Origin: Nitrosopumilus sp.
GTDB lineage: Archaea > Thermoproteota > Nitrososphaeria > Nitrososphaerales > Nitrosopumilaceae
DNA length: 64,000 nucleotides
Direction of reading: 5' to 3'
Assembly (NCBI GenBank): GCA_965214775.1
Contig: OZ243974.1
Span: forward strand, 1,536,001 to 1,600,000
In this document: piece after piece, positions 1 through 64,000 of the stretch
Layout: each line of letters starts with the position of its first letter
Numbering within the stretch: the stretch's first letter is position 1
Made by a program: the position numbers and the translations under genes
The notes under the pieces: generated by a model
Database searches by the model: none
The model's input: only the letters and a program-made list of their open reading frames with translations
What the model was told of the DNA's origin: nothing

Positions 1-980
1 ATAAAGACATGACAAGAAAGATGTCGGACAAAGAGATCAGGTATATCGTCAAGGGACGTAATGCCGGAAAGAGCGCCACGTCGCTGGCCCGTGACATGAA
101 GGTGACGCCACGGCACGTGAGGAGGATTTACGCCAGGTACCGCCGGACCGGAAAGATGCATGTGCAACAAAAGGCTGGAAGAAAGGCCGCACCGCAGCCC
201 GCGGCAGGCCAGGTGCAGGCAGTCTTGGACATGCACTGTATAGAGCACGTGGGCGTGATGCGCACTGCCATGCGCCTGCAGGATGCAGGTCACATTATAA
301 GCTACAACAGCGTATATCGGATAATGAAGGAGCAGGGACTCGTTGCCGCATCAGATACCAAGTCGGGCCAAAAGAAATGGCTGCGCTATGAGCGCAAGTA
401 CTCCAACGCAATGTGGCACGTGGACTGGCACGAAATGAAGGATCCACGCCTGAGAGGGCTCAAATTAGTCACGTTTTTGGACGATTCCTCCCGGTGTGTC
501 ACGGCGGCACGGACGTTTGCAGATGCCACATCAGAAAACGTGGTGATAACACTCAGGGAGGCCATAGGCAGGTTTGGCAAGCCGGCCACCATACTGTCTG
601 ACAACGGCAGGTGCTTCAACGGCGGCCGCAGCAAGAAGAACATGCCACGCGGGACGTGGACGCCGACTGCCTTTGAGGCCGAGCTGCTGGATCGGGGCAT
701 CGGGCTGATAAACTCCAGGCCGTACCATCCGGAGACCAACGGCAAGTTGGAACGGTTCCACGGCAGCATAGAGGCTGAGATCCGCCACTATGAGAGCTTG
801 GATGCATACATCAAGTATTACAACGAGCGCAGGCTACACTTTGGGCTGGACATAGCCCACCGCCAGACACCCATCATGGCGTTCTCGGACAAAACTGCCA
901 CAGAAGCGATCAGGAAATCCGACCCAAAATGGATGGAGAGGGACATCAATGAATAGCGGACATTATTTCCATATAACACA
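1..980 (+). mobile_element. IS481-family element, copy 1 (left end outside window)
   Basis: Transposase followed by right end ...cggacattatttccatataacaca, ending in ACA as expected for TGT...ACA termini; the same end recurs at 31445-31468. Confidence 0.75.
9..956 (+). CDS. IS481-family transposase (HTH + rve/DDE integrase core)
   Basis: WHVDW, FLDDSSR, LSDNG, PETNGKLERFH and YYNERRLH motifs typical of IS481/IS3 integrase cores. Confidence 0.9.
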   Translation: MTRKMSDKEIRYIVKGRNAGKSATSLARDMKVTPRHVRRIYARYRRTGKMHVQQKAGRKAAPQPAAGQVQAVLDMHCIEHVGVMRTAMRLQDAGHIISYNSVYRIMKEQGLVAASDTKSGQKKWLRYERKYSNAMWHVDWHEMKDPRLRGLKLVTFLDDSSRCVTAARTFADATSENVVITLREAIGRFGKPATILSDNGRCFNGGRSKKNMPRGTWTPTAFEAELLDRGIGLINSRPYHPETNGKLERFHGSIEAEIRHYESLDAYIKYYNERRLHFGLDIAHRQTPIMAFSDKTATEAIRKSDPKWMERDINE

Positions 981-987
981 CATAGAT

Positions 988-1098
988 CAGCTAAGTGAAA
1001 AGTACCCTGAAATCGAGTAAAAACAGAAACTGGGCAGGAGGCACGGCGCCTCAGTAGCAGGGCAAAACAACAAATCTCATTTACATTTCACTTAGCTG
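988..1098. mobile_element. MITE family A, copy 1 (111 bp)
   Basis: Terminal inverted repeats CAGCTAAGTGAAAAGTA / TACATTTCACTTAGCTG; related copies at 3035 and 7205. Confidence 0.85.
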
Positions 1099-1135
1099 AT
1101 ACCCCAACAGCAAACAAAAACAACACTTCTATTCA

Positions 1136-1244
1136 TAACAGTTCGGACTATGGAAGTCCAGACGTGGGTTTTGCCATCTCGGAGGGCTCCGATCGAGTAT
1201 AATCTGTGTCTAAAATCAGGAACGGCTTCCAGAGCGAGCTGTTA
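1136..1244. mobile_element. MITE family D, copy 1
   Basis: Imperfect TIR TAACAGTTCGGACTATGGAAG / CTTCCAGAGCGAGCTGTTA; diverged homologue at 32080-32187. Confidence 0.6.
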
Positions 1245-1283
1245 CGGCAACAGCCTTTTTAGCGACCTGCCTGTAGTTCTGCC

Positions 1284-2690
1284 ATGATCAGGTGCCTTGC
1301 TATAACAGGACTCTTTCTGGTTCTAGTAGCAGGTGCCGTTGCCACCGCGCATGCGGAGGTACCGCCCCCGCTAAAGCAGCTTGCAGCCGGCGTCTCTCCT
1401 GAGGGAGTCCTGTGCAGGGAGGGGCTCGTGCTGGTCGTGCGCGACACCGGCGGCGCAGTATGCGTGAGGGATAACACTGCAGAAAGGATGGGGTGGACCG
1501 TAACTATACCAGATGCCGGCACCGCCGAGTCCACGCACCTGCTGCTGCAGGCCGGCGGCCTGGTGCCAGTCGAGATTTCGGACTATTCTGGGATCGTGTC
1601 AGCAAACAACGACTTTGCAGTCGACTTTTACTCACACGTAGCCAGGCAGGAGGGCAAAAACATCGTATTCTCACCGTGGAGCATCTCCAGCGCCTTTGCA
1701 CTCGCACACGAGGGGGCGGGGGGCGACACGAGGGACGAGCTCACAGATGCGTTCGGGTTTCCGGAGGAAAAACGCCTGCAGTTTGGCTCGGCAATGGTGG
1801 ATCTGAACAGGCCCGACACAGAGTACCGGCTGTCGGTTGCAAACGCACTGTGGCTTGCAGAATGGCTCGAGCCGCTAGAGGAGTACGTGCAGACCGCAAG
1901 GATATACTACGACAGCGGCGTGGAGATGGTGGACTTTGGGTCCGGTGACGCGGTCAAGACGATTAACAAGTGGGTGTCAGATAACACCGGCGGCAGGATA
2001 AAAGAGGTCATGGCGCCCGGCTCCGTCGGCGCCGCAACGCCGATGGTCATGACGAATACAGTATACTTCAAGGGCGACTGGGTGACCACGTTTAGATGGT
2101 CTGCAACTATTGAGGACTACCCGTTCTGGGTGACCCCCGACAAAAAGGTGACGGTTCCGATGATGTACGCAAAGGCTGTCTACAAGCACGCATATGTGGA
2201 CACGCACCAGATCCTTGAGATGCCGTACGTGGGCGACCGCATCTCAATGCTCGTACTGCTGCCAAACGAAAAAGGCGGGATAGGCGAGCTGGAGGGGCTA
2301 CTGAGCGCCGAGAACCTCGAGGAGTGGAGGGAGGATCTTGCATGGAGAGGACTGAAGGTCTATTTTCCAAGATTCAACCTTGACGTCTCATACGACCTAA
2401 AAAGGGACCTGTCCGCGATGGGCGTGACCTCGATCTTTGATGAGAAGGCAGACCTTTCTGGCATCGCCGGGGACGGGCAGCTGTATGTGTCAGACGCAGT
2501 CCACAAGGCGTTCATAAACGTAAACGAAAAGGGGACGGAGGCCGGGGCCACAACTATAATAGCATCTAGTTCATCAGGGCCTCCGACGTTTCTAGCAGAC
2601 CACCCGTTTGTCTTTGTCATACAGGACAGGGAGACGGGCAACATACTGTTCATCGGAAGGCTGTCCGACCCGTCCCAGGGCGGCATGTGA
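1284..2690 (+). CDS. Secreted serpin (serine protease inhibitor) with signal peptide and small Cys-containing N-terminal domain
   Basis: NNDFAVDFY, NIVFSPWSI, INKWVSDNTGGRI, YFKGDW, hinge VNEKGTEAGA and FLADHPFVFVI serpin signatures; hydrophobic N-terminus; PPLKQ..C..C domain as seen in thaumarchaeal secreted proteins. Confidence 0.93.
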   Translation: MIRCLAITGLFLVLVAGAVATAHAEVPPPLKQLAAGVSPEGVLCREGLVLVVRDTGGAVCVRDNTAERMGWTVTIPDAGTAESTHLLLQAGGLVPVEISDYSGIVSANNDFAVDFYSHVARQEGKNIVFSPWSISSAFALAHEGAGGDTRDELTDAFGFPEEKRLQFGSAMVDLNRPDTEYRLSVANALWLAEWLEPLEEYVQTARIYYDSGVEMVDFGSGDAVKTINKWVSDNTGGRIKEVMAPGSVGAATPMVMTNTVYFKGDWVTTFRWSATIEDYPFWVTPDKKVTVPMMYAKAVYKHAYVDTHQILEMPYVGDRISMLVLLPNEKGGIGELEGLLSAENLEEWREDLAWRGLKVYFPRFNLDVSYDLKRDLSAMGVTSIFDEKADLSGIAGDGQLYVSDAVHKAFINVNEKGTEAGATTIIASSSSGPPTFLADHPFVFVIQDRETGNILFIGRLSDPSQGGM

Positions 2691-3034
2691 GCCGGCATGT
2701 GATACGCCATATGGGCGTGCCGACATATGCTGCACTGCTGCTGCAGACTATGGATGCGCAGATATTCAGGCAGGCAACGGTTCGTCTTGGCCGCCTTGAT
2801 CTACGTCATGTGTGTGGTGCCCAGCTTGGATAATCACTTATCCGTGCGATCCCGACCTCGCAGCTGCCCAGCATGCTGTCCGAACACCATCCTCCGGTGC
2901 CCCCGTGAGTCATATCTGGGAGGACTGCACCTGTGAGATGTTAAAGTCGTTGCAACATGCAGGCACGAATCCTGTTGCAAGATGATTTGGTCATGACTGA
3001 AAACCGAGGCGGCCCAGCCGATTACCTGTACCTC

Positions 3035-3145
3035 CAGCTAAGTGAAAAGTACCCTGAAATCGAGTAAAAACAGAAGCTGGGCAGGAGACACGGCGCCTCA
3101 ATAGCAAGACAAAACAACAAACCTCATTTACTTTTCACTTAGCTG
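3035..3145. mobile_element. MITE family A, copy 2
   Basis: Same TIRs and internal sequence as 988-1098. Confidence 0.85.
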
Positions 3146-3148
3146 TAG

Positions 3149-3238
3149 ATACGAGTTTACCCCTTAGGCGTCCTGCTGTCTGGAACCTTCATGATCACGC
3201 CTGACCCGCCGTATCTCAGGTGAGGGGTAAACTCCTAC
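3149..3238. mobile_element. MITE family B, copy 1
   Basis: TIR TACGAGTTTACCCC / GGGGTAAACTCCTAC; reverse-orientation homologue at 28601-28694. Confidence 0.75.
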
Positions 3239-3321
3239 GTCAGTCAGCCTTCCCAAACGTATCTGATTCGTGGGTAATAGGATAGCCTCTGCCAAGAGTT
3301 GTATGTGGTCACGCCCACATG

Positions 3322-3372
3322 CCAAGCATGAAAATCACAATTGCAGGCAAATGTGCATCTGATTGCTGCCTA
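3322..3372. repeat. Dispersed repeat family E fragment
   Basis: ccaagcatgaaaatcacaattgcaggc...ctgattgctgccta matches 59270-59318 and both arms of 48472-48654. Confidence 0.55.
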
Positions 3373-4057
3373 TACTGATGATCATTAAAAATTTCGCCTG
3401 ATATTATGCGTCTTGTGAAGGCTTGCAGATCTCCACCATGGTCCTCTTGACATGAACAAGACGAAAACCCTTACGGATACCATGAATGTGAAAAAGGATA
3501 ACATGGCTCATATCAGAATCTTGGCGGTGCGTTCAGTGCTACTTGGCAGGCTGATGCGTAGTGTCTGCGCTAAATAACAGATCAAAATTTTGGCATATCG
3601 CGCCTATTTTGACACAAAACTGATTGGTTTTCATTCATAGACGCTACGCCTAAAATGAGGGCGCAAAGGGCAGCATTCTTACATCACACTGGGCGCGGCA
3701 GGCATTTCAAAAAAATGATCTGCTCTGTGGCAGGATTACAACTTGCCCATGCAAATCAAATCCTGTGTCAAAATTTTTGTGATGCGCACCACGCATGAAC
3801 CCAGTTGCCGTAACTGTTCTGTCTTACCTTGTCCTTTCCAGCAATTATCTTTCTATTACATACTCTGCAGGTGCTGCTGAACTTTGCTGTTATTCCGCCT
3901 CGTTGTGAACCGTAATTGCTTCCGTATCTTCCGCTGCGACCAATGTTGCCAGTATTAGACTTTATGCGTAATCGGCCCATCTGATCTAAAAATACGACAC
4001 AATAGATCATTATTTGCACACCAACAACCCTAAAGATCTGTATGATTCCCTAACTGT

Positions 4058-5329
4058 ATGGGCTCAAATGACAAGACTCTCCAAGCATTTCAAGCGTTAC
4101 AAGCGCAACACGAGATGCTAGTCGAGCAACACGAGATGCTAGTCGAGCAACACGAGATGCTAGTCGAGCAACACGAGCAGGTATCCAAGCAAAACAAACA
4201 GATGTCCAAGCAAAACGAGCGTATGAGGAAGCAGCTTGCGTTTGAGGACTCGTTGTGGCAGTCCGAAGAAAACAAGACAAAAAGAGTCGTGCGCGGCGGG
4301 ACGCCTCTGCGGATGCACGCAATCGAGGTTGCAGACGGCATAATCGGCGATCCGGTGCGCCTTCGCAACGTCACGGGATGCACAAAGGAGTCATTTACGA
4401 TCATACTGGAGCGCTTTACGGAAGAAGTCATGGACGACGAGGACAGACCCCTGTTCTGGGAGGACGACGTAAGAGGCGGCGATGCCGGAAACCGGTGCAA
4501 GCTGTACATCAGGCACGCGCTGCTTGCAGTACTCATGAGCATAAGGACCAAGGCAACGCAGCATCATCTGGCCGCAACGTTTGACGTCGACCAGTCCACA
4601 ATGTCCAGGTACCTCCGGTACGGTGCCGTGTTACTGCGCCGGCTCCTGCCTGCCTCCGAAAAGCTAACAAGCATCATCTGCAAGACCCCGGCAGGCAAGC
4701 TGGAGGAGGTGCTGATCCCAAAAAAGACGCTCCTGATTGACGGTACCCTGACTCCGGTAGACAGGCCCGGGGACAGGACCGCAAGAAAGACCAGATATTC
4801 GGGAAGAAAAAAGCGGCACATGTTCAACACGATAATTACCTCGAACCTGGACGGCCTCATACTGCACTGCGGCAAGACTGTGGACGGAAGCGTCAACGAC
4901 AAGGGCGTGATGAACGCAGGGGGCGGCCCGGACTTTGGAAGGCACACCGGATCAATGAGGAATGCAAAAAACGCAGACGATCCGGAAGAGGCGTTTGTGA
5001 TTTACAGCGACCTGGGATTTGAGGGCATTCAAAAGATGCTTCCGGGCGCCATACACAGGCAGCCCCCAAAGAAGCCCAGGGACGGGGATCTTACTGCAAC
5101 GCAAAAGAGGCGCCGCAAGCAGATAAGCAGGGTCCGCGTCAGGGTGGAGCACCACATAGGGCGGCTCAAAAGATATGGCATTCTTACCATGCCGTTTGGC
5201 GGAACTGCCAAGGATCTAAACTATTTCATGCAGATAATCACGGGTCTTGAGAACCTCAAGACGATGTTGAAAAGGAAAAAACACTATGGCCAGCTGCTGC
5301 AGCAGCTGCATCTGCTGCCAGACACATGA
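4058..5329 (+). CDS. IS5-family DDE transposase
   Basis: HTH LAATFDVDQSTMSR; DDE motifs LIDGT, YSGRKKRH, SDLGF, RVRVEHHIGRLK. Confidence 0.9.
   Translation: MGSNDKTLQAFQALQAQHEMLVEQHEMLVEQHEMLVEQHEQVSKQNKQMSKQNERMRKQLAFEDSLWQSEENKTKRVVRGGTPLRMHAIEVADGIIGDPVRLRNVTGCTKESFTIILERFTEEVMDDEDRPLFWEDDVRGGDAGNRCKLYIRHALLAVLMSIRTKATQHHLAATFDVDQSTMSRYLRYGAVLLRRLLPASEKLTSIICKTPAGKLEEVLIPKKTLLIDGTLTPVDRPGDRTARKTRYSGRKKRHMFNTIITSNLDGLILHCGKTVDGSVNDKGVMNAGGGPDFGRHTGSMRNAKNADDPEEAFVIYSDLGFEGIQKMLPGAIHRQPPKKPRDGDLTATQKRRRKQISRVRVRVEHHIGRLKRYGILTMPFGGTAKDLNYFMQIITGLENLKTMLKRKKHYGQLLQQLHLLPDT
4106..4177 (+). repeat. 21-bp tandem repeat (QHEMLVE x3) in transposase N-terminus
   Basis: caacacgagatgctagtcgag repeated three times plus a partial copy. 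Confidence 0.9.
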
Positions 5330-6152
5330 CATACGGCGGTACGGACCGCCATTCTTTCTGACTTGTCAACGGGGCACATTGCCGTGCTGCATGGTTGCGC
5401 ACGTTCTTTTGGTGCAACTGGCTTTTACGTGCGTCATGACACGAGATGCATGCGGTAATTTGATCCGATCAGCGCATTTGCGTTTGGAAAAGCCTACGGA
5501 ATTTTTAATCACGGTCGATTACGCATAAAGTCTATTGCGTTTTGCGTCACTGTGATAATTGTCATCTTGGAAATAGTGCGGATCATGCTCGTCCTTGCTA
5601 TCATCCTCCAACATGCGCGCAAACTTCTTTCCTGACATGATGTCCCAATCCATGTCTATATGCTGCGGCTTGGCCATGATGTCCTCTATATGGAAGACGG
5701 CAATGGGCAGACGTATCTCCAACAACATGTTGCATTGATTGTCCGAGAACATACCCAAGCCGGTCTTTACTTCCGCCCAGCAAAAATCGTCTTTTGTAGG
5801 ATGCAATGTACGGCAAGTGTCTGCGCCTTCCACCTTGCATGCAAGGTAATCGAACACAAAGCTCGGGTTCTGAGTATCGTGATTGGATGGCTTTGATATA
5901 CGGATGACTTCTGGCCTGATGGATCCCGGAATACTTACACGTATCCTGTCAAACCCCATTTTGAATACGACGTTATCCAGATTTTTGCAGCTGTGTATAG
6001 TTTCAAGTGAGCAATATGCCCACCCCTTTTGCGAACACAGTTCCTTGTAGTATGTCTCACCAAGTGCTCCTTTCAACGTCTTGGTAATTTTCGGGCGCAT
6101 AATTGCACAATGAACATCATAACTAAAAACTGTTCTTGATCCATCCAGCAGC

Positions 6153-7193
6153 TCTATCATACGAAAATTAGTTCCGCCTAAGATCAGGCGTACTTTGAAG
6201 GATTATTTTAGGCTGTACCGATCAAAAAACGTGAGGAAAAAATTGGAGGAAAAGTCGCTCCGGTACATAGAAAAGCAGAGGAAAAAGGGCGTGCCTGCAA
6301 AGCAGATAGCCCGGGAGCTGGGCATCAGCGACAGGTATGTCAGGAAGATATGGGCCAGATTCCGCAGCTCCGGCACAGTCCTGCCACGGAGCGGGGCAGG
6401 AAGGCCCTGCATGGACACGGATCCCGTGGATGTGGAGGCGGTCCTTGACGCATATGCGCGGATGCCGTCGGGTGTGGAGAGGCTGGCATTGCGCATGAGG
6501 GCCGCAGGCAGGCAGATAAGCTACCATGCAGTATACAGGATCATGAAGGCCGAGGGAATAACGGACGGCTCGCCTGCCAGACCCAGACAGCTCAAGTGGC
6601 TGCGCTATGAGCGCAAGTACTCCAATGCAATGTGGCACGTGGACTGGCACGAAATGAAGGATTCACGCCTAGAAAAACTCAATCTGGTGGCATATCTTGA
6701 CGATTCCTCGCGGTGCATAACCGGATTTGGCGTCTTTGAGCGCGCGACCTCGGAGAACGCAGTCCTGGTGCTGCGCAAGGCCATCAAAGAGTTCGGGACG
6801 CCGGCCCAGGTACTCTCGGACAACGGCAGCTGCTTTACGTCAGCCAGGCGCGGTACCCCAAGGGGCAGCTGGACGCCCACGCTGTTTGAGAACGAGCTGC
6901 TAGAGCACAGCATCGTCCTGCTCAACTCGCGTCCGCATCACCCCCAGACCAACGGCAAGTTGGAGAGGTGGTTCAGAACGCTTGAGAAGGAGCTGACGCA
7001 CTTTGAGAAGGTAGACGAGTTCATCGAGTTCTACAACGAGCACAGGACGCACTGGTCGCTTGACATCAAGCGTGCAGAGACTCCCAGAATGGCGTTCCGG
7101 AGCCGGGAGGCCACAGAAGCGATCAGGAAAAGCGACCCCAAATGGATGGAGAAGGATACTAATGAGGGGCGGAACTAATTTTCATATGAAACA
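6153..7193 (+). mobile_element. IS481-family element, copy 2, with 15-bp target duplication
   Basis: Ends tctatcatacgaaaattagttccgcc / ggcggaactaattttcatatgaaaca; GATCCATCCAGCAGC at 6138-6152 and 7194-7208. Confidence 0.85.
6195..7178 (+). CDS. IS481-family transposase
   Basis: Homologous to 9..956 (WHVDW, LDDSSR, LSDNG, PQTNGKLER); start may be the GTG at 6231. Confidence 0.9.
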   Translation: MKDYFRLYRSKNVRKKLEEKSLRYIEKQRKKGVPAKQIARELGISDRYVRKIWARFRSSGTVLPRSGAGRPCMDTDPVDVEAVLDAYARMPSGVERLALRMRAAGRQISYHAVYRIMKAEGITDGSPARPRQLKWLRYERKYSNAMWHVDWHEMKDSRLEKLNLVAYLDDSSRCITGFGVFERATSENAVLVLRKAIKEFGTPAQVLSDNGSCFTSARRGTPRGSWTPTLFENELLEHSIVLLNSRPHHPQTNGKLERWFRTLEKELTHFEKVDEFIEFYNEHRTHWSLDIKRAETPRMAFRSREATEAIRKSDPKWMEKDTNEGRN

Positions 7194-7204
7194 GATCCAT
7201 CCAG

Positions 7205-7312
7205 CAGCCAAGTGAATAGTAAAAAATCGAGTAAAAACAGAAGCTGGACAGGAGGCACGATGCCTCAATATCAGGACAAAACAGCAAGCCTCATTTACTT
7301 TTCACTTGGCTG
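7205..7312. mobile_element. MITE family A, copy 3
   Basis: TIR CAGCCAAGTGAA / TTCACTTGGCTG with 5-bp TSD TCCAG (7200-7204, 7313-7317). Confidence 0.85.
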
Positions 7313-7514
7313 TCCAGCATTACGGTTATGGAGTGCAGATGTTATTTGGTACTGGAAGTACGGTGCAACTGTCTAGTGTAAAGCTTTCGTGGTGTAGCGG
7401 TAGCACAGTGTTGTGGATGTAAAAAATTACCATGGCCTAGCAGATGAATATCATACTTGATGGGTAATCGGCCTCATTGTGATGAATTTGTTCGTAATGA
7501 TTCTGGATCTGGAT

Positions 7515-7532
7515 CGATTACGCATAAAGTCT
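7515..7532. repeat. Solitary IS5-family terminal repeat
   Basis: cgattacgcataaagtct identical to the IS end at 5516-5533, also followed by ATT. Confidence 0.7.
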
Positions 7533-7547
7533 ATTGTAAGTATGATC

Positions 7548-7856
7548 CTATTTTGTAGCATGCTCAATTCCATTTAGATGTTTTATCACGTTGTATCCCT
7601 TTTTGCTTACCTTATAGCCTGTCCTAATTGGCCGATCCTGCGTTATTGTTCTTTCAAGCAGTCCCAAGTCTGTAAGCCTCGTTATCGTGGTGTTCACAGA
7701 TGCCCTGCTCTTGACAATTTTATTACTCATTACATATTGCGACACTGAATTGTAACCTATATTCTCGTTGTCTCGTATGTGTAAAAGTGTCTCATAGGTG
7801 CCTTTGGTCGCAAGTACACGCAATACCCTTCCAATACTATGTTTGTCTGCTGTCAC
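7548..7856 (-). CDS. Winged-helix (HxlR-like) transcriptional regulator
   Basis: VLATKGTYETL...LTDLGLLER...TGYKVSKKG pattern; divergent from the defence operon. Confidence 0.7.
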   Translation of the reverse strand: MTADKHSIGRVLRVLATKGTYETLLHIRDNENIGYNSVSQYVMSNKIVKSRASVNTTITRLTDLGLLERTITQDRPIRTGYKVSKKGYNVIKHLNGIEHATK

Positions 7857-7990
7857 AGTAAAAACTAATGTTAGCCCATCTCAAAAATTCTAAACTTAGA
7901 TAACATATACTTACCTCAGTATTCATGATCCTATTTATAAGAGCCTAGCCGTTACAGTGAACTATTGATTGGTTTTGGTAAGGTGCCCAT

Positions 7991-10636
7991 ATGAGCAACA
8001 TATGGGAGGTCTGCAAGTTCAGCGACGAGATTGTCTCAGGACATCTGGAGCTGCACAAGTTTGCAGTAGAGCTTCATGATGTAATATCAGGCAAGGCAGA
8101 CCCAGTGTACCAAGATCCAGCCATATTTTTTGATAACACATACCTGACTACTCAGATGCGGAGTGTACTTAGGGATGTATTAATGAGAACAGAACGATCC
8201 ATAGGAAAGCCAGTGACCGTGATTGATACAGGTTTTGGTGGCGGTAAGACACACACGTTAACTCTACTTTACCACATATTCTCCAATCCAGATCTAGGCT
8301 TTGAGTATGCCAAAAAATACGGCATCGATGGTGAGCTTGGCATCGAGTCGATCTCAGATGTCAGAGTTGTTGCAATTGATGGAAGGGATGTCAAGAAAAA
8401 TACTCTGTGGGGGGAGATAGCTGACAAGCTTGGAAAATATGAGTCGGTACAGCAATATGACAAATCTCCAAAACCCATACATGATCTTGACATAATCAAG
8501 GCATTCTTTGACAGGCCTACACTGCTCATGATTGATGAGCTTCCCCACTATCTTAGCACCACACTTGCAGAAAGGATAGGAGATACTACAAAATCCAAGC
8601 TTACAGAAGATTTTCTTTATGCACTGATCAGTTCCGTATCATCTAGTAAGAACAGCGTGTTCATAATGACACTGACAGAGAAACAGCAGCTATACCGCAA
8701 GACCGTAGATCGTATAAAATCAACGATAGCGGAGACAGATACGGTCATAGAGGGATTAAAACAGACTCTCTCACGTCAGACCAACATAATCAATCCGGTT
8801 ACAAAAGATGAGATTTATGACGTAATACGACAACGGCTGATCAGGGAAATAAACGAGGATGAAAAAAAGAACACCGTACAAGAATATCTGGATTATTACA
8901 CGGATCAGGGATTGATAACCGATCCAAAGTTTCAAGACAGGCTGGAAAAATCCTACCCGTTACACCCGGAATTAATTGACATGCTGTACGAGAGGGTCTC
9001 AACCATATCAAAATTCAACCAGACAAGAGGAACCCTGAGACTTCTTGCACTAGTGCTAAATGACATATACGCGAACAGGAGAAATTGCCAGCTGGTCTCT
9101 GTGGGAGACATCAACTTTGAGTCAGCGCCTATTGTAGACGAGATTACCGCAAAGATAGACAGAAACGAGTTCAAAAAGATCATAGACACAGACTGTATAG
9201 AGCACGCAAGGGAGCTGGATCGTACAAAAAACATCAAGATAGTAGAACAGGTGGGCAAGACGATATACCTTCATTCACTGCATGAGACACCCAACAAGAA
9301 ATCCGGCATTACCTCCAATCAGATAAAACTGGTCGTTGGAAGGCCAGGCATTGATTCGTCTCTTGTGGAAAAGGCCCTTTTGGACGACGTTAGAAAGTAT
9401 TTTTGGTACATAAAAGAGAGCAACGGGCAGTTTTACTTTGTTGATGCGGTAAATGAGAATGCAATAATTGCCGAATATGCAAAAAACATAACGTCGCAAG
9501 AGATCGACGAGCAGGTTCGGGCGGAGCTTGTCACCCTTTCGAGGGGAATCTTCAAGCCCATAGTCTGGACAGATGACATCGAAGACGGCCAAAAGCTGAA
9601 ACTGTACCTGTTTCACTATAGGGCAGGTAATGACATCAAGACAAAGATTGTACACATGCTAGGATATGCGAGGGACAACTCTGCGCGTAGGTATCAAAAC
9701 ACTATAGTGTTTGTTTATGCTGACGCTGGAAGAGTGTACCTGATAGAGAAATATGCCAGAGAGTTGGTGGCAATAAAAAAGAGCAAAAAAGACGAGCGGA
9801 TAAAAGCAGACAAGACGTTTCTGCAAAACATCACGCAAAAAGAAGAGCAATCAAAAGGAAACCTAAGCAATGCGTGTCTTACATCCTACAACCACATCGG
9901 ATATCCGAACGGCCCGGAACCAAGACTGGACGTGATGTCGCACGCAGATATGACCAGCAATACAATCGGGGAGATGGCAAGCGAGTTTTTGAGTAAAAAG
10001 GGCAAGATGATACCTGAGATTGGACGTGATGCCATAATAGTAGAGTCGTGCAAAAAAGTAGAAGACATTTACAACGAGTTTCTTTATGACAAACGTAAGA
10101 AGTTCCTACAAGACATGACATCGGTAAAACAGGCGGTGTCTGACGGGGTGAACGAGGGACTGTTTGGATATGCAAGCGAGCTTGAAAAGTTAGATGAGGG
10201 ATACGTTGGCGAAATATCGAAAAAAGTTGACGTAGAGTTTTCAGGCTATGTAATACACAAGGATCATGTAAGGTCAAATTCCAAACTAGAACCTACAAAT
10301 GGATCTGGCCTGCAGGAGACGGGAGATCCTGGGAATAGAGAAGATCAGCACCAATACAAAATCCCACTAAATACGATTGATAGCACTCTTGGTATCCTAG
10401 ATATCCTAATCATAGGCGATTTTGCAAACATGCAAAAAAACATGAACGTGAAAGCACAGCTGGTAGGAAATACTGAAGTATCACTATCCAGCAAGCTGGG
10501 GGATGTTAATGCAGTAAAAAACATGATCAAGAGTTTCAAGTCATATAGTGAAGGCACCTTTGGTGGCCATCTAGAGTTGCGATCTGCTGACGACATATCC
10601 GAGAAGCTAGAGAAGCATGATCTGGTGTTTGAATGA
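7991..10636 (+). CDS. DUF499-family AAA+ ATPase
   Basis: FFDNTYLT, Walker A GFGGGKTH, Walker B LLMIDE, SYPLHP, FNQTRGTLRLLA. Confidence 0.88.
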   Translation: MSNIWEVCKFSDEIVSGHLELHKFAVELHDVISGKADPVYQDPAIFFDNTYLTTQMRSVLRDVLMRTERSIGKPVTVIDTGFGGGKTHTLTLLYHIFSNPDLGFEYAKKYGIDGELGIESISDVRVVAIDGRDVKKNTLWGEIADKLGKYESVQQYDKSPKPIHDLDIIKAFFDRPTLLMIDELPHYLSTTLAERIGDTTKSKLTEDFLYALISSVSSSKNSVFIMTLTEKQQLYRKTVDRIKSTIAETDTVIEGLKQTLSRQTNIINPVTKDEIYDVIRQRLIREINEDEKKNTVQEYLDYYTDQGLITDPKFQDRLEKSYPLHPELIDMLYERVSTISKFNQTRGTLRLLALVLNDIYANRRNCQLVSVGDINFESAPIVDEITAKIDRNEFKKIIDTDCIEHARELDRTKNIKIVEQVGKTIYLHSLHETPNKKSGITSNQIKLVVGRPGIDSSLVEKALLDDVRKYFWYIKESNGQFYFVDAVNENAIIAEYAKNITSQEIDEQVRAELVTLSRGIFKPIVWTDDIEDGQKLKLYLFHYRAGNDIKTKIVHMLGYARDNSARRYQNTIVFVYADAGRVYLIEKYARELVAIKKSKKDERIKADKTFLQNITQKEEQSKGNLSNACLTSYNHIGYPNGPEPRLDVMSHADMTSNTIGEMASEFLSKKGKMIPEIGRDAIIVESCKKVEDIYNEFLYDKRKKFLQDMTSVKQAVSDGVNEGLFGYASELEKLDEGYVGEISKKVDVEFSGYVIHKDHVRSNSKLEPTNGSGLQETGDPGNREDQHQYKIPLNTIDSTLGILDILIIGDFANMQKNMNVKAQLVGNTEVSLSSKLGDVNAVKNMIKSFKSYSEGTFGGHLELRSADDISEKLEKHDLVFE

Positions 10637-10992
10637 GAATATACCACCACACACTGGAGAGAAGCAAGAGTCGAAAGTCAATCATCTTCAAGGTCCATGT
10701 GGATGACAGGTTTGGCAAACAGAGGATAAACCAGGCCCTACTGTCCGGTTGGCGCGCCAAACTTGCAGAAAAGCGCCTGTTTTTTGACAAGGATGACTGG
10801 GACGACGACGTTGCTCGAAAGTTTGTCGGAATTATGGTTCTAAAGATTGCCCGTGATGAGTATCAAGGGACACATTTTCTCAATAATGTGGATGCTGAGA
10901 GCAACATGGAGATTCATTTCTGGGCATACCAGTTTCTGTCAAACAAAAAGGCATCACACGCGTGGAAGATCCTAAACGGTGATATCCAGTGA
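10633..10992 (+). CDS. Small accessory protein of the DUF499 operon (positional equivalent of DUF3780)
   Basis: Overlaps both neighbours by 4 bp; family assignment is positional only. Confidence 0.55.
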   Translation: MRIYHHTLERSKSRKSIIFKVHVDDRFGKQRINQALLSGWRAKLAEKRLFFDKDDWDDDVARKFVGIMVLKIARDEYQGTHFLNNVDAESNMEIHFWAYQFLSNKKASHAWKILNGDIQ

Positions 10993-13616
10993 AACACGCA
11001 GTAATAGAAGACTCCAACGTCGAGGTTATGGAGTTTTTTAATCGGGTTGGCAGGGCGTCGAAAAACGAGAAACAGGCCACGATTAGCCTCAATCAGATGA
11101 TGTACTGGTGGACCCGCAAACCGCTTGTGGTCGGAAAGGCCATGGCACTGACAAGCCTGTTTGATAGGCTATCTGACGTGGAGCAGTTTTTGGGGCTTGA
11201 CTCATCAAAGCCATACGATCACATTCCTGATACTGCCACGTTTGCAAAAAAACTTGGGGTTGACCCAAAAACAATTGGCATGTTAGATCCGTTTGCAGGT
11301 TCAGGCAATCTGATGTTTCCCGCCGTACAACTTGGCCTTGATGTTACTGCATCGGACTATAACCCGCTGGCATGGTTGATAGAAAAATGCGCGCTTGAAT
11401 ATCCTGCAAAACACGGTCGTAATTTGCATGAGGATTTTGTCAAATATGCCAACAAGGCATTGGAAGAGACTAAAAAAGCAGTGGGAAAGTATTTTCAAGA
11501 TTCCTACCTCACATACCTGTGGTGTTGGTGCATACGATGTCCATACTGTTCACAGAGGTTTCCTCTTACAAACCACATGTATGTTGTGAAAACTGAAAAA
11601 AGAAAGATCGGCATACGGATAATTCCAAAAGACAAAGATTTTAGCACAAAGATAGTCAATAACATATCTAAAGAAGATGGCGACAAATACACGCAGAAAA
11701 GAGGCAAGGCTGTTTGCATATCATGTACCAACACAATACAATACGATGTAATTACAAAGGACATTACGGAACATAAGGATCGCGAGATAATTGCGATACA
11801 GGTTCAAAAGAAAAAAGGCAGGGATTATATCATTCCAACAGAAAAAGACAAAAAGACATATCGTGATGCCGTACAACACTTTAAGACAAAATATGATGAA
11901 TTTGAAAAACAGAATCTAATACCCAAGGAAGAAGTTCTTGCAAGTCATAGAAAAAAAAATACTTTGTGGAACTATGGAATAACCACATGGGATCAGTACT
12001 TTGATGAGCGTCAGATGCTTGTACTGTGTACCTTTATGCAAAACATCAAAAAAACATGCGACGGCATTCCAGACAAGTCATACCGCAAAGTAATTTCCGC
12101 ATATCTTGCATTTATTCTAGCCAAGCGTGTTGACAATGCAGGGTTTGGTGTTGTTTGGAGTTCAGGACGAGAGATGCCAGCACATCTACTGTCTATGCGT
12201 CGACCTAGCATTTCTTATAATTTTGCTGAATCAAATCCATTTGAAAAAATAAGTGGCAGTATTACAAACATAATCAGATCCATATATCATGCTATAGAAT
12301 TCACAAAAAGATTACACAATGTAGCAATATGCAAAAATCAATCTATCACAAAAACATCAAAAAAACAATACGATGTTATAATTACAGATCCTCCATATGG
12401 AGATGATGTTCAATATGGGGAACTATCAGAGTTTTTTTACGTGTGGATTCACAAGGTACTCTGTCAATATTATGATCTGCCGACGCGCATTCCACTCGAT
12501 GAAGATTACTGTGAGAGCCAGGGGCGTTTTAGCAGCAAGGAAAAGGCAAAAAAATTCTTTGGCGCTGGGCTCGAAAAATCATTTAGGGCAATAAATGCAA
12601 GACTCAAAGACGATGGACTGGCAGTAATCCTTTTTGCCCATTCAAGCACGGAGACATGGAACCAATTTCTCGCGGCAATACAGGAGGCAAAACTGCGGAT
12701 AGTATCAAGCTATGCAATACATACAGAAATGTCAACAAACGTAATTGCCCAGAACAAGGCATCATTCATGTCATCCATAATGGTAACGTGCAGAAAGATA
12801 ATCGGGGAATCAGTACAGTACTTTGAGGATCTGATACCTGAGATAGACGATGGCGTGAAAAAGATACTGGACGGCATTTCAGAGCAAAGACTTTTGACAC
12901 TGTCCATAACCGACCTGCTGGTTATGGTGTATGGAAAAGTGCTAGAGGTATCAACCCAGCACACGGTTCTGAAGAGCTATGCAAAAGACTTTGCACCAGA
13001 CTTTGAGATGCTCATAAAAGACGCCCGCAGTACGATCATTAAGCAGCTTGTAGTCAAACTATTAAAAAAACAGCCGGATATCGTGGGATCCCGAATGGCG
13101 TTTTACATAATCAACAAGGTGTTCAACAACGGTAAAGTTTCAGCCGACGATGCGCTGAAAATAGCACAGGCATACAACACAAGCCTTGCCGAGCTAAGCA
13201 GCGATGGAGTAATAACACAAAACAAGGGAGTAGCACGCCTTCAAAGCCTAAAGCAAGACATGGACTACGAGCCAGAAACAATTGATCCGCAGAACCTGCA
13301 CCAGCAGCTGTGCTATCTTGCATCACACGAGTCAGACATGGCCGAGTTACTGCACCACGACAACATACTGGAAAACGATCTAAAGCCCATTGTGAGCCTC
13401 TTGCTCAAAAACTACAATATGAAGAGAAATCAGGGATACAATCCAACTCCTGATGACAGTGAGGAGATCCAGATACTGACCACCATGGCAGATCATATGG
13501 GGATAGCAGTAGAGCAAGATTCCCACTACAGAGGAAAGGGGGCCAGAACCAAAAAGGCGAGGGCTAAAAAGAGCATGGGAGACGAGAACCAGTCTCGTTT
13601 GGAGAAATGGAAGTAG
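10989..13616 (+). CDS. DUF1156-type adenine DNA methyltransferase with Zn-ribbon
   Basis: YWWTRKPL, SAM motif LDPFAGSG, CPYC/CISC Zn-ribbon, catalytic TDPPY. Confidence 0.88.
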   Translation: MKHAVIEDSNVEVMEFFNRVGRASKNEKQATISLNQMMYWWTRKPLVVGKAMALTSLFDRLSDVEQFLGLDSSKPYDHIPDTATFAKKLGVDPKTIGMLDPFAGSGNLMFPAVQLGLDVTASDYNPLAWLIEKCALEYPAKHGRNLHEDFVKYANKALEETKKAVGKYFQDSYLTYLWCWCIRCPYCSQRFPLTNHMYVVKTEKRKIGIRIIPKDKDFSTKIVNNISKEDGDKYTQKRGKAVCISCTNTIQYDVITKDITEHKDREIIAIQVQKKKGRDYIIPTEKDKKTYRDAVQHFKTKYDEFEKQNLIPKEEVLASHRKKNTLWNYGITTWDQYFDERQMLVLCTFMQNIKKTCDGIPDKSYRKVISAYLAFILAKRVDNAGFGVVWSSGREMPAHLLSMRRPSISYNFAESNPFEKISGSITNIIRSIYHAIEFTKRLHNVAICKNQSITKTSKKQYDVIITDPPYGDDVQYGELSEFFYVWIHKVLCQYYDLPTRIPLDEDYCESQGRFSSKEKAKKFFGAGLEKSFRAINARLKDDGLAVILFAHSSTETWNQFLAAIQEAKLRIVSSYAIHTEMSTNVIAQNKASFMSSIMVTCRKIIGESVQYFEDLIPEIDDGVKKILDGISEQRLLTLSITDLLVMVYGKVLEVSTQHTVLKSYAKDFAPDFEMLIKDARSTIIKQLVVKLLKKQPDIVGSRMAFYIINKVFNNGKVSADDALKIAQAYNTSLAELSSDGVITQNKGVARLQSLKQDMDYEPETIDPQNLHQQLCYLASHESDMAELLHHDNILENDLKPIVSLLLKNYNMKRNQGYNPTPDDSEEIQILTTMADHMGIAVEQDSHYRGKGARTKKARAKKSMGDENQSRLEKWK

Positions 13617-16600
13617 GCAGCAGCGTGAGAACCCCGGACGGCACGGGCACAATCACCGGCATGGACGCCCGATCGGCCAAGGTTCAGACTGGCACGGGTT
13701 CCAAGTGGTATGAGCTTGATACCTTGGACATGATATATGACCCGATTGCAAAGATGTGCAAAAAGCAGATCGATGACTGCCTCCAGTTTGCCACGGGGAT
13801 TGATGCGCACCGCCTCTACACAGAATACCGGTTCAATCCGTATGTCCTTGCAGCATCAACCAAGATCAAGATATTCCCCCACCAGATAAACGAGGTGATG
13901 TGGGGGCTTGAGAACCCTAGAATAATGATTGCCGACGAGGTGGGGCTTGGAAAGACGATAATTGCAGCGTTGATCGTGTCGGAGCTCCGCGCACGCGGCA
14001 CTGCAAAGCGCCTTCTTTTTGTGGTTCCAAAGTCCCTGCAGATAAAATGGAAGATTGAGCTTGAGCAAAGATTTGACATTCCAACCAAGATACTGAATTC
14101 AGAATATGTGAAGAACAATCCAGAACCGTTTGAAGGCGAGTTTTCATTTGTAGCATCAATGGACTATCTAAAACAGGAACACATCATATCCAGGCTCAAT
14201 GAAGAGATTGATGTGGTGGTGGTAGACGAGGCTCACAAAATGAAAAAGGGCACATCCAGGCTGAAGCTGGGAGAGCATCTTGCGTCAAAAACAGACACCA
14301 TGATACTTCTTACCGCAACCCCGCACGACGGTCGCGACGAGGACTTTATGGCCCGCATGAACATGCTGGACAGCTTTGTATCTGACATACGAACCGCCTC
14401 GTACCTGTGGACGCGTACCACAAAGGAGGACGTAGTAGACATCGAAGGAAAGAAGGTGTTTCCCGACAGGACAAGCAAGACAGTAGACATTGCGCTACTA
14501 AACAAGGAGCGCGACGTGATCAAGTTGCTGGAGGGGTACTTTGATCACATACAGTCAAACGTAAAGACGCCACGTGAGGAGAACATGATCAGGTTCCTTA
14601 GGCACATATACCGAAAAAGGGCCAGCTCGTCACTGCACTCACTGGGAATATCCCTAAGGCGCAGAATAGACAAGCTTGGCACAGCAGATACCGACATAGA
14701 AAGCGCACTGACCAAGCTGGACTATGACTATAGCGAGGACATAGAATTTGAGGACATTGAAGGGTATGAGGGATTCACCATATCCGACGTGGAACGTGAA
14801 AAGGAGATGTTGACAGAAATCACAAAGCATCTGGAGCAGATTGGTTGTGATTCCAAGCTGGATCATCTGAGGCGGTTCATCAAGACGCTAAAGGAGGACA
14901 GGCCGGATGCAAAACTGGTACTCTTTACAGAATACCGCGACACGCTGGACTATCTTGCGGCATCTCTTGATTATGAGATTGGAAAGATAGACGGTACCAT
15001 GTCGATAACAGAGCGTCAAGACGAGCTTGAAAAATTCAAAAAATCAGACGGGTACGAAGTCATGCTGTGCACAGATGCGGCGGGGGAGGGAATAGACATG
15101 CAGTTTTGTAACGTGGAGATAAACTATGATCTCCCGTGGAACCCAAACAGGCTTGAGCAAAGGATGGGCAGAATACACAGGATAGGACAGGATCAGAATG
15201 TCTTTTATTACAATTTTGTGGTAGATTCCAAATCAAGCATTGACGGATACATAATGCAAAAACTGCTTGAAAAAATCGAGCAGATAAAGGCGGCGATGGG
15301 CGACAAGGTGTATGACGTAGTGGGCTCGCTCATAGGATCAGAGGAATTTGGAAGGTACTATGACGAGCTGCGTAAGATACCGAGGGACCAATGGGAGCCG
15401 AAGATTGCTGTCCTGATGTCCGCAATAGAGGCCATGCGGTACGATGTTTTGGAGAAGAGGAAGATGCTGCTGGAGGGAAACAGGCTTGATTCTACAAAGC
15501 TTGAAGACATACAAAAGATACGCAATACTGCCATAGTAATAGACGAGGTAAAGCGGTTTTTGCAGGTGTTTGTAGAGACAAATGGGGGGAGGATGAACCG
15601 CATTGACTCTGACAAGGAGCTATACAGCATACGCCTTTCTGAGAGGCATTCAAAGGAGCTTGGATTAGGCGAGATCGTCGGGACCTTTGACGGAACAACT
15701 GCAGAAAAAGAGTCATACGAGTACCTTGCGCTTGGAAACCACAGCATAGAAAAGATACTGAGAAAGGCAGCATCAGATCATGTTGCATCACTTGGACACG
15801 AGAGCCAGGAAGGAGTATTGTGCATATACAAGATAACCATAACCGACGGCCAGGCAAAACAAAGGGACTCCAAGATAATTGCGATATTTGAGCAATCCGA
15901 CGGCGTCATATATCAGGTTGATGAGAGAAGCGTGTGGACATACAAACAGTCAGATAGAGAGGTCAACATAGATTTTGCCACAAGTGCAAGCAAACGAATA
16001 GAGACGATTGCATCCAGCATGGCACAGAAACAAAAAGAGTCCATAGATCGCAAATTAAGAGAGATCAAAAAGAAGACCAAAACTGCACGTAACGGATACT
16101 ATGCAAAAAAGATAAGCGATATAAAAGTGAGAATGGGCGAGCTGCAACAAAACGACGACGGGCCTCATGTTGAAAGAATAATAGATGAACGCAAAAGAAA
16201 AATAAAGACACTAGAAAAGCAGGCGGATATCGAGTACCAAAAACTGGACAGGCAATTTAATACCGCCACCAGGATAGACCTGATTGGAATTGCACAGGTG
16301 ACTGCAGATGATGGCGCAGACATTCGCATACGCATAGACGAAGCTGGAATGAAGGCAGTCCTTGAATCGGAAAGAAAAAGGGCACCAGACGAGCATGCCG
16401 TAAAACAGCTTGAGGACTGCTCCAAGAAAAACTGCGGGTATGACGTAGTATCATTTGACAGAAAAATAGAGGTAAAATCGCACAAAAAGTCCGGCAGCAT
16501 AATGCTGACTGACCACGAATGGAAGACGGCAGAAAGGTTGCAGGATGAATACTGGCTTTACGTGGTAGAATACGTATTTGAAAATCCACACATAACGGCG

Positions 16601-16699
16601 ATACAAAACCCGGCATCGAAATTCCACGGCCACATAGAAAAAATTCCAGCCAAGCAGTTCAGATGGGTGATCCATGACTGGAAAGAGAGATCTACCTAG
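13607..16699 (+). CDS. SNF2-family helicase with C-terminal DUF3883 (PD-(D/E)XK) nuclease
   Basis: ADEVGLGKT, VVDEAH, LTATP, EGIDMQ, QRMGRIHRIGQ; C-terminal GYDVVS..IEVKS..EW..YWLYVV. Confidence 0.9.
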   Translation: MEVGSSVRTPDGTGTITGMDARSAKVQTGTGSKWYELDTLDMIYDPIAKMCKKQIDDCLQFATGIDAHRLYTEYRFNPYVLAASTKIKIFPHQINEVMWGLENPRIMIADEVGLGKTIIAALIVSELRARGTAKRLLFVVPKSLQIKWKIELEQRFDIPTKILNSEYVKNNPEPFEGEFSFVASMDYLKQEHIISRLNEEIDVVVVDEAHKMKKGTSRLKLGEHLASKTDTMILLTATPHDGRDEDFMARMNMLDSFVSDIRTASYLWTRTTKEDVVDIEGKKVFPDRTSKTVDIALLNKERDVIKLLEGYFDHIQSNVKTPREENMIRFLRHIYRKRASSSLHSLGISLRRRIDKLGTADTDIESALTKLDYDYSEDIEFEDIEGYEGFTISDVEREKEMLTEITKHLEQIGCDSKLDHLRRFIKTLKEDRPDAKLVLFTEYRDTLDYLAASLDYEIGKIDGTMSITERQDELEKFKKSDGYEVMLCTDAAGEGIDMQFCNVEINYDLPWNPNRLEQRMGRIHRIGQDQNVFYYNFVVDSKSSIDGYIMQKLLEKIEQIKAAMGDKVYDVVGSLIGSEEFGRYYDELRKIPRDQWEPKIAVLMSAIEAMRYDVLEKRKMLLEGNRLDSTKLEDIQKIRNTAIVIDEVKRFLQVFVETNGGRMNRIDSDKELYSIRLSERHSKELGLGEIVGTFDGTTAEKESYEYLALGNHSIEKILRKAASDHVASLGHESQEGVLCIYKITITDGQAKQRDSKIIAIFEQSDGVIYQVDERSVWTYKQSDREVNIDFATSASKRIETIASSMAQKQKESIDRKLREIKKKTKTARNGYYAKKISDIKVRMGELQQNDDGPHVERIIDERKRKIKTLEKQADIEYQKLDRQFNTATRIDLIGIAQVTADDGADIRIRIDEAGMKAVLESERKRAPDEHAVKQLEDCSKKNCGYDVVSFDRKIEVKSHKKSGSIMLTDHEWKTAERLQDEYWLYVVEYVFENPHITAIQNPASKFHGHIEKIPAKQFRWVIHDWKERST

Positions 16700-16930
16700 A
16701 GTCAGGTTTTGATCCGGTAACAAAATGTGCTACTGTTATCCAACTCTGCGGATCATCTGGATTATTTTTAAAGTACTTTTCAAACGATAAAAAGATTCTA
16801 TCATCCGTTTATTTTTTGGATTTTCTGCTGTATAGAAATAGCAAAAGACGACATGGATCCTCGTAGGAAAGACTCGGGTTAATTACAGATCACTTCTCTG
16901 CACATGAGAGTGTTTTTCACATCAGTTCGG

Positions 16931-17221
16931 TTACTTGATTCTGCTGCCAAACGCTCTCAGCATAGCATCAAGGCCGGCAATCCTGCCTTCCAGATACTTG
17001 ATCCTTTCATCCGGCGGCAGGTATCTTGCATGCTCTTGCACGCCCTTGAGATACCTGGCAAACGACCTGTCAAACGTCCTGTCCGTCATTTTGATCCCCT
17101 TGCACAGATTCTGCAGGTTCAGGCCATCAAGCTCGGACTTTTTGCCCAAGAACAGCTGGGACTTGCCTGCCAGAAAATACAGATATTCCGTCCCGTGGTT
17201 TGTCCTGACTACGATCCCCAT
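16931..17221 (-). CDS. Small hypothetical protein divergent from integrase
   Basis: Protein-like composition with ATG start; implies the 16904-17365 extension of the integrase ORF is spurious. Confidence 0.55.
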   Translation of the reverse strand: MGIVVRTNHGTEYLYFLAGKSQLFLGKKSELDGLNLQNLCKGIKMTDRTFDRSFARYLKGVQEHARYLPPDERIKYLEGRIAGLDAMLRAFGSRIK

Positions 17222-17365
17222 GCCTGTGTATTGTTAGCGTACAAATCATTAAATAAGCGTATGTGTATTCTAAGAATACACAAAATGACATGCCAGAAAC
17301 ACCCCAAAGGACAAATAGATCTCAAACCATATCAAGGCAATGAAGTCGCCGAGAGGCTGACCGAT

Positions 17366-18568
17366 ATGGGAAAAAACAAGCTTGCTACAAGAAAAGACAC
17401 TGTCAAAAAACAGGCAAAGGCAACGCGGCTGCTGGCACATCCTGACGTGCGGAGGTGGTACGACAACCTTGCGCGCGGGAGCGTGCTTACGGCAAACAAC
17501 TCGCTACGATGCATTGACAAGTTCTGCGAGACACACAGCATGTCTCCGGCCGAGCTGGCAGATCTCGGAGTAAGGGATCTGAGGGCAGTCACGGACCTCA
17601 TCGAGGATCACGTCACCATGATGGAGTCCGAGAACTACTCGTCAGGATACGTGACCCTGACCGTCCAGATCATAAAGTCCTGGCTGAGGCACTCTGACGT
17701 GGTGATCAAGCGCAGGATAAAGGTGACCCCCAACAGGAACCAGAAGACAATCCAGGGCGAGCGCGTTCCAAACGCGCAGGAAATGTCCGAGATATACGGC
17801 CGCGCGGGACTGCGGGAGTCAGTCATAATATCCCTGATGAGCAAGTCCGGGCTGAGGCCTGAGACCATAGGCAACCATGACGGCACGGACGGGCTGTGCA
17901 TGAGCGATCTTCCGGACGTGGTGATACACCAGGGAACGGCAAAGTGCATAAGGACGCCGTGCATGGTGACTGTAAGGGGCACGCTGTCAAAGGCACGCCA
18001 CCAGTACTTTACGTTCATGACTGCGTCTGCAACCAGGAACCTCACGGCATACCTCAATGACAGGCTCGCCCACGGGGAGCCGCTGCACGGGAGCTCGCCG
18101 GTGGTGGCGCCGGATCACGTCCACAAGACGAATCGGGGCCGCAACAGGGACAAGAAATTCCTCATCACGACACAGGTAAGCCACCTGGTGCGCAAGACGT
18201 TCAGGCCGAGGTTCACGTGGAGGCCCTACGTACTGCGCGCGTACTTTGATACGCAGCTGCTGATTGCCGAGTCCAGGGGAAGGATTGCGCATGACTTTCG
18301 CGTCTTCTTTATGGGGCACAGGGGAAGCATGGAGGCGCGATACACCACGAACAAGGGCGTGCTGCCAGACGTCCTGCTAGACGAGATGCGGGACGCATTC
18401 GGACGATCCGAGGAGCACCTGGACCAGGCAGAAGCAGATCCTACACTGGAACAAAAGCAGGAGGCGCTGCGGATGATAGAGGGGGCCACACCGGATCAGC
18501 TCGGGCGCGTGCTAGAGGCACTGCAGACGGTGCCGGCAATACGCGCCGGGGCAGATCGTGGCAGATAG
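17366..18568 (+). CDS. Tyrosine recombinase/integrase (archaeal type); C-terminal tail appears frameshifted
   Basis: SGLRPE (Arg), LSKAR (Lys), PYVLRAYF, FMGH, ARY (Tyr); homologous to 62603..63922. Confidence 0.85.
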   Translation: MGKNKLATRKDTVKKQAKATRLLAHPDVRRWYDNLARGSVLTANNSLRCIDKFCETHSMSPAELADLGVRDLRAVTDLIEDHVTMMESENYSSGYVTLTVQIIKSWLRHSDVVIKRRIKVTPNRNQKTIQGERVPNAQEMSEIYGRAGLRESVIISLMSKSGLRPETIGNHDGTDGLCMSDLPDVVIHQGTAKCIRTPCMVTVRGTLSKARHQYFTFMTASATRNLTAYLNDRLAHGEPLHGSSPVVAPDHVHKTNRGRNRDKKFLITTQVSHLVRKTFRPRFTWRPYVLRAYFDTQLLIAESRGRIAHDFRVFFMGHRGSMEARYTTNKGVLPDVLLDEMRDAFGRSEEHLDQAEADPTLEQKQEALRMIEGATPDQLGRVLEALQTVPAIRAGADRGR

Positions 18569-18712
18569 CGAGGATGCGGAGAGGCTCATTGCCGACGGCT
18601 GCACGTTTGTCGGCGTCCTGCCAAACGCCAGGGTGGTTCTTCAAAGAAGGGATATGTGAGACCGCAGTGGCGCGACATACCCTTATATTTTGGGTTCAAA
18701 GGTCGGTAATAA

Positions 18713-19324
18713 TTGGCACGCAGAAAGGGTCGAGTAAAAGACAAGTGGCGAGAAAAACGCTGGATTACAGCAAGTGCCCCTGACTCATTTAACAACATCC
18801 CAATCGGCTATGTTCCAATTACTGATGATGAAAATGCCTCAGGCAGGGTTTTGGAAGTTACACTGTACGACATTCTCAAGGGAGATCCCTCGCAGCACCA
18901 ATACAAAATTTATTTTCAAGTTGACAAAGTAAACGGAGATAAGGCATCAACAATTTTCAAACGATTCGAGTATTCCAAGGAGTTTTTGAGAAGCTTGGTC
19001 AGACGCGGTTCGTCAAAAATCAATTTCATCACAGACGTAAAAACAAAAGACGGCTACATCTTTAGAATCAAGATCATTGCACTGACTCACAGACAGCTTA
19101 ACACGTCCAGAAAGCACGCCTTGAGACTAATTGCCAGAAGAGTAATCGACAAGACGGTTCCGGAAATGACCATTGATCAATTCGTGCAAACGGCATGCTA
19201 TGGCAAAATCAATTCTGACATAATGGCAGCATTCAAGAAGGTCATCAAAGTCAGACACGTTGGCCTTGAGAAAGTAAAACTAATCAGAACAGCAGAAAAA
19301 GAAACAATATTACTGGAAGCATAA
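18713..19324 (+). CDS. rps3ae: 30S ribosomal protein S3Ae (eS1)
   Basis: KDKWREKRW, GRVLEVTLYDI, LRSLVRRGSSKI. Confidence 0.95.
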   Translation: MARRKGRVKDKWREKRWITASAPDSFNNIPIGYVPITDDENASGRVLEVTLYDILKGDPSQHQYKIYFQVDKVNGDKASTIFKRFEYSKEFLRSLVRRGSSKINFITDVKTKDGYIFRIKIIALTHRQLNTSRKHALRLIARRVIDKTVPEMTIDQFVQTACYGKINSDIMAAFKKVIKVRHVGLEKVKLIRTAEKETILLEA

Positions 19325-19347
19325 ATTTCAAGAATTGCCTCAAATTA

Positions 19348-19788
19348 ATGACCGATAGAATCGAAATTACAATGGATGTAATCGTACATGCAACAGAGGA
19401 TGCCAAAAAAATTTTTCTGGCATTTGAAGAAATGTTGGGACTAGACGAAGGCGATTTTAGCATTCAAAAAACAACAGGGCATTTTGATAACCCGATAATC
19501 ATCTTAAATTCAAAAATTGTAAAAAAACAGGCTCAAAACCTGATCAAAAGAATCCTAGGCAGACTGTCAAAAGAGCAAATTGATCAAATGATCAATGAAA
19601 TCGAAGAAAGGACAGTTGACTCAAGATTTCATATGAGACTGGGAAAGCAGGAGATGCTAAAGGGGAACTTAGAGCTTGTTGAAAAAGATCCGATAAAAAT
19701 CAAAATCCACACTCCTGTATACGACAAAAAAGAGACGGTCAAAACTTTCACTGAAATTTTTCAAAAAAAAGCCACCTATATTAAATAG
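19348..19788 (+). CDS. Conserved archaeal RNA-binding protein (COG1325-like)
   Basis: VIVHATED, GHFDNPI, FHMRLGKQ motifs. Confidence 0.8.
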   Translation: MTDRIEITMDVIVHATEDAKKIFLAFEEMLGLDEGDFSIQKTTGHFDNPIIILNSKIVKKQAQNLIKRILGRLSKEQIDQMINEIEERTVDSRFHMRLGKQEMLKGNLELVEKDPIKIKIHTPVYDKKETVKTFTEIFQKKATYIK

Positions 19789-19808
19789 GAACAAGTGAAA
19801 ATTCTCCA

Positions 19809-19928
19809 CGGGGATGAGGAAATAATAGCCGCTCCAGTCTGAGCGAAAGCCTTGAAGACGCCGCGACGAACCGACCCTGTCTTGAATCGATCACCAAACA
19901 ACACTGCTGAGCGTTTCAGCGACTTTTT
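19809..19928 (+). ncRNA. Putative K-turn / box C/D-like small RNA
   Basis: Upstream TATA-like tatattaaata (~19777-19786); C-like GGAUGA, D' CUGA, GC-GAAA-GC hairpin, C'-like UGAAGA, D CUGA at 19907; downstream T-run. Confidence 0.5.
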
Positions 19929-19974
19929 TGGATCATGGCATTATTTTAAATACGGATAGACGAACCTCACTATC

Positions 19975-21438
19975 GTGGTAGCGGCAGCAGATTACGATGT
20001 TATAGTTGCAGGCGGAGGTTTGGCAGGAACTATTGCCGCACAAGCAGTTGCCCATTGCACAAATCAAAATGCCAAAATCCTGGTTGTTGACAGAAATCCG
20101 GAATTTCTTCCAGGCAGAAAATCTCTGGCCGGATGGGTGTGTGGCGATGCCTGCTCAAAGGAGGCAGTTGACTTTATGAAAAGCAGAATCAAAGTCGAGT
20201 GGACAAAACCGGAGATCGAACACGATGTAAAGGGTGTCATGGCATTCTCGCCAGACAAGGAAACTGCCATTCCGTTTGATGGCGACGGATACATGTTAAA
20301 TCGCCAAAAGCTTCCAGAGATTCAAAATGAAAGATGTAAAAAAATGGGAATTGAATTTGAATATGAGATCAACCTTACTGGCTTGATCTATGAGGGACAA
20401 CAGGCAGTAGGCGTTCAAGGCAACGATAAAAACAGCCAGCCATACAAAAAGACCGCAAAAATCGTAATTGACGCGACCGGAGTCACATCGATGCTCAGAA
20501 ACACACTCAAAAATTCTACAAAGGTTGAAAAGAGAATTGACAGGCGGGATCTGGAATCCACAGGCAGATACATCATGTATTTTGATCCCGCAAAAAAAGA
20601 TCTTGCCGAATTTGATCCGGACTATTGCATTATTCACCTGGATCAGGACATTGCGCCAGGCGGATACGGGTGGGTCTTTCCCAAGGCAGATGACAAGGTA
20701 AACATCGGACTTGGCGTTGAAAAATCCCTCTTGGAGAGAAGAAACCAAAGACTGGGCAAGAAGGACAACGTTGAATCGCTGATGAAGGAATATCTTAAAA
20801 GAAATACCGTAATTAAAAACGCAAAATTGTCCGAAGATCCAGAAGACATCAACAACAATTCGGGAATCTTCCAGGTGTCTGTAAGAAGGCAAAATGACTG
20901 CATGGTTTCAGGCGGATACGTGATGGTTGGGGATTCGGCCTGGATGCCAAAACCAATTGACGCCGGCGGGATTGGGCCTGCATTAATTGCCGGAACAATT
21001 CTTGGGGGCAATGTTGCCCAGGCACTTGAGGCAAACGATGTCTCTGAAGCAGGATTATGGAAATACAATCTTGATTTTATTGAAGAGTACGGGTACAAGA
21101 CTGCGGGACTTGAACTGTTCAGAAGACTTGTCCAGCAAATGACAAATGATCAAATCAGCTATGGAATGAAGCACTTTCTGGGAAACATGGACGTTGAGGC
21201 GATAAGCAAGGGCGAACATCCGGATTTTTCAGGGTTGGGAAAACTTGGAATGATTATCAGGGGCGCAATGAACAAAACGGTCGCAGACGGCTTACGATTT
21301 ACCTCAAAAGAAAACCAATGGCTGGTAGGACACTACAATAACTACCCTGAGGATCCCTCTGGATTTGACGAATGGAACAGGACGCTGCACAAGAGAATGG
21401 ATGCGGCATTTGAAAAGGTAGAGGCATTCGGAAAGTAA
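19975..21438 (+). CDS. Geranylgeranyl reductase-family FAD oxidoreductase (DGGGPL reductase-like)
   Basis: VAGGGLAG, CGDA, IDATG, PGGYGWVFP, VGDSA..PIDAGGI. Confidence 0.85.
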   Translation: MVAAADYDVIVAGGGLAGTIAAQAVAHCTNQNAKILVVDRNPEFLPGRKSLAGWVCGDACSKEAVDFMKSRIKVEWTKPEIEHDVKGVMAFSPDKETAIPFDGDGYMLNRQKLPEIQNERCKKMGIEFEYEINLTGLIYEGQQAVGVQGNDKNSQPYKKTAKIVIDATGVTSMLRNTLKNSTKVEKRIDRRDLESTGRYIMYFDPAKKDLAEFDPDYCIIHLDQDIAPGGYGWVFPKADDKVNIGLGVEKSLLERRNQRLGKKDNVESLMKEYLKRNTVIKNAKLSEDPEDINNNSGIFQVSVRRQNDCMVSGGYVMVGDSAWMPKPIDAGGIGPALIAGTILGGNVAQALEANDVSEAGLWKYNLDFIEEYGYKTAGLELFRRLVQQMTNDQISYGMKHFLGNMDVEAISKGEHPDFSGLGKLGMIIRGAMNKTVADGLRFTSKENQWLVGHYNNYPEDPSGFDEWNRTLHKRMDAAFEKVEAFGK

Positions 21439-21482
21439 CAGGATCTAATGTTAAATATTGTTGAAATCCATGAAAACATGCT

Positions 21483-22277
21483 TTGGAAAAGGTGGCATCA
21501 TATCTTGATTGGAACAACTCGATTGGAATTCTCAACAAGGCATACGAGTCTGGCCTGTTCGTGCTTATCATAGGCCCAAAAGGGACAGGAAAGACCTCGC
21601 TAGTAAGGGACTTTGCCAAAAGCAAGAATGTGAATCTGGAATCCATAAATTTCAGCCTCAGAACAAGGGAGAGCCACCTGATTGGCACAAAAACCCTCAA
21701 TGAGGGAACCGTAAGCTTTGATGAGGGCCTGCTGACAAAATCAATGAGGGAAGGGGGCCTGCTATATCTTGATGAGATAAATTCCGCAGAGGCAGACGTC
21801 CTGCTTAGGCTAGACGAGGCATTAGATGACAGAAGACAGATTGTGTTAAAAGAATCTACAGGAGAAGTCGTAAGGGCAAAAGAGAATTGGTTTGTTGTGG
21901 CAACAATCAATCCGTTGACACATAGCGGAACCAAGGAATTGCCGCCGCAACTGTTGAGCAGGTTTCCTGTAAGAATCAGACTGGAATATCCTCCTCAAGG
22001 CGTTGAATTGGAGATTGTAAAAAAGCATGTATCAGACCATGAATCAGAAATCACCCAGGCAATAAAACTTGCAAACACCCTCAGACAGGCTGCCGCAGTT
22101 GAAGAGCTGTTTTATTCGCCCAGCTTGAGGGAGACGATCGCTTTTGGAAAATTATTAAAAGAAGGAATGCCTGCAAGGGAGGCAGCAATGTTTGTTTTTG
22201 GAAACGTCTACACGCAATGGGGAAACATCGAGTATCAAAAGGTAAGCGACATTATCACATCAATGTTTGGAGACTAG
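21483..22277 (+). CDS. MoxR/CbbQ/NirQ-family AAA+ ATPase
   Basis: GPKGTGKT, LYLDEIN, ATINP, LLSRF, SLRE. Confidence 0.88.
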   Translation: MEKVASYLDWNNSIGILNKAYESGLFVLIIGPKGTGKTSLVRDFAKSKNVNLESINFSLRTRESHLIGTKTLNEGTVSFDEGLLTKSMREGGLLYLDEINSAEADVLLRLDEALDDRRQIVLKESTGEVVRAKENWFVVATINPLTHSGTKELPPQLLSRFPVRIRLEYPPQGVELEIVKKHVSDHESEITQAIKLANTLRQAAAVEELFYSPSLRETIAFGKLLKEGMPAREAAMFVFGNVYTQWGNIEYQKVSDIITSMFGD

Positions 22278-23843
22278 ATGCAGCAAATCCAGCTCAAAAA
22301 CGACTCCCTGGTGGAAATTGCCACATTCCTTGTCAGAAGATGGTCTGAATCAGACAAAATGATAGTTGAAATTTCAGACAAAGTTGAGACAAGAACGAGA
22401 CTGAAAGAAAACAAGGTCATCCTGACCCCCCTTGAAAAAAGGATGGGCGATGATTTTCAAAAGTACAGGCAGTTTCGAACGTCATTGTGGTACGAGGCAA
22501 TGCGCGTAAAGCACTGTGAAAAAATTCTCAGCAACGATCACGCCTTTGGCTTTATTCTCAACGCGATGGAGACTCAAAGGATAGAGCATCTGGGGAGGGA
22601 GATCTGGAGGGGAATGGACGATGAGATTGTCTTCAATTACGCCTACATGCTGGTTTCAAGGCCTCAGTTACACACAGTGTATGGAAAGGCAAGGATTGTC
22701 GAGGCGTTTTACCAGTATTTTATGTTTGGAGCGATAAAGGGAGAGATACAGCCCAGTCATTTTGAGAGAATCAAAAAGGCATCTGCACTTGCCAAAAAAA
22801 TTGTCAAAAGGGCCATAAAAGAAAAGCAGGGCACAGAATGGCTTGAAAAAAACGTAAGCGGGATTGTAAGAATCTTGGACATTGACTCGCTGCTGACAAT
22901 TCCAGTCTCGCTTCCATTCATGAAAGCTGGAATGGCGTTGACAGAGGAAGAACTGCGCAGGACTCTGAGGGTAATCTCCAAGAACAGGGAGGGAGACTTT
23001 GGAGGCGTTGCCGATGCAAGCGCAGTTTTGAGGGGAGACGACGTAATTGACGAATACAGGGTACTGCTAGACGAAAACAGAAAAACCAAAAACAAGGGAC
23101 TTGCCGCCGAACCAATCGGAATTCAAACTCCTGCCACAAAGGGAGTAGACGAAACGACAATCTATGATCTGAATCTGATAAACGGACTGAAAACCAAATT
23201 CAAAGAGTGGAAGTCAGGATGGAGAGAACAGCATCTTCGTTCAGGCGATGAGTTTGACGAAGAAAGCTACATTGAGGGACACGAGCCGTTCTTTGCTGAC
23301 ATAAAAAAATCAATCAAGACCAGGATTGTGATTTTGCTGGATCATTCGTCAAGCATCGCATCTAATGCACTCGAATACAAAAAGGCAACGTTGGCTTTGT
23401 GCGAAGTATTGTCGTTTCTGAAGGTCAGATTTGCAGTTTACGCATTTAGTACGCAGAACAGGGCAGTGGTGTGCTGGTCCATAAAGCCGGACAACGTCAA
23501 GTGGAACAACGTTTCTGCAAAAAGGCTTGCACAAGTGGTGGCAAATGGCTCGACCCCGTTGGCAGAAGTTTATGACAAGATGTTTCCTGTATTGCAGGCC
23601 AAAAGACCGGATATCTTCCTGACTCTCACAGATGGAGAGCCGTCTGATCCGGATGCAGTCAGAGTTATGACCAAGTCCCTCAAGGGATTGGGCATAAGCA
23701 TGGTTGCATTGGGACTGGGGCCAAACACGCTTCGAGCAACAGCGATTGCAAATAATCTCAGACATCTTGGATATGAAAAAACAATGGCCGTAAGCAGGCT
23801 CAATGACATTCCAAGCAAGGTAATGAGCATTTTAGAGGCATAG
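22278..23843 (+). CDS. vWA-domain partner of the MoxR ATPase
   Basis: MIDAS-like LLDHSSS, GSTP, LTDGEP; abuts ATPase stop. Confidence 0.85.
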   Translation: MQQIQLKNDSLVEIATFLVRRWSESDKMIVEISDKVETRTRLKENKVILTPLEKRMGDDFQKYRQFRTSLWYEAMRVKHCEKILSNDHAFGFILNAMETQRIEHLGREIWRGMDDEIVFNYAYMLVSRPQLHTVYGKARIVEAFYQYFMFGAIKGEIQPSHFERIKKASALAKKIVKRAIKEKQGTEWLEKNVSGIVRILDIDSLLTIPVSLPFMKAGMALTEEELRRTLRVISKNREGDFGGVADASAVLRGDDVIDEYRVLLDENRKTKNKGLAAEPIGIQTPATKGVDETTIYDLNLINGLKTKFKEWKSGWREQHLRSGDEFDEESYIEGHEPFFADIKKSIKTRIVILLDHSSSIASNALEYKKATLALCEVLSFLKVRFAVYAFSTQNRAVVCWSIKPDNVKWNNVSAKRLAQVVANGSTPLAEVYDKMFPVLQAKRPDIFLTLTDGEPSDPDAVRVMTKSLKGLGISMVALGLGPNTLRATAIANNLRHLGYEKTMAVSRLNDIPSKVMSILEA

Positions 23844-23905
23844 ATTCAGAATAATCCCATCATAAGATATTTTATGAGCAAGGATTCAACTGCATCTGGG
23901 AGACA

Positions 23906-25444
23906 ATGTCAGAAGTCATAGACAGCTCATTATTGGAAAAATTTGAACAGAAAGTCTGGAACAAGATCCCTCATCGCGAGGGCGGGCAGATAGTAAACGC
24001 AACACCCCTAGTCGATCTTACGCAGGATTTCAAAGAATGCGCAAAAAGCGTCTTCAAGGTCGATCTGGACAATCGGGATTTGAAAGTCTATGGAAAGTTT
24101 GACTCGGAATTGCTTGGCGGCTCCATCAAAGCAAGAGCTGCATCCCACATCATCCATGAGGCAATAAAGTCTGGAAAATGCAGCGGAAAGCGGGTAGTGA
24201 TTGAGGCGACTTCTGGAAACTTTGGAATCGCACTCGGACTGCTGTCAAAACTCGGGGTAACCGTAGTTGCACTAGTCTCAAGAAAGCTCCAGGAGGGTGT
24301 TTTCAAAGAGCTAAGAAACCAAGGCATTCGAATCATGGATATGGATATGGATATCTGCCCTGCTCCGGGAATGGAAGACAAAGTAGACAAGCTGGCTGCA
24401 AAGGCAACTGCTGCAAATGTCCGTTCACAATTAGCCGAGATGGGTTTTGATCCCAGAGTCTTTGACAGAAACACCGGCAAGATTGAAGCATTGCTAGCCA
24501 AGCAGGACATTATCAATTTGGCAAGTTTCCTTGCAGAAATTTACGATATGTTCTGTCCAAAGCAGTATGATAACGAACTGAACATTGAGATCCACAATAC
24601 TGTGACTGCCCCAGAAATTGATCAGCAACTGCATGAAAACGGGGATTCGTTGGAAGACTATGATCTGGTTTGTTCCTTTGGAACCGGCGGAACATCCGGC
24701 GGTCTGGGCAAGTACATGTCTGAAAAATACGGCAAAAAAGCAGTCCACGTCGTTTTTCCTCCCAATGGCCAAGATGTGGCAGGAATTAGAACTCATTCCA
24801 AAGCAGAGGGCCTGACGTTGTACGACCCAGAGGCATACGCTGCCGAGCATGCCGTTGACTTTGAGAAGGCAAAATTCCTTTTGAAGTTCTTTGTTGAGAA
24901 GGGATACGATATTGGCGAGAGCACGGCACTTGAACTGTATTCGGCATTAGAGATGGCAGGTGCAGGACTGGGCTCAAAATTTGTCATCATGGTAGCTGAC
25001 GGAATTGAAAAATACAGAAAGAACCTTGAGCAAATATCCCAAGACAAGCTTCCTATGAGGATTTCATTGGAGGATGCAGCATCGGTTGCAAAGGAATATG
25101 ACAGAATAGTCTGGGTCCATACACAGTATGCCCCAAAGGAAGAAGGAATTGAGATGATTGCAAAATCATTAGGCGTTGACAGGTCAAAAATCGCAGTTCC
25201 AAAGGCAGGCACAATCAGCAGACTGCTATCCACGCAAGAAATTCCAGAAGAACTGGGAAAAGAATTTGACGGCTCTCATGGAAAATCACTACTGGTATGC
25301 ATGGCTGGAAACACCTCTTTTATGGCCGCGCAAGTACTTGCAAGCAAAGGAATTGTCACTCAAAGTCTGAATGGCGGAATTACTGACTTGCCTGAGGGCA
25401 GGGGCAAGAACCCTGGCCAATATATCCGGGCAGCCGGGGAATAG
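23906..25444 (+). CDS. PLP-dependent cysteine synthase-family enzyme with C-terminal rhodanese-like domain
   Basis: GGSIKAR (PLP Lys), EATSGNFG, GTGGT; C-terminal VCMAGNTS..SLNGGI. Confidence 0.82.
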   Translation: MSEVIDSSLLEKFEQKVWNKIPHREGGQIVNATPLVDLTQDFKECAKSVFKVDLDNRDLKVYGKFDSELLGGSIKARAASHIIHEAIKSGKCSGKRVVIEATSGNFGIALGLLSKLGVTVVALVSRKLQEGVFKELRNQGIRIMDMDMDICPAPGMEDKVDKLAAKATAANVRSQLAEMGFDPRVFDRNTGKIEALLAKQDIINLASFLAEIYDMFCPKQYDNELNIEIHNTVTAPEIDQQLHENGDSLEDYDLVCSFGTGGTSGGLGKYMSEKYGKKAVHVVFPPNGQDVAGIRTHSKAEGLTLYDPEAYAAEHAVDFEKAKFLLKFFVEKGYDIGESTALELYSALEMAGAGLGSKFVIMVADGIEKYRKNLEQISQDKLPMRISLEDAASVAKEYDRIVWVHTQYAPKEEGIEMIAKSLGVDRSKIAVPKAGTISRLLSTQEIPEELGKEFDGSHGKSLLVCMAGNTSFMAAQVLASKGIVTQSLNGGITDLPEGRGKNPGQYIRAAGE

Positions 25445-25448
25445 CGGT

Positions 25449-25910
25449 TTGAAATGCCTTTCAGTCTCGCAGCCATTTGCCAGTCTCATCATTTCAGGCA
25501 AGAAAACCATCGAACTGAGAAAATGGAATACCGGTTTTAGAGGCGAATTTCTGATTCATGCCCCGTTAAAAATCCGGGCAAAGGACTGCAAGCGGCTAAA
25601 AATTGACCACGGGCTGGTTACAGGGGCCATAGTGGGAAAGGCAGAGCTGTATGGCGTAAAAAAATACAGTTCAAAAAAGGAGGTAAGCGATGACAAGCAG
25701 TTTCATTTTGCTGGAAAAAAATTCCAAGACAACCCGTATGGGTTCATGCTGAAAAATTCCAAGGCATTTAGAATTCCGATTCCATGGAAGGGCCAGTTGG
25801 GCTTTTTTGATGTGGACTTGCCTAGAACAAAAACCAAGAACAAGGAGGAGGAGATTGTTTCTGACATCATCGATGAGGAATATCGATATCAATGGATTGG
25901 CCGCCATTAG
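25449..25910 (+). CDS. ASCH-domain protein
   Basis: CLSVSQPFASLIISGKKTIELRKW, GAIVG, KGQLGFF; TTG start at 25449 inferred. Confidence 0.88.
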   Translation: MKCLSVSQPFASLIISGKKTIELRKWNTGFRGEFLIHAPLKIRAKDCKRLKIDHGLVTGAIVGKAELYGVKKYSSKKEVSDDKQFHFAGKKFQDNPYGFMLKNSKAFRIPIPWKGQLGFFDVDLPRTKTKNKEEEIVSDIIDEEYRYQWIGRH

Positions 25911-25972
25911 AATCCTGTCTTTGGGAAAATTGTGTCTAGTATATATAAAGGGACTATTTAAAGTCCCTCGTC

Positions 25973-26536
25973 GTGCCTCAAACAAAGCCAATTGTCAGCG
26001 TCGAGAATGTTGTTGCATCAGCATCTGTTGAGCAAAAAATCGATCTAAATGAGATTATTAAAAAATTTCCAGATACGGAATATCACCCCGAACAATTTCC
26101 GGGACTCGTGTTTAGATTAAAGACGCCGAGAACCGCAACACTGATTTTTAGAACCGGCAAGATGGTTTGCACCGGCGCAAAGTCCGAGGAGATGGCAGTC
26201 AAGGCCGTAAACACAGTGGTTCAAAAACTAAGAAAGGGAAAAATCAAGATCAAAAATGACGCGGTAATCACCGTGCAAAATATTGTCGCTGCAATCAATC
26301 TGGGAGGAAAGATCCATTTGGAAAAGGCAGCTAGAACACTGCCAAGAAGCATGTACGAACCAGAACAGTTTCCAGGCCTGATTCACAGAATGCTGGATCC
26401 CAAGACCGTGATCCTGTTGTTTGCATCAGGAAAGCTGGTATGTACAGGCGCCAAAAAGGAATCAGACGTATATCGTTCAGTACACAACCTGCATTCCCTG
26501 TTAGAAGAGAAAAGCTTGATGATCTACGATCAGTAA
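25973..26536 (+). CDS. tbp: TATA-box-binding protein
   Basis: Two direct repeats with Y-PEQFPGL and LIFRTGKMVCTGAKS / LLFASGKLVCTGAK. Confidence 0.97.
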   Translation: MPQTKPIVSVENVVASASVEQKIDLNEIIKKFPDTEYHPEQFPGLVFRLKTPRTATLIFRTGKMVCTGAKSEEMAVKAVNTVVQKLRKGKIKIKNDAVITVQNIVAAINLGGKIHLEKAARTLPRSMYEPEQFPGLIHRMLDPKTVILLFASGKLVCTGAKKESDVYRSVHNLHSLLEEKSLMIYDQ

Positions 26537-26879
26537 ACCAGTGCCTGCAGTTTGCTGAAGAAAAAAAGGAAGGAAGGAAGGAAGGAAAAAGAAGCTGACT
26601 ACTGGATCAGTCTGATCAGCCGGCATTGATTCCTTTGCAGAACCGTCAAATCAACTGCGTCTTGCAGGGAATTTTCAAACGTATCAGGATGCACCCAAAG
26701 CAAAAAAAGTACGGAGTCAGGTCCCCCGTAAAATCAGGCGTGAACGGGAGTTGGATGAATGCTTTGCGACTAGAAAGTTGAGGATGTGATGTTGTGCAAA
26801 AAAAAAACACACACATGCTAGATCGATGGCAGATGGAAAAGACCATGATGGATATCTTATTTTATTTTATAAAAGGAAA

Positions 26880-27578
26880 GTTATGGGGGAAGTGATCCTG
26901 GCAGACAAATCTGCAAAGATGTCATCATGCTGATCTTGATTTCACAAGCCGTTTTATGGTTCAGAAAAAATTGACAAGTACGTGGCAGACAATCAGGCCC
27001 TGGATTTGACTGATGCGTTTTATAAAAGAGGCGAGTCAGGCAAAACGAGTCTGGCTGCCGACAAATTTTTCAAAAAAATCCAAAGGCAAAACGCCAAATT
27101 TTTGATGAATCCGAGCCACCGGAGGCATGGATGATGTGCTGGGGAATCTTGCCATTCACGGCATGGTTGCTGCCTCTGGAGGAACAGATGCTGACTGGCT
27201 GATATGGAGCATAACTGAGAACCTGCAATTCTGGAATTCAAAGGATTTTGCAACGATAAAACCAACATCCATTAGGGCAAATTACTGCATATGGAAAAAC
27301 TGCATGAGAAACTAAACCTTGCAACAAAATGCCATCCATGCGTTGTTGGATGCGACGAAACTGATCCTTGAAATTTGATGGAACATCATGATGGCTGTTA
27401 TTTGAAGCGAGTCATCAGAAAACAGTCGCCGTCCCAAAAAATGCCGATGATGCTTACGGAGAAGGCTCGGCAAAACAAAACATGTTGCTTGTTGTTTACA
27501 GGGAACAATGGAGAAAATCGGTGTGGAAAAATTGAGACTTGGTGGATTTGTGTGCGGAAGGGGGTGGGGGGAATTTGA
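26880..27578 (+). pseudogene. Probable degraded gene of unknown function
   Basis: Short protein-like ORF fragments (27127-27315, 27375-27578) in a long gene-free stretch. Confidence 0.3.
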
Positions 27579-28301
27579 TTAGGATGCTGTAAATGTAAAA
27601 CTAGCCGTTTTGGTCTCTCTTCCATTATCGACGATTAACGAATAATTTCCGGATTCTTCCCAGCCAGAACCGCCTGCAATTGCAAGGGTTGAATAACTGC
27701 CATTGCTCTTTATTGGAACTTGTTCTGCCCAAACTATCTGGCCGTCGTGATTTACTATGTAGAGACTTGCAGTACCTGATATTTCAGAGTTCCCGCTAAT
27801 TGAGATAAGATCTTTTGCATCATAGGATTTCAAGTCCGATCTTATTGACAACGAAACATCGACTGGCGCAACAGGATCATCACCATCTGGAGAAAAACCA
27901 GCCAATATTCCACCATAAGCTGCCGCTGCCACAACTGCAATAATGACGACTAGTGCTGTACCGCCAACTCCGATCATGATTTTGGATTTTTTTTGGATTC
28001 GAGATGTAATTTTGGGTGGCAGAGCTTGGAGCGTCTGTGTATGCTGAACAACTACAGGCTCTGGAATCACCACGTCTGGAACCGTTTCTTCTTTTTCTTT
28101 ATCTTTTGGTGGAATTTCAAAGAGTTCGACCGGTGGTTTTCTGCCAAGATGTTTTTCTGCCAATTTTCTAACATAATTTCTTTCAAAATTGCTTATGACC
28201 TCGTCATTTTGACATGCCCTGAGGATCTGCTTGAGAATCCTGTCGTCTCCGAAATCTTTGTCTAAAAGAGCCTTTACGTCATCATGTAAGGATTCCTCCA
28301 T
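27579..28301 (-). CDS. Hypothetical single-pass membrane protein
   Basis: Central hydrophobic helix (IMIGVGGTALVVIIAVVAAAAYGG) and beta-rich C-terminus. Confidence 0.75.
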   Translation of the reverse strand: MEESLHDDVKALLDKDFGDDRILKQILRACQNDEVISNFERNYVRKLAEKHLGRKPPVELFEIPPKDKEKEETVPDVVIPEPVVVQHTQTLQALPPKITSRIQKKSKIMIGVGGTALVVIIAVVAAAAYGGILAGFSPDGDDPVAPVDVSLSIRSDLKSYDAKDLISISGNSEISGTASLYIVNHDGQIVWAEQVPIKSNGSYSTLAIAGGSGWEESGNYSLIVDNGRETKTASFTFTAS

Positions 28302-28600
28302 GCTTATTTACCTGTCAAATGATTATTTATGAATACTTGTTTAACATTTCGAGGAACTTTTTTGTCTGCCGTCCACAAACCGGTTCTGCCAAAACATGAT
28401 GCAAAGATCCGATGCGTGGTGTGGAAGAGGAAAAACATGCCTAGTTTGACGGCGGTGACGGTGACAAATGATCTATCTGCCTGCATCTTTTGCAAGACGT
28501 TCTGGCTCGGCCTTTTTTTTGATTAATCCGTTTTTACGCAGATCGCTTTTCTGCCATGCTGTTATCGTCATACGTGGCAATGCGCAATACCCTGGCATCC

Positions 28601-28694
28601 GTACGAGTTTACCCCTCCCCTAAGATACGACGTGGCAGGCGTGATCATAAAGGCCCCCACTAGCAGTGCCATCTGGGGGGGGGTAAACTCCTAC
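28601..28694. mobile_element. MITE family B, copy 2, with 9-bp TSD
   Basis: TIR GTACGAGTTTACCCC / GGGGTAAACTCCTAC; CTGGCATCC at 28592-28600 and 28695-28703. Confidence 0.85.
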
Positions 28695-28756
28695 CTGGCA
28701 TCCAAAATAAAACATTATATACTTGGTACCTTAATGTACGGTAGGAGAAAAGTAAA

Positions 28757-29143
28757 TTGCCAAAAGCCGGATTCAAATCAATCACTGTTTCTGAAATTGT
28801 TTATGATAAATTCCACGAAGTCTATCAAAAGAGCAAGGAAGATCTGGCAATGAGGGGTGTCAACAGTTTCTCCGGCTATGTCACCTACATGTTGGAAGAG
28901 ATGATGCAAAAGGACAAGACCTTTGCAAGATATGCTCCAAAGATTGAAAAAATTTCAGTGGATGATGATCGAATAATTCTAAAGGACAACATCAAAAACA
29001 GGATTGTCGAAGTCGCAGTTCAGAAAGGAGAATTATTTTGTCAGCTGTGTGAAGAAAAAGACTGCGTACATGTTGGTTTTGTATGGTCCATTCCAAAAGT
29101 TTACGAAGTCCTCAACGCTAGAGGAATCAAACATCCAAAATGA
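28757..29143 (+). CDS. Hypothetical protein (N-terminal RHH-like, C-terminal CxxC..C.H metal site)
   Basis: FKSITVSEIVYDKF; CQLCEEKDCVH. Confidence 0.7.
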   Translation: MPKAGFKSITVSEIVYDKFHEVYQKSKEDLAMRGVNSFSGYVTYMLEEMMQKDKTFARYAPKIEKISVDDDRIILKDNIKNRIVEVAVQKGELFCQLCEEKDCVHVGFVWSIPKVYEVLNARGIKHPK

Positions 29144-29149
29144 GTCCGG

Positions 29150-29271
29150 TGGAGGAGGTGGGATTTGAACCCACGAACTCCTGAGAGACAGGATCACCCA
29201 TTATTTGATCTTAAGTCCTGCATGTCCAAAAGCACGGAGTGCTTACTTTGGCCAGGCTTGATTACTCCTCC
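29150..29271 (-). tRNA. tRNA-Leu(UAA) with two apparent introns
   Basis: Acceptor GGAGGAG/CTCCTCC, T-arm GTGGG-TTCAAAT-CCCAC, anticodon arm CAGGA-CT-TAA-G[insert]A-TCCTG, long variable arm; second insert in the D-arm. Confidence 0.85.
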
Positions 29272-29362
29272 AAAATGATAAAAATCCGTGTGAAATTTAA
29301 CAGTTTAGAGTTCTTGCCAAAATAATGAAGAATTATAAGGATTTTCCACAGGATTAACTTGT

Positions 29363-29436
29363 GCTTCGATAGCTCAGCCTGGTAGAGCGTTACCTTGGTA
29401 AGGTAAAGGTCACGGGTCCGGATCCCGTTCGAAGCT
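29363..29436 (+). tRNA. tRNA-Thr(GGU)
   Basis: GCTTCGA/TCGAAGC acceptor, D-arm GCTCAGCCTGGTAGAGC, anticodon TTACC-TT-GGT-AA-GGTAA. Confidence 0.92.
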
Positions 29437-29558
29437 TTTTAATTTCTAAAGGGCAGTTTTAAAGTTTGTATTTAAGCAGTTTTTGACTAGGAAAAAATTA
29501 GTTCAAGATCAATTTTTTTTGTGTTTCAAAGTGTTAAAAAACTACGTGATACTAGTCA

Positions 29559-30425
29559 TTGAAGCAAGTATATTCCCAAGTATCGGCAGCCGTCCCCCCA
29601 AAACCATTTGTCAAGTGGGCCGGCGGAAAGCGCCAGTTAATTCCGATTATAAATAAGAACCTGCCGAAAACCTTTGGAACCTACTATGAACCGTTTATTG
29701 GGGGGGGTGCCCTGCTTTTCCACATACTCACAGAAAGAAATGCTCAAAAATGCAGCATCTCTGACTTGAATTCTGATCTGGTCTTGACTTACACCACAAT
29801 TCGAGGCAGAATTGACGACCTGATTTCGTCCCTAAAAGACCATGAAAAAAACTATCGCAAGGATTCAAAGTCCTACTATTACTCAATTCGCGAATCCAGT
29901 CCGAGAAGTGAAATTGAAAAGACATCAAGACTGCTCTTCTTGAACAGAACCTGCTTTAATGGATTGTACAGGGTAAACAGCAAAGGAAAGTTCAACGTGC
30001 CCCTTGGACGTTATTCGAACCCAAATATAGTAAACGAGGAGAATCTCCGCTCTGTTAGCGCCCTTTTGCAGGCAAACAGAGTCTCAATCAAGTGTCGTGA
30101 TTTTGAGGCAGTTCTGCAAGATGCCAAAAAAGGTGATCTGGTATACTTTGATCCGCCATACCAGCCGGTAAGCGACACTGCCAATTTCACATGTTATACA
30201 AACAAGGATTTTACAGACAGTGATCTTCGAAGACTGGCAGATCTATGCAACAAACTAGATTCTAAAGGATGCAGAGTTCTTTTGTCAAATTCGGATTCAA
30301 AAAAAGTCTCAGAGATGTTCTCAGGCAGGTCTTGGAAAGTAAAGAAGATTCAGGCAAACCGTTCAATCAATTCTGATTCAAAAAAGAGGACAGGCCACTT
30401 TGAGCTGTTGATAAAAAATTATTAA
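29559..30425 (+). CDS. Dam-like (D12 class) N6-adenine DNA methyltransferase
   Basis: KWAGGK, YYEPFIGGG, FNGLYRVN..G.FNVP.G, DPPY. Confidence 0.92.
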   Translation: MKQVYSQVSAAVPPKPFVKWAGGKRQLIPIINKNLPKTFGTYYEPFIGGGALLFHILTERNAQKCSISDLNSDLVLTYTTIRGRIDDLISSLKDHEKNYRKDSKSYYYSIRESSPRSEIEKTSRLLFLNRTCFNGLYRVNSKGKFNVPLGRYSNPNIVNEENLRSVSALLQANRVSIKCRDFEAVLQDAKKGDLVYFDPPYQPVSDTANFTCYTNKDFTDSDLRRLADLCNKLDSKGCRVLLSNSDSKKVSEMFSGRSWKVKKIQANRSINSDSKKRTGHFELLIKNY

Positions 30426-30529
30426 AAACAACTCAAGATTCATCCTCTAGTATTCCATGTGTTTCCGAAAACCGTTTGGCATGCATGTTGGAGTGTGTAG
30501 ATGACAAAATGAAAAGGAAAGGTTGGTTT

Positions 30530-31180
30530 TTAGTCCCACTTTGACCATGCGGCCATCCATCTGTAGGTCCATGTATTCAATTTACAACCTAGCGCTGCAA
30601 ACGTACATGCCAAAACTGCACCTGCGCCTGCACCTAGAGCAACCGGACTGTTGTAGAACTTGCCTACTTGCGGTTCTATCGGTGTCATGTATGGCGGCAA
30701 TGTCGGTCTTGGATACTTGAATGCCGTTTCAAGTGGGTCTGCTACTGTTATCAGGTTTACCATGTTGAACAACGGTAATGACATTCCTACCAGTACGCCG
30801 CCAAACAGTATCAAGGAGTGCTTGTTCTTCTTTGTTGCCCAGTAGACCAAGTCCAGCAGCATTGCTGATGGCAACCAAACCGGGGTTACAATGAAGTCAT
30901 ATGGATACCCAAGTGCAAACCATGCGCCTTTTGCTACCCATGTGTATACTGTCATAATCAGAGCGTAGTACGTTGCTGTGCCCGGAACGCCTGTAAATGT
31001 TAGGTAATATGTTGCACCTACAATAAGCATCAACGTTTGCGATATTGAGAATACCGTGTACGAAGTCCAAGCCCAGTCAGTGTAGAAGATGTAGTCTCCT
31101 GCATTAATTGTTAACAGTGTTGAGTTAACTGCAACGACTACTATGAACAAGTAGTGCGTACATCGTCTTAACCAGACCAT
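30530..31180 (-). CDS. amoA: Ammonia monooxygenase subunit A
   Basis: MVWLRRCTHYLF...AGDYIFYTDWAWTS...WTYRWMAAWSKWD, 216 aa, canonical archaeal AmoA; ATG at 31180. Confidence 0.98.
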   Translation of the reverse strand: MVWLRRCTHYLFIVVVAVNSTLLTINAGDYIFYTDWAWTSYTVFSISQTLMLIVGATYYLTFTGVPGTATYYALIMTVYTWVAKGAWFALGYPYDFIVTPVWLPSAMLLDLVYWATKKNKHSLILFGGVLVGMSLPLFNMVNLITVADPLETAFKYPRPTLPPYMTPIEPQVGKFYNSPVALGAGAGAVLACTFAALGCKLNTWTYRWMAAWSKWD

Positions 31181-31290
31181 TACAAACCTGAAGAAAGGGT
31201 CAGTATATAAAATTTTAGAGTGGGATAGTTTGCTGCATAACCGTGCCTGAAATTTGAAACTGGGCCAAAAAGCACCGGGGCCTGACTGTA

Positions 31291-31468
31291 CATACATAAA
31301 GTACTATATGCCGAGCGCAGGCTGGCACTTTGGGGGGGGATGGCAGCCGCCGCCAGAGGCCCGTATGGCTTCCAGGACAAGACGGCCACAGAAGCGATCA
31401 GGAAAAACGACCCAAAATGGATGAAAAGCAACATCAATGAATAGCGGACATTATTTCCATATAACACA
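31291..31468 (+). mobile_element. IS481 3'-end remnant in the amoA-amoX intergenic region
   Basis: Homologous to ~805-980, including gccacagaagcgatcaggaaa..gacccaaaatggatg and the identical right end. Confidence 0.85.
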
Positions 31469-31523
31469 CAGGCTGCCATTTTAAGAAAGACTTAAAAGGA
31501 TTCTGAATTAGAATAATTCCATA

Positions 31524-31886
31524 ATGACTCTTCCTAAAGGATTTGGTTCTGGCGGTGGCGGTGGATCATCTAGCGCCGACGTAGAACGAATGATTGGAAA
31601 ACGTGTTGAAAACATGACCGGCATGATTACAATTTCATTCTGGGCAGCATGGTTGGCAACATTTGGCGGTACTGCAGCAGGATACTTTTATTATCCATGG
31701 GCATATCCGACCCCGAGTGGCCACTTTGCATTCATCGTACTTACAATCATTGAGGCAATAGGTTATATCTTCTGTGTCAAAGTCATGGAAGAAGGTTCCA
31801 ACAAGAATAGCAATGGTATCGTTGGCGGCAGTGTCGCTGCAGTTGCAGCAGGTACGGTCTTCATCGCATTATACGTTGGCAACTAG
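31524..31886 (+). CDS. amoX: Ammonia monooxygenase-associated subunit X
   Basis: MTLPKGFG..DVERMIG..YPWAYPTPSGH; membrane helices; adjacent to amoA. Confidence 0.9.
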   Translation: MTLPKGFGSGGGGGSSSADVERMIGKRVENMTGMITISFWAAWLATFGGTAAGYFYYPWAYPTPSGHFAFIVLTIIEAIGYIFCVKVMEEGSNKNSNGIVGGSVAAVAAGTVFIALYVGN

Positions 31887-32079
31887 AAGGAACCCCCTTC
31901 AGACACTTTATTTTTCATTTTCATTCTGATAAAAAACGACAACGGTGTTGTTTGTCGTCATGCCTGTGGAATCCCATCTGACTTCCTCCTGATGGAATAT
32001 TTGTACAAGCACCTTCAAATGCGTCATTCCTAAAACAAACTCCCCGTCTGTTTATCATCTGCCCACACGTCTTTGGCTG

Positions 32080-32187
32080 TAACAGTCAGGCTCTGGAAGC
32101 TCAGGCATGAATTTTGCCACTAATGAATCCGATCAAAATAGAATCTGTGCCTAAAACCAGAAAGGGTTTGCAGAACCCGATCAGTTG
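32080..32187. mobile_element. MITE family D, copy 2 (diverged)
   Basis: Colinear similarity to 1136-1244 (taacag..ctctggaag..tccgatc..aatctgtgcctaaaaccag). Confidence 0.55.
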
Positions 32188-32227
32188 CCAAATTAGTCTT
32201 TATACGATACCTTGATCCAAAAACAGT

Positions 32228-33124
32228 ATGGGCCGTGGCTATTCTGCTGAAGGGATTCGTGAAAAACTGATTTCGATTTTAGAGGATTCAGAGTCTGGAA
32301 TGTCCGGTGTCGAGATTTCAGACAAAATCGGAATCAATAGAATCACCATAGCAAAATATCTGAAGGTCTTTGCCGCTGAGGGATTGCTGCGCCAAAAAAA
32401 TATTGGAAATACCACCCTGTGGTTTTTAGAGCCTGGACAAGAGGCATACGATTTCCCGGATGATTATTTCAAAGTGGCGCCACAATACCTTGACTTTCTG
32501 GTAAAGGGCTCTGAGGAACAGGTATTCTCGCTGATTAGAAACTGCCTTCGCTCCGGCGCAGCAGCAAGCAGGCTGGTTTTAGAGGTCATTCTTCCGGCAA
32601 TCGAGGCGGCAAACCAACTGTTTGAGGACGGAAAGATCGGGACTGCTGAAAGAAATCTTCTTAGAACGACAATTTCCAAGTCGTTGCAGATTTTCAACCA
32701 TACGCAAACTGCCTCAGAACAGAAAAAGAACGTCGTCCTGATTGCAGCAGATTCCAACAGCAGCCTGGTTTCTGAAGCCGCTGCTGCTGCATACCATTCA
32801 GAAGGATGGAGGGTTTCCAATCTTGGCGACATGTCATCTGCAATCGACGTTCTATTTGACTTGGATTTTCAAAAATTGGTAGGAAAAGTCTGGAAACAAA
32901 AGCCTGGAATTCTAATAGTTGTGGTTTTTTCAGAAACTGACGAGGGTCTCAATTTTTTCGCAGATTCAATAAATCCCACCAGGGAAAAATCCGGCAAAAA
33001 AATGAAGCTGGCACTGTGGGGGAAGACTTCCAAAAAAAAGGCCAAGTCCCGTTCCAACTTGACATCTGAGAAAATCGAGGATATCCTGCAATGGTCCCAA
33101 TCAACGTTTGAAAATATAAGGTAA
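32228..33124 (+). CDS. HTH transcriptional regulator with cobalamin-binding-like domain
   Basis: N-terminal HTH (GVEISDKIGINRITIAKYL); B12-cap-like VILPAI..LFEDGKIGTAE; GWRVSNLG. Confidence 0.75.
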   Translation: MGRGYSAEGIREKLISILEDSESGMSGVEISDKIGINRITIAKYLKVFAAEGLLRQKNIGNTTLWFLEPGQEAYDFPDDYFKVAPQYLDFLVKGSEEQVFSLIRNCLRSGAAASRLVLEVILPAIEAANQLFEDGKIGTAERNLLRTTISKSLQIFNHTQTASEQKKNVVLIAADSNSSLVSEAAAAAYHSEGWRVSNLGDMSSAIDVLFDLDFQKLVGKVWKQKPGILIVVVFSETDEGLNFFADSINPTREKSGKKMKLALWGKTSKKKAKSRSNLTSEKIEDILQWSQSTFENIR

Positions 33125-33139
33125 GACGGGGCGCCCCGC

Positions 33140-34636
33140 TCAGGCGATCTCGAGCCGGTCGTCGATGCTGACCCTTCTGACATTGCCGTGCAGTTTGTGG
33201 AATTCGCCGGCCTTTTCGGTGTGTATCGGGATCAGCGTATTTGGCGAGGAGCCGTCGATGACGTCCTTGATCTGGTCGCGCGTGCCGTGTCCCGAAACGT
33301 GGGCAGTCGTCCACGACTTGTCACTGGATAGCAGACCAAAGTGGATCAGCCAGCGCTTGACGCGATCCTGGTCCAGCTTCATCTCGTCGTTGAATGGTTC
33401 TGTGGATGACCGGACATAGCCGGATCCCTCCTCTGGTCTCACGTCTATGAGGTTCTGCAGCTGAAAGTCCGAGCAGTAGAAGATGAATTTTTTCTGATCC
33501 TTTCTGACGTCCCTGTAATCCACATAGTTAGGATAGTCCAGAAACTCGCGCTCCCATCCCCTGTAGTCTGCCTGGATCTGGCTCTCCGGCCAGACATTCC
33601 TGTCCTTGTCCAGCAGTCCCCACGACTTTCTGGAGACGAACACCTTGATGTTGGGATCCGTCGGTGCGGGGTACTCGCCCTTCCACTCGTCTGATGTCTG
33701 GAACAGCTTTAGCAGGTAGGCCTGCTTTGTGTCTATCACCAGGTCGCGCCCCGTGGCCTTGGCGGCATTATAGAATGACACCATCCTGTCCAGATCCCTC
33801 GTGGGATATGTGCAGACGACCATCTTCTCGGTCCGGTTGATCACGTCAGTCACGTCCTCCTCTACCTTGAACTCGGTGACACTGTCGCTCTTGTCTATCC
33901 TCGTGCCCTCGCACAGCAGATAGTCCATGTCCTCGTCACCGCATCTGTCCACGAATTTCTGGCTGTATTTTTTACGTCTCCCGTGGAACCTGATGTCTGC
34001 AGTATACCCGATGCTGCCCTCGGACGTGTGTATTATGAACCCGTAGACGCCCGGCAGCGAGTGATCTATGGGGATGGATTCTACTGAGATCGAGTCAAGA
34101 TTCAGCTGCCTTGATGGGCCGATCGTCTTTATGTTCCTCGGAGTCTCCTCCCTGTGCTTGTCTGACTTTGCCCTGCTTATCCCTCCTCTGCTGTTCTCGT
34201 ACGTCCTAAAGTTCTCCTTGTACGTGATGTACTCCTCGCCCCCGCCCGTGTCCTGGAAGCACTGCATGATCAGTTTGCTTGCATCCGAGCAGTACACGGG
34301 GATCTCCGGCCTCAGGTAGTGTATGTAGGCGCAGTGATCCACGTGGGCATGGGACAGCAGAACCCCGTCTATCGACGTCTCCTGGCCGTGATCCCCGTAT
34401 TCCATGTGCCTAGAATAGTCCCTGCGGTAGATCCCCTTGATGTCAGGCAGAAGATTGAACTCGAACATGTCCCCCATGCCTGTAAGCTTTCTGGGGTTGG
34501 CAAACTCTGCAAAGTATTCGTTTACCTTGCCCATCTGCATCCCAAAGTCAAGGAACACCTTGGTCCCCTTGTCCTCGAGAAGTATCTTGGTTCCACCGAT
34601 CTCGTCGACTCCCCCGTAGAATGTAAGTGACGTCAC
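33140..34636 (-). CDS. Metallo-beta-lactamase/beta-CASP nuclease (RNase J-like)
   Basis: FYGGVDEIGG, LDFG, SHAHVDH, DHS, YTADIRFHG, HVSGH, IPIHTE. Confidence 0.85.
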   Translation of the reverse strand: MTSLTFYGGVDEIGGTKILLEDKGTKVFLDFGMQMGKVNEYFAEFANPRKLTGMGDMFEFNLLPDIKGIYRRDYSRHMEYGDHGQETSIDGVLLSHAHVDHCAYIHYLRPEIPVYCSDASKLIMQCFQDTGGGEEYITYKENFRTYENSRGGISRAKSDKHREETPRNIKTIGPSRQLNLDSISVESIPIDHSLPGVYGFIIHTSEGSIGYTADIRFHGRRKKYSQKFVDRCGDEDMDYLLCEGTRIDKSDSVTEFKVEEDVTDVINRTEKMVVCTYPTRDLDRMVSFYNAAKATGRDLVIDTKQAYLLKLFQTSDEWKGEYPAPTDPNIKVFVSRKSWGLLDKDRNVWPESQIQADYRGWEREFLDYPNYVDYRDVRKDQKKFIFYCSDFQLQNLIDVRPEEGSGYVRSSTEPFNDEMKLDQDRVKRWLIHFGLLSSDKSWTTAHVSGHGTRDQIKDVIDGSSPNTLIPIHTEKAGEFHKLHGNVRRVSIDDRLEIA

Positions 34637-35044
34637 TGTATTGGATGCTGTTTTGCATTATATGAAAATTATGTCCGCCGTAGTATGTTGTATGACCCTG
34701 ACTTTAGGCACAAAAGATTGGCTGTTTTTACGCGCCACGGTAAGAGTGGACTCTGCAGATTCTGCCGATGGTATATGATGACGAGATCTGTGGCGGGCAG
34801 ATTCAGATCTGGAACAAGATCTAGCTTACAGAAAAACAGCAAGTGACAGCCGTCTGGAGGGCGTAGAATTGGATGCAAGGGATCTTACAAAAGGATGAAT
34901 GCAGGCAAGAATCGGCTACGTGTATGGTTTGATGGGGAAAAGTCAAAATTTTCTATCATTTTCACAAGAGATGGATTGGCTGCGGAGGAACTTTTGAAGG
35001 CAAGCCAGATAATTTCCCTGCCTGCAAATCTTTTCTAGTAGGAT

Positions 35045-36163
35045 TTACTGAAAGTCAATCTCCCTGTACTCGATGCCGTCTGCGGCAAGCAGCTCCCTCA
35101 GCTTTTCTGGAATCTTGGGGGCGACTACGATAAACCTGGAATCTGTCCTGCCGGACTTTCGCTCATAGTCGTTTTTGTATCCCAGTATCTGCCGCTTTAC
35201 GCCAGTCGGAGCCGACGGATACTTTAGCTCCAGCCCGACTGCAACCCCGTTTGCATCCCTGCACAGAAAGTCAATGGGTCCCGTCTCCAGCCTGTACTCT
35301 GACTTTTCCAGCAAAAGCCCGTCCTCTACCAGATGCAGGTTGTCCCTTATGTAGTCCTGGTACTGGCTCTCTTTTCTGACGGTGCTATCCAGCCTCTTTT
35401 GCAGCCAGTCGGGATTGTCGACATAGCTGTAAATCCACTCGTACTCGGGTGCCAGGTAAAACGCGGATATCTTCTTGGCCTCGACAATGCCGCCGTCTGC
35501 CAGTCTTTTGAGGAACTTGTCGCAGCTGGACTTGGGGATTCCCTCCGATACGATGAGATCCTCCTCGGCATCGGGCGCCAGTCCCCCGTTTAGCAGCTTA
35601 ATCAGCTTGCACTGCCAGTTCAACGTCCTGATCTGCTGCGAGTCAAACAGTGATTCGAGTACCTCCATCCTCTCTGCGACCTCGTCGGCGCCCAGCATCT
35701 TCTCGATTCGCTCCTTGAGATCCTCAAACTCCTCCCTGGATACGCTGTTCTGGGCCAGGTGGCTGCTTGCGTGCTCTGTAATCGTCTGCGTCGCGTTTTT
35801 TATCATCTCGTCCCTTGTCTTGTTCAGATCCTCGGTGGTGCCGAGCTTGAACTTGTCCATCTGATCTGTTATGTCCTCCTTTAGAATTGTAAAGTCAGAA
35901 CAGAGCCTCTGCATGTTTTCCTGCATGGATGTGACCTCGTTTGTATGCGGCAGGTTGGTCTTCAGGGATGTCAGATCCTCGTATGCCGTCTTCAGGTCGG
36001 TCTCGATTCTCGATACATCGTACTGAATCTTCGGATCCAGGCCGCTCAGCGGCTGCAGCCTCTTGTTGATTGCAGATATTCCCCTCCGGGACATGCCGTA
36101 AAAGACCGCGCTGATTATGACTGCGGCAGCTATTGCCAGAATGACGGCAGCGCCCGGTTCCAT
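35045..36163 (-). CDS. Membrane-anchored coiled-coil protein with C-terminal NucS-like PD-(D/E)XK endonuclease domain
   Basis: N-terminal TM helix, coiled coil, then ESQYQDYI..EY..GPIDFLCRD..GLELK..QILGY; start at 36163 inferred. Confidence 0.75.
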   Translation of the reverse strand: MEPGAAVILAIAAAVIISAVFYGMSRRGISAINKRLQPLSGLDPKIQYDVSRIETDLKTAYEDLTSLKTNLPHTNEVTSMQENMQRLCSDFTILKEDITDQMDKFKLGTTEDLNKTRDEMIKNATQTITEHASSHLAQNSVSREEFEDLKERIEKMLGADEVAERMEVLESLFDSQQIRTLNWQCKLIKLLNGGLAPDAEEDLIVSEGIPKSSCDKFLKRLADGGIVEAKKISAFYLAPEYEWIYSYVDNPDWLQKRLDSTVRKESQYQDYIRDNLHLVEDGLLLEKSEYRLETGPIDFLCRDANGVAVGLELKYPSAPTGVKRQILGYKNDYERKSGRTDSRFIVVAPKIPEKLRELLAADGIEYREIDFQ

Positions 36164-36479
36164 CTGCAGGGGTATCTGAATCAATACGGAGTCCACGGAT
36201 GCGCGGATTTTATGTGTTTGTGAGCGGGATCCGGACGGTATTGCATGAACGCCACGTTTGCTATAGCTAAGCGAAAAGTATCCCGGATCTGACGTCAGAG
36301 TGGGGTTGGACTCCCTGACATGATAAACCGTCATACCTTCATGGGAGATGATGATCCGAAATCAGAAACTGCAAATGCCCGGATTTTTCTGTACATTTGC
36401 CAAGTAACTTACAGATGACTCGTCATTTGCAAGTCATGAAGCCTTTCTGCCGGGACGCAGCAGACTGTCTGAATCAAAA

Positions 36480-37030
36480 ACCAAATCACTACAACAGTCT
36501 TCACAGAAATACCACATCAGATTGTCCCAGGCTAGAAACAACTCAGATACTCAGATGAGGTCGCCTGCAGATCCGCATGCTCTCTCCTGTACCGCCGCGA
36601 GTCGGTCACTTTTAGGAAGGCTGGATCCGCACGATACACCATGGTCATCACAAAGAGAAGGAAAAAACGGTCAGATAGGATCAGGGAGGAGGAGCTACCT
36701 GCACAAGAACGGCTCATCGGATTTGCAACCGGCGTGCCCGGAATAGATCCTGACGGGTACAGCCGCAGGTAGGGATCGAGACAGGATACCGGATGATAGA
36801 GAGCGCAAGGATTAGGATCCACAGCAAGAGCTAGGTCGCAAGGATGCCGTACTTTGTGTACTCTGGCAGTCTTCAATGCGTGGGTCATGGCAAACGCGAT
36901 GATGAGGTACATGACGGGGATCAGTACCGAGGATCCCCTGATCACCCAGCAGTGTCTCAAGGACGTGATCAAGCTCAACATAACAGACTGTAGGATGATG
37001 CCCCAGCCCCCTCCGCCAGCGCCTCCCTGA
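36480..37030 (+). pseudogene. Degraded ISH3/IS4-type transposase fragment
   Basis: Reads IGFATG..YSRR*[frameshift]IETGYRMIE..AVFNAWVMAN, matching the YxxRWGIETGYR motif. Confidence 0.65.
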
Positions 37031-37094
37031 GTTACTTCTGGGAAGACTGCCAACACACAAATATATTTAACATGCATCTATTCCTAAAAATCAG

Positions 37095-37955
37095 ATGAGT
37101 CATGATTTAAATATCAACATCAACATTGATGAAATCCTAGGCGATGTACCTGCACAATACCTGCCAATTGATAAGCTGATTACGGGAAAGAATCAGGCCA
37201 GACAATCCAAAGTGAAGGTGAGTGAAGATTCAAAACTAGTTGATCAGATTAGAAAGGTCGGCGGACTGCTGCAACCAATTATCGTAAAAAAACTCAAAGA
37301 TGAAACCTATGAGATAATTGTAGGCCAAAGGCGTACTGGAGCATATCGTATACTAAGTAAGGAAGATGACAAATTCAAAAAAATCAAGGCATATGTAATA
37401 ACAAAGGATCTATCACAAGATGAGATTAAGGTCATATCGTTCATAGAAAACTATGGGCGTGATGACATGGACAAAGCGGATTATGTAAACGTCATAGAAT
37501 ATTTTTATCAAAAATATGGAAAGATAGCAGGTGCTGCCAAGGCTTTAGGAATATCACCAAATGATGCCAAAAAATACCTCACTCATGCAAGACTGAGTGA
37601 CAAAGTAAAGGAATGTATTGCTAGAAAAGAGTTCACTATAGACACTGCAATGAAGGCTCTAAAGGCGCTAGGTGACGACGAGGACTCTGTGGATGAGGAC
37701 ATGTTAATTGAAACGGCAAGAGAGTTGAAAAAACTCAAACCAGCTAAACGGAATAAGGTAGTCAAAAAGATGCAGAGTGGTACACCATTGAAAACTGCAA
37801 TAAAGATCCAGCAATCCACCACAACATTAAACATAGATATAACAGATGATCAGTTGGACAGACTTGAGACATATAAGAGCAAGTATGGTTACGAAAACAA
37901 AGAAGATGCCGCCACTGAAGCACTTGATGTGGCTTTACTGCAAGATTTGACGTAA
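37095..37955 (+). CDS. ParB-like protein (CTPase fold + HTH + C-terminal RHH-like)
   Basis: NQAR, GLLQPIIV, YEIIVGQRR, ENYGR; HTH AAKALGIS. Confidence 0.85.
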   Translation: MSHDLNININIDEILGDVPAQYLPIDKLITGKNQARQSKVKVSEDSKLVDQIRKVGGLLQPIIVKKLKDETYEIIVGQRRTGAYRILSKEDDKFKKIKAYVITKDLSQDEIKVISFIENYGRDDMDKADYVNVIEYFYQKYGKIAGAAKALGISPNDAKKYLTHARLSDKVKECIARKEFTIDTAMKALKALGDDEDSVDEDMLIETARELKKLKPAKRNKVVKKMQSGTPLKTAIKIQQSTTTLNIDITDDQLDRLETYKSKYGYENKEDAATEALDVALLQDLT

Positions 37956-37971
37956 AGGGAACACGGCCACA

Positions 37972-38706
37972 ATGGGTATTTTTAATGATCCAAAAAGACT
38001 GGCTAAATTATTAATGTGCTTCAAGGTTCACGAAAGTGCCCGTCCACTGTCCCCTATAGCGGTAGCAGAATGGCTAAAAGAGGCGGAGGATGAATTGGGC
38101 AATGCACAGGATGTCATGAAACGGGTGGGTATAGAGAAATTCATGTGGGATGGGTTCAGAACACTACTATCGATACATGGGGAGTTTAAAGATCAGGTGA
38201 AATGGGGGGCAAGTAACCCAAGGACGATGCAGATTGGAATGAGTGCGGCCAGAGTCATAGGCACTTTTAAGCCTGAAGACCAGAACATATTGATTGGATC
38301 CATGTGGGACTATGGAACACCGTTTGGGTATGAGGAACTCAGAAGGATAAAAGCATGCTACACATCAGAATCACTGACACTGCCAGAGGCAATCAAAAAG
38401 ATTATGAAGTCAGATCGCATACAGCGAACGGTTATCTTTATGTTCATTTCTGGACTGGATGAGAGTATAAGAGACAACCTTTCCAGAGAATCGGATAAAA
38501 GGGGCATTCCACTAAACGACCTGACCAAACAAATTCTATCGGAACATCTTCCAGAGAACTCAATCACGAGTGTAAAAATACTTCAAAACGCAATCAGAAT
38601 TGTATTTACGGAAAATGGAAAAAAAGAGTTTGACAAACTAATAAAGTCAGAATCGATCAACAAGAACGACATGGTGAATCACATGTTGAAAGCCGGGGGG
38701 TTTTAA
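37972..38706 (+). CDS. ParB/KorB-type HTH protein lacking the CTPase domain, with RHH-like segment
   Basis: LSPIAVAEWL..VMKRVG..LLSI..IGMSAARVI..EDQ resembles the ParB central domain; LDESIRDNLSRES..GIPLNDLTKQIL resembles RHH. Confidence 0.55.
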   Translation: MGIFNDPKRLAKLLMCFKVHESARPLSPIAVAEWLKEAEDELGNAQDVMKRVGIEKFMWDGFRTLLSIHGEFKDQVKWGASNPRTMQIGMSAARVIGTFKPEDQNILIGSMWDYGTPFGYEELRRIKACYTSESLTLPEAIKKIMKSDRIQRTVIFMFISGLDESIRDNLSRESDKRGIPLNDLTKQILSEHLPENSITSVKILQNAIRIVFTENGKKEFDKLIKSESINKNDMVNHMLKAGGF

Positions 38707-38709
38707 ACA

Positions 38710-39768
38710 ATGTCTGATATAAACGCGTCAGTAACGCAGGACGGTGCTATATTATTGGGAAAACTGTTCTCATGTGATGGTCATGTGTATGGCAGAGGAC
38801 ATTTTGTATTTTCCCACATGCATTCGGATCATACAGACAAGCTGTCAAAATGCCTCCACAACGGAAAAATATACCTGTCAAAACCAACCCGTGATCTGTT
38901 AGAGGCAATCAATGATGAAAACTATGGAAGTGATCCACAAATGATAAAGAGAAGCCAGATAGAAATTTTGGATTTTGGACGTAAAAAAATCGTAAACCAT
39001 GACGACGTGACGGAAATATTGACACTGCATGAGTCAAACCATGTTCTTGGTGCAAGCCAGGTGGAGGTAATCACAAAGGAGGGACAAAAAATAGTGTATT
39101 CGGGAGATATCACCAATTCGGACCAACCGCTAAAGGATATAAACACGCTAGTTCTTGACGCCACACATGGTCATCCCCAATATTCCAAATACTCTGACAA
39201 AGAAAGTGTCGAAAGGCGATTCATAGATAAAATTGACGAGGTCATTCATAATGACAGGGCTCAGCCGGTGGTCATTCACGCACATCAGGGCAAGCTGCAG
39301 GAAATCATGTCCTTGATTTCAAATCATAGCGAGTTTAATGATTTTCCACTACACACATCCTCAAAAAGCATACGCATATCCAAGGTATACCAAAAATATG
39401 ACTTTAATATAAGAGATGATCTTGTAGATGAAAAGTCGGACGAGGCAGAGACGGCAAGAGAGAGCGGATGGCCATACATACAATGTACGTCACATTTTAG
39501 CAAAAAAACCTATGAGATCAATGGAAAGGCATATTCGATTTTTGTATATGATTCACTTCCAGACGGTTCCCAGATAAATGAAAACGAAAACAGTACGTCA
39601 TTTTCTACCACATCCCATGCGGATTTTGATAATATAATCAAATATGTTCAAAATGCCTGCCCTAAATTCATAATTGTAGACTCGACAAGAACTAACCAAT
39701 ACAAGTCGCTAGTCAAGGAACTTCGTGATAGGGGATTCAACGTACAATATCAGCCAAAAAGGAAATGA
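38710..39768 (+). CDS. Metallo-beta-lactamase-fold nuclease (beta-CASP/SNM1-like)
   Basis: SHMHSDH, NHVLGA, YSGD, LDAT, SHADF. Confidence 0.82.
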   Translation: MSDINASVTQDGAILLGKLFSCDGHVYGRGHFVFSHMHSDHTDKLSKCLHNGKIYLSKPTRDLLEAINDENYGSDPQMIKRSQIEILDFGRKKIVNHDDVTEILTLHESNHVLGASQVEVITKEGQKIVYSGDITNSDQPLKDINTLVLDATHGHPQYSKYSDKESVERRFIDKIDEVIHNDRAQPVVIHAHQGKLQEIMSLISNHSEFNDFPLHTSSKSIRISKVYQKYDFNIRDDLVDEKSDEAETARESGWPYIQCTSHFSKKTYEINGKAYSIFVYDSLPDGSQINENENSTSFSTTSHADFDNIIKYVQNACPKFIIVDSTRTNQYKSLVKELRDRGFNVQYQPKRK

Positions 39769-39769
39769 T

Positions 39770-41035
39770 ATGAAACTCAATAATACACAAGTTGGGATAT
39801 TCTGGGATATTGTTTCATACGTCAAAAACAATAACATCAATTCTTCAAATATAGACACGATCAGTGATTCACCATCATTGAAGGCATGGGCAAACGTTCT
39901 AAAGGCACTGTGCAATTCTCAAAAAATCAGCATCACAAATCAGGATGCAAAATCCCATGTACTGGACATAATAGTACAATTCCTTAATACCGCTACTAGA
40001 AACAATCGCTCAAAATTGGCGAAAATATTAGATGATTTTATGTATTACTTGGAAAATGAAAAAAAATGGCTGTATTATTTTGTTCCAATATACAATCTTG
40101 ACTTTGATGGAAACGAGCTGGAAATTGATAAATTTATGAAGATTAGAAAGATATCAGATGAGCAGAAATCTTATCTGAGGGCAGAATATGAGGGATTTGC
40201 ACCAATCAGGGTGAATGTGGGCAAGATCCGACACATCTTTGTAGTTCGCGTAGAGAGGAACGATACAGATCCAGCAAGAACCATACGTAATAGGGTTGAT
40301 GTGGTTCTGAACAAGTTTAGATTGCTCAAATCAGGAGATATAGTTGCAGGCGGACTGTACTGTTTTGAGAAAAGCGAGAACTGGAACCCTTATGGTAAGA
40401 TAGACAAGATAAACCCAGAACCTACGGGCATAGTGTCATCTAACATGTATGTATTGACAGAATCCCACAGGGAGAAGTTTCTCAGTCTACTGTGTGTGAT
40501 AAACAACAGGTATCCGGTAGCAAAAGGTGGTGATTATTCAAAGAAATATGGTGATTATTTTGAAAAAACAATACAAAGATTCAACGAGTCGCTTTTAGAA
40601 CGAAATGTCAATTTTAGGATGGTGTACTTGGTACTTACACTTGAGGTGCTTCTCGTATCAAGTCCCGGAGACAATACAAGTAAGATATCGCAGAGAACTG
40701 CGCTGTTCATAGGTAGAAACGATGATGAAAAAAAGAAAATATGGGAACACATGAGACAGTTCTATAATTTTCGCAGCGGCCAGATACATGAGTATGTTGA
40801 ACGAACCATAAAGGTGGATTCCAAGACAATTCCGATCAAAAAGGCAACTGCCATGTTAGAGACATGGACAAGGAGGTCAATCCTGCAGATGATATTTTTC
40901 AGTCAGGAAAAAGATACGCTCCAGTTTGACAAGGTGGAACTGTGTAAGAGTATAGAGACATCAATGTTTGATAGGACACTCAACTCTAGGTTTTCCACAC
41001 TGCATAAAAAAATACTAAATCAGATCAATTTTTGA
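39770..41035 (+). CDS. ApeA-like HEPN-domain protein (putative RNase effector)
   Basis: LTLEVLL..ISQRTALFIG..FYNFRSGQIH (Rx4H). Confidence 0.72.
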   Translation: MKLNNTQVGIFWDIVSYVKNNNINSSNIDTISDSPSLKAWANVLKALCNSQKISITNQDAKSHVLDIIVQFLNTATRNNRSKLAKILDDFMYYLENEKKWLYYFVPIYNLDFDGNELEIDKFMKIRKISDEQKSYLRAEYEGFAPIRVNVGKIRHIFVVRVERNDTDPARTIRNRVDVVLNKFRLLKSGDIVAGGLYCFEKSENWNPYGKIDKINPEPTGIVSSNMYVLTESHREKFLSLLCVINNRYPVAKGGDYSKKYGDYFEKTIQRFNESLLERNVNFRMVYLVLTLEVLLVSSPGDNTSKISQRTALFIGRNDDEKKKIWEHMRQFYNFRSGQIHEYVERTIKVDSKTIPIKKATAMLETWTRRSILQMIFFSQEKDTLQFDKVELCKSIETSMFDRTLNSRFSTLHKKILNQINF

Positions 41036-41959
41036 GGTCGCATGGTTTGCCACAATCAATGTTTTGTGACTGACGGATGTAAGCCGGGCATTCGTGATTT
41101 TTATCATGGTGCCTGGTTGTAGTTTCTTCTCCATCGAATGTTCTAGTATGAGGGGTGTTGATTTCAAAGTTTTGTCTACAAGAACAAACTTGTTTACCGA
41201 CTGTTTTGATTTGTTCTTTTCTAGCATCCCGTAGATGTTGAATTTTTTACTCTTTGCACAAAAGAACTTTGCCTGTACTATTTTGTCAAAAAAGTCCTTG
41301 TGTTCATGCTTTATTTTAACAGCACTTCCGTTGACCCAACGATGCAAAAGATTACAGGTTCTTGGATCTGCATTCTTGTTTCCGACCTTGCAGGTGTCCT
41401 CATAAGCACAATTCATACAGGGATTGTCCATCAATGACTCAAACTGGGAATTTATGTGGGGCTTCTCAATGTATTCAGTCAGCATCCAGGCATTTTCACT
41501 ATCAGAATATTTTATCAAACCATCATGTTCAAGTTTTAAAAGATCTAATCCCTTGAATTTGTCAGTCAATATTTTTCCTGAAACCGGCTGATTCTCACAC
41601 AAGAACTTTAGTGCGTATTGTTCCATGTGCATGGTGAAATGACTTCTAATATTGGCATTGCCGGTGATCAGTTTGAGACATACCCTACATCGCATCTCGT
41701 TTTTGTCCCTCTGTGCCTTTACCACCCCTGACATATTATCAAACTCCTCAAACTCATCATTTGACTCGTCATCTGACATGGTATTGATGACATCAAACTC
41801 ATCATTTGACTCGTCATCTGACATGGTATTGATGACATCAAACTCATCATTTGACTCGTCATCTGACATGGTATTGATGACATCAAACTCATCATTTGAC
41901 TCGTCATCTGACATGGTATTGATGACATCAAACTCATCATTTGACTCGTCATCTGACAT
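41015..41959 (-). CDS. Chimeric protein: acidic repeats + C2H2 finger + wH/4-Cys (TFE-beta/RPC34-like) + OB-fold
   Basis: CRVC-x12-HFTMH; PCMNCAYEDTC..PRTCNLLHRWV; C-terminal LVDKT..LQPGTMIKITNAR. Confidence 0.6.
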   Translation of the reverse strand: MSDDESNDEFDVINTMSDDESNDEFDVINTMSDDESNDEFDVINTMSDDESNDEFDVINTMSDDESNDEFEEFDNMSGVVKAQRDKNEMRCRVCLKLITGNANIRSHFTMHMEQYALKFLCENQPVSGKILTDKFKGLDLLKLEHDGLIKYSDSENAWMLTEYIEKPHINSQFESLMDNPCMNCAYEDTCKVGNKNADPRTCNLLHRWVNGSAVKIKHEHKDFFDKIVQAKFFCAKSKKFNIYGMLEKNKSKQSVNKFVLVDKTLKSTPLILEHSMEKKLQPGTMIKITNARLTSVSHKTLIVANHATSKIDLI

Positions 41960-41971
41960 GGTATTGATGAC
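41748..41971. repeat. 45-bp perfect tandem repeat x5 (encodes MSDDESNDEFDVINT)
   Basis: tcaaactcatcatttgactcgtcatctgacatggtattgatgaca at 41748, 41793, 41838, 41883, 41928. Confidence 0.95.
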
Positions 41972-42003
41972 GGGGTTGTCGCCTAATAGTCTTTATGCGT
42001 AAT

Positions 42004-42081
42004 AGACCTTATGCGTATTTGCCAAAAATGACGTAAAAGCTGCCTAACTTTTTTGATCTGAACCGATTACGCAAAAGGTCT
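42004..42081. mobile_element. MITE family C (IS5-end derived), copy 1
   Basis: AGACCTTATGCGTA..CGATTACGCAAAAGGTCT with 3-bp TSD AAT; abuts a truncated IS5 end at 41988-42003. Confidence 0.8.
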
Positions 42082-43285
42082 AATATTTTTCAAGCTGATT
42101 GTTCTTCGACATGCTGATCTTTGCGATATTCTTTATCACTGATATGATTTCATCTGTCGCAAACTTAATTTCCTCTTCTGTGTTAAATCTGCCACATCCG
42201 ATCCTAATTGATTCATGTGCTTGCTCTGATGTCAATCCAAGTGCTAGGAGGACGTGCGAGGGCTCTACTGCTTGGGTCGTGCATGCAGAGCCTGCAGAGA
42301 TGGCCAGCCTCTTGGATACGGAGTTGATGATGGCCTTGCCCTCGATTCCGTCAAATCTGACATTGAGGTTGTGTGCAAGCCTATTCGTGGGATGCCCGTT
42401 TTGAATCCCGCCAATCTCCGCAAACCTGTCCAGCATCTGCCTTGTCCAGCTCCTGAACCTGTTGTTTTCCTGCTCCATCTCGCTGTTGGCAATCTCCAAG
42501 GCCTTTGCAAAGCCCACGATTCCGGGAACGTTTAGGGTGCCAGAGCGGATGCCTCTCTCCTGCCCACCTCCATGCATTATCGAATCCAGTCTTACGCGCG
42601 GCATGACTCCTCTTGCATAAAGCGCGCCAATTCCCTTGGGTCCGTAAATCTTGTGGGAGGAAAACGACATCAGATCAACATTGAGCCTTTGCACATCGAT
42701 ATCCATGTGGCCGACGGCCTGGGCCGCATCTGTATGAAACAGCACGTTATTGTCGTGCGCTATCTTGCCGATCTCTGCAATGTCTGCAATCGTTCCAATC
42801 TCATTATTTGCAAACATCACCGAAATCAGGACTGTCTTGTCCGTTATCGCGTCATTTACTGCCTTGGGATCAATCATGCCAAATTCGTCAACGGGCAGGT
42901 ATGTCACATCCATGCCCTGGTCCTCAAGACGTCTTGCCGTATCTAGGACTGCCTTGTGTTCTGTAACGCACGTGATTAGGTGGTTCCCACGATCCGCATT
43001 CTTTGTCATGACGCCGCACAGTGCAAGGTTGTCTGATTCCGTGGCACCTGACGTGAATATGATCTCATCCATGTGTGCGTTAATTGCACGGCCGATCTTC
43101 TCACGGGATGCCTGGACAACCTGTGATGCGTCATGGCCATACGAGTGATCCAGGCTTGACGCATTCCCAAACACCTGCGTAAAATACGGGATCATCTCGT
43201 CTAGGACGCGCGGGTCCACCGGCGTAGTTGCATGCGAGTCCAGATAGACGGGTTGACCGGATTTGGCCTCGGAGAAAGACTGCAT
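42080..43285 (-). CDS. dndA: Cysteine desulfurase DndA (IscS-like)
   Basis: YLDSHATTP, HTDAAQ, SSHKIYGPKG, SAGSACT; last gene of the dnd operon. Confidence 0.9.
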   Translation of the reverse strand: MQSFSEAKSGQPVYLDSHATTPVDPRVLDEMIPYFTQVFGNASSLDHSYGHDASQVVQASREKIGRAINAHMDEIIFTSGATESDNLALCGVMTKNADRGNHLITCVTEHKAVLDTARRLEDQGMDVTYLPVDEFGMIDPKAVNDAITDKTVLISVMFANNEIGTIADIAEIGKIAHDNNVLFHTDAAQAVGHMDIDVQRLNVDLMSFSSHKIYGPKGIGALYARGVMPRVRLDSIMHGGGQERGIRSGTLNVPGIVGFAKALEIANSEMEQENNRFRSWTRQMLDRFAEIGGIQNGHPTNRLAHNLNVRFDGIEGKAIINSVSKRLAISAGSACTTQAVEPSHVLLALGLTSEQAHESIRIGCGRFNTEEEIKFATDEIISVIKNIAKISMSKNNQLEKY

Positions 43286-43286
43286 T

Positions 43287-43706
43287 TTATCCGTCCGCAA
43301 GTCGGAACTTGCCGGGATTCATCTCCCTGACGAATCCGTATACGTCAGAGAGGCCGTCGATCCTCTGTTTTAGCGATATGGCCCCCCGGTTGAGATGGGC
43401 CCTGGTCATCTCTCCGAGATACGTCTCCGGATCCAGTCCGTCCTGGTTTAGGCGGTTGATCATGAGTGCAAGGTACATGTTTTCATCTCCGGCAAACAGT
43501 CTTGCCGGTTCAAACTCGCTGCCCTTCTTGTTGTATTCGTCAGGATTGGGAATTCCCCTCTGCTTTATGGACAGGCACAGGGACAGGCGGGCCCAGGCCT
43601 CCGGTTCCACGGCAGTGCTGTACCTGAGCATGCCAAACAGATGAGTCGTGCGCGAGCTTGCCCTGATGTTCTCAAACTGCAACCTAGCTGCCTCCCCTGC
43701 TCCCAA
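43287..43706 (-). CDS. dndE: DNA phosphorothioation protein DndE
   Basis: WARLSLCLSI..RAHLNRG; size and position between dndD and dndA; real start may be the TTG at 43682. Confidence 0.85.
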   Translation of the reverse strand: MGAGEAARLQFENIRASSRTTHLFGMLRYSTAVEPEAWARLSLCLSIKQRGIPNPDEYNKKGSEFEPARLFAGDENMYLALMINRLNQDGLDPETYLGEMTRAHLNRGAISLKQRIDGLSDVYGFVREMNPGKFRLADG

Positions 43707-45696
43707 AGTATCCGTCGTTTACAACGCTCGTGTCGCTACTGGGATCATACTGGATAAGCATGGCCTGTGAGACATGCGGCCTTATCATCTCATAGTACGA
43801 GTCCACGACCTCGGTGTTTGTGGAAAATATGATTATCTGGTGTGATGCCTCTGGGTAAAAGTTGCGGATCAGGTTCTCCCTGTGCTCCACATCCAGCCTG
43901 GCAAGCGGTGTATCCACTATCAGTGGCAGCGGGCGTCCTGACGTCTTGGCCAGCCCCCATACGATTGCAGTCACGTACAGCTGGAGCTCGCCCTGCGACA
44001 GGGTGTCCCTAGAGATCTCGTCCTCCCTGCTGTATAGCGTGATCCTGTATGTCTGGGGATCAATTGAGACTGACGTGATGAGCCTTGACTTATGGAAGCA
44101 CCTTTTGATCCCCTCCAGTATGTTGGATTCCAGCAGCGTGATCTTTTTTGCCCGCAGCCTGGCAGAGTACTCCTCTAGAGCATCCTGTATCCTCGGGGCC
44201 AGCTCCAGTCCCAACTGGTTTCGGTGGCTGGATCTTTTCGCTGCAAGGTGCTTTCGTATCTTGCTGTTTAGCAGGACTATTTTGGATTTTTCCTGCGCCT
44301 CTAGCACCTCCAGCGTATGGCATTCCTGCTCCATCTCCCCTATCTCAAGGGTGATCTCCTTGATACTCGAATACAGGGGACCCACCTCGTCTTGCTGTGG
44401 GGCGATGTCCAACTGCGCAGATATCCCGTCTAGCCGGTCTGCATATTGTTTTTGACTCTTGTGATATACAGACAAGTGCTCGTGTTCCTGATCCAGTATC
44501 CTGTCAATCCTTTGCCTCATTGCCGCCATCTCGGACAGCGAAAAGTCAAAGGTGAGGCGTCTCTTGTCAGACAGCGAGCTTGTCCTTGCATCTGCAATGT
44601 CCCTGAGCCTTTTTACCAGCGCCTTTTTGGTCTCCGGGTCGTCCAGCTCTAGGTGCGCCTCAAACTCTCCTATCATATGGTCATAGGCTGCCCTCACCGT
44701 ATCGCCTGAAAGGTTGGATTTTATGCTGTCCTCGTCCTCTTGGAGTTTTTCTCTGACCTGCCTTATCTGATCTGGCACTATTGCAAGCGGCAGGTCTTTT
44801 TTGATCATGTCTCTTATTTGGGATTCCACAAAATTGAGGGACTTTGAAATCTCATCTCTCTCATTTACCAGCCTTTTCCGGTCTTTTGCATGGCTGCCAC
44901 CCGCCTTGAAGAACTGCTCCTCTTTTCCATCCAGTTCCTTTTTCTTGCGGGAGATGTCGTCGGTCAAAAATGTGTGCTTTTGCTGCATATCCTCCAGCCT
45001 TCTTTCGGCCTCGTCCTTCTCCCTGTTCATCTCCTCGATCCTTGCAAGTACTTCCTTGTCCTCCTCGCCCGAGTTTCGCAGTATGTGCGTGCCGATGTCA
45101 TCCCGGAGCCGGTCGGATATGTCAAGTCCCAGCAGGCTGTCAAAGGACGACTTGATGTAAAGGTGCTCATCGCCTTCCTCTACAATGTCCTTGATTCTTT
45201 CCCCGTCAAAGAAGAACATGCCTGCCACCGCCCTAGGGATCATCTGGTTTATCATCATCTGGATCTGGGAGTCACCCACGGCCTCCACCCTGACGTATCC
45301 CTTGCCTGCATCAGACTGCTTGTACATGGCCAGAAACTCGTCAATACGGCCGTCATTGTTCTGCCAGTTTCGGGTTATCTTGTACTGGAGGATCCTTCCA
45401 TTCTGCGCATATTCAAACTCCAGCGATACGGAGGCCTCCCCGGCCTGGGTCTTTTTGTGCTTGTGCCTGTGAAAGAGCCGTCTGATCTTCTGGTTATACT
45501 GTTTTTTTGTCATCTTTTCATCCATACTGCTCTGTCCGTACAGGCACAGGGGGATCGCCTCAAAGAGGGTAGACTTGCCGGCGCCGTTGGTCCCGCCATA
45601 CAGAACAATGGGCCTCTCAGACGTGGTAGGAAACTCGAACTCGTTGTGCCCCCCGTAGGCGCCAACGTCATCAAGTATCAGCCTAGTTAAACGCAT
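43684..45696 (-). CDS. dndD: DNA phosphorothioation SMC-like ATPase DndD
   Basis: GTNGAGKST, FFFDGERI, coiled coil, LSQGE, IVDTPLARLD..HR, ASHQIIIFST. Confidence 0.93.
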   Translation of the reverse strand: MRLTRLILDDVGAYGGHNEFEFPTTSERPIVLYGGTNGAGKSTLFEAIPLCLYGQSSMDEKMTKKQYNQKIRRLFHRHKHKKTQAGEASVSLEFEYAQNGRILQYKITRNWQNNDGRIDEFLAMYKQSDAGKGYVRVEAVGDSQIQMMINQMIPRAVAGMFFFDGERIKDIVEEGDEHLYIKSSFDSLLGLDISDRLRDDIGTHILRNSGEEDKEVLARIEEMNREKDEAERRLEDMQQKHTFLTDDISRKKKELDGKEEQFFKAGGSHAKDRKRLVNERDEISKSLNFVESQIRDMIKKDLPLAIVPDQIRQVREKLQEDEDSIKSNLSGDTVRAAYDHMIGEFEAHLELDDPETKKALVKRLRDIADARTSSLSDKRRLTFDFSLSEMAAMRQRIDRILDQEHEHLSVYHKSQKQYADRLDGISAQLDIAPQQDEVGPLYSSIKEITLEIGEMEQECHTLEVLEAQEKSKIVLLNSKIRKHLAAKRSSHRNQLGLELAPRIQDALEEYSARLRAKKITLLESNILEGIKRCFHKSRLITSVSIDPQTYRITLYSREDEISRDTLSQGELQLYVTAIVWGLAKTSGRPLPLIVDTPLARLDVEHRENLIRNFYPEASHQIIIFSTNTEVVDSYYEMIRPHVSQAMLIQYDPSSDTSVVNDGYFGSRGGS

Positions 45697-47107
45697 TTGG
45701 CCTCACCCTTTCCTCCGCATCCCTGTGCTCGAACAGCTCTGCCCTTATCTCGTCGATGTCTTCTCTCCACTCCTTTGCAAGCTCCTTTTTGATCCTCTCA
45801 AATATCTTGGAGTGCGTCGAGCCCGTCTGCAGCTCCACCTCGGCATTTAGCAGGCTGCTTACGATCTTGTACGGAACCTTGTGCTTGGTGCAGACCTGCT
45901 CAAGCAGTGCCTGCTCGTCGTGACCAAATCCCCCCGTGTCGTCAGTGACGGATTCCAGCTGGATTCCCGTTATATCATGGTAAATCCCGTATGCCGTGTT
46001 CTGCCAGTCGCCGTTTTCCATTCTCCAGATGCGCTGTATCTCGTGTATCTCCTCTTCGGAAATCAGGACCATGTCAGGATCATGCTTCTGTATCTTGACC
46101 TGGCCGTTTAGCAGCTTTTGTAGATACTCCTTTCTAAAGTCAAGCGTGTATGGGCCCGGCGTATAGTCGGATCCGTCGTTTTTCAGATCCACCCGACCGT
46201 TTCTGCGCGTTATCTGGCGTACCTTGGGCCATGTCTCGGGATTCTGTGTAAGCTTTAGCTCGTGGCGCAGCTCGGCTAGTGGCTCCATCCATTCCTGACC
46301 GTTCTCAATCATGCTGTCAAGCGACTTTTGCTTGTCCACCACGGTGCAAGTCCAGCAGCCAAACCTGCCGCTGCCGCACGACGGCGTGCTGGTATCTACC
46401 ACGAGGGGGCACTCTGAGGCGTTGGCGTCCTGGTACAGGGCCAGAAGATCCCTGTTGTTGTCCCCCCATGGATTCCTGTTTTGCAGCAGATAGTTCCAGA
46501 CGTCGTCGGTCTCAAAGTCCACCAGGGGGGTATACACGTACGTCTGGGCAAATTTCTTGTGGTGACTCAAAACGCTGTTTTCAATCTCCAGCAGGTTCAT
46601 GCTCTGCTGCCGGGTAGAGCTCTCGCTTTTGCGGGTTCCCAGCAGCACTATGACCTCGCCGTACTCGGATACCTTGTTTTTGATAAAGCGGTCGGCGTTT
46701 GCAATCTTGAGCATGTCGGTACACCACCTAAACATTGAGGTGGGCGCTGGGTATCCGAGGCCGAGAATCCTGACCCAGAACGTGTCGGTAATGGGGGGTC
46801 TCAGGAGGTTGGTCGATATCGGAATGGATGACTTTTTTGCGGCCTTTTCCATCTTGTCCAGCGACGTGGTTATGCGCTCTACGATCTGTGGCGACTCTAC
46901 CAAGGTATCAGAGGATACGACATAGATCTTTTTATCCAGTTTTTCTGCAGGTAGTGCGGATAGAGCCCCCCAGACAAGCTGCACCATGCAGGTCGAGTCC
47001 TTTCCCCCGCTGAATCCCAAAACCCACGGGCGGGAATCGTTGAGGTATACAGTGCGAATCTCCTCGTATATCTTCTCAAGTGGTTTTGAGTCAAACACGG
47101 AAGTCAT
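45683..47107 (-). CDS. dndC: DNA phosphorothioation sulfurtransferase DndC
   Basis: WVLGFSGGKDS, DTLVE, GYPAP..FRWCT, ECPLVVD..SCGSGRFGCWTCT. Confidence 0.95.
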   Translation of the reverse strand: MTSVFDSKPLEKIYEEIRTVYLNDSRPWVLGFSGGKDSTCMVQLVWGALSALPAEKLDKKIYVVSSDTLVESPQIVERITTSLDKMEKAAKKSSIPISTNLLRPPITDTFWVRILGLGYPAPTSMFRWCTDMLKIANADRFIKNKVSEYGEVIVLLGTRKSESSTRQQSMNLLEIENSVLSHHKKFAQTYVYTPLVDFETDDVWNYLLQNRNPWGDNNRDLLALYQDANASECPLVVDTSTPSCGSGRFGCWTCTVVDKQKSLDSMIENGQEWMEPLAELRHELKLTQNPETWPKVRQITRRNGRVDLKNDGSDYTPGPYTLDFRKEYLQKLLNGQVKIQKHDPDMVLISEEEIHEIQRIWRMENGDWQNTAYGIYHDITGIQLESVTDDTGGFGHDEQALLEQVCTKHKVPYKIVSSLLNAEVELQTGSTHSKIFERIKKELAKEWREDIDEIRAELFEHRDAEERVRPNAFN

Positions 47108-48186
47108 TTCTCATACTGCCCCAGTGCCTTTGGTATCTTAGCTCCGCATTCCCTAAGTATGGCGCATGCTCCCAGCGCGATCCCGATGGTCGTACGAACC
47201 ATCTTTTTTCCTTGTATGAGGTTGCCGTCCCACATGGGGTTTGTGCGTGACCAGTCGATTTTTGACAGGGGTCGGAGCCTTCTTTTCCAGCTGTCCGGAT
47301 ACTGCTTGATTATCTCCTTTCCTGCCATTCCAAGCGAGTTCATGCAGTTCGTATGTGCGTTGACATAGTTGGCCCTCAGCTCATCCGGGGATATGTCGCC
47401 CTTGATCAGCATTTGCCACTCTGGAAGATTCTCAGATACAGTCTTCCAAAATTCCAGGATTGTCTCCTTTTGCTCCTTGCTGGGACGTCGTACTGATTCC
47501 TTGCCAAGGAGCTTCCTGGTGGCATCGGATATCCCTCCAAGTGTAAAGACCTCCTTGGCATGTCTTCCTATGGTTGTTTTTTCAAGCTCAACCCTGTCTC
47601 GGAATATCTCTAGGCTCTCTGTCATTTCCACAACGAACTGGGAATATTTATCACGGTTATCGTACAAAATGTTAAGTGATTTTGATGGCTTTACTGCGTT
47701 TTTGTTCAGGTCTGCAAACATCTGCTGGGAGCGTTTTAGCCCCGAGTCCTCAAAGAACACCACCGATATCGACTCGCCTCCAAGCTCGGGCCTTTCCTTG
47801 AGTGCCTCTTCTATTGCCTTGCGCCTGTGCTGGCCGTCGTTTATGAGCAGTCGCGACTCCATGTCAATGAGCAATTTGCCCATCTTGCCGTCAGGACCCA
47901 GATGCTGTGCAGGAATGAACTTCATGTTTCCGTCAACTGATGCCGTTAGCGACGAAAAGATGTACTCGTCTGGATTGCTCAGAATATAGTCCTTGAGGGC
48001 TGGAATCCTAGATTCTCGCAGCGTCCTTTGGGCCCGTATCTTTGCAGGAATCTCATGTTCATTGAATATGAATAGTTTCGGGATTGTCTTCATCGGGCAC
48101 ACTGCTACATAGTATACGCGGTTGGCCTGGACTCCGCGAATGGCATCAAAACTGTAATTTACCGAGCCTGCCTCAGATTCGCTCAT
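47104..48186 (-). CDS. dndB: DNA sulfur modification protein DndB
   Basis: AIRGVQA, RAQRTL, YIFSSLTAS, NDGQHR, QQMFADLN. Confidence 0.93.
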   Translation of the reverse strand: MSESEAGSVNYSFDAIRGVQANRVYYVAVCPMKTIPKLFIFNEHEIPAKIRAQRTLRESRIPALKDYILSNPDEYIFSSLTASVDGNMKFIPAQHLGPDGKMGKLLIDMESRLLINDGQHRRKAIEEALKERPELGGESISVVFFEDSGLKRSQQMFADLNKNAVKPSKSLNILYDNRDKYSQFVVEMTESLEIFRDRVELEKTTIGRHAKEVFTLGGISDATRKLLGKESVRRPSKEQKETILEFWKTVSENLPEWQMLIKGDISPDELRANYVNAHTNCMNSLGMAGKEIIKQYPDSWKRRLRPLSKIDWSRTNPMWDGNLIQGKKMVRTTIGIALGACAILRECGAKIPKALGQYEK

Positions 48187-48254
48187 AAATTATATAAAAA
48201 ATGGACGTATAAAAACCCTTTTTTGCAGTATCTTTTATGATTTTGGCAGTATGT

Positions 48255-48458
48255 TTATAGCAGTTTTTTGAGCGTGTCTATATCCTTCTTGCCTAGCTTT
48301 ATCGAAAATACTGCCGCATCAGGGTGTTTGGCGCCCTTTGCAATGGGGTGAAAGACTATCTTGATCTCGCTGCCTTCCTTTTCGATATCCACAGGCCTGC
48401 CGCCGATTACCTCTTTGACCATGGATTTGGATAATCCTTGTTCCTTATAGCCTTTCAA
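48255..48458 (-). CDS. Small hypothetical protein
   Basis: 67-aa ORF with protein-like composition upstream of dndB. Confidence 0.5.
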   Translation of the reverse strand: MKGYKEQGLSKSMVKEVIGGRPVDIEKEGSEIKIVFHPIAKGAKHPDAAVFSIKLGKKDIDTLKKLL

Positions 48459-48471
48459 TTGTGGTTCAAGA

Positions 48472-48654
48472 TTAGATCACATCCCCTTTGCTGACCAAGT
48501 ATGAAAATCACGACTGCTTGCAAGTTTGTGCTAGCCGTTTAAGGATGGGCTAATACTAATCACTAGTAAAGTCACCTCCCCTCAACCAATCCGGTATGAA
48601 TTCACATGCAGCTGTGATTTTCGCGCCTAGCCAACAAGGGGGACGTGGTCTCAA
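48472..48654. repeat. Imperfect long inverted repeat (family E, MITE-like)
   Basis: ttagatcacatcccctttgctgaccaagtatgaaaatcac vs reverse complement of gtgattttcgcgcctagccaacaagggggacgtggtctcaa. Confidence 0.55.
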
Positions 48655-48759
48655 TCCTAATTCATTGGAATTTTTGAAAAACCATCATTGTACAACAAAT
48701 CAAACTTGGCAGCAGTTATGCCGATAATCGCATATGTGATGTGAGACATCAAATCAATT

Positions 48760-50604
48760 CTATGATGCTCCCAATTCGAGTAGTTTTGTCTGAACACTGT
48801 CCTCCGTTTGTTTTATGATGAACTTTCTAGAATCGAGTATGGGTGGCAACAATCTGGCGCCTTTCTGTTTTAGTACATACATGATGTCGTATGGATTTGG
48901 CATGTCACCTTCATGTCCGCCTTCCTTTATCTTTTTTAGAAGACTCTCAGGCCACGTTTCATGCCGATTCAGATTAAAACTTTTCATGAACACATCATAA
49001 GCGGCTTCGGCAATGCTTAAAAATAGGTCCGGTGTGGGATCATTTTTTTTAAGATTTGAGAATTTGTCTATCATTTTGTCTTTTATTTGCCGTCTGTTTT
49101 TATCGTCAATCCCAATCATGGATTCGTAGATGAATCTTAGAATGTAATACTTTACAATGTCCTTACTGATGATGCCTTTTTTCCTCGATATCTCATCTGA
49201 TTGGTTGCTACTTAATTCCTTACACCATCTTCGATGCAATGCATCAAGCATTTGCATAAAGATGTGCGGTACGATAAGCTCCTCAATCTTTCTATTTTTG
49301 AAGATTTTGTAATAATAGCTATCGTCACTTGCCACAGAAAACAAAACTTTGTCGGACATCATTGCCTCATTGGGATCTAATGAATACGCACAATAGGCTC
49401 TTGCAACTGCACTCTTATCCAGTATGCGTCTGCTAGTCACACGAGACCGTGTGGATTTTTTGGCAGCTCCAAACCCCTTCGACTGTCGTTCAAAATAAAA
49501 ATTATTGAACTTGTTTTTACACTGTAGCATTAATTCTGTCATCTCTGGATAATTTGTCACCAGATCTGCCGGTTTGATTGGGTTTTGGGTATTTGTTGCC
49601 TCGCTGATTCGATTACGTTCTATGTCGTCTACTGTTTCATGTATGGTTAGCAGCAAAAACACATCATCTATGGGGTAAGTAGAATTCTCTAACGTGTATG
49701 TCGTCTGTCTTCCGTTTACTACTTTGAAGTTGTCTACCTTGTATGTTCGAGAATCTTCTGTGGCACTAAAATTAGTACAAGTGGCAGTAATGCCGTTGTT
49801 TAACTTCCAGAAATCGCTTCTTGCGAGCTTATCTTGAAGCGTATTAAGAATAGCCTTGTGAGTGGGTGCTGAGCTGCCAAGCGTTTGTCTAGGATTTTCC
49901 AAAAATATCATCTCCTTGTAATCCTTAGTGATTTTAACCAGATCTTTAGCATTTATGTGTCCTATGAGTGATTGTTTTTTTGTTATCTCAGATGTTCGTG
50001 TTATTATATCTCCATCAAACTTGATTTTTAGCGGCGGAGTGTGAGGAATGGTCATGCGTGATAAAATTCCATCTAGATCCAGAATCTCAAGATCTATGTT
50101 GGGATCGTTTCCAAGTCTTTCTTTTTTCCATTTGGGATCATTAACGAGTTCTTGAGCTTGTTCGTTTAGTCTTCCTGTCACTGCAAAGATCATCCTTTTC
50201 CTAATACGCGGATATTGTCTTTCCATCATGATGAATTCTGTGGATTTTTGCTTGAATGTCAGATTTGCCTGCTTTGGACAATCTGTGAGATAGGCTAGCG
50301 TACTTACAAATGATTCGATCTCTTCTCTGTTTACAATATGATTTAGATCTTCGCTAAATTTTGTCTGGATCCAGCATATGTATTGTTCGGTGACATCCCC
50401 GTTGTCGTCAGCATGAAAAATATCAATTCCATAATCGTTTTTCCCACCAATCGACACTACTTCGTCAATTTTGCCTTCATCTGAAATACCTAGTATGTTT
50501 TGACATATCCATCTTGGAAAGGCATCATATTTTGCTACACCTGTTTGCTCACAGATATGTTGGATCTGCTCATTGAACTGGGTTTTGCTGGCGTCTGATG
50601 TCAT
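48760..50604 (-). CDS. AIPR-family protein with N-terminal restriction-endonuclease-like domain
   Basis: ENPRQTLG, FWKLNNGIT, VVNGRQT, ATNTQNPIKPADL; N-terminal DYGID..IQTK. Confidence 0.88.
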   Translation of the reverse strand: MTSDASKTQFNEQIQHICEQTGVAKYDAFPRWICQNILGISDEGKIDEVVSIGGKNDYGIDIFHADDNGDVTEQYICWIQTKFSEDLNHIVNREEIESFVSTLAYLTDCPKQANLTFKQKSTEFIMMERQYPRIRKRMIFAVTGRLNEQAQELVNDPKWKKERLGNDPNIDLEILDLDGILSRMTIPHTPPLKIKFDGDIITRTSEITKKQSLIGHINAKDLVKITKDYKEMIFLENPRQTLGSSAPTHKAILNTLQDKLARSDFWKLNNGITATCTNFSATEDSRTYKVDNFKVVNGRQTTYTLENSTYPIDDVFLLLTIHETVDDIERNRISEATNTQNPIKPADLVTNYPEMTELMLQCKNKFNNFYFERQSKGFGAAKKSTRSRVTSRRILDKSAVARAYCAYSLDPNEAMMSDKVLFSVASDDSYYYKIFKNRKIEELIVPHIFMQMLDALHRRWCKELSSNQSDEISRKKGIISKDIVKYYILRFIYESMIGIDDKNRRQIKDKMIDKFSNLKKNDPTPDLFLSIAEAAYDVFMKSFNLNRHETWPESLLKKIKEGGHEGDMPNPYDIMYVLKQKGARLLPPILDSRKFIIKQTEDSVQTKLLELGAS

Positions 50605-50768
50605 TTCATTAAAAGGATGTATTTGCATTTTTATAATCTTTTCATGCTGATCGGTCTTTTGGACTGCACCAAGGGGGGGGATCCCTACCCACCTATCTTT
50701 TCAGAGTGGCATCTTAGGCAGACATCTCCTGTTTCATCTTCGATTTCGGATGGGCAAATTAGGGGCAA

Positions 50769-51215
50769 TTACTGCGTGATGTCCAAATACTGTGATACAC
50801 GCAATGTTATGCCTTCATCTTTTGCATCTTTGACAAGTTCTTTGCGACATGTTATCTTGAATATATCTTCATCCCTATTTTCGGAAAGCAGTCCTAGTCC
50901 GCCCTCATCTTCATCTTGTGCATCATTCATCTGCTCTTTTACCACGTCCATGAGAATCTTTAACAGCTTGTCTAGATCTTTTTTGTAGCTGATCTTGTTT
51001 GACACATTTGTGTTAAGATAGAATATCACTTCCAGTTCCAAGGGATTTCCCTTACATTTTGCTTGAAGTTCTCGGATGTGGGGATTTTGATCTACAAATG
51101 CGTCTCGCAGGCGTCTCTTTCTCAAAGTCTTTCTTTTATCCTGGACTGCAGTTTGAGGAATAAAGTTTCTGATGGTTAATTCTCCCAACAATGCCATCTT
51201 GTACAGCCTCATCAT
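50769..51215 (-). CDS. RusA-like resolvase-fold protein
   Basis: LELEVIFY..KDLDKLLKILMD..RDEDI..EGITLRV. Confidence 0.65.
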   Translation of the reverse strand: MMRLYKMALLGELTIRNFIPQTAVQDKRKTLRKRRLRDAFVDQNPHIRELQAKCKGNPLELEVIFYLNTNVSNKISYKKDLDKLLKILMDVVKEQMNDAQDEDEGGLGLLSENRDEDIFKITCRKELVKDAKDEGITLRVSQYLDITQ

Positions 51216-51274
51216 TTAACATTAAAAACTGTTATCAATTCGATCAGTCTTTCTCCAAATGATTCATGTACTAT

Positions 51275-52819
51275 AGATCTTATGCGTAATCGACCGGATC
51301 AAAATATTCCGACTGTGGGTCGGCCATACATGCAAAGATGACGGCATCACACAACGTGCACAAGGGCGACACAGTCCGCGTACAGTGCAGCTACGGATCA
51401 TTCCATCTGAGAAAAACTGCAGTGTCGTGCGGTATCGTGTGGCGCCGCAATGCGCTCCGTATCGCGGGATCAGAACCCAAGCCCGGGCTTCTTGCGCCGC
51501 CTGTCCCACAGTATCTTAAAGTTGACAAGCCCGGTGATCACATCCAGCTCCCGGTCAAACTCCCCGGCAGTCCCGTCATACGGGATGCACATCAGCCTGT
51601 ACTGCCTGATGTGACCTGTGGCGTGCTCCACTATGATCCTCCTGCCGCTTATCCTCTTGTTCTGTGCGCGTTGCTTCCTCGTAAGCTTGCCGCCCTTGGG
51701 CTTTTTGTGGGGTTGCTTGAGTATAACGCCGGGATACACCTTCTTGATTCCAAGATATCCCAGATCCGTGAGCAGTTTTACCATCTGGCCCCTGGTATGC
51801 CTTTTGTTGCTGCGCATCCTGGCAGACAGCAGTCCAAGATCCGGGAGATTGTCCTTTATCATGCTGATGTCGTGCGTGCTTCCGGGAGCCGATGCGCTCT
51901 TGTGTATGAGCAGGCCGTCATTGGCAGTCATCATCTGGACGTTGCGCGTAAAGCTCTTCTTCTTGCCCGAGTACGCCTCCTTTCTTGAATCCTTGTTTGA
52001 GGGGCGCCGTATGTCCATGTGCGTGCCGTCGACCATCACGATCAGGTTGGGGACTATTCTCTTGATCTCCTCGATCGTACGGGCGTTTCGTATCCTTTTT
52101 TCGACCTTGGATGCAGTTGGCAGTATCTCGGCAAATATCGTGTTGGCAAACCTGAGGTACCTGCATACCGTGCTCTGGTCTATCCCAAAGAATGCGGCAA
52201 GCTGCTCCTGTGTCGGGGCCCCTGTCTTGCGCATCAGCGACAGCAGTATGGCGTAGCGGTATGGCAGCTTGCATCTGTTGCCGGGAACCTCGTCCCCGTC
52301 CTCTGAAAACAGGGGGAGCTCGGGGTGCTTTCGGGCCTGTCTTATGAACCGGTCGGATATGCAGTCAAACTGGGCGCGGTCCACGGATGTCGTGGCACGC
52401 AACAGCTTGCCACCGATTATGTCCTCGAGTACCTCGCGCCTGTGAAAGAACACGGCGTTCTCTGTTGTGCGCCTGTTGTCATCCTGGGAGGTGGGCCACA
52501 TCTTGCGTTCGGTGTCTGCCTGCCGGCTCACCTGCTTTATCTTCTTCTGATCCTTCTCATGCATTTTCTTGTACTGCGTATTCTCCATCTTGTACTGTAT
52601 GAGATTCATTTTCAGCTGTCGTATTGTCTGGGTCTTGGATTCTGCCATACCGCTACTGCGGGAATGAATCCCGGATCTAACTCAACCGACTGAAAATAGT
52701 TGCGTATTTGATCAAATATGTTGGACACCGCGGCGCCTCACGGTACCGCTTGCCGGCTTGACATGCATGATCGGCTCTCAAAGATAATATTTCGATCCTG
52801 ACGATTACGCATAAGGTCT
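51275..52819 (-). mobile_element. IS5-family element, copy 2
   Basis: Ends AGATCTTATGCGTAATCG / CGATTACGCATAAGGTCT; flanks TAT/AAT (imperfect). Confidence 0.85.
51470..52648 (-). CDS. IS5-family DDE transposase
   Basis: LAAFFGIDQSTVCR, MVDGT, YSGKKK, TDLGY, RIIVEH. Confidence 0.9.
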   Translation of the reverse strand: MAESKTQTIRQLKMNLIQYKMENTQYKKMHEKDQKKIKQVSRQADTERKMWPTSQDDNRRTTENAVFFHRREVLEDIIGGKLLRATTSVDRAQFDCISDRFIRQARKHPELPLFSEDGDEVPGNRCKLPYRYAILLSLMRKTGAPTQEQLAAFFGIDQSTVCRYLRFANTIFAEILPTASKVEKRIRNARTIEEIKRIVPNLIVMVDGTHMDIRRPSNKDSRKEAYSGKKKSFTRNVQMMTANDGLLIHKSASAPGSTHDISMIKDNLPDLGLLSARMRSNKRHTRGQMVKLLTDLGYLGIKKVYPGVILKQPHKKPKGGKLTRKQRAQNKRISGRRIIVEHATGHIRQYRLMCIPYDGTAGEFDRELDVITGLVNFKILWDRRRKKPGLGF

Positions 52820-53042
52820 AATCTAAAAAATGGTAATAATGAAAAACTTTCAGAATGATGAAATAACGACATTAGAAGTCATTCATAAACATCCAAGCTG
52901 GGGTGTAGTTGCTTCTGAATAATTTAGAACGGTGCATTTGTGAATGACTTCTATATTACAAGAGGGGCAAAGGATTTCAAAAACACTGTGAAAGTGTTAG
53001 AAACAATTTTGATAAAATAAAAAATTGAAAATAAAAGAATGT

Positions 53043-53411
53043 TTAGGAGTTTATTGTGTTCTCAATAATCTCCTGTCTTTCGGTTTTTTCTGGATAACTT
53101 TGGAAGGAGTGCGCCTGTGCTATCGCTAAAGCAAATTGTTGCAGCAATCTTAACTCTTGTGCGTCAGAATTCCAACGGTACATCATGGTTTTTCCAATTG
53201 TGCGCTGATTTGTTAGGAAACCCATTTTCTCTAAATTGTCTATTTCTTTGGATGCAGTCTGTATCGATATCTTTGCTTTGTCTGATACTTCAGCCAGTGA
53301 ATAATCAAGATCCCGATGATCCAAAAAGAAATCAATCACTTTTGCTGTAGAACCATTTTGGAAGATTCTTGTCAAGACACCATTTTGCTCTTCTGGAGGC
53401 GTGACTGGCAT
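53043..53411 (-). CDS. Winged-helix DNA-binding protein
   Basis: KVIDFFL..YSLAEVSDKAKISIQTASKEIDNLEKMGFL..IGKTMMY. Confidence 0.75.
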   Translation of the reverse strand: MPVTPPEEQNGVLTRIFQNGSTAKVIDFFLDHRDLDYSLAEVSDKAKISIQTASKEIDNLEKMGFLTNQRTIGKTMMYRWNSDAQELRLLQQFALAIAQAHSFQSYPEKTERQEIIENTINS

Positions 53412-53545
53412 GAGAATGCTGAAAGATCCCCCTATATGATATTTACTTATGAAATAGTTGACATATAGGATAATCTTAGTTGTTTCAACTGAAAAAATAT
53501 CAAATATATCATAAGTTTTTATAAGATGACGATAAACCCCACTTA

Positions 53546-54337
53546 ATGAACAAATATGGAAAGATTATACTTGAAAATCTCCTAAAGTCTGGCTATGCCT
53601 TAGACCAAAGAGAATTTCTAGATACTATCCCCTCCAGAGACCGACATCATATGCTAGATGCAATTGCACGTTTAGAATCCGATTTACTGGTTACAAGAGA
53701 TTGCTCTGAAGACGAAATTACAATTGTGTTGCCCCAAAATAAAATTCCCGAGGCATTCAACATTGTAAGTTCAATCAAATTTGATGAGCAGGTTTTATCA
53801 CCAATTGAGGAACTAATTCCTAAAAAATACAGTAGACCATTTTTGAGATCCAAGGGAGAGAAAAAGATTCACGGGAAAGTTTCCACTTATGCCTTTTGTA
53901 ATACTTACACAGATTCATATGATGTAACTTGTTTTGTAATTAATCACAAAGGAGACATGCATTCCATACATCTAGGAAGTGTGCATGATCCATCATCAAT
54001 GATTTCTGCATTCATAAAAGAAATTGATGCAAAATTCAAAAATGTATTATTTACAAGAGAGGATCTAAAAACAAGTCTACCAAAAAAGTTAATTCAGAAT
54101 AACCAGCCAACAAAAGCAGCTGTTGAATATCTATGTCATGAAAAATTCCTTATTCGACATGACTACACATCAAACAGATGCTCAAAGTTTGAACGAACAG
54201 GGAAGGTACATCCAATTACAACTATTGAAGAAACGATTGCAGCAAGTCACGACATCACAAAACCAATCACCATGACAATGGAAGGTGCTAAATATGCTTA
54301 TCACGAAGAGGACGGACTTTATCCTGTTCTAGACTAG
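53546..54337 (+). CDS. Hypothetical protein
   Basis: 263-aa ORF with no recognised motif; its stop overlaps an IS5-like end (agatattatgcgtaat, 54336). Confidence 0.65.
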   Translation: MNKYGKIILENLLKSGYALDQREFLDTIPSRDRHHMLDAIARLESDLLVTRDCSEDEITIVLPQNKIPEAFNIVSSIKFDEQVLSPIEELIPKKYSRPFLRSKGEKKIHGKVSTYAFCNTYTDSYDVTCFVINHKGDMHSIHLGSVHDPSSMISAFIKEIDAKFKNVLFTREDLKTSLPKKLIQNNQPTKAAVEYLCHEKFLIRHDYTSNRCSKFERTGKVHPITTIEETIAASHDITKPITMTMEGAKYAYHEEDGLYPVLD

Positions 54338-54548
54338 ATATTATGCGTAATGACGCATTCAATGATCGGTTGAAAATACAAAGTAAAGAATGTGAAAATG
54401 CACATATTGAAAACTCCAGTATAAAACATCTGAGGGCCATGATTGAGACAATTATAGGAGCCGTTGGTAGAATTATTTCTTGGCTTCATAGTGGCAATTG
54501 AAAGTCTTTGATCATCAAAAAGCATCTTACTGTGTAATTCATACCCAT

Positions 54549-54625
54549 GAACCTCATGTGTAATCGGCACAGACCAAAAAATCAGGCGGCTTTTACGTCA
54601 TTTTGGCAGACACGGATAAAGGTCT
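54549..54625. mobile_element. MITE family C, copy 2 (reverse orientation, diverged)
   Basis: aggcggcttttacgtcattttggca matches the reverse complement of the core of 42004-42081. Confidence 0.7.
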
Positions 54626-54637
54626 ATTAAAGAAATT

Positions 54638-56226
54638 AGACTTTATGCGTAATCGCCCGGATCGAAATATCCTGTTTGCAAGCTGATCATGCATCAGGCT
54701 GGCAGGCAGCGCCTCGCATTGTCCAAAATATTTGATCAAAACTGCGACTATTTTCAGTCGGTTGATTTAGATCCGGGATCCATCCTCGAACAGGAGTGAT
54801 GGCAAAATCCGAGACCGTGCTTATACGGCAACTGAGCAAAGAGAATGAGCAGTACAGGCAAATGTACGAGCAGGAGAAGATGCAGTACAAGAGGGAGGCC
54901 AAGCAGCAAGGGAGGGAGAATGCACAGTACAGGCAAATGTACGAGCAGGCCCAGGACAAGATAGGGCAGTTAAACCAGAGGCTGGACTTTGAGCGCGGGT
55001 TCTGGCCTGTAACATGGAATGACAAAAGGCGTACCGCAGAGAACGTCGCGTTCATGCACAGGCTCGAGGTGCTCGAGGACATAATCGGCGGCCGATCCCT
55101 GCAGGCCACCACGTCCCTGAACCTGCGTCAGTTTGAATATATATTAAACCTGTATATGGAGAAGGCCAAAAAGCATACAGAATGCCCCCTGTTTTCTGAG
55201 GACGAGGACGACGGGCCCGGAAACCGGTGCAAGCTGTCCTACAGACACGCCTTCCTGCTGGCCCTGATGCGCAAGCGCGGAAACCTCATCCAGGAGCAGC
55301 TGGCGGCATTCTTTGGCATAGACCAGAGCACCGTATGCAGGTACATCAAGTTTTCTGACATCATATTCCTTGAGATACTGCCCACGCCGTATAAAATATC
55401 GCAGAAGATACGAAACACATGCACCATAGAGGATCTGATGAAGATCGTCCCCGACCTGACCGTAGCCGTCGACGGCACGCACATAGACATACAGCGCCCC
55501 ACAGACAGGGAGCCAAGAAAGGAGGCGTACTCTGGCAAGAAGAAGAGCTTTACGCGCAACGTCCAGGTAATGACCAACAAGGACAGGCTGATAATATACG
55601 CAAGCAAGTCGGCTCCGGGAAGCGCGCACGACCTCACCATGATAAGGGACAACCCCCCGGAGCTGGGAATCCTGACTGCCAGGATGCGCAGCAACAGGAA
55701 GCATCCCGATGACGAGAAGGTAAAACTGTTATCGGATCTTGGGTACCTTGGAATCAAAAAAATGTACCCAGGGGTCATATCCATGCAGCCCCACAAGAAA
55801 CCAAAGGGGGACAAGCTTACAAAGAAACAGCGCGCACAGAACAGGAGGACAAGTAGCGAGAGGGTGACAGTCGAGCATGCCATATGGCTGGTAAAACAGT
55901 ACAAGCGGATGCGCGACCCGTACGACGGGACGGCCGAGGAGTTTGACCGGGAGTTCCAGGTGACAGCCGGGCTTGCCAACTTTAGGACGCTGTGGGACAA
56001 GCGGGACAAGAAGCTCAGGCTTGGGTTCTGATATTACGACGCGGAGCGCATTGCGGCGCCACACGATGCCGCACGATACTACAGTTTTTGTCAGCTAGAC
56101 GGGCTCATGACATGCGGTGCGGTGTCCTCTGCCGCCTTTGCACATGCCGTATGACGCTGCCGGTTCTGCATGCATGGTCAGCTTGCAAACGTAATATTTC
56201 GATCCAGTCGATTACGCATAAGGTCT
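54638..56226 (+). mobile_element. IS5-family element, copy 3
   Basis: AGACTTTATGCGTAATCG / CGATTACGCATAAGGTCT; ATT on both sides. Confidence 0.88.
54796..56031 (+). CDS. IS5-family DDE transposase
   Basis: Close homologue of 51470..52648 (AVDGT, SDLGY, RVTVEH). Confidence 0.9.
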   Translation: MMAKSETVLIRQLSKENEQYRQMYEQEKMQYKREAKQQGRENAQYRQMYEQAQDKIGQLNQRLDFERGFWPVTWNDKRRTAENVAFMHRLEVLEDIIGGRSLQATTSLNLRQFEYILNLYMEKAKKHTECPLFSEDEDDGPGNRCKLSYRHAFLLALMRKRGNLIQEQLAAFFGIDQSTVCRYIKFSDIIFLEILPTPYKISQKIRNTCTIEDLMKIVPDLTVAVDGTHIDIQRPTDREPRKEAYSGKKKSFTRNVQVMTNKDRLIIYASKSAPGSAHDLTMIRDNPPELGILTARMRSNRKHPDDEKVKLLSDLGYLGIKKMYPGVISMQPHKKPKGDKLTKKQRAQNRRTSSERVTVEHAIWLVKQYKRMRDPYDGTAEEFDREFQVTAGLANFRTLWDKRDKKLRLGF

Positions 56227-56227
56227 A

Positions 56228-58456
56228 TTACGAAAAAAGAGTCTTTTCTATCGCCTCTCTTACGGAACTACTTAATGGTTCCTTTGCATGGGGATTTTCG
56301 AAGATCTTCCCTTCTGTCCCATATGACAAATCGTCATAAAGACGTGTTTTATAGCATACAACTGCACTGATCAAATCAGCCTCCGGTTCTAATCCGTGTA
56401 TCGACTCTTTCTCGTCTCTATGAGCATACGAGCCCACCACCTCGGCTTTTTCCTTATCAAAATACACCGTCGATTTTAAGGTTCCAAACAAATAGTCCTC
56501 TACAAAGTCATAATTTACTTCGGATCTTCCTATGTCAACTGCTACAATGACAGGCTGGCCTGTGAAGCCAAGTCCTTTTAGCTGATCCTTAAATTTATCA
56601 TAAATTTTGTCCTTAATTCTATTTGGAATCCCTCTGGCACCCCGGAGCTTTTCTAAAGGCTTGAACATATCTGGGCTGATAATTTCCACATAAACAGATT
56701 GTGTATCAATCTCGATTTTTACATCCAGTTTTTTTGAATCAACTTTGGGCTCAATCTCAACCTCGTATGAAGACAAGAACGGTGCCACAAAATCAATCTC
56801 ACTAAGGGTTGCATCAAATTGAGGCTCGTTTTTTAGCTTTTTAGAATATCTTGTGCTGAAACCAGCATCTTTCAAAGCCTTTATGCTTTGATCAAGTTTG
56901 CATAGAAAGAGGAACGTACTCATGAGGCTTTTTAGTCGTAATACGTCGCCGGATATATCTCGATCAGTCTGTGCTTTTTTTATTGAATTGACTAGTTCAT
57001 CAAATCTTTTTCTTGAAGGCAATCCACATTCCAACATTTTCAGAATTAGGTGAGTACGGTTGTTTTCATTTTGTTTTTGCTCAAACCAAGGAATTCCAAG
57101 CAAATCTCTAATGTTAGAAAACTCATCTAGGTTTTGAAATATAACGTTATAATTAAGAGGTTTTGAACAATATTTTATTCTGTCAATGATGTCTGCGCAC
57201 TGCAGAATCTCATCAGATTCGTCTTTAGTTAGCGCAGCAATGTCAATTCCTCGATCTTTAGCAAGATTGGCAAGGAAGTCAAATAGCTTTGAAGTTAATT
57301 CAGGATCAGTATCCTTGCCATATGTTTCAGAAATTACTTCAAGTAATATATCCAGGCCTTTATTTACAAATTTTGGATCAGAATTAATTAATCGGAATGC
57401 TGGTTCAAGAATGGCTTTCTTGTCTGTTTTAGACACCAGATCCTTGATCATAATTGGAATGTGAAAGCTTAATCGAGAGTTATGCTCTGTCCTAATCCAG
57501 TCCAAAATTATTGTAAGGGCACTTGCCGCGTTTGTTTTACCCAATTCTCCCAACACATATCCCATATCTTCAAAATCATACCCATCTCTGATTGTATATT
57601 TTGCAAGAATTTCAAGCACCTTGTTGGGATATTTTTTAACAAAGCATGCTAGTGCGAAAAGCACATTTCTTTTCACGTTAATGTCGGACTCTTGGGAACA
57701 AATCTCCAAAAAGTGAAGATCGGTTTCCTCATCAAATGGAGAGCGTATCCAGATTCTATAAGCCAACCGGAATTTACATTCGGTGTGACCTCTTGCAAGG
57801 TTTTCAATTATTTTTTTACTTTTTTCTACATCCTTGTCGTAAAAGTCTAGGAATGCTTCCATGGACTCTAATTTTACCTTCATAAAATCAGATTTTGAGG
57901 TTTGTTCAAAAATGGTGAAGATTTTTTCTTTGTCACTCATCTCTGAGTCTTTGTAAGCTATGCGTAGAGCTTTTATTGCAGCAACCTGTTGACGAGGATT
58001 TTCGGAGTGTAGTGATTCTGTTATCAGAGCATTGCTTTCTTCTACTAATTCATGGAACGCTCCTCCTATCAGGAAGCTAGAACATTCAGGACTGCTTGAT
58101 TCAAGCAATTTGCTGGCAATCTTCATGGCTAATCTGGGATTTGATTTTCCAATAGCTGTAAGGGAATCAATGAATGGACCCTGAGCCAAGTCGTCTTTTA
58201 TTTTGTCTATTACGAGCTCAATTATTTCAATAAATTCCTCATCATCCGAAGCTAAATCTTGTATGACATTAGAGACAACATAAAGAAATCTAAAAATATT
58301 TTCTTTAATTAAATACTTGATTAATTCGTATAATTCTTGTCTGTTTAACTCGATGTTTTTTTCGGCAAGATAATCGGTTAGTTTTTTAGATTTCCAATAA
58401 TCCCATTCTTGGTCTTCAATTTGCTTTTTAATGTATTTTATTTGACTTTCATCCAT
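56228..58456 (-). CDS. HEAT/ARM-like repeat protein with C-terminal PD-(D/E)XK-like nuclease domain
   Basis: Helical repeats (LHSENPRQQVAAIKAL; SQESDINVKRNVLFAL); C-terminal LSEI..EIEP..KKLDVKI..VYVEI..QL; ATG at 58456 inferred. Confidence 0.65.
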   Translation of the reverse strand: MDESQIKYIKKQIEDQEWDYWKSKKLTDYLAEKNIELNRQELYELIKYLIKENIFRFLYVVSNVIQDLASDDEEFIEIIELVIDKIKDDLAQGPFIDSLTAIGKSNPRLAMKIASKLLESSSPECSSFLIGGAFHELVEESNALITESLHSENPRQQVAAIKALRIAYKDSEMSDKEKIFTIFEQTSKSDFMKVKLESMEAFLDFYDKDVEKSKKIIENLARGHTECKFRLAYRIWIRSPFDEETDLHFLEICSQESDINVKRNVLFALACFVKKYPNKVLEILAKYTIRDGYDFEDMGYVLGELGKTNAASALTIILDWIRTEHNSRLSFHIPIMIKDLVSKTDKKAILEPAFRLINSDPKFVNKGLDILLEVISETYGKDTDPELTSKLFDFLANLAKDRGIDIAALTKDESDEILQCADIIDRIKYCSKPLNYNVIFQNLDEFSNIRDLLGIPWFEQKQNENNRTHLILKMLECGLPSRKRFDELVNSIKKAQTDRDISGDVLRLKSLMSTFLFLCKLDQSIKALKDAGFSTRYSKKLKNEPQFDATLSEIDFVAPFLSSYEVEIEPKVDSKKLDVKIEIDTQSVYVEIISPDMFKPLEKLRGARGIPNRIKDKIYDKFKDQLKGLGFTGQPVIVAVDIGRSEVNYDFVEDYLFGTLKSTVYFDKEKAEVVGSYAHRDEKESIHGLEPEADLISAVVCYKTRLYDDLSYGTEGKIFENPHAKEPLSSSVREAIEKTLFS

Positions 58457-59132
58457 CTTTCTTATCCCCATTATTGTTGGAATATAAAAAAACTTCACTG
58501 TCATTTAAATCGAATGAGATTTTCAGTCGATTTCGTGTATCTGTATATCTTGGTATCTGAATAATTTGTCCAGAATTCATAAATGCAGATACGTCAAACC
58601 CAAATCTTTCCAGATTGCCTACTGACAATACAGTTTCTGCGACATCGCTAATAGATGCAAGTAAACGCTTAGCTACAGCTTCGCATGGTAAGCGGTTGAA
58701 ATTAATATTTCTGACCAGGTGTTTTGTGATTAACTCTGCGTTAGGATCTCCAATAGTTAAAAATCCTGAATCATTCCCATATGAAGAAAATTTATCTCCT
58801 GAAATACGGATCGTTTTAAGTTCAAAGTTGCAGCCGTCTTTAATGACTAAAAATCCTTCAACGTGCCTTGGTTCTTGGAATTCTGCATATGTAGCTTTAA
58901 CAAAGTCTTGTACTGTTGGAATTATGTTAATGGAATCTACATTTTTGGTTGCTAGGGAGGCAAAAAGAGCTTTAGCACTTGTTCCATTTCCTGCCAGAGT
59001 TAGAAAAAATTCTTCGTTTCTTGGTAAATAGTATTTTTGGACTTCATTTCCTTGTACTGTATTGTCACTTTCTTTTCTGTCAGATATAATTACAAACCCA
59101 TCGTTTCCTCTTGCAAAAATAAGTAACGTCAA
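58449..59132 (-). CDS. Proteasome-beta/HslV-like N-terminal Thr (NTN) hydrolase
   Basis: After the initiator: Thr1, Asp17, Lys32, Gly47 (TLLIFARGNDGFVIISDRKES..QK..LTLAG), later FLTIG. Confidence 0.72.
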   Translation of the reverse strand: MTLLIFARGNDGFVIISDRKESDNTVQGNEVQKYYLPRNEEFFLTLAGNGTSAKALFASLATKNVDSINIIPTVQDFVKATYAEFQEPRHVEGFLVIKDGCNFELKTIRISGDKFSSYGNDSGFLTIGDPNAELITKHLVRNINFNRLPCEAVAKRLLASISDVAETVLSVGNLERFGFDVSAFMNSGQIIQIPRYTDTRNRLKISFDLNDSEVFLYSNNNGDKKDG

Positions 59133-59269
59133 TGAAGTCTGTTAATATATCGAAATAAATGTATGATCTTGGTGTTGTGTTGCGATTTTTGCAAGCTTTT
59201 TGAGCTCGTCCTTTGTCAGAGCGTAACAGGTAGCCCCTGTCTAGAATTGGAGTTGCGTCCCTTGCCGGT

Positions 59270-59318
59270 CAGGCATGAAAATCATAACTGCAGGCAGTTT
59301 GTGCCTGATTGCTGCCTA
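59270..59318. repeat. Dispersed repeat family E fragment
   Basis: Similar to 3322-3372. Confidence 0.55.
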
Positions 59319-60913
59319 GGCAGGGGCTAACCTATCACGTCAGAGCCGGTCGAAACAGGATGCAGTGCACACAGTTGAGAATCAAACATTTTTGTGCCAA
59401 AATAGATACAATATGTCAAAATTATATTCCAATTTTTGATGTGTGTGTTACGGCATCTTCCTGATTTATTCCATCTTCAGCCAGACAAGCCGGAGAATAT
59501 GTGGGCCTTGTCTTTGGGAATAGCACTAATCATCCCGTCCTCGCAGCACCCTCAAGACATCCCACTGGAGGCCATACCGTCTCTGGACGCTGTCCCCATT
59601 CCTAGGCCGTAATGACTAGTGTGGGTGAAAAAGTTCATTTCTCCAACATATCGTCAGGCTTGCTCATCAGATAAACACACGGTATTAACATCACGGGCCA
59701 CACACCATTACACCCAACAGATCCCCCCCACTTCAGATGTCCAGAGTCCAGCAGATATTTTGCACCTTTCCCTCATCTTGGAAATACAGGCATGCAGAAA
59801 AAATAACGAAATTCAAAATCTCAAAAGCCATTCTCGTTAGAATCCAAAGATATCACTAAAAAAACATGATGGAAACATTCAAGTCAGATTATTTTTTCAT
59901 GGTTCGATAGCAACGGTCACAAGTAATTGAGGTCTTTCACGGGCAATCTGACCGTGTTTTGACTCAAAGACTTCTGCGTGTTGCTATAAATCCTTCAAAA
60001 TCTGACTCTGGAAATGACTTTTCAGATATGAAGGCGGATAATCAAACCAAAAGGCCAATTGTAACAGCGAAATTCTGGCGCGTTTTAAGTTAAGAGGTTA
60101 GGAAAGAAACATCTAAAATGGTTGAGTGATTTTACGAATCAAAATCCAGAGCCGACATCATATAATATCGTCAGATTATCATCAGAAAAAATCATGATTG
60201 TGTAAATTTGAGAAGATAGTCTTATCAAATGGGCCGATGATAATCGATGAATGACTAAAAATTCTAGATTTTTGATTGCCAAAAGGTTCAAAAGATTCCG
60301 AGACGTACGGCATATCGTGACAGGATAGAAAGGGAAATAGCCAATACCCTCAGACCATGTTTACAGTCTATCACGCTTCATTGACTCCTGTCATGATTCC
60401 TGACATTCCTCTGGACATGATATCATAATTTTAAAATTAATCATCCGGGGTTAATTGTAATGATTTCAATCCAAGGGGATGATTTTGGCCAGTCGGTTTG
60501 GAGATGGCCGTCTGATTTAATGGAGTCAGGAAATTTTTCACTCAGGTAAGGTTGAGGGACTGGGGCGACTCTGACGTCCCAGAAGGTTGTCGGGGGTCAG
60601 GGATCCACGTCAGGGGGTCCGGGAGTTTTTGGTTTTCAGGCCCCTGAGGGGGCCTGGTGTGTGTGGTGGATGGGAGACCCGGAAGGGTATCCGGAGGAGA
60701 CTTGGCTGGTCGTTTTTGTGTCTGGTGAAGTAATGCGAGAGGTTCGAGGCCGAGTGCCGGAAACTGCGTGCGGGAAAAATAGTGAGAATGTATCTTTTGA
60801 GTGGGGTGAAAAGCTACATTTTGTAGAACCAAAAACAGCTAAAAGCTACATTTTGTTGATCTGGACCCCGTATTTTCGAACCACTTTTTGGGCATTTTTG
60901 CGTAGCTTTGACA

Positions 60914-61750
60914 TCATTTGCCTGCCTCCCTTTGGTGCCGTACGATGAACTCCATCGGAGTGAGATATCCAAGCGAGGAGTGTATTCTATCGTGATTATA
61001 GTCCCTAAATGCCTCCTTTATGACGTCTGAGGCGTCCTGGAAGGAGTCAAACTCAGGGGGCCACAGGTATTCCCTCTTGAGGCTTCCGTGAAACGACTCT
61101 ATGTGGCCGTTTTGCTCTGGCGTCCTGTATGCTATGAGTTCGTGCCTGATTCCCAGCTGTTTTAGGGACTCCCTGAACATGCGCGACGTATACTGAGAAC
61201 CGTTGTCTGTCCGCAGGGTCAGCATGCTGCAGTCCGGATCTGCTGCCGATACCGCATCGAGTACGGCCTGAACCGCATTCTCCTTTTGCGCCGTGGTATC
61301 AAAGGAGTATGCAAGCCATCTGCGCGAAAAGGCATCAAGTACGTTGAAACAGTAGCACCAGCCGTCCCCGCCGCAGTCCACGTATGTAATGTCTGCCTGC
61401 CACAGCCGGTTGGGGGCATCTGGCTTTGTAAGCTTGCGCGAGGCCCGTATTATGTCGTTTTTGGTCTTTTTGGGCTCGATCCAGCCTATCTGGCGGTAGA
61501 TTCGCTGTATCTTTTTGCGGTTTACGCGCACGCCAGTCTCGCGCAATATCTGGTTTGCCATCCTCCGGGTTCCATACGTCGGCCTTTTCTTGCCTATGGT
61601 ACGTATGATTGAGACCGTCCCAGAGTCGGCTTTTCTGGTCCGTCTGTCGACGTCCTTCCTGGCGTAATACCAGGTGCCCTTTGAGACGCCGCAGTATTTC
61701 AGGGCCGTGTTGAGGCCCATCTTCTGGTGGCAGATCTGTACGGCATTCAT
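60914..61750 (-). CDS. IS3 OrfB integrase core
   Basis: YGTRR, PNRLWQADITY, TDNGSQYTS, PEQNGHIESFH, YNHDRIHSSLGYLTP. Confidence 0.92.
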   Translation of the reverse strand: MNAVQICHQKMGLNTALKYCGVSKGTWYYARKDVDRRTRKADSGTVSIIRTIGKKRPTYGTRRMANQILRETGVRVNRKKIQRIYRQIGWIEPKKTKNDIIRASRKLTKPDAPNRLWQADITYVDCGGDGWCYCFNVLDAFSRRWLAYSFDTTAQKENAVQAVLDAVSAADPDCSMLTLRTDNGSQYTSRMFRESLKQLGIRHELIAYRTPEQNGHIESFHGSLKREYLWPPEFDSFQDASDVIKEAFRDYNHDRIHSSLGYLTPMEFIVRHQREAGK

Positions 61751-62034
61751 CCTTTGCTCAGCTCCATTGTTTTTTTTAAAGCGTCACAGGCCACTGCATA
61801 CTCGCCTATGATGCGTTTGAGATTCTGGTTCTCCTTTTGCAGGGCAGCCGCTACCTTGTCATTCCGGCCCAGGATGGATGCCTTGCCGCCCTCGACGAAC
61901 CTGTCCATCCACCTGCCAAACGTGGTGGGCGCGATGTTGTGCTTGCGGCACAGCTCGGCAGTGCTGATGCTGGTCTTGATGGACTCCATCACTATGTCTG
62001 TCTTTTCGGCCAATGTGAACTTTTGTTTTTTCAT
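61747..62034 (-). CDS. IS3 OrfA (HTH + leucine zipper)
   Basis: FTLAEK..AELCRKHNI..W..LQKENQNLKRIIGE. Confidence 0.9.
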   Translation of the reverse strand: MKKQKFTLAEKTDIVMESIKTSISTAELCRKHNIAPTTFGRWMDRFVEGGKASILGRNDKVAAALQKENQNLKRIIGEYAVACDALKKTMELSKG

Positions 62035-62132
62035 GCCCCGTATGCCCTCCTGTCATATACAAATTCTACGCATTTGGGTGGTTCGAATTTTATGGGGTCC
62101 TCACCATTGTAGAACCAAAAACAGCTAAAAGC

Positions 62133-62260
62133 TACATTTTGGAGGAGTGAAAAGTTACACTATGTACATTTTGGAGGAGTGAAAAGTTACACTATGTACA
62201 TTTTGGAGGAGTGAAAAGTTACACTATGTACATTTTGGAGGAGTGAAAAGTTACACTATG
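62133..62260. repeat. 32-bp perfect tandem repeat x4
   Basis: tacattttggaggagtgaaaagttacactatg. Confidence 0.95.
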
Positions 62261-62269
62261 TTGAATCAG

Positions 62270-62438
62270 AAATAGTGAAAGTATGGATTTGAAAAGTAGT
62301 GAAAATAGTGAAAGTATGGATTTGAAAAGTAGTGAAAATAGTGAAAGTATGGATTTGAAAAGTAGTGAAAATAGTGAAAGTATGGATTTGAAAAGTAGTG
62401 AAAATAGTGAAAGTATGGATTTGAAAAGTAGTGAAAAT
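62270..62438. repeat. 33-bp perfect tandem repeat x5
   Basis: aaatagtgaaagtatggatttgaaaagtagtga. Confidence 0.95.
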
Positions 62439-62602
62439 CCCATGGGATCACAGGGATGAAAGCCCTGTGAATTACAGGGATTTGAAAGCCATGAAAGTCT
62501 ATGCGGGTTCACAAACCATGGAAGCCGCCACCGCAATGATTCAAAACCATGAAAACACGGGGGGATGGTCTGAACTTGGCAGAATCTAGAGGAACTTGCT
62601 CA

Positions 62603-63922
62603 TCACTGGCTGCCTGAACCCTTGCCAGACCTGCGCATAAGGAATCGCCCGTCGCTTAGCTCCTTTACAATCTCCCAGCCGTTTGAGCTATAGTACACCA
62701 GCTCCTCGTCACTCCCTATGATCCGGCATTCGGACGGTTCGTCATTGCCTGGCACCGTAGCCGGCTCTTTTGGCTTGTCTGCGGCACTGGGCTGTGGGAC
62801 ATCCGGCTTTGAATTGATTATGTTGTCCGGATTGATTCCGTACATCTTTGCCTGTTTGCGCCATAGCTTGCAAAGCATGTCTTTTTTGTGCTTTTCATCC
62901 GTCTTGTCAGGGTCAGTGGAGAGAAACAGTCCGCTCTGCTCATATGCCCTGCACATGTCCTCTCTCATATGCTCTGTAAGACGGCCCTTGTTTACCGTGT
63001 ATCTTGCCTCAATGTCCCCCTTGTGGCCCATAAAGAACACCCGATAGGCATCTGCCATGCAGCCATGGCTTTCGGCAAGCAGTAACTGGGTGTCAAAGTA
63101 GGATCGCAGCGTGTATGGCCTTGAATCTACTATCGGCTTCATCGCTTTTTTTGCCGTACGGGATATGGATGCTGTGACCACGAATGTCTTGACATCCGGA
63201 TCCTCCCTGCGTCTTTTGCGTGAGTTTTGCCTCTCAAGCGTTATGACAGGAGAGTCCGGACAGAGTTTTTCCCCGGCAGATATCCTGTGTTCGAGATATT
63301 TCAGCAGGTGCTGGCACCCCTCCTCTATCAAAAACGTCACATACTTGTTCCTGGTCTTGCTCAGGGACTGTCGGACCACCACCATTGTGGGCATGTTTGT
63401 GAATCTGACTCTTTTTCCCTTCTTCTCTATGACAAGCTCGGGCAGATCCTTGAGGCATAGCCCGTCACTCCTGTCGGCAAGTCCCAGCACCTGTGGCCTT
63501 ACTCCCGAAAAGGCCATGAGGCTCAACACTGCCCTCTGGCGCACGTTGCCGTTTTCCAGCATCTGGTGCAGCTGCTCCTGCTCTGGCACCTTTTCCTTTT
63601 CAAGCGTGGGACAAATTCCCATGTTGGATATCTTTATCTTGCTTTTGATTTCTATCCGGTTGTGGACCAGCCATCCCTTGATTGACTTTATCATGCCGTC
63701 TATGTATCCGGAAGAAAAATTCTGTGATTCCATCCAGGATACGTGATCCATCAGCATGTCCTCTATCTTTTTGGGATCTTCCTTTCCCGTCCGGGCAAGG
63801 GTTGCAGGCGTTGTCTTCAGCCTGTAACAGAACAGATTAAGCCTCCTCAGGCGTACGGCGGCATTAAGCTGGCTGGATCTCTTCATGTTTTCATACCACC
63901 GACGTACGTCGTCATCTTCCAA
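62603..63922 (-). CDS. Tyrosine recombinase/integrase (N-terminus may extend further upstream)
   Basis: SGVRPQ, LSKTR, PYTLRSYF, FMGH, ARY; homologue of 17366..18568. Confidence 0.87.
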   Translation of the reverse strand: MEDDDVRRWYENMKRSSQLNAAVRLRRLNLFCYRLKTTPATLARTGKEDPKKIEDMLMDHVSWMESQNFSSGYIDGMIKSIKGWLVHNRIEIKSKIKISNMGICPTLEKEKVPEQEQLHQMLENGNVRQRAVLSLMAFSGVRPQVLGLADRSDGLCLKDLPELVIEKKGKRVRFTNMPTMVVVRQSLSKTRNKYVTFLIEEGCQHLLKYLEHRISAGEKLCPDSPVITLERQNSRKRRREDPDVKTFVVTASISRTAKKAMKPIVDSRPYTLRSYFDTQLLLAESHGCMADAYRVFFMGHKGDIEARYTVNKGRLTEHMREDMCRAYEQSGLFLSTDPDKTDEKHKKDMLCKLWRKQAKMYGINPDNIINSKPDVPQPSAADKPKEPATVPGNDEPSECRIIGSDEELVYYSSNGWEIVKELSDGRFLMRRSGKGSGSQ

Positions 63923-64000
63923 CAGACATCTTGAGGATTGTGTAGCTATTCTTCTTCCACCAGGTGCATTCTTTATCGTCTTTTTCTTATTTATTTTTTT

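Follow-up and report, generated by a model that had tools for sequence, protein, structure and literature searches.

Sensing of DNA phosphorothioation (PT) by a ParB-superfamily NTPase coupled to a nuclease is known from DndI and SspE, as set out in the accessible part of PMC11662687. Nucleases encoded beside dnd operons (HKD-SF2, wHTH-SAD-HNH, REase, URI, HEPN and PIN) have also been proposed as alternative restriction or back-up arms (Rakesh et al., 2024; main text of PMC10853773). According to the same text, the classical DndFGH restriction arm is absent from the majority of PT-modification operons, and the reader of the mark in such genomes is still being sought. The three genes described here recur together mostly beside PT genes, and are therefore probably an unnamed defence partner of the PT mark; they form a concrete three-gene candidate for its reader.

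The window is a 64,000-nucleotide stretch of a Nitrosopumilus sp. genome (GCA_965214775.1, contig OZ243974.1, positions 1,536,001 to 1,600,000). The features relevant to the analysis are the following:

33140..34636, minus strand: RNase J-like metallo-beta-lactamase (MBL) gene, not part of the core; TIGR00649 match with E 4e-18
37095..37955, plus strand: gene 1 (core), 286 amino acids; PF02195 (ParB_N) match with E 2e-11
37972..38706, plus strand: gene 2 (core), 244 amino acids; amino-terminally truncated ParB paralogue
38710..39768, plus strand: gene 3 (core), 352 amino acids; MBL/beta-CASP nuclease
39770..41035, plus strand: gene 4 (accessory), 421 amino acids counted from the ATG; HEPN-like, with an Rx4H motif
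41015..41959, minus strand: intervening open reading frame of 314 amino acids, outside the module; amino-terminal 45-bp tandem repeats and Cys/His clusters
42080..48186, minus strand: dndBCDEA operon; PADLOC DndA-E matches with E 3e-34 to 2e-181
47104-48186, minus strand: dndB (PADLOC)
45683-47107, minus strand: dndC (PADLOC)
43684-45696, minus strand: dndD (PADLOC)
43287-43706, minus strand: dndE (PADLOC)
42080-43300, minus strand: dndA (PADLOC)

The coordinates agree with an earlier note on this sequence, which had described four genes on one strand with gaps of 16, 3 and 1 bp. The same note had let these genes converge on the dnd operon; the convergent orientation is correct, but the two groups do not abut, the 314-residue reading frame separating gene 4 from dndA. 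Relatives of this reading frame are located two genes downstream of two other close gene 1 homologues (L030 and L031). Homologues of the RNase J-like gene adjoin the module in three loci (L007, L018 and L026) and are a recurring neighbour of archaeal copies. The GC content is 39% for the module and 52% for the dnd operon, so the two have no long shared history at this locus. Elsewhere in the source genome, about 1.0 Mb away, a PbeA homologue is present, and the dnd operon may thus not need the module genes. Of the two stretches examined for parS-like inverted repeats of at least 12 nt (36300-37200 and 40900-42200), the first, upstream of gene 1, contains none.

Gene 1 is made up of a ParB_N fold with Boxes I to III, as in ParABS proteins, followed by a helix-turn-helix (HTH) and a single carboxy-terminal segment resembling a ribbon-helix-helix (RHH). 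The motifs by which it had been recognised as a ParB protein (GLLQPI, GQRR and EN) are present, together with the Pfam ParB_N match listed above. Residues R36, G77-Q78-R79-R80, S115, E118 and D129 are invariant in all 42 module homologues, while N119 is kept in 40 of the 42. The protein scores 56.7 bits against TIGR00180, just below the cut-off of 58.45; one bacterial homologue lies above it, at 71. Pfam gives no match of gene 1 to PF03235 (DUF262/GmrSD_N) at E<=1; the PF03235 genes of the source genome are located at about 1.03 Mb. No ParA is encoded in the window, as had been remarked, and the two AAA_31 matches of the genome are about 0.8 and 1.4 Mb distant. In a motif screen, the ParA Walker-A motif was found in none of the 44 loci described below, which extends the description of an orphan, ParA-free ParB beyond the window. 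The gene 1 clade extends somewhat beyond the module, since L030 and L031 lack genes 2 and 3; gene 2 was present in seven of nine metagenome loci.

Gene 2 begins at the helix equivalent to Box III, without Boxes I and II, and continues with a ParB HTH and a tandem RHH at its end. The proposal that it is a paralogue of ParB lacking the CTPase part is upheld by profile-profile alignment to gene 1 (hhalign, residues 8-181 against residues 107-265, probability 95%, E 4e-8) and by fold matches. The predicted structure (pLDDT 97) resembles the DNA-binding domains of Spo0J, ParB and KorB (Z 8.4-8.8, r.m.s.d. 3.0-3.4, 108-113 residues aligned), and residues 154-244 of the model resemble the tandem-RHH folds of AvtR (Z 7.3), single-chain Arc (Z 6.8) and DndE (Z 5.4). 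Foldseek returned nothing at E<=0.001, the top matches being Noc and Spo0J at E 0.03. Gene 2 itself has no Pfam match; among 136 aligned family members, 101 match HTH_ParB (E<=0.01), and ParB_N is not one of the 25 commonest of the 40 families listed for them. The family comprises 335 clusters at E<=1e-10 and has the motif L-x-S-V-G-T-H-x3-R-P-L-x-P-x-E-V-A. A sister family consists of a ParB and a 180-residue paralogue, encoded beside SspD-like genes. In three places gene 2 persists without gene 1: in a second copy in the source genome, in G762 and in G788, the last of which still contains MBL remnants; this counts against the reading favoured below.

Gene 3 contains MBL motifs 1 to 4 and the beta-CASP motifs A (D/E) and B (H). 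The HxHxDH motif noticed earlier and the other metal ligands of the MBL/beta-CASP site are invariant in 42 of 42 homologues (H36, H38, D40, H41, H111, D133, H303 and D324 are conserved throughout); D23 is present in 41 of them, and position 150 is D or E in all. Profile matches include aCPSF1/FttA, Cas14, CPSF73, SNM1A (E 2e-15) and Artemis, with a best PDB profile match at E 1e-25. In beta-CASP enzymes, His in motif C goes with RNA-acting and Val with DNA-acting members. The corresponding region of gene 3 reads V/I-x-T/V-D-N-x-R, containing the unusual invariant D324, and does not tell whether the substrate is DNA or RNA. The TIGR04122 score is 44 bits (44-64 when homologues are included), below the cut-off of 325, and PADLOC gives one marginal match at E 0.004. 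No HNH domain was found by Pfam in genes 1 to 4.

For gene 4, R335-x4-H340 and the upstream acidic residue E292 are invariant in seven of seven homologues, and Rx4H is present in 21 of 22 wider relatives. The Rx4H motif that had been noticed in this protein is thereby confirmed. The HEPN_Apea and ApeA_NTD1 profiles do not match, and the likeness to ApeA is a lead only, given by Atlas neighbours with HEPN_Apea that score 0.87-0.89. No match was obtained in Pfam, PADLOC, NCBIfam or PDB sequences, nor in Pfam for six homologues. The model, built from a four-sequence alignment, is poor (pLDDT 60), and its fold matches at Z about 5 include Csm6 and AbiV amid unrelated helical proteins. Gene 4 follows the core in six of 44 genome loci, which all belong to the family of the window; the 32 loci of the GTDB motif scan include no such case. 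Module-linked copies group together, and about 20 further genomes of the order have stand-alone relatives. Gene 4 is a lineage-restricted accessory, though co-inherited with the core where present, and the four-part system envisaged in the earlier note, with ParB licensing both a DNase and an RNase, is not borne out.

The conserved unit is instead genes 1 to 3. In the 44 genome loci, a set found through gene 2, a ParB gene is located directly upstream of gene 2 in 43 and a beta-CASP nuclease directly downstream in 41. The co-occurrence elsewhere that the earlier note had named as a check was found for these three genes: they occur together, in fixed order, in archaea and at least eight bacterial groups, with the NTPase and nuclease residues retained. 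Patristic distances of genes 1, 2 and 3 correlate with rho 0.85-0.87 across 38 loci. An SNF2 ATPase is encoded upstream in 23 of the 44. Broad gene 2 alignments gave no conserved search stretch, and loci were sought in GTDB with a degenerate DNA motif; a peptide motif close to it is present in just 13 of the 153 proteins from the gene 2 family search, so the 32 motif-scan loci are a biased subset. In the search of the order, 110 of the 121 genomes with any match had only weak matches to the gene 2 query A2 (E>=1e-21), which were left uncounted; twelve such regions were inspected and turned out to contain ordinary HTHs of ParB proteins, a fragment of ParB or members of the sister pair family. 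In one locus (L101), genes 2 and 3 are fused into a protein of 582 residues. The fusion was not accepted as Rosetta-stone evidence: unfused copies have an ATGA overlap at the junction, and a single-base indel or assembly error is possible.

With the queries used, neither gene 1 nor gene 2 had a confirmed relative in PLSDB plasmids, INPHARED phages or IMG/VR. The distribution is patchy and decay by insertions is frequent, which is consistent with a defence gene set. In two cases only (L147 and L086), an insertion splits gene 1 or gene 2 while the MBL gene stays intact, a state more easily reconciled with activation than with control by an antitoxin. The module is uncatalogued, as had been supposed, in PADLOC-DB 2.0.0, the catalogue covered here (systems up to 2023): no model names it, genes 1, 2 and 4 have no match, bacterial homologues have none either, and at most four of 136 gene 2 family members match weakly, to one model. 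No description of it was found in the literature searched, which includes few subscription journals; the supplement of PMC10853773, on dnd neighbourhoods, may contain it.

The possibility that the module acts with dnd, formerly offered as an aside, turns out to correspond to the strongest signal obtained. Within the flanks fetched, 33 of the 44 loci have Dnd, Ssp or Pbe genes, whose order and orientation vary and which represent all three system types, the PT call being a single SspD-cluster PAPS-reductase gene in five Chloroflexota loci and an SspC fragment in L008. DNA methyltransferases are near the module in only four. Five of the other eleven loci have PT-flavoured neighbours: a PP-loop protein plus IscS (L085 and L094), a PAPS-reductase-like protein (L101), the PT-binding REase NF045808 (L086) and, judged by eye, DndD/E-like proteins (L105). 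In one sample of 121 genomes of the window's family, ten contain full-length gene 2, all ten among the 28 with DndC and none among the 93 without it; the carriers tend to have larger genomes (1.7-4.3 Mb), a size class with more defence genes of every sort, and related genomes do not count independently. At genus level, six of six gene 2 genera fall within the 12 of 27 genera concerned (p 0.003). Against the link, G141, 99% complete, contains an intact module without a DndC or SspD match, and seven of the ten genomes checked behind PT-negative loci lack both DndC and SspD (completeness is known for one of the ten).

We lean towards the view that genes 1 to 3 are one conserved mobile module, serving PT as an effector arm for restriction or back-up. 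Gene 1 would act as a DNA clamp or switch under NTP control. Gene 2 is devoid of the NTP-binding Boxes I and II; with the Box III helix and HTH that it retains, and a tandem RHH complete in itself, it would be a DNA-site reader or loader and the adaptor linking gene 1 to the nuclease. The beta-CASP enzyme would be off by default, cutting or resecting DNA once the ParB pair reports a wrong PT state, as when invading DNA is unmarked or when an infection deprives the cell of PT or of its Dnd machinery. The upstream SNF2 ATPase may supply translocation, and in the window's family the HEPN-like RNase may have joined the module as an optional effector of suicide or dormancy. This mechanism, including the putative binding between the proteins and the activation of the nuclease, is what we infer for the module.

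A bolder version, which we advance tentatively, sees a new class of PT-reading immunity, in which a Spo0J-type ParB and a CTPase-less paralogue dedicated to it together make an asymmetric sliding clamp that activates a beta-CASP DNase. Gene 2 would provide the Box III helix in trans, and its tandem RHH, similar to that of DndE, would read PT; once loaded, the clamp would switch on the nuclease, whether the PT system is Dnd, Ssp or Pbe. The sister pair of a ParB and a 180-residue paralogue would represent another branch built on this plan. Through the module, orphan archaeal ParB proteins would gain a role, a ParB clamp with a dedicated CTPase-less partner would be seen for a first time, and beta-CASP nucleases would join PT immunity. 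Carriers range from ammonia-oxidising archaea to Actinomycetota and Proteobacteria, and since cultured bacterial carriers exist, among them non-pathogenic ones such as those of the Ramlibacter (L105) and Kineococcus (L103) loci, the module is directly testable.

Other explanations were weighed against the effector arm. The module may act on mobile genetic elements independently of PT, its ParB clamp sensing or coating foreign DNA and recruiting the nuclease, and merely share defence islands with PT genes. The intact copy in G141, the difference in GC content from dnd in the window and the presence of other defence neighbours (UvrD-nuclease, PD-T4-4, pAgo, AIPR and Old/Gabija-like proteins) speak for this; a generic island resident, however, is expected mostly beside restriction-modification methyltransferases, found at four loci against 33 with PT genes, and the confinement of gene 2 to DndC-positive family genomes also makes it unlikely. 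PT housekeeping appears more doubtful still: here the ParB pair would locate PT sites that are nicked or broken by oxidation, or Dnd/Ssp intermediates that have stalled, to be trimmed by an SNM1/Apollo-like nuclease for repair or turnover. The likeness of gene 3 to DNA-repair beta-CASP enzymes (SNM1A, Artemis, TIGR04122), the tandem-RHH fold that the gene 2 carboxy-terminus has in common with DndE, and a link covering both Dnd and Ssp, whose common feature is PT chemistry, agree with such a role. Nevertheless, the module is present in only ten of 28 DndC-positive family genomes and decays often, and a HEPN-like gene co-inherited in one lineage fits conflict better than repair.

A KorB/KorA-like clamp-lock pair that keeps the PT island silent or stable, the nuclease (and the HEPN protein) serving as addiction toxins, is improbable. 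In its favour, HEPN genes are often toxins, and gene 2 has two DNA-binding domains. The ParB-fold clamps KorB, VirB and BisD regulate transcription, according to the accessible text of 10.1101/2025.10.10.680097. On the other hand, the nuclease gene is intact where gene 1 or 2 is interrupted, the region upstream of gene 1 is free of inverted repeats of the length sought, and position and orientation relative to dnd vary. Least probable by far, and already largely refuted, is a ParABS-like partition cassette that belongs to a plasmid or an integrated element and has its neighbours by chance; the ParB architecture of gene 1, with its near-cut-off TIGR00180 score, is as expected for it, but the absence of the ParA motif from all 44 loci, the lack of gene 2 relatives in PLSDB, INPHARED and IMG/VR with the queries used, and the fixed coupling to a nuclease are not.

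Compared with described proteins, gene 3 has the MBL core and beta-CASP motifs A and B in common with aCPSF1/FttA, Cas14 of type VII CRISPR, SNM1A/Apollo/Artemis and TIGR04122, but is a stand-alone enzyme of 340-360 residues with an invariant Asp near motif C, far under the TIGR04122 and Cas14 cut-offs and with neither a CRISPR core nor a ligase operon adjoining it. Among the back-up classes of Rakesh et al. (2024), gene 4 corresponds to the HEPN one, whereas the unit of a ParB pair and a beta-CASP enzyme is unlisted in the main text of PMC10853773, where "metallo", "lactamase" and "MBL" do not occur and ParB is mentioned only for DndB-type proteins. Like gene 1, Noc, KorB(-KorA), VirB and BisD have a ParB-CTPase fold, an HTH and a carboxy-terminal dimerisation segment and act without ParA; unlike the module, none of them is said to go with a nuclease and a CTPase-less paralogue in the accessible text of the orphan-ParB survey (10.1101/2025.10.10.680097), from which "lactamase", "heterodimer" and "paralog" are absent. 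Effector-ParAB, as presented in the accessible part of bioRxiv 10.64898/2026.10.19.760177, also places ParB-related proteins in immunity, including one for which catalytic inactivity is predicted, but is defined by ParA fused to effectors, while the module is ParA-free. A close parallel is with DndI (IscS-DndBCDE-DndI) and SspE (SspABCD-SspE), in whose accessible descriptions, as in the module, a GQxR-motif ParB-superfamily NTPase and a nuclease are found beside PT genes, a genomic coupling that the module displays with exceptions. DndI and SspE are single polypeptides in which a DUF262 NTPase is joined to a DUF1524 HNH nickase, neither of which the module contains; its NTPase is a Spo0J-type ParB_N-HTH-RHH protein, accompanied by an extra truncated paralogue, and its nuclease is a separate beta-CASP MBL enzyme.

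The four open reading frames described in the earlier note were all recovered in the same order, with gaps of 16, 3 and 1 bp, in a source genome that is complete (2.83 Mb). An amoC-like ORF is present near 30.5–31.3 kb of the window, and the host is presumably an ammonia-oxidising archaeon. GC content is 39% in the module, 47% genome-wide and 52% in the dndBCDEA operon; a 314-residue ORF separates module and operon. The features are as follows:

7991–16699 and 48760–50628: island stretches, within which lie a cluster of ATPase, methyltransferase-like and SNF2-like genes (read by eye) and an AIPR-Mrr protein
29363–29436: tRNA-Thr gene
33140–34636, minus strand: RNase J-like MBL gene
37095–37955, plus strand: gene 1, ParB
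37972–38706, plus strand: gene 2, truncated ParB paralogue without the CTPase part
38710–39768, plus strand: gene 3, MBL/beta-CASP nuclease
39770–41035, plus strand: gene 4, HEPN-like
41015–41959, minus strand: 314-residue ORF that contains Cys/His clusters and a tandem array of five 45-bp repeats, which encode an acidic 15-mer
42080–48186, minus strand, opposite to the module: dndBCDEA operon (PADLOC)

In loci L030 and L031, where a close homologue of gene 1 occurs without genes 2 and 3, a relative of the 314-residue ORF lies two genes 3' of that homologue; in L030 the gene in between is another kind of truncated ParB, which stems from the C-terminal part of gene 1. Four archaeal loci (the window, L007, L018 and L026) have an RNase J-like gene no more than a few kb from the module, in either orientation.

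Gene 1 encodes a ParB_N protein in which Arg36 of Box I, the GQRR motif of Box II and Glu118 of Box III are invariant among 42 module homologues, so that nucleotide binding is, judging from sequence, likely to be under selection; according to the part of a ParB-fold survey available to us, sequence does not tell which nucleotide such proteins bind (10.1101/2025.10.10.680097). Its C-terminus reads as an apparently single RHH-like segment, which would be expected to dimerise, the tandem RHH of gene 2 being presumably self-contained. The relatives of gene 2 make up a large protein family that has no name (230–260 residues; 335 clusters at E ≤ 1e-10), with HTH_ParB matched by 101 of 136 aligned members. 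It aligns with gene 1 only from gene 1 residue 107 onward, starting at the Box III helix, where S-V-G-T-H-x3-R-P-L stands in place of EN-x-x-R-x-D. The N-terminal half of its predicted model resembles the DNA-binding domains of Spo0J, ParB and KorB, and the C-terminal half resembles tandem-RHH folds, including DndE. Gene 3 is a beta-CASP MBL protein with every metal ligand invariant in 42 of 42 homologues; its best solved relatives are aCPSF1, Cas14, CPSF73, SNM1A and Artemis. In L085, L100 and L112 the MBL gene is followed by a conserved ORF of 90–93 residues without family match, located before dndB in the latter two.

Forty-four loci were assembled through gene 2: 11 full-length matches (E < 1e-44; eight genomes, all Nitrosopumilaceae, with 401 genomes of the order searched), one from a different family of the phylum, and the full set of 32 matches obtained by scanning GTDB with a DNA motif, comprising one archaeon and 31 bacteria (Chloroflexota, Poribacteria, Actinomycetota, Proteobacteria, Planctomycetota and others). 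Of the 44 loci, 43 have ParB immediately upstream of gene 2 and 41 have the MBL gene immediately downstream of it; insertions or frameshifts split several copies. Patristic distances of genes 1–3 correlate at 0.85–0.87 (38 loci in which each of the three is intact); this shows co-inheritance, not binding. An SNF2 ATPase lies 5' of the module in 23 loci, and gene 2 adjoins gene 1 in seven of nine metagenome loci found through gene 1. Of five further own-family copies, one has all three genes intact and in a second an insertion splits ParB; the other three are, one each, ParB with a broken gene 2, gene 2 with MBL remnants and a lone gene 2. The module is genuine and conserved.

Two genomes each carry two divergent copies (L064 and L065; L066 and L068), each adjoining its own dnd or ssp operon. 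In five Chloroflexota loci (L083, L089, L092, L110 and L113) the module follows a conserved block of HATPase/kinase-like gene (782 residues), unknown gene (688 residues), SspD-cluster PAPS reductase and SNF2. An orphan second gene 2 is present in the window's genome (G000:C1:598805–599527, L067), with no ParB or MBL remnant found within about 3 kb; the island around it also contains genes for AIPR, pAgo and a ComEC-like MBL, and the distance to a PbeA homologue (at 570996) is about 26 kb.

Gene 4 follows the core in only six of the 44 loci, all among the 11 own-family ones, and in two distinct metagenome contexts; it is absent from all five further own-family copies of the module or gene 2. 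The four-gene unit of the earlier note thus reduces to a three-gene core with an accessory. The HEPN-like label is fair, E...R-x4-H being invariant among homologues; ApeA is a lead only, profile searches giving no match and the predicted model being poor. The copies linked to the module fall into a single group (support 0.79), which mirrors the tree of the core and includes one stand-alone sequence; elsewhere in the order, about 20 genomes have stand-alone relatives.

Genes for DNA phosphorothioation (PT; Dnd, Ssp or Pbe) are present, in varying order and orientation, in the fetched flanks of 33 of the 44 loci (mostly 7–10 kb per side, shorter in four). To control for mere residence in islands, the unclustered ORFs of 230 residues or more (192, and three others) were compared with PADLOC (E ≤ 1e-20) and a motif screen was run; DNA methyltransferases were found in four of the 44 loci, including the window's own Dam-like gene and one ParB-methyltransferase fusion. 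Of 121 genomes of the family, taken as a single sample, 28 have DndC and ten have full-length gene 2; all ten are DndC-positive, and in four of these carriers the two genes are far apart or on other contigs. The naive hypergeometric p of 1e-7 and the genus-level p of 0.003 both overstate this association, since related genomes are not independent of one another and larger genomes tend to be the carriers.

A sister pair family (L070–L076 and L079, in the window's order) combines a ParB bearing the GQRR motif of gene 1 with a directly following CTPase-less paralogue of 177–193 residues with one RHH-like tail; no MBL is attached in these loci. An SspD-like PP-loop gene lies at most three genes away in L070 (PADLOC SspD, E 8e-34), L071, L072, L075 and L079, is truncated where the contig ends in L073, and is more distant in L074. 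Some pairs are followed by a proteasome-subunit-like gene (L072).

On balance we favour genes 1–3 as a PT-coupled restriction or back-up module, to which gene 4 would add a second, optional effector. Gene 1 would be an NTP-gated clamp, gene 2 a reader and adaptor, and gene 3 a nuclease silent by default; such a scheme would entail complex formation, PT sensing, DNA as the substrate and a role in defence. A defence module independent of PT is unlikely, though it is the likeliest of the alternatives. A PbeA homologue elsewhere in the window's genome was counted against the PT tie, and neither DndC nor SspD was found in seven of ten genomes checked behind PT-negative loci, among them G141 (99% completeness). 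In four of these seven, a PP-loop gene or PT-binding REase adjoins the module. Beside the module in two loci (L085:441–1775, L094:8088–9605), a divergent PP-loop protein with an FSGGRSS motif is directly followed by IscS; their genomes gave no DndC or SspD match, and the pair is possibly an undescribed sulfur-transfer system.

Repair or turnover of PT sites would also accommodate the PT association, and is rather improbable. We consider regulation or addiction of the island very doubtful. Partition, for which the ParB fold of gene 1 might speak, is highly improbable: the Walker-A motif of ParA occurs in none of the 44 loci, extending the earlier note's observation that the window has no ParA.

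As the earlier note supposed, the module seems to be uncatalogued, PADLOC 2.0.0 and the searched literature giving no name for it. It is not described in the available parts of surveys of BREX (PMC12839542), ParB-fold proteins (10.1101/2025.10.10.680097) and HEPN (PMC3710099), or of a ParA-immunity preprint (10.64898/2026.10.19.760177). The module fits the proposal of PMC10853773 that other nucleases replace DndFGH, the classical restriction arm; the main text of that paper lists neither an MBL nor a ParB pair of this type. In DndI and SspE, as far as the accessible text of PMC11662687 goes, a ParB-superfamily NTPase is joined to a nuclease and responds to PT; the module appears analogous in pairing such an NTPase with a nuclease in a PT-linked setting, but falls outside their group, since both DUF262 and HNH are missing from it. 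It belongs with the PT-linked effector modules, but with a new architecture.

Follow-up and report, generated by a model that had tools for sequence, protein, structure and literature searches.

What role could a module of the basal transcription factor TFE-beta play in a protein encoded next to a DNA phosphorothioation (Dnd) operon? The question is raised by a gene for a 314-aa protein in the analyzed window, a 64,000-nucleotide stretch of a Nitrosopumilus sp. contig (OZ243974.1). The original prediction, made from the letters of the DNA alone, had placed a TFE-beta/RPC34-like winged helix and four-cysteine module between a C2H2 finger and an OB fold, and had proposed a transcription factor mimic, a decoy, or a nucleic acid sensor in an accessory island. 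A rare second protein with a TFE-beta module in a phosphorothioation locus suggests a defense module that talks to the transcription machinery. The coordinates of the relevant features are given in Table 1.

Table 1. Features of the 314-aa protein gene and its surroundings (coordinates are those of the window)
Feature	Coordinates	Strand	Basis or detail
Protein with ParB N-terminal domain, 286 aa, first cassette gene	37095..37955	+	PF02195, E 2.2e-11
244-aa protein, second cassette gene	37972..38706	+	No known family
Metallo-beta-lactamase (MBL)-fold protein, 352 aa, third cassette gene	38710..39768	+	
Predicted HEPN-domain protein, 421 aa, fourth cassette gene	39770..41035	+	Convergent; 3' end overlaps the 314-aa protein gene by 21 nt
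314-aa protein gene	41015..41959	-	ORF; acidic tail, C2H2 finger, winged-helix-like domain, four-Cys module, OB fold
C-terminal OB fold, residues 220-314	41018..41302	-	VIA-align, Foldseek
Linker and TFE-beta/RPC34-type four-Cys module	41324..41446	-	C181, C184, C190, C202; W208
Winged-helix-like domain, residues ~114-163	41471..41620	-	AF2 model, hhalign
Classical C2H2 zinc finger	41621..41698	-	C91, C94, H107, H111
Acidic N-terminal tail, residues 1-75	41735..41959	-	MSDDESNDEFDVINT four times plus one variant unit
Dispersed ~80-bp repeat in the spacer between dndA and the 314-aa protein gene	42000..42085	.	blastn-short, TRF
dndB-C-D-E-A phosphorothioation operon	42080..48186	-	Pfam, PADLOC, NCBIfam; dndA at 42080-43300

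Coding frame and domain makeup

The minus-strand reading frame, the string quoted in the original prediction (PCMNCAYEDTCKVGNKNADPRTCNLLHRWV, residues 180 to 209), and the proposed series of domains were borne out, the winged helix as a winged-helix-like prediction. The whole protein matched no family in Pfam, PADLOC, or NCBIfam, and a PHROGs scan returned a 10-residue match inside the repeat of the tail and nothing more. The DNA encoding this tail is a 45-bp tandem repeat (5.0 copies, 100% identity, 41748-41971 by TRF), which extends past the start of the reading frame to 41971. As every 45-bp unit opens with ATG, the true start of the protein is ambiguous, with six ATGs in frame. Homologues also carry an acidic N-terminal stretch, but it is single there.

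In the AF2 model of residues 76 to 314 (mean pLDDT, 72.7), a beta-hairpin and a helix bearing two Cys and two His form a beta-beta-alpha unit. This is followed by three helices and a beta-hairpin in a winged-helix-like arrangement, then by the Cys region, where confidence is low (pLDDT, 51 to 64), and finally by a beta-barrel. The ligand spacing of the finger (C91-x2-C94-x12-H107-x3-H111) fits the classical C2H2 pattern (C-x2-4-C-x12-H-x3-5-H). Likewise, the family profile matched the solved C2H2 fingers of PRDM9, ZNF568, and Zif268, with single-finger E values of only 0.3 to 2 and a significance that stems from the summed fingers. The winged helix obtained no fold match of its own because the OB domain filled the fold searches; its last helix and wing were aligned by hhalign to the winged helix of TFE-beta orthologues.

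VIA-align matched the C-terminal OB fold to the Oxytricha telomere end-binding protein alpha (TEBP-alpha; Z 11.2, rmsd 3.5, 91 aligned residues), the single-stranded DNA (ssDNA)-binding domain of RPA70 (Z 11.1, rmsd 2.7, 90 aligned residues), and Teb1 (Z 10.8), and Foldseek matched the barrel to HIN, SSB, and RPA domains at E values of approximately 1e-4 (1.2e-4). The domain had no match to a Pfam, NCBIfam, or PHROG family, and a viral structure library yielded only generic OB/SSB matches. The C-terminal 95 residues are thus of the same OB fold as RPA, SSBs, and telomere end-binding proteins (Z, 9 to 11), and the protein may likewise bind ssDNA. An acidic tail is typical of SSBs. Unlike the RPA/SSB class, the 314-aa protein has a single OB, an N-terminal acidic tail, a fusion to transcription factor modules, and no sequence family match.

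Relationship to TFE-beta and modeled complex with TFE-alpha

The motif P-C-x2-C-x5-C...P-x2-C-x5-W is present in the 314-aa protein and invariant across its family, with P, C, C, Y, C, P, C, L, W, and V as the invariant positions in an alignment of six sequences (A2). Its proposed identity with the TFE-beta/RPC34 module was upheld by profile methods, as hhalign linked the family profile to 12 TFE-beta-like orthologues with a probability of 98.2% (E 4.3e-14, 76 columns). These 12 orthologues match residues 280 to 314 of human RPC6 (E 1.4e-5), and 8 of them match PF05158. BLASTP connected the 314-aa protein with the genome's own TFE-beta at an E value of 8e-6. The Pfam scan gave no PF05158 match for the whole protein, and the four-Cys fragment aligned to positions 295 to 331 of that family with 12.3 bits (E 0.12), below the curated cutoff of 28.4 bits.

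Residues other than the ligands are common to both families, namely S-I-x-x-A-P-C leading up to the first Cys and a terminal C-x-L-[IL]-E-x-W-V. The 314-aa protein itself has H-R where both families show E-[ND] in the L-[IL]-E-x-W-V stretch. A six-frame translation of the 2.83-Mb genome (5.67 million residues) contained exactly two matches to the pattern C..C.{4,6}C.{3,14}P..C.{5}W, the 41015..41959 reading frame and the TFE-beta-like gene, and five residue shuffles contained 0, 1, 0, 0, and 0. Judged from these alignments, the four-Cys module is homologous to that of TFE-beta/RPC34, and it is a predicted [4Fe-4S] site, presumably occupied by an Fe-S cluster. Like archaeal TFE-beta/RPC34 (RPC6, hRPC39; PF05158), the protein has a predicted wing followed by the four-Cys module, with several non-ligand residues in common; compared with TFE-beta, it adds a C2H2 finger, an OB fold, and an acidic repeat tail, and its gene lies in a defense-type locus.

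The genome has a separate canonical TFE-beta (G000:C1:~448 kb), whose C terminus matches PF05158 (E 2.8e-5) and which here carries a Lys-rich tail of approximately 390 residues. Given this copy and the profile link, the module is neither an unrelated Cys motif nor the only TFE-beta of the genome. Among 400 other genomes from the taxonomic family, 360 carry the TFE-beta module, and 8 unpublished genomes are counted in this tally. In contrast to this single, conserved housekeeping gene of the lineage, the 314-aa protein is a sporadic second copy, and its full-length form was detected in 1 of 401 genomes of the taxonomic family and 1 of 401 genomes of the phylum (E <= 1e-18).

It is a real and conserved gene. 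Its protein family comprises approximately 12 clusters, all of them metagenomic except the window's own, and exhaustive searching recovered near- or full-length homologues of 256 to 364 aa with 33 to 41% identity and E values from 4.8e-46 (best) to 1e-16. A word-indexed search with the single protein as the query found only the protein itself. A profile search of 5.8 billion proteins added P0056 and P0057 alone, and the ESM Atlas gave no usable match. No relative was found in a viral contig collection with four family queries (P0001, P0005, P0007, and P0010), in the species genome collection with homologue P0006, or in metagenome contigs with homologue P0010. TBP, TFB, and TFS all have known accessory paralogues. 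For TFE-beta, excerpts of two papers (PMC4495717 and PMC5861453) describe none, and our literature search found no paper on a TFE-beta-like protein that carries added domains or is encoded in a defense locus.

In Sulfolobus, the Fe-S domain of TFE-beta is vital for TFE-alpha binding, while on the TFE-alpha side the winged helix and C-terminal tail are needed and the zinc ribbon is dispensable, as stated in an excerpt of PMC4495717. A complex of the genome's TFE-alpha (171 aa, G000:C1:875842-876357) with residues 101 to 220 of the 314-aa protein, modeled without the 4Fe-4S ligand, scored 0.65, compared with 0.00 for the best of three controls; close cousins of a true partner also pass this test, and likeness to TFE-beta alone could explain the value. 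Among solved complexes, 116 of 157 attained the mark applied to such scores, as did 2 of 215 mismatched pairs; this calibration is only approximate here because the alignments were custom-built. Contact agreement between runs was at least 73%, and partner pLDDT was at least 75. The predicted interface joins residues 169 to 210 (linker and Cys module) to TFE-alpha residues 4 to 17, 87 to 108, and 151 to 166, and so leaves the zinc ribbon free, in keeping with the published mapping. The H-R departure of the 314-aa protein falls at this interface. Overall, the model supports docking of the four-Cys module on TFE-alpha. The proposed mimic or decoy function is strengthened to this extent, with the reservation on likeness noted above.

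The dnd junction and the convergent HEPN gene

The 314-aa protein gene shares its strand with dndA and lies downstream of it at a distance of 120 bp, and this part of the proposed tie to dndA stands. Further evidence weakens it. GC content falls from 0.51 in dndA to 0.39 in the 314-aa protein gene (0.375 to 0.42 in the cassette and 0.49 to 0.56 in dnd), which agrees with the predicted accessory island in placing the gene within an accessory stretch of low GC. The spacer is filled by a dispersed repeat with 27 other genome copies of at least 50 bp (82 to 93% identity by blastn-short); a 16-bp direct duplication within the repeat lies a short way upstream of the first ATG (41984-42017 by TRF). 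In two other loci (L039 and L040), the gene upstream of the homologue is not dndA, with contigs too short to reveal dnd. No Rfam match was found in 36300-43400, and a scan for bacterial-type promoters and terminators, a model that does not apply to archaea, stayed at chance level. Insertion sequence (IS) elements are plentiful in the window. No RNA data set was among the sequencing runs that contain the sequence, and the short contigs from four of the runs, identical to the window, bear on neither transcripts nor mobility.

The conserved partner of the 314-aa protein gene is the convergent HEPN gene rather than dndA. The two genes converge with a 3' overlap in all three loci (the window, L039, and L040), the latter two being short contigs (2.5 and 1.2 kb) of one sub-branch with 85% mutual identity. 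The HEPN protein (AF2 pLDDT, 80.8) had no Foldseek match at an E value of <=0.001. For its residues 253 to 385, nearly all of the best 14 VIA-align matches were HEPN proteins (best Z, 7.7). The C-terminal domain carries R-x4-H within FRSGQxHE, with R335 and H340 invariant in 13 homologues. The HEPN assignment is thus a prediction based on the invariant R-x4-H and on VIA-align, whose Z values (<= 7.7) are moderate for a helical domain. The HEPN alignment retrieved nothing from the species genome collection or from viral contigs.

The HEPN gene is the last of a four-gene ParB-X-MBL-HEPN cassette. The MBL-fold protein matched TIGR04122 (E 1.2e-11) and Cas14 MBL (E 9e-8), both far below the cutoff, and its homologues precede the HEPN gene in L039 (E 1.7e-11) and in all seven fetched relatives. 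The same seven relatives encode collinear homologues of the ParB and 244-aa proteins, the latter without a family match in Pfam, PADLOC, NCBIfam, or PHROGs. Family scans detected no integrase or replication genes in the cassette. In all seven relatives, these more distant cassette versions stand directly beside dnd and lack the 314-aa protein gene, which is therefore dispensable for the core function of the cassette; in two relatives with the same convergent layout, the gap between dndA and the HEPN gene is 27 and 99 bp. The tie of the 314-aa protein gene to Dnd is thus indirect, via the cassette.

The cassette resembles the Dnd restriction partners DndFGH, PbeABCD (the CxC ABC ATPase system), and DndI as a multigene module adjoining dndBCDEA, and by analogy it could use phosphorothioate as a self mark. 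PbeABCD consists of an HKD-SF2 helicase, a small protein, a CxC ABC ATPase, and a DndE cognate, and HEPN RNases have been reported in Dnd neighborhoods, according to an excerpt of PMC10853773; the terms "MBL" and "lactamase" do not occur in the main text of that paper. Identification of the four neighboring genes as PbeABCD was rejected, as ParB_N, the unknown protein, MBL, and HEPN share no component with it.

Possible roles of the 314-aa protein

We favor, with a probability of roughly 0.4, an exapted TFE-beta paralogue that couples the Dnd-associated nuclease/RNase cassette with transcription complexes or with melted DNA. The ancestral TFE-beta wing and the [4Fe-4S]-type four-Cys module would have been kept, while the C2H2 finger, RPA-like OB fold, and acidic tail would have been gained, and the gene would be a clade-specific fifth gene of the cassette, which is the neighbor of Dnd in this lineage. 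The four-Cys module would take the place of TFE-beta on TFE-alpha, and docking there would bring the OB fold and finger to melted promoter DNA. The protein could then act as an adaptor or sensor that ties the predicted nuclease and RNase of the cassette to transcription complexes; as an alternative output, it might throttle TFE-dependent initiation when the cassette fires. A precedent is the Sulfolobus TFS paralogue TFS4, which was turned into an RNA polymerase inhibitor (PMC5715097, in the text excerpted) and is likewise a basal factor paralogue retained alongside the canonical copy and recruited for another use. TFS4 differs in belonging to another factor family, with no sequence relation to the 314-aa protein and no added nucleic acid-binding domains. 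By analogy, inhibition of RNA polymerase or transcription by the 314-aa protein is hypothesized.

DNA-binding proteins beside defense operons are most often regulators, which supports a TFE-independent, locus-specific regulator or sensor modeled on other defense loci that are run by winged-helix and ssDNA sensor regulators. The finger and winged helix would bind an operator, the OB fold would sense ssDNA from infection or damage, the HEPN/MBL cassette would be switched on or off, and the four-Cys module would be only a structural or redox relic of TFE-beta. We regard this as possible though doubtful. The two or three nucleic acid-binding domains fit it, as do the conserved position beside the cassette and the overlapping convergent 3' ends, which permit antisense interplay. 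However, a purely structural role predicts neither the conserved non-ligand TFE-beta residues nor the modeled TFE-alpha fit. Furthermore, no locus-specific operator-like repeat was found, as the upstream 16-bp duplication belongs to the dispersed repeat, and all seven related cassettes do without such a regulator. It is unlikely that the protein is instead a direct partner of the HEPN protein, an antidote or activator in toxin-antitoxin style, even though its pairing with the close HEPN subfamily is strict (3/3 loci), neighboring gene products commonly restrain HEPN RNases (e.g., HEPN-MNT), and solved pairs are among the HEPN fold matches. The antidote of HEPN-MNT has the MNT nucleotidyltransferase fold and is cotranscribed with the HEPN gene, whereas the 314-aa protein gene is convergent, without cotranscription, and fold searches returned OB folds and no MNT-like nucleotidyltransferase fold. 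More distant HEPN proteins also retain R-x4-H without any partner of the 314-aa type.

The OB fold and acidic tail are the layout of a single-strand-binding protein, and low GC, sporadic occurrence, and the plentiful IS elements would suit a hitchhiker of the cassette, namely an SSB-like protein serving replication or repair in a mobile element, without a role in defense or transcription. This is quite improbable in view of the missing relatives in the viral contig collection with the four family queries, a cassette without integrase or replication genes, and the conserved overlap with the HEPN gene, which argues for a functional tie. The shared strand and the 120-bp distance might also indicate a client or companion of DndA, cotranscribed with the dnd operon and directly involved in phosphorothioation. 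It counts for this proposal that DndA is said, after You et al. in 2007, to be able to build the Fe-S cluster of DndC. With the GC break and the dispersed repeat in the spacer, genes other than dndA upstream in two further loci, and no 314-aa protein gene in any of the seven related loci with dnd and the cassette, such a role appears highly improbable.

If the favored linkage of the cassette to transcription is extended to the RNA polymerase clamp, the 314-aa protein would replace TFE-beta on TFE-alpha there, its OB fold and finger would read the melted strand, and the Dnd-linked MBL nuclease and HEPN RNase would target transcription complexes on DNA without phosphorothioate or shut them down. 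This extension is rather unlikely; if true, it would amount to self/non-self surveillance that is coupled to transcription and derived from a basal transcription factor. Binding to TFE-alpha, if it occurs, would make the 314-aa protein a natural competitor of TFE-beta or an alternative beta subunit, and would thereby offer a handle on the workings of TFE in ammonia-oxidizing archaea, which are genetically hard to study. The four-gene ParB-X-MBL-HEPN cassette adjoins dnd in at least eight genomes of the taxonomic family. It may serve in defense and is a candidate partner of phosphorothioation in these archaea.

Architecture of P0001 and its cysteine module

P0001 opens with an acidic tail encoded by a 45-bp tandem repeat (41748-41971; 5.0 copies, 100% identical). 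An ATG opens each unit, so the start of the gene is ambiguous among six possible in-frame starts. P0001 homologues have a single short acidic stretch ahead of the finger, so the repeat amplification is recent and private to this genome. The tail is followed by the finger, a helical segment with a beta-hairpin, the 4-Cys string quoted in the original prediction (residues 180-209) and a beta-rich C-terminus. Searches of Pfam, PADLOC and NCBIfam with the whole protein returned no family.

Residues 76-314 were modeled with AlphaFold2 from 12 sequences; the mean pLDDT was 72.7, with values of 51-64 in the Cys region, as expected without metal. The finger (C91-x2-C94-x12-H107-x3-H111) is supported as C2H2 by its spacing, by a beta-beta-alpha unit in the model and by family-profile matches to the solved classical fingers of PRDM9, ZNF568 and Zif268; the E-value per single finger is 0.3-2, and low E-values are sums over many fingers. 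A winged helix ahead of the Cys module is predicted from the model's helices and hairpin together with the profile alignment. The last 95 residues were modeled as an OB fold that aligned by VIA-align with telomere end-binding protein alpha (Z 11.2, rmsd 3.5, 91 aligned) and RPA70 (Z 11.1, rmsd 2.7, 90 aligned), followed by Teb1, archaeal RPA, MCM N-terminal and HIN domains. Foldseek matches of the P0001 model to OB folds began at E 1.2e-4.

The sole other P0001 match in the same genome was a 513-aa ORF at ~448 kb (E 0.004; by BLASTP E 8e-6, 21/71 identical). Its first ~390 residues are Lys/Pro/Thr/Glu-rich repeats (PF04886, PT repeat), while its last 146 residues matched positions 291-331 of 332 of PF05158 (RNA_pol_Rpc34) at E 2.8e-5 and 24.2 bits, below the cut-off of 28.4. 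An alignment of the C-terminal ~117-132 residues of 12 orthologues from the same order matched human RPC6 (7a6h_P, residues 280-314) at E 1.4e-5, and 8 of its 12 members matched PF05158 (best E 6.1e-7). The P0001 family aligned with this orthologue profile at 98.2% probability (E 4.3e-14); the 76 aligned columns take in the final helix of the winged helix, the Cys module and what lies between. A P0001 fragment reached the same PF05158 positions directly at E 0.12. By these profile matches, the 4-Cys module is of the TFE-beta/RPC34 type. Neither outcome named as refuting in the original prediction occurred: the link of the Cys motif to RPC34/TFE-beta holds, and P0001 is not the sole TFE-beta, as the 513-aa ORF is a separate, canonical one. 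Orthologous ORFs of the latter in relatives span 120-330 aa, and its tail is basic, in contrast to the acidic repeat tail of P0001. In TFE-beta and hRPC39, these four cysteines hold a cubane 4Fe-4S cluster (PMC4495717).

The P0001 family is very rare. An exhaustive HMMER search across 1.84 billion cluster representatives yielded 17 proteins at E <= 0.001, 10 at E <= 1e-10 and 5 at E <= 1e-30, P0001 itself included, and just two further clusters emerged when 5.8 billion proteins were searched by profile. Full-length or near-full-length relatives span 256-364 aa at 33-41% identity. The relatives all came from metagenomes or ENA assemblies; their clusters have 1-35 members, and their contigs are mostly 1-5.7 kb long, with two longer ones (18.6 kb and 980 kb). 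A P, the four C, a Y, a second P, an L, a W and a V of the motif were invariant among six aligned sequences. Six-frame translation of the 2.83-Mb genome contained a relaxed form of the Cys motif exactly twice, in P0001 and the TFE-beta-like gene, versus 0, 1, 0, 0 and 0 times in five shuffles. With P0001 as the single query, 71 of 201 genomes within the order matched at E <= 0.01, its own counted, but outside its own genome matches were confined to the wing and the Cys module (residues 56-199). The family profile matched 361 of 401 genomes of the taxonomic family, a tally that takes in 8 unpublished genomes; among the 150 matches listed (213 further), all foreign ones lay within positions 73-208, and the span 3-249 was reached by the genome of P0001 alone. 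That genome was also the only one of 401 in the phylum to match at E <= 1e-18.

Features of the locus, other genes in the window and the canonical TFE-beta gene
Feature	Position	Strand	Description
P0001 gene	41015..41959	-	ORF, 314 residues
Acidic tail	P0001 residues 1-75		MSDDESNDEFDVINT x4 plus one variant unit
Canonical TFE-beta gene	L004:1480-3021 = G000:C1:~448.3-449.9 kb	-	~390-residue repeat extension
Cassette	37095-41035	+	ParB N-terminal-domain protein, 244-aa no-family protein, metallo-beta-lactamase-fold (MBL) protein, putative 421-aa HEPN protein
Putative HEPN gene, 421 aa	39770-41035	+	3' end overlaps P0001 gene 3' end by 21 nt
dndB, C, D, E, A	48186-42080	-	upstream of P0001 gene, same strand
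Dispersed ~80-bp repeat	42000-42085		fills dndA-P0001 spacer
MBL/beta-CASP (RMMBL) gene, 498 aa	33140-34636	-	accessory, multi-copy
NucS-domain gene	35045-36334	-	NucS C-terminal nuclease domain, long N-terminal region, hydrophobic stretch, coiled-coil-like sequence; between 498-aa MBL gene and cassette
Indel variant	36579-37030		452 bp swapped for 25-26 other letters in contigs of two runs (X7, X8); just upstream of cassette's first gene
Defence-island-type gene set	7991-16699	+	DUF499 protein, small ORF, DUF1156 protein, SNF2-type helicase with NOV_C domain
AIPR/AbiU-like gene	48760-50628	-	Mrr-type nuclease N-terminus; GC 0.39; just beyond dndB
Six transposase genes	9-956, 4058-5329, 6195-7178, 51470-52648, 54796-56031, 60914-61750		rve, DDE_Tnp_4 types
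Serpin gene	1284-2690
Core genes	30530-31297; 25973-26536; 18713-19324		amoA; TBP; ribosomal protein S3Ae
Dam-like methylase gene	29559-30425		adjoins tRNA-Thr (29363-29436)

The cassette and its Dnd neighborhood

The start of the 421-aa gene at ATG 39770, one base past the MBL stop codon, follows its homologues and the collection's own record; the mechanical ORF begins at GTG 39725, which would overlap the MBL gene. The protein matched 13 proteins, its own record plus 12 homologues of 37-46% identity, in which FRSGQxHE (an R-x4-H motif) is invariant. In VIA-align with residues 253-385 of its model (pLDDT 80.8), HEPN proteins filled nearly all of the top 14 rows, including 4nqf (Z 7.7), the HEPN-MNT toxin 7ae2 (Z 7.3), Csm6, sacsin HEPN and AbiV; Z values under 8 are middling for helical folds. 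As Foldseek with the model returned nothing at E <= 0.001, the predicted HEPN identity rests on the fold list and the motif together.

More distant relatives (~25% identity) were found by HEPN profile in 12 of 400 other genomes of the taxonomic family, and the R-x4-H motif is common to both HEPN clades. Loci were compared for the 7 of 12 with the best E-values, leaving G503, G529, G534, G208 and G282 aside. The four genes were collinear and directly adjoined dnd genes in all seven, with dndA as the neighbor: L073 and L075 have the convergent layout of the window, with stops 27 bp and 99 bp apart, and L074, L076, L077, L078 and L079 a co-directional one in which the cassette follows dnd(D)EA. 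No P0001-like gene (tblastn E <= 1e-3) or Cys motif occurred in any of the seven. The cassette is therefore a Dnd neighbor in this lineage and the P0001 gene an add-on of one cassette sub-clade, placed in the window at the very spot where dndA and the HEPN gene would otherwise meet.

Two foreign loci carrying P0001 homologues, L039 (2484 bp) and L040 (1247 bp), have a GC content of 0.25-0.26. In both, the P0001-like gene is convergent with a close HEPN homologue (44% identity) with a 17-nt overlap, and L039 includes, ahead of its HEPN gene, the end of an MBL homologue (E 1.7e-11). In neither locus is the P0001-like gene preceded by dndA; upstream of it, L040 has the end of a gene homologous to the 498-aa MBL/beta-CASP gene of the window, and L039 an unrelated 64-residue end. 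A homologue of the 498-aa gene also adjoins the cassette in L077. The 498-aa protein occurs in 11 of 40 other genomes of the taxonomic family, and its own genome holds a 91%-identical copy (C1:~1777-1778.6 kb) and a split 50% copy (~274-275.5 kb).

PbeABCD, which comprises an HKD-SF2 helicase, a small protein, a CxC ABC ATPase and a DndE cognate (PMC10853773), was rejected as the cassette's identity because its components differ; DndFGH was also rejected. HEPN and PIN RNases have been reported in Dnd neighborhoods, the main text of that paper mentioning no MBL or lactamase; its supplements may list the cassette. In ammonia-oxidizing archaea, dndABCDE has already been published, in passages that name no partner genes (PMC6790972, PMC7848895). 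The cassette is a candidate partner module of phosphorothioation in these archaea.

Predicted docking on TFE-alpha and readings of P0001

The genome's TFE-alpha (171 aa; PF02002 E 2.6e-16) has a winged helix and a zinc ribbon. It was modeled, aligned with 10 orthologues, in complex with P0001 residues 101-220 (core 26-145), using self-built alignments. Three runs scored 0.66, 0.65 and 0.65, a mark that 116 of 157 solved complexes attained, against 2 of 215 mismatched pairs, with at least 73% of contacts agreeing and partner pLDDT of at least 75. The confident interface comprised P0001 residues 169-210 (linker and Cys module) and TFE-alpha residues 4-17, 87-108 and 151-166, without the zinc ribbon. 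This predicted interface agrees with mapping in Sulfolobus, where the TFE-beta Fe-S domain is vital for dimerization and its winged helix is not, and where TFE-alpha requires its winged helix and C-terminal tail but can do without its zinc ribbon (PMC4495717). In the C-terminal L-[IL]-E-x-W-V stretch, H-R in P0001 replaces the E-[ND] of both families. The model supports, short of showing, binding of TFE-alpha by the Cys module. The earlier idea of a transcription-factor mimic gains from the complex score (0.65 versus 0.00 for the best of three controls), but likeness to the true partner can suffice, as close cousins of it also pass.

Our preferred reading, held tentatively at a probability of about 0.4, is that P0001 is an exapted TFE-beta paralogue that would still dock on TFE-alpha, bring its finger and OB fold to melted DNA, and serve the Dnd-associated MBL/HEPN cassette as an adaptor, sensor or brake linked to transcription. 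A precedent for such re-use of a basal factor is TFS4, a paralogue of TFS that became an inhibitor of RNA polymerase (PMC5715097). The main rival, a TFE-independent regulator of the cassette that senses single-stranded DNA, would draw on the OB fold and leave the predicted TFE-alpha interface aside; we consider it unlikely, though a serious contender.

The remaining readings are more doubtful. The pairing with close HEPN homologues would suit a direct HEPN antidote or activator, which is improbable beside the convergent gene order and seven cassettes with no P0001-like gene. A passenger SSB-like gene, to which the OB fold would point and the conserved overlap with the HEPN gene would not, is a shade less probable still. 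Least probable is a companion of DndA: the P0001 gene starts 120 bp downstream of dndA, but the GC step (dnd 0.49-0.56, P0001 gene 0.39, cassette genes 0.375-0.42, genome 0.471) and the dispersed repeat in the spacer argue against the functional tie originally suggested. That repeat, with 27 further copies of at least 50 bp (82-93% identity) and ~20 shorter 20-33-bp matches in the genome, is MITE- or REP-like in appearance and might provide the P0001 gene with a promoter; it showed excess depth and loose ends in four sequencing runs.

Searches of open-access text, and passages of PMC4495717 and PMC5861453, turned up no accessory paralogue of TFE-beta that carries extra domains or lies in a defence locus. 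Overall, what is new in P0001 is a TFE-beta/RPC34-type protein with a new architecture in a new context, for which the function is predicted.
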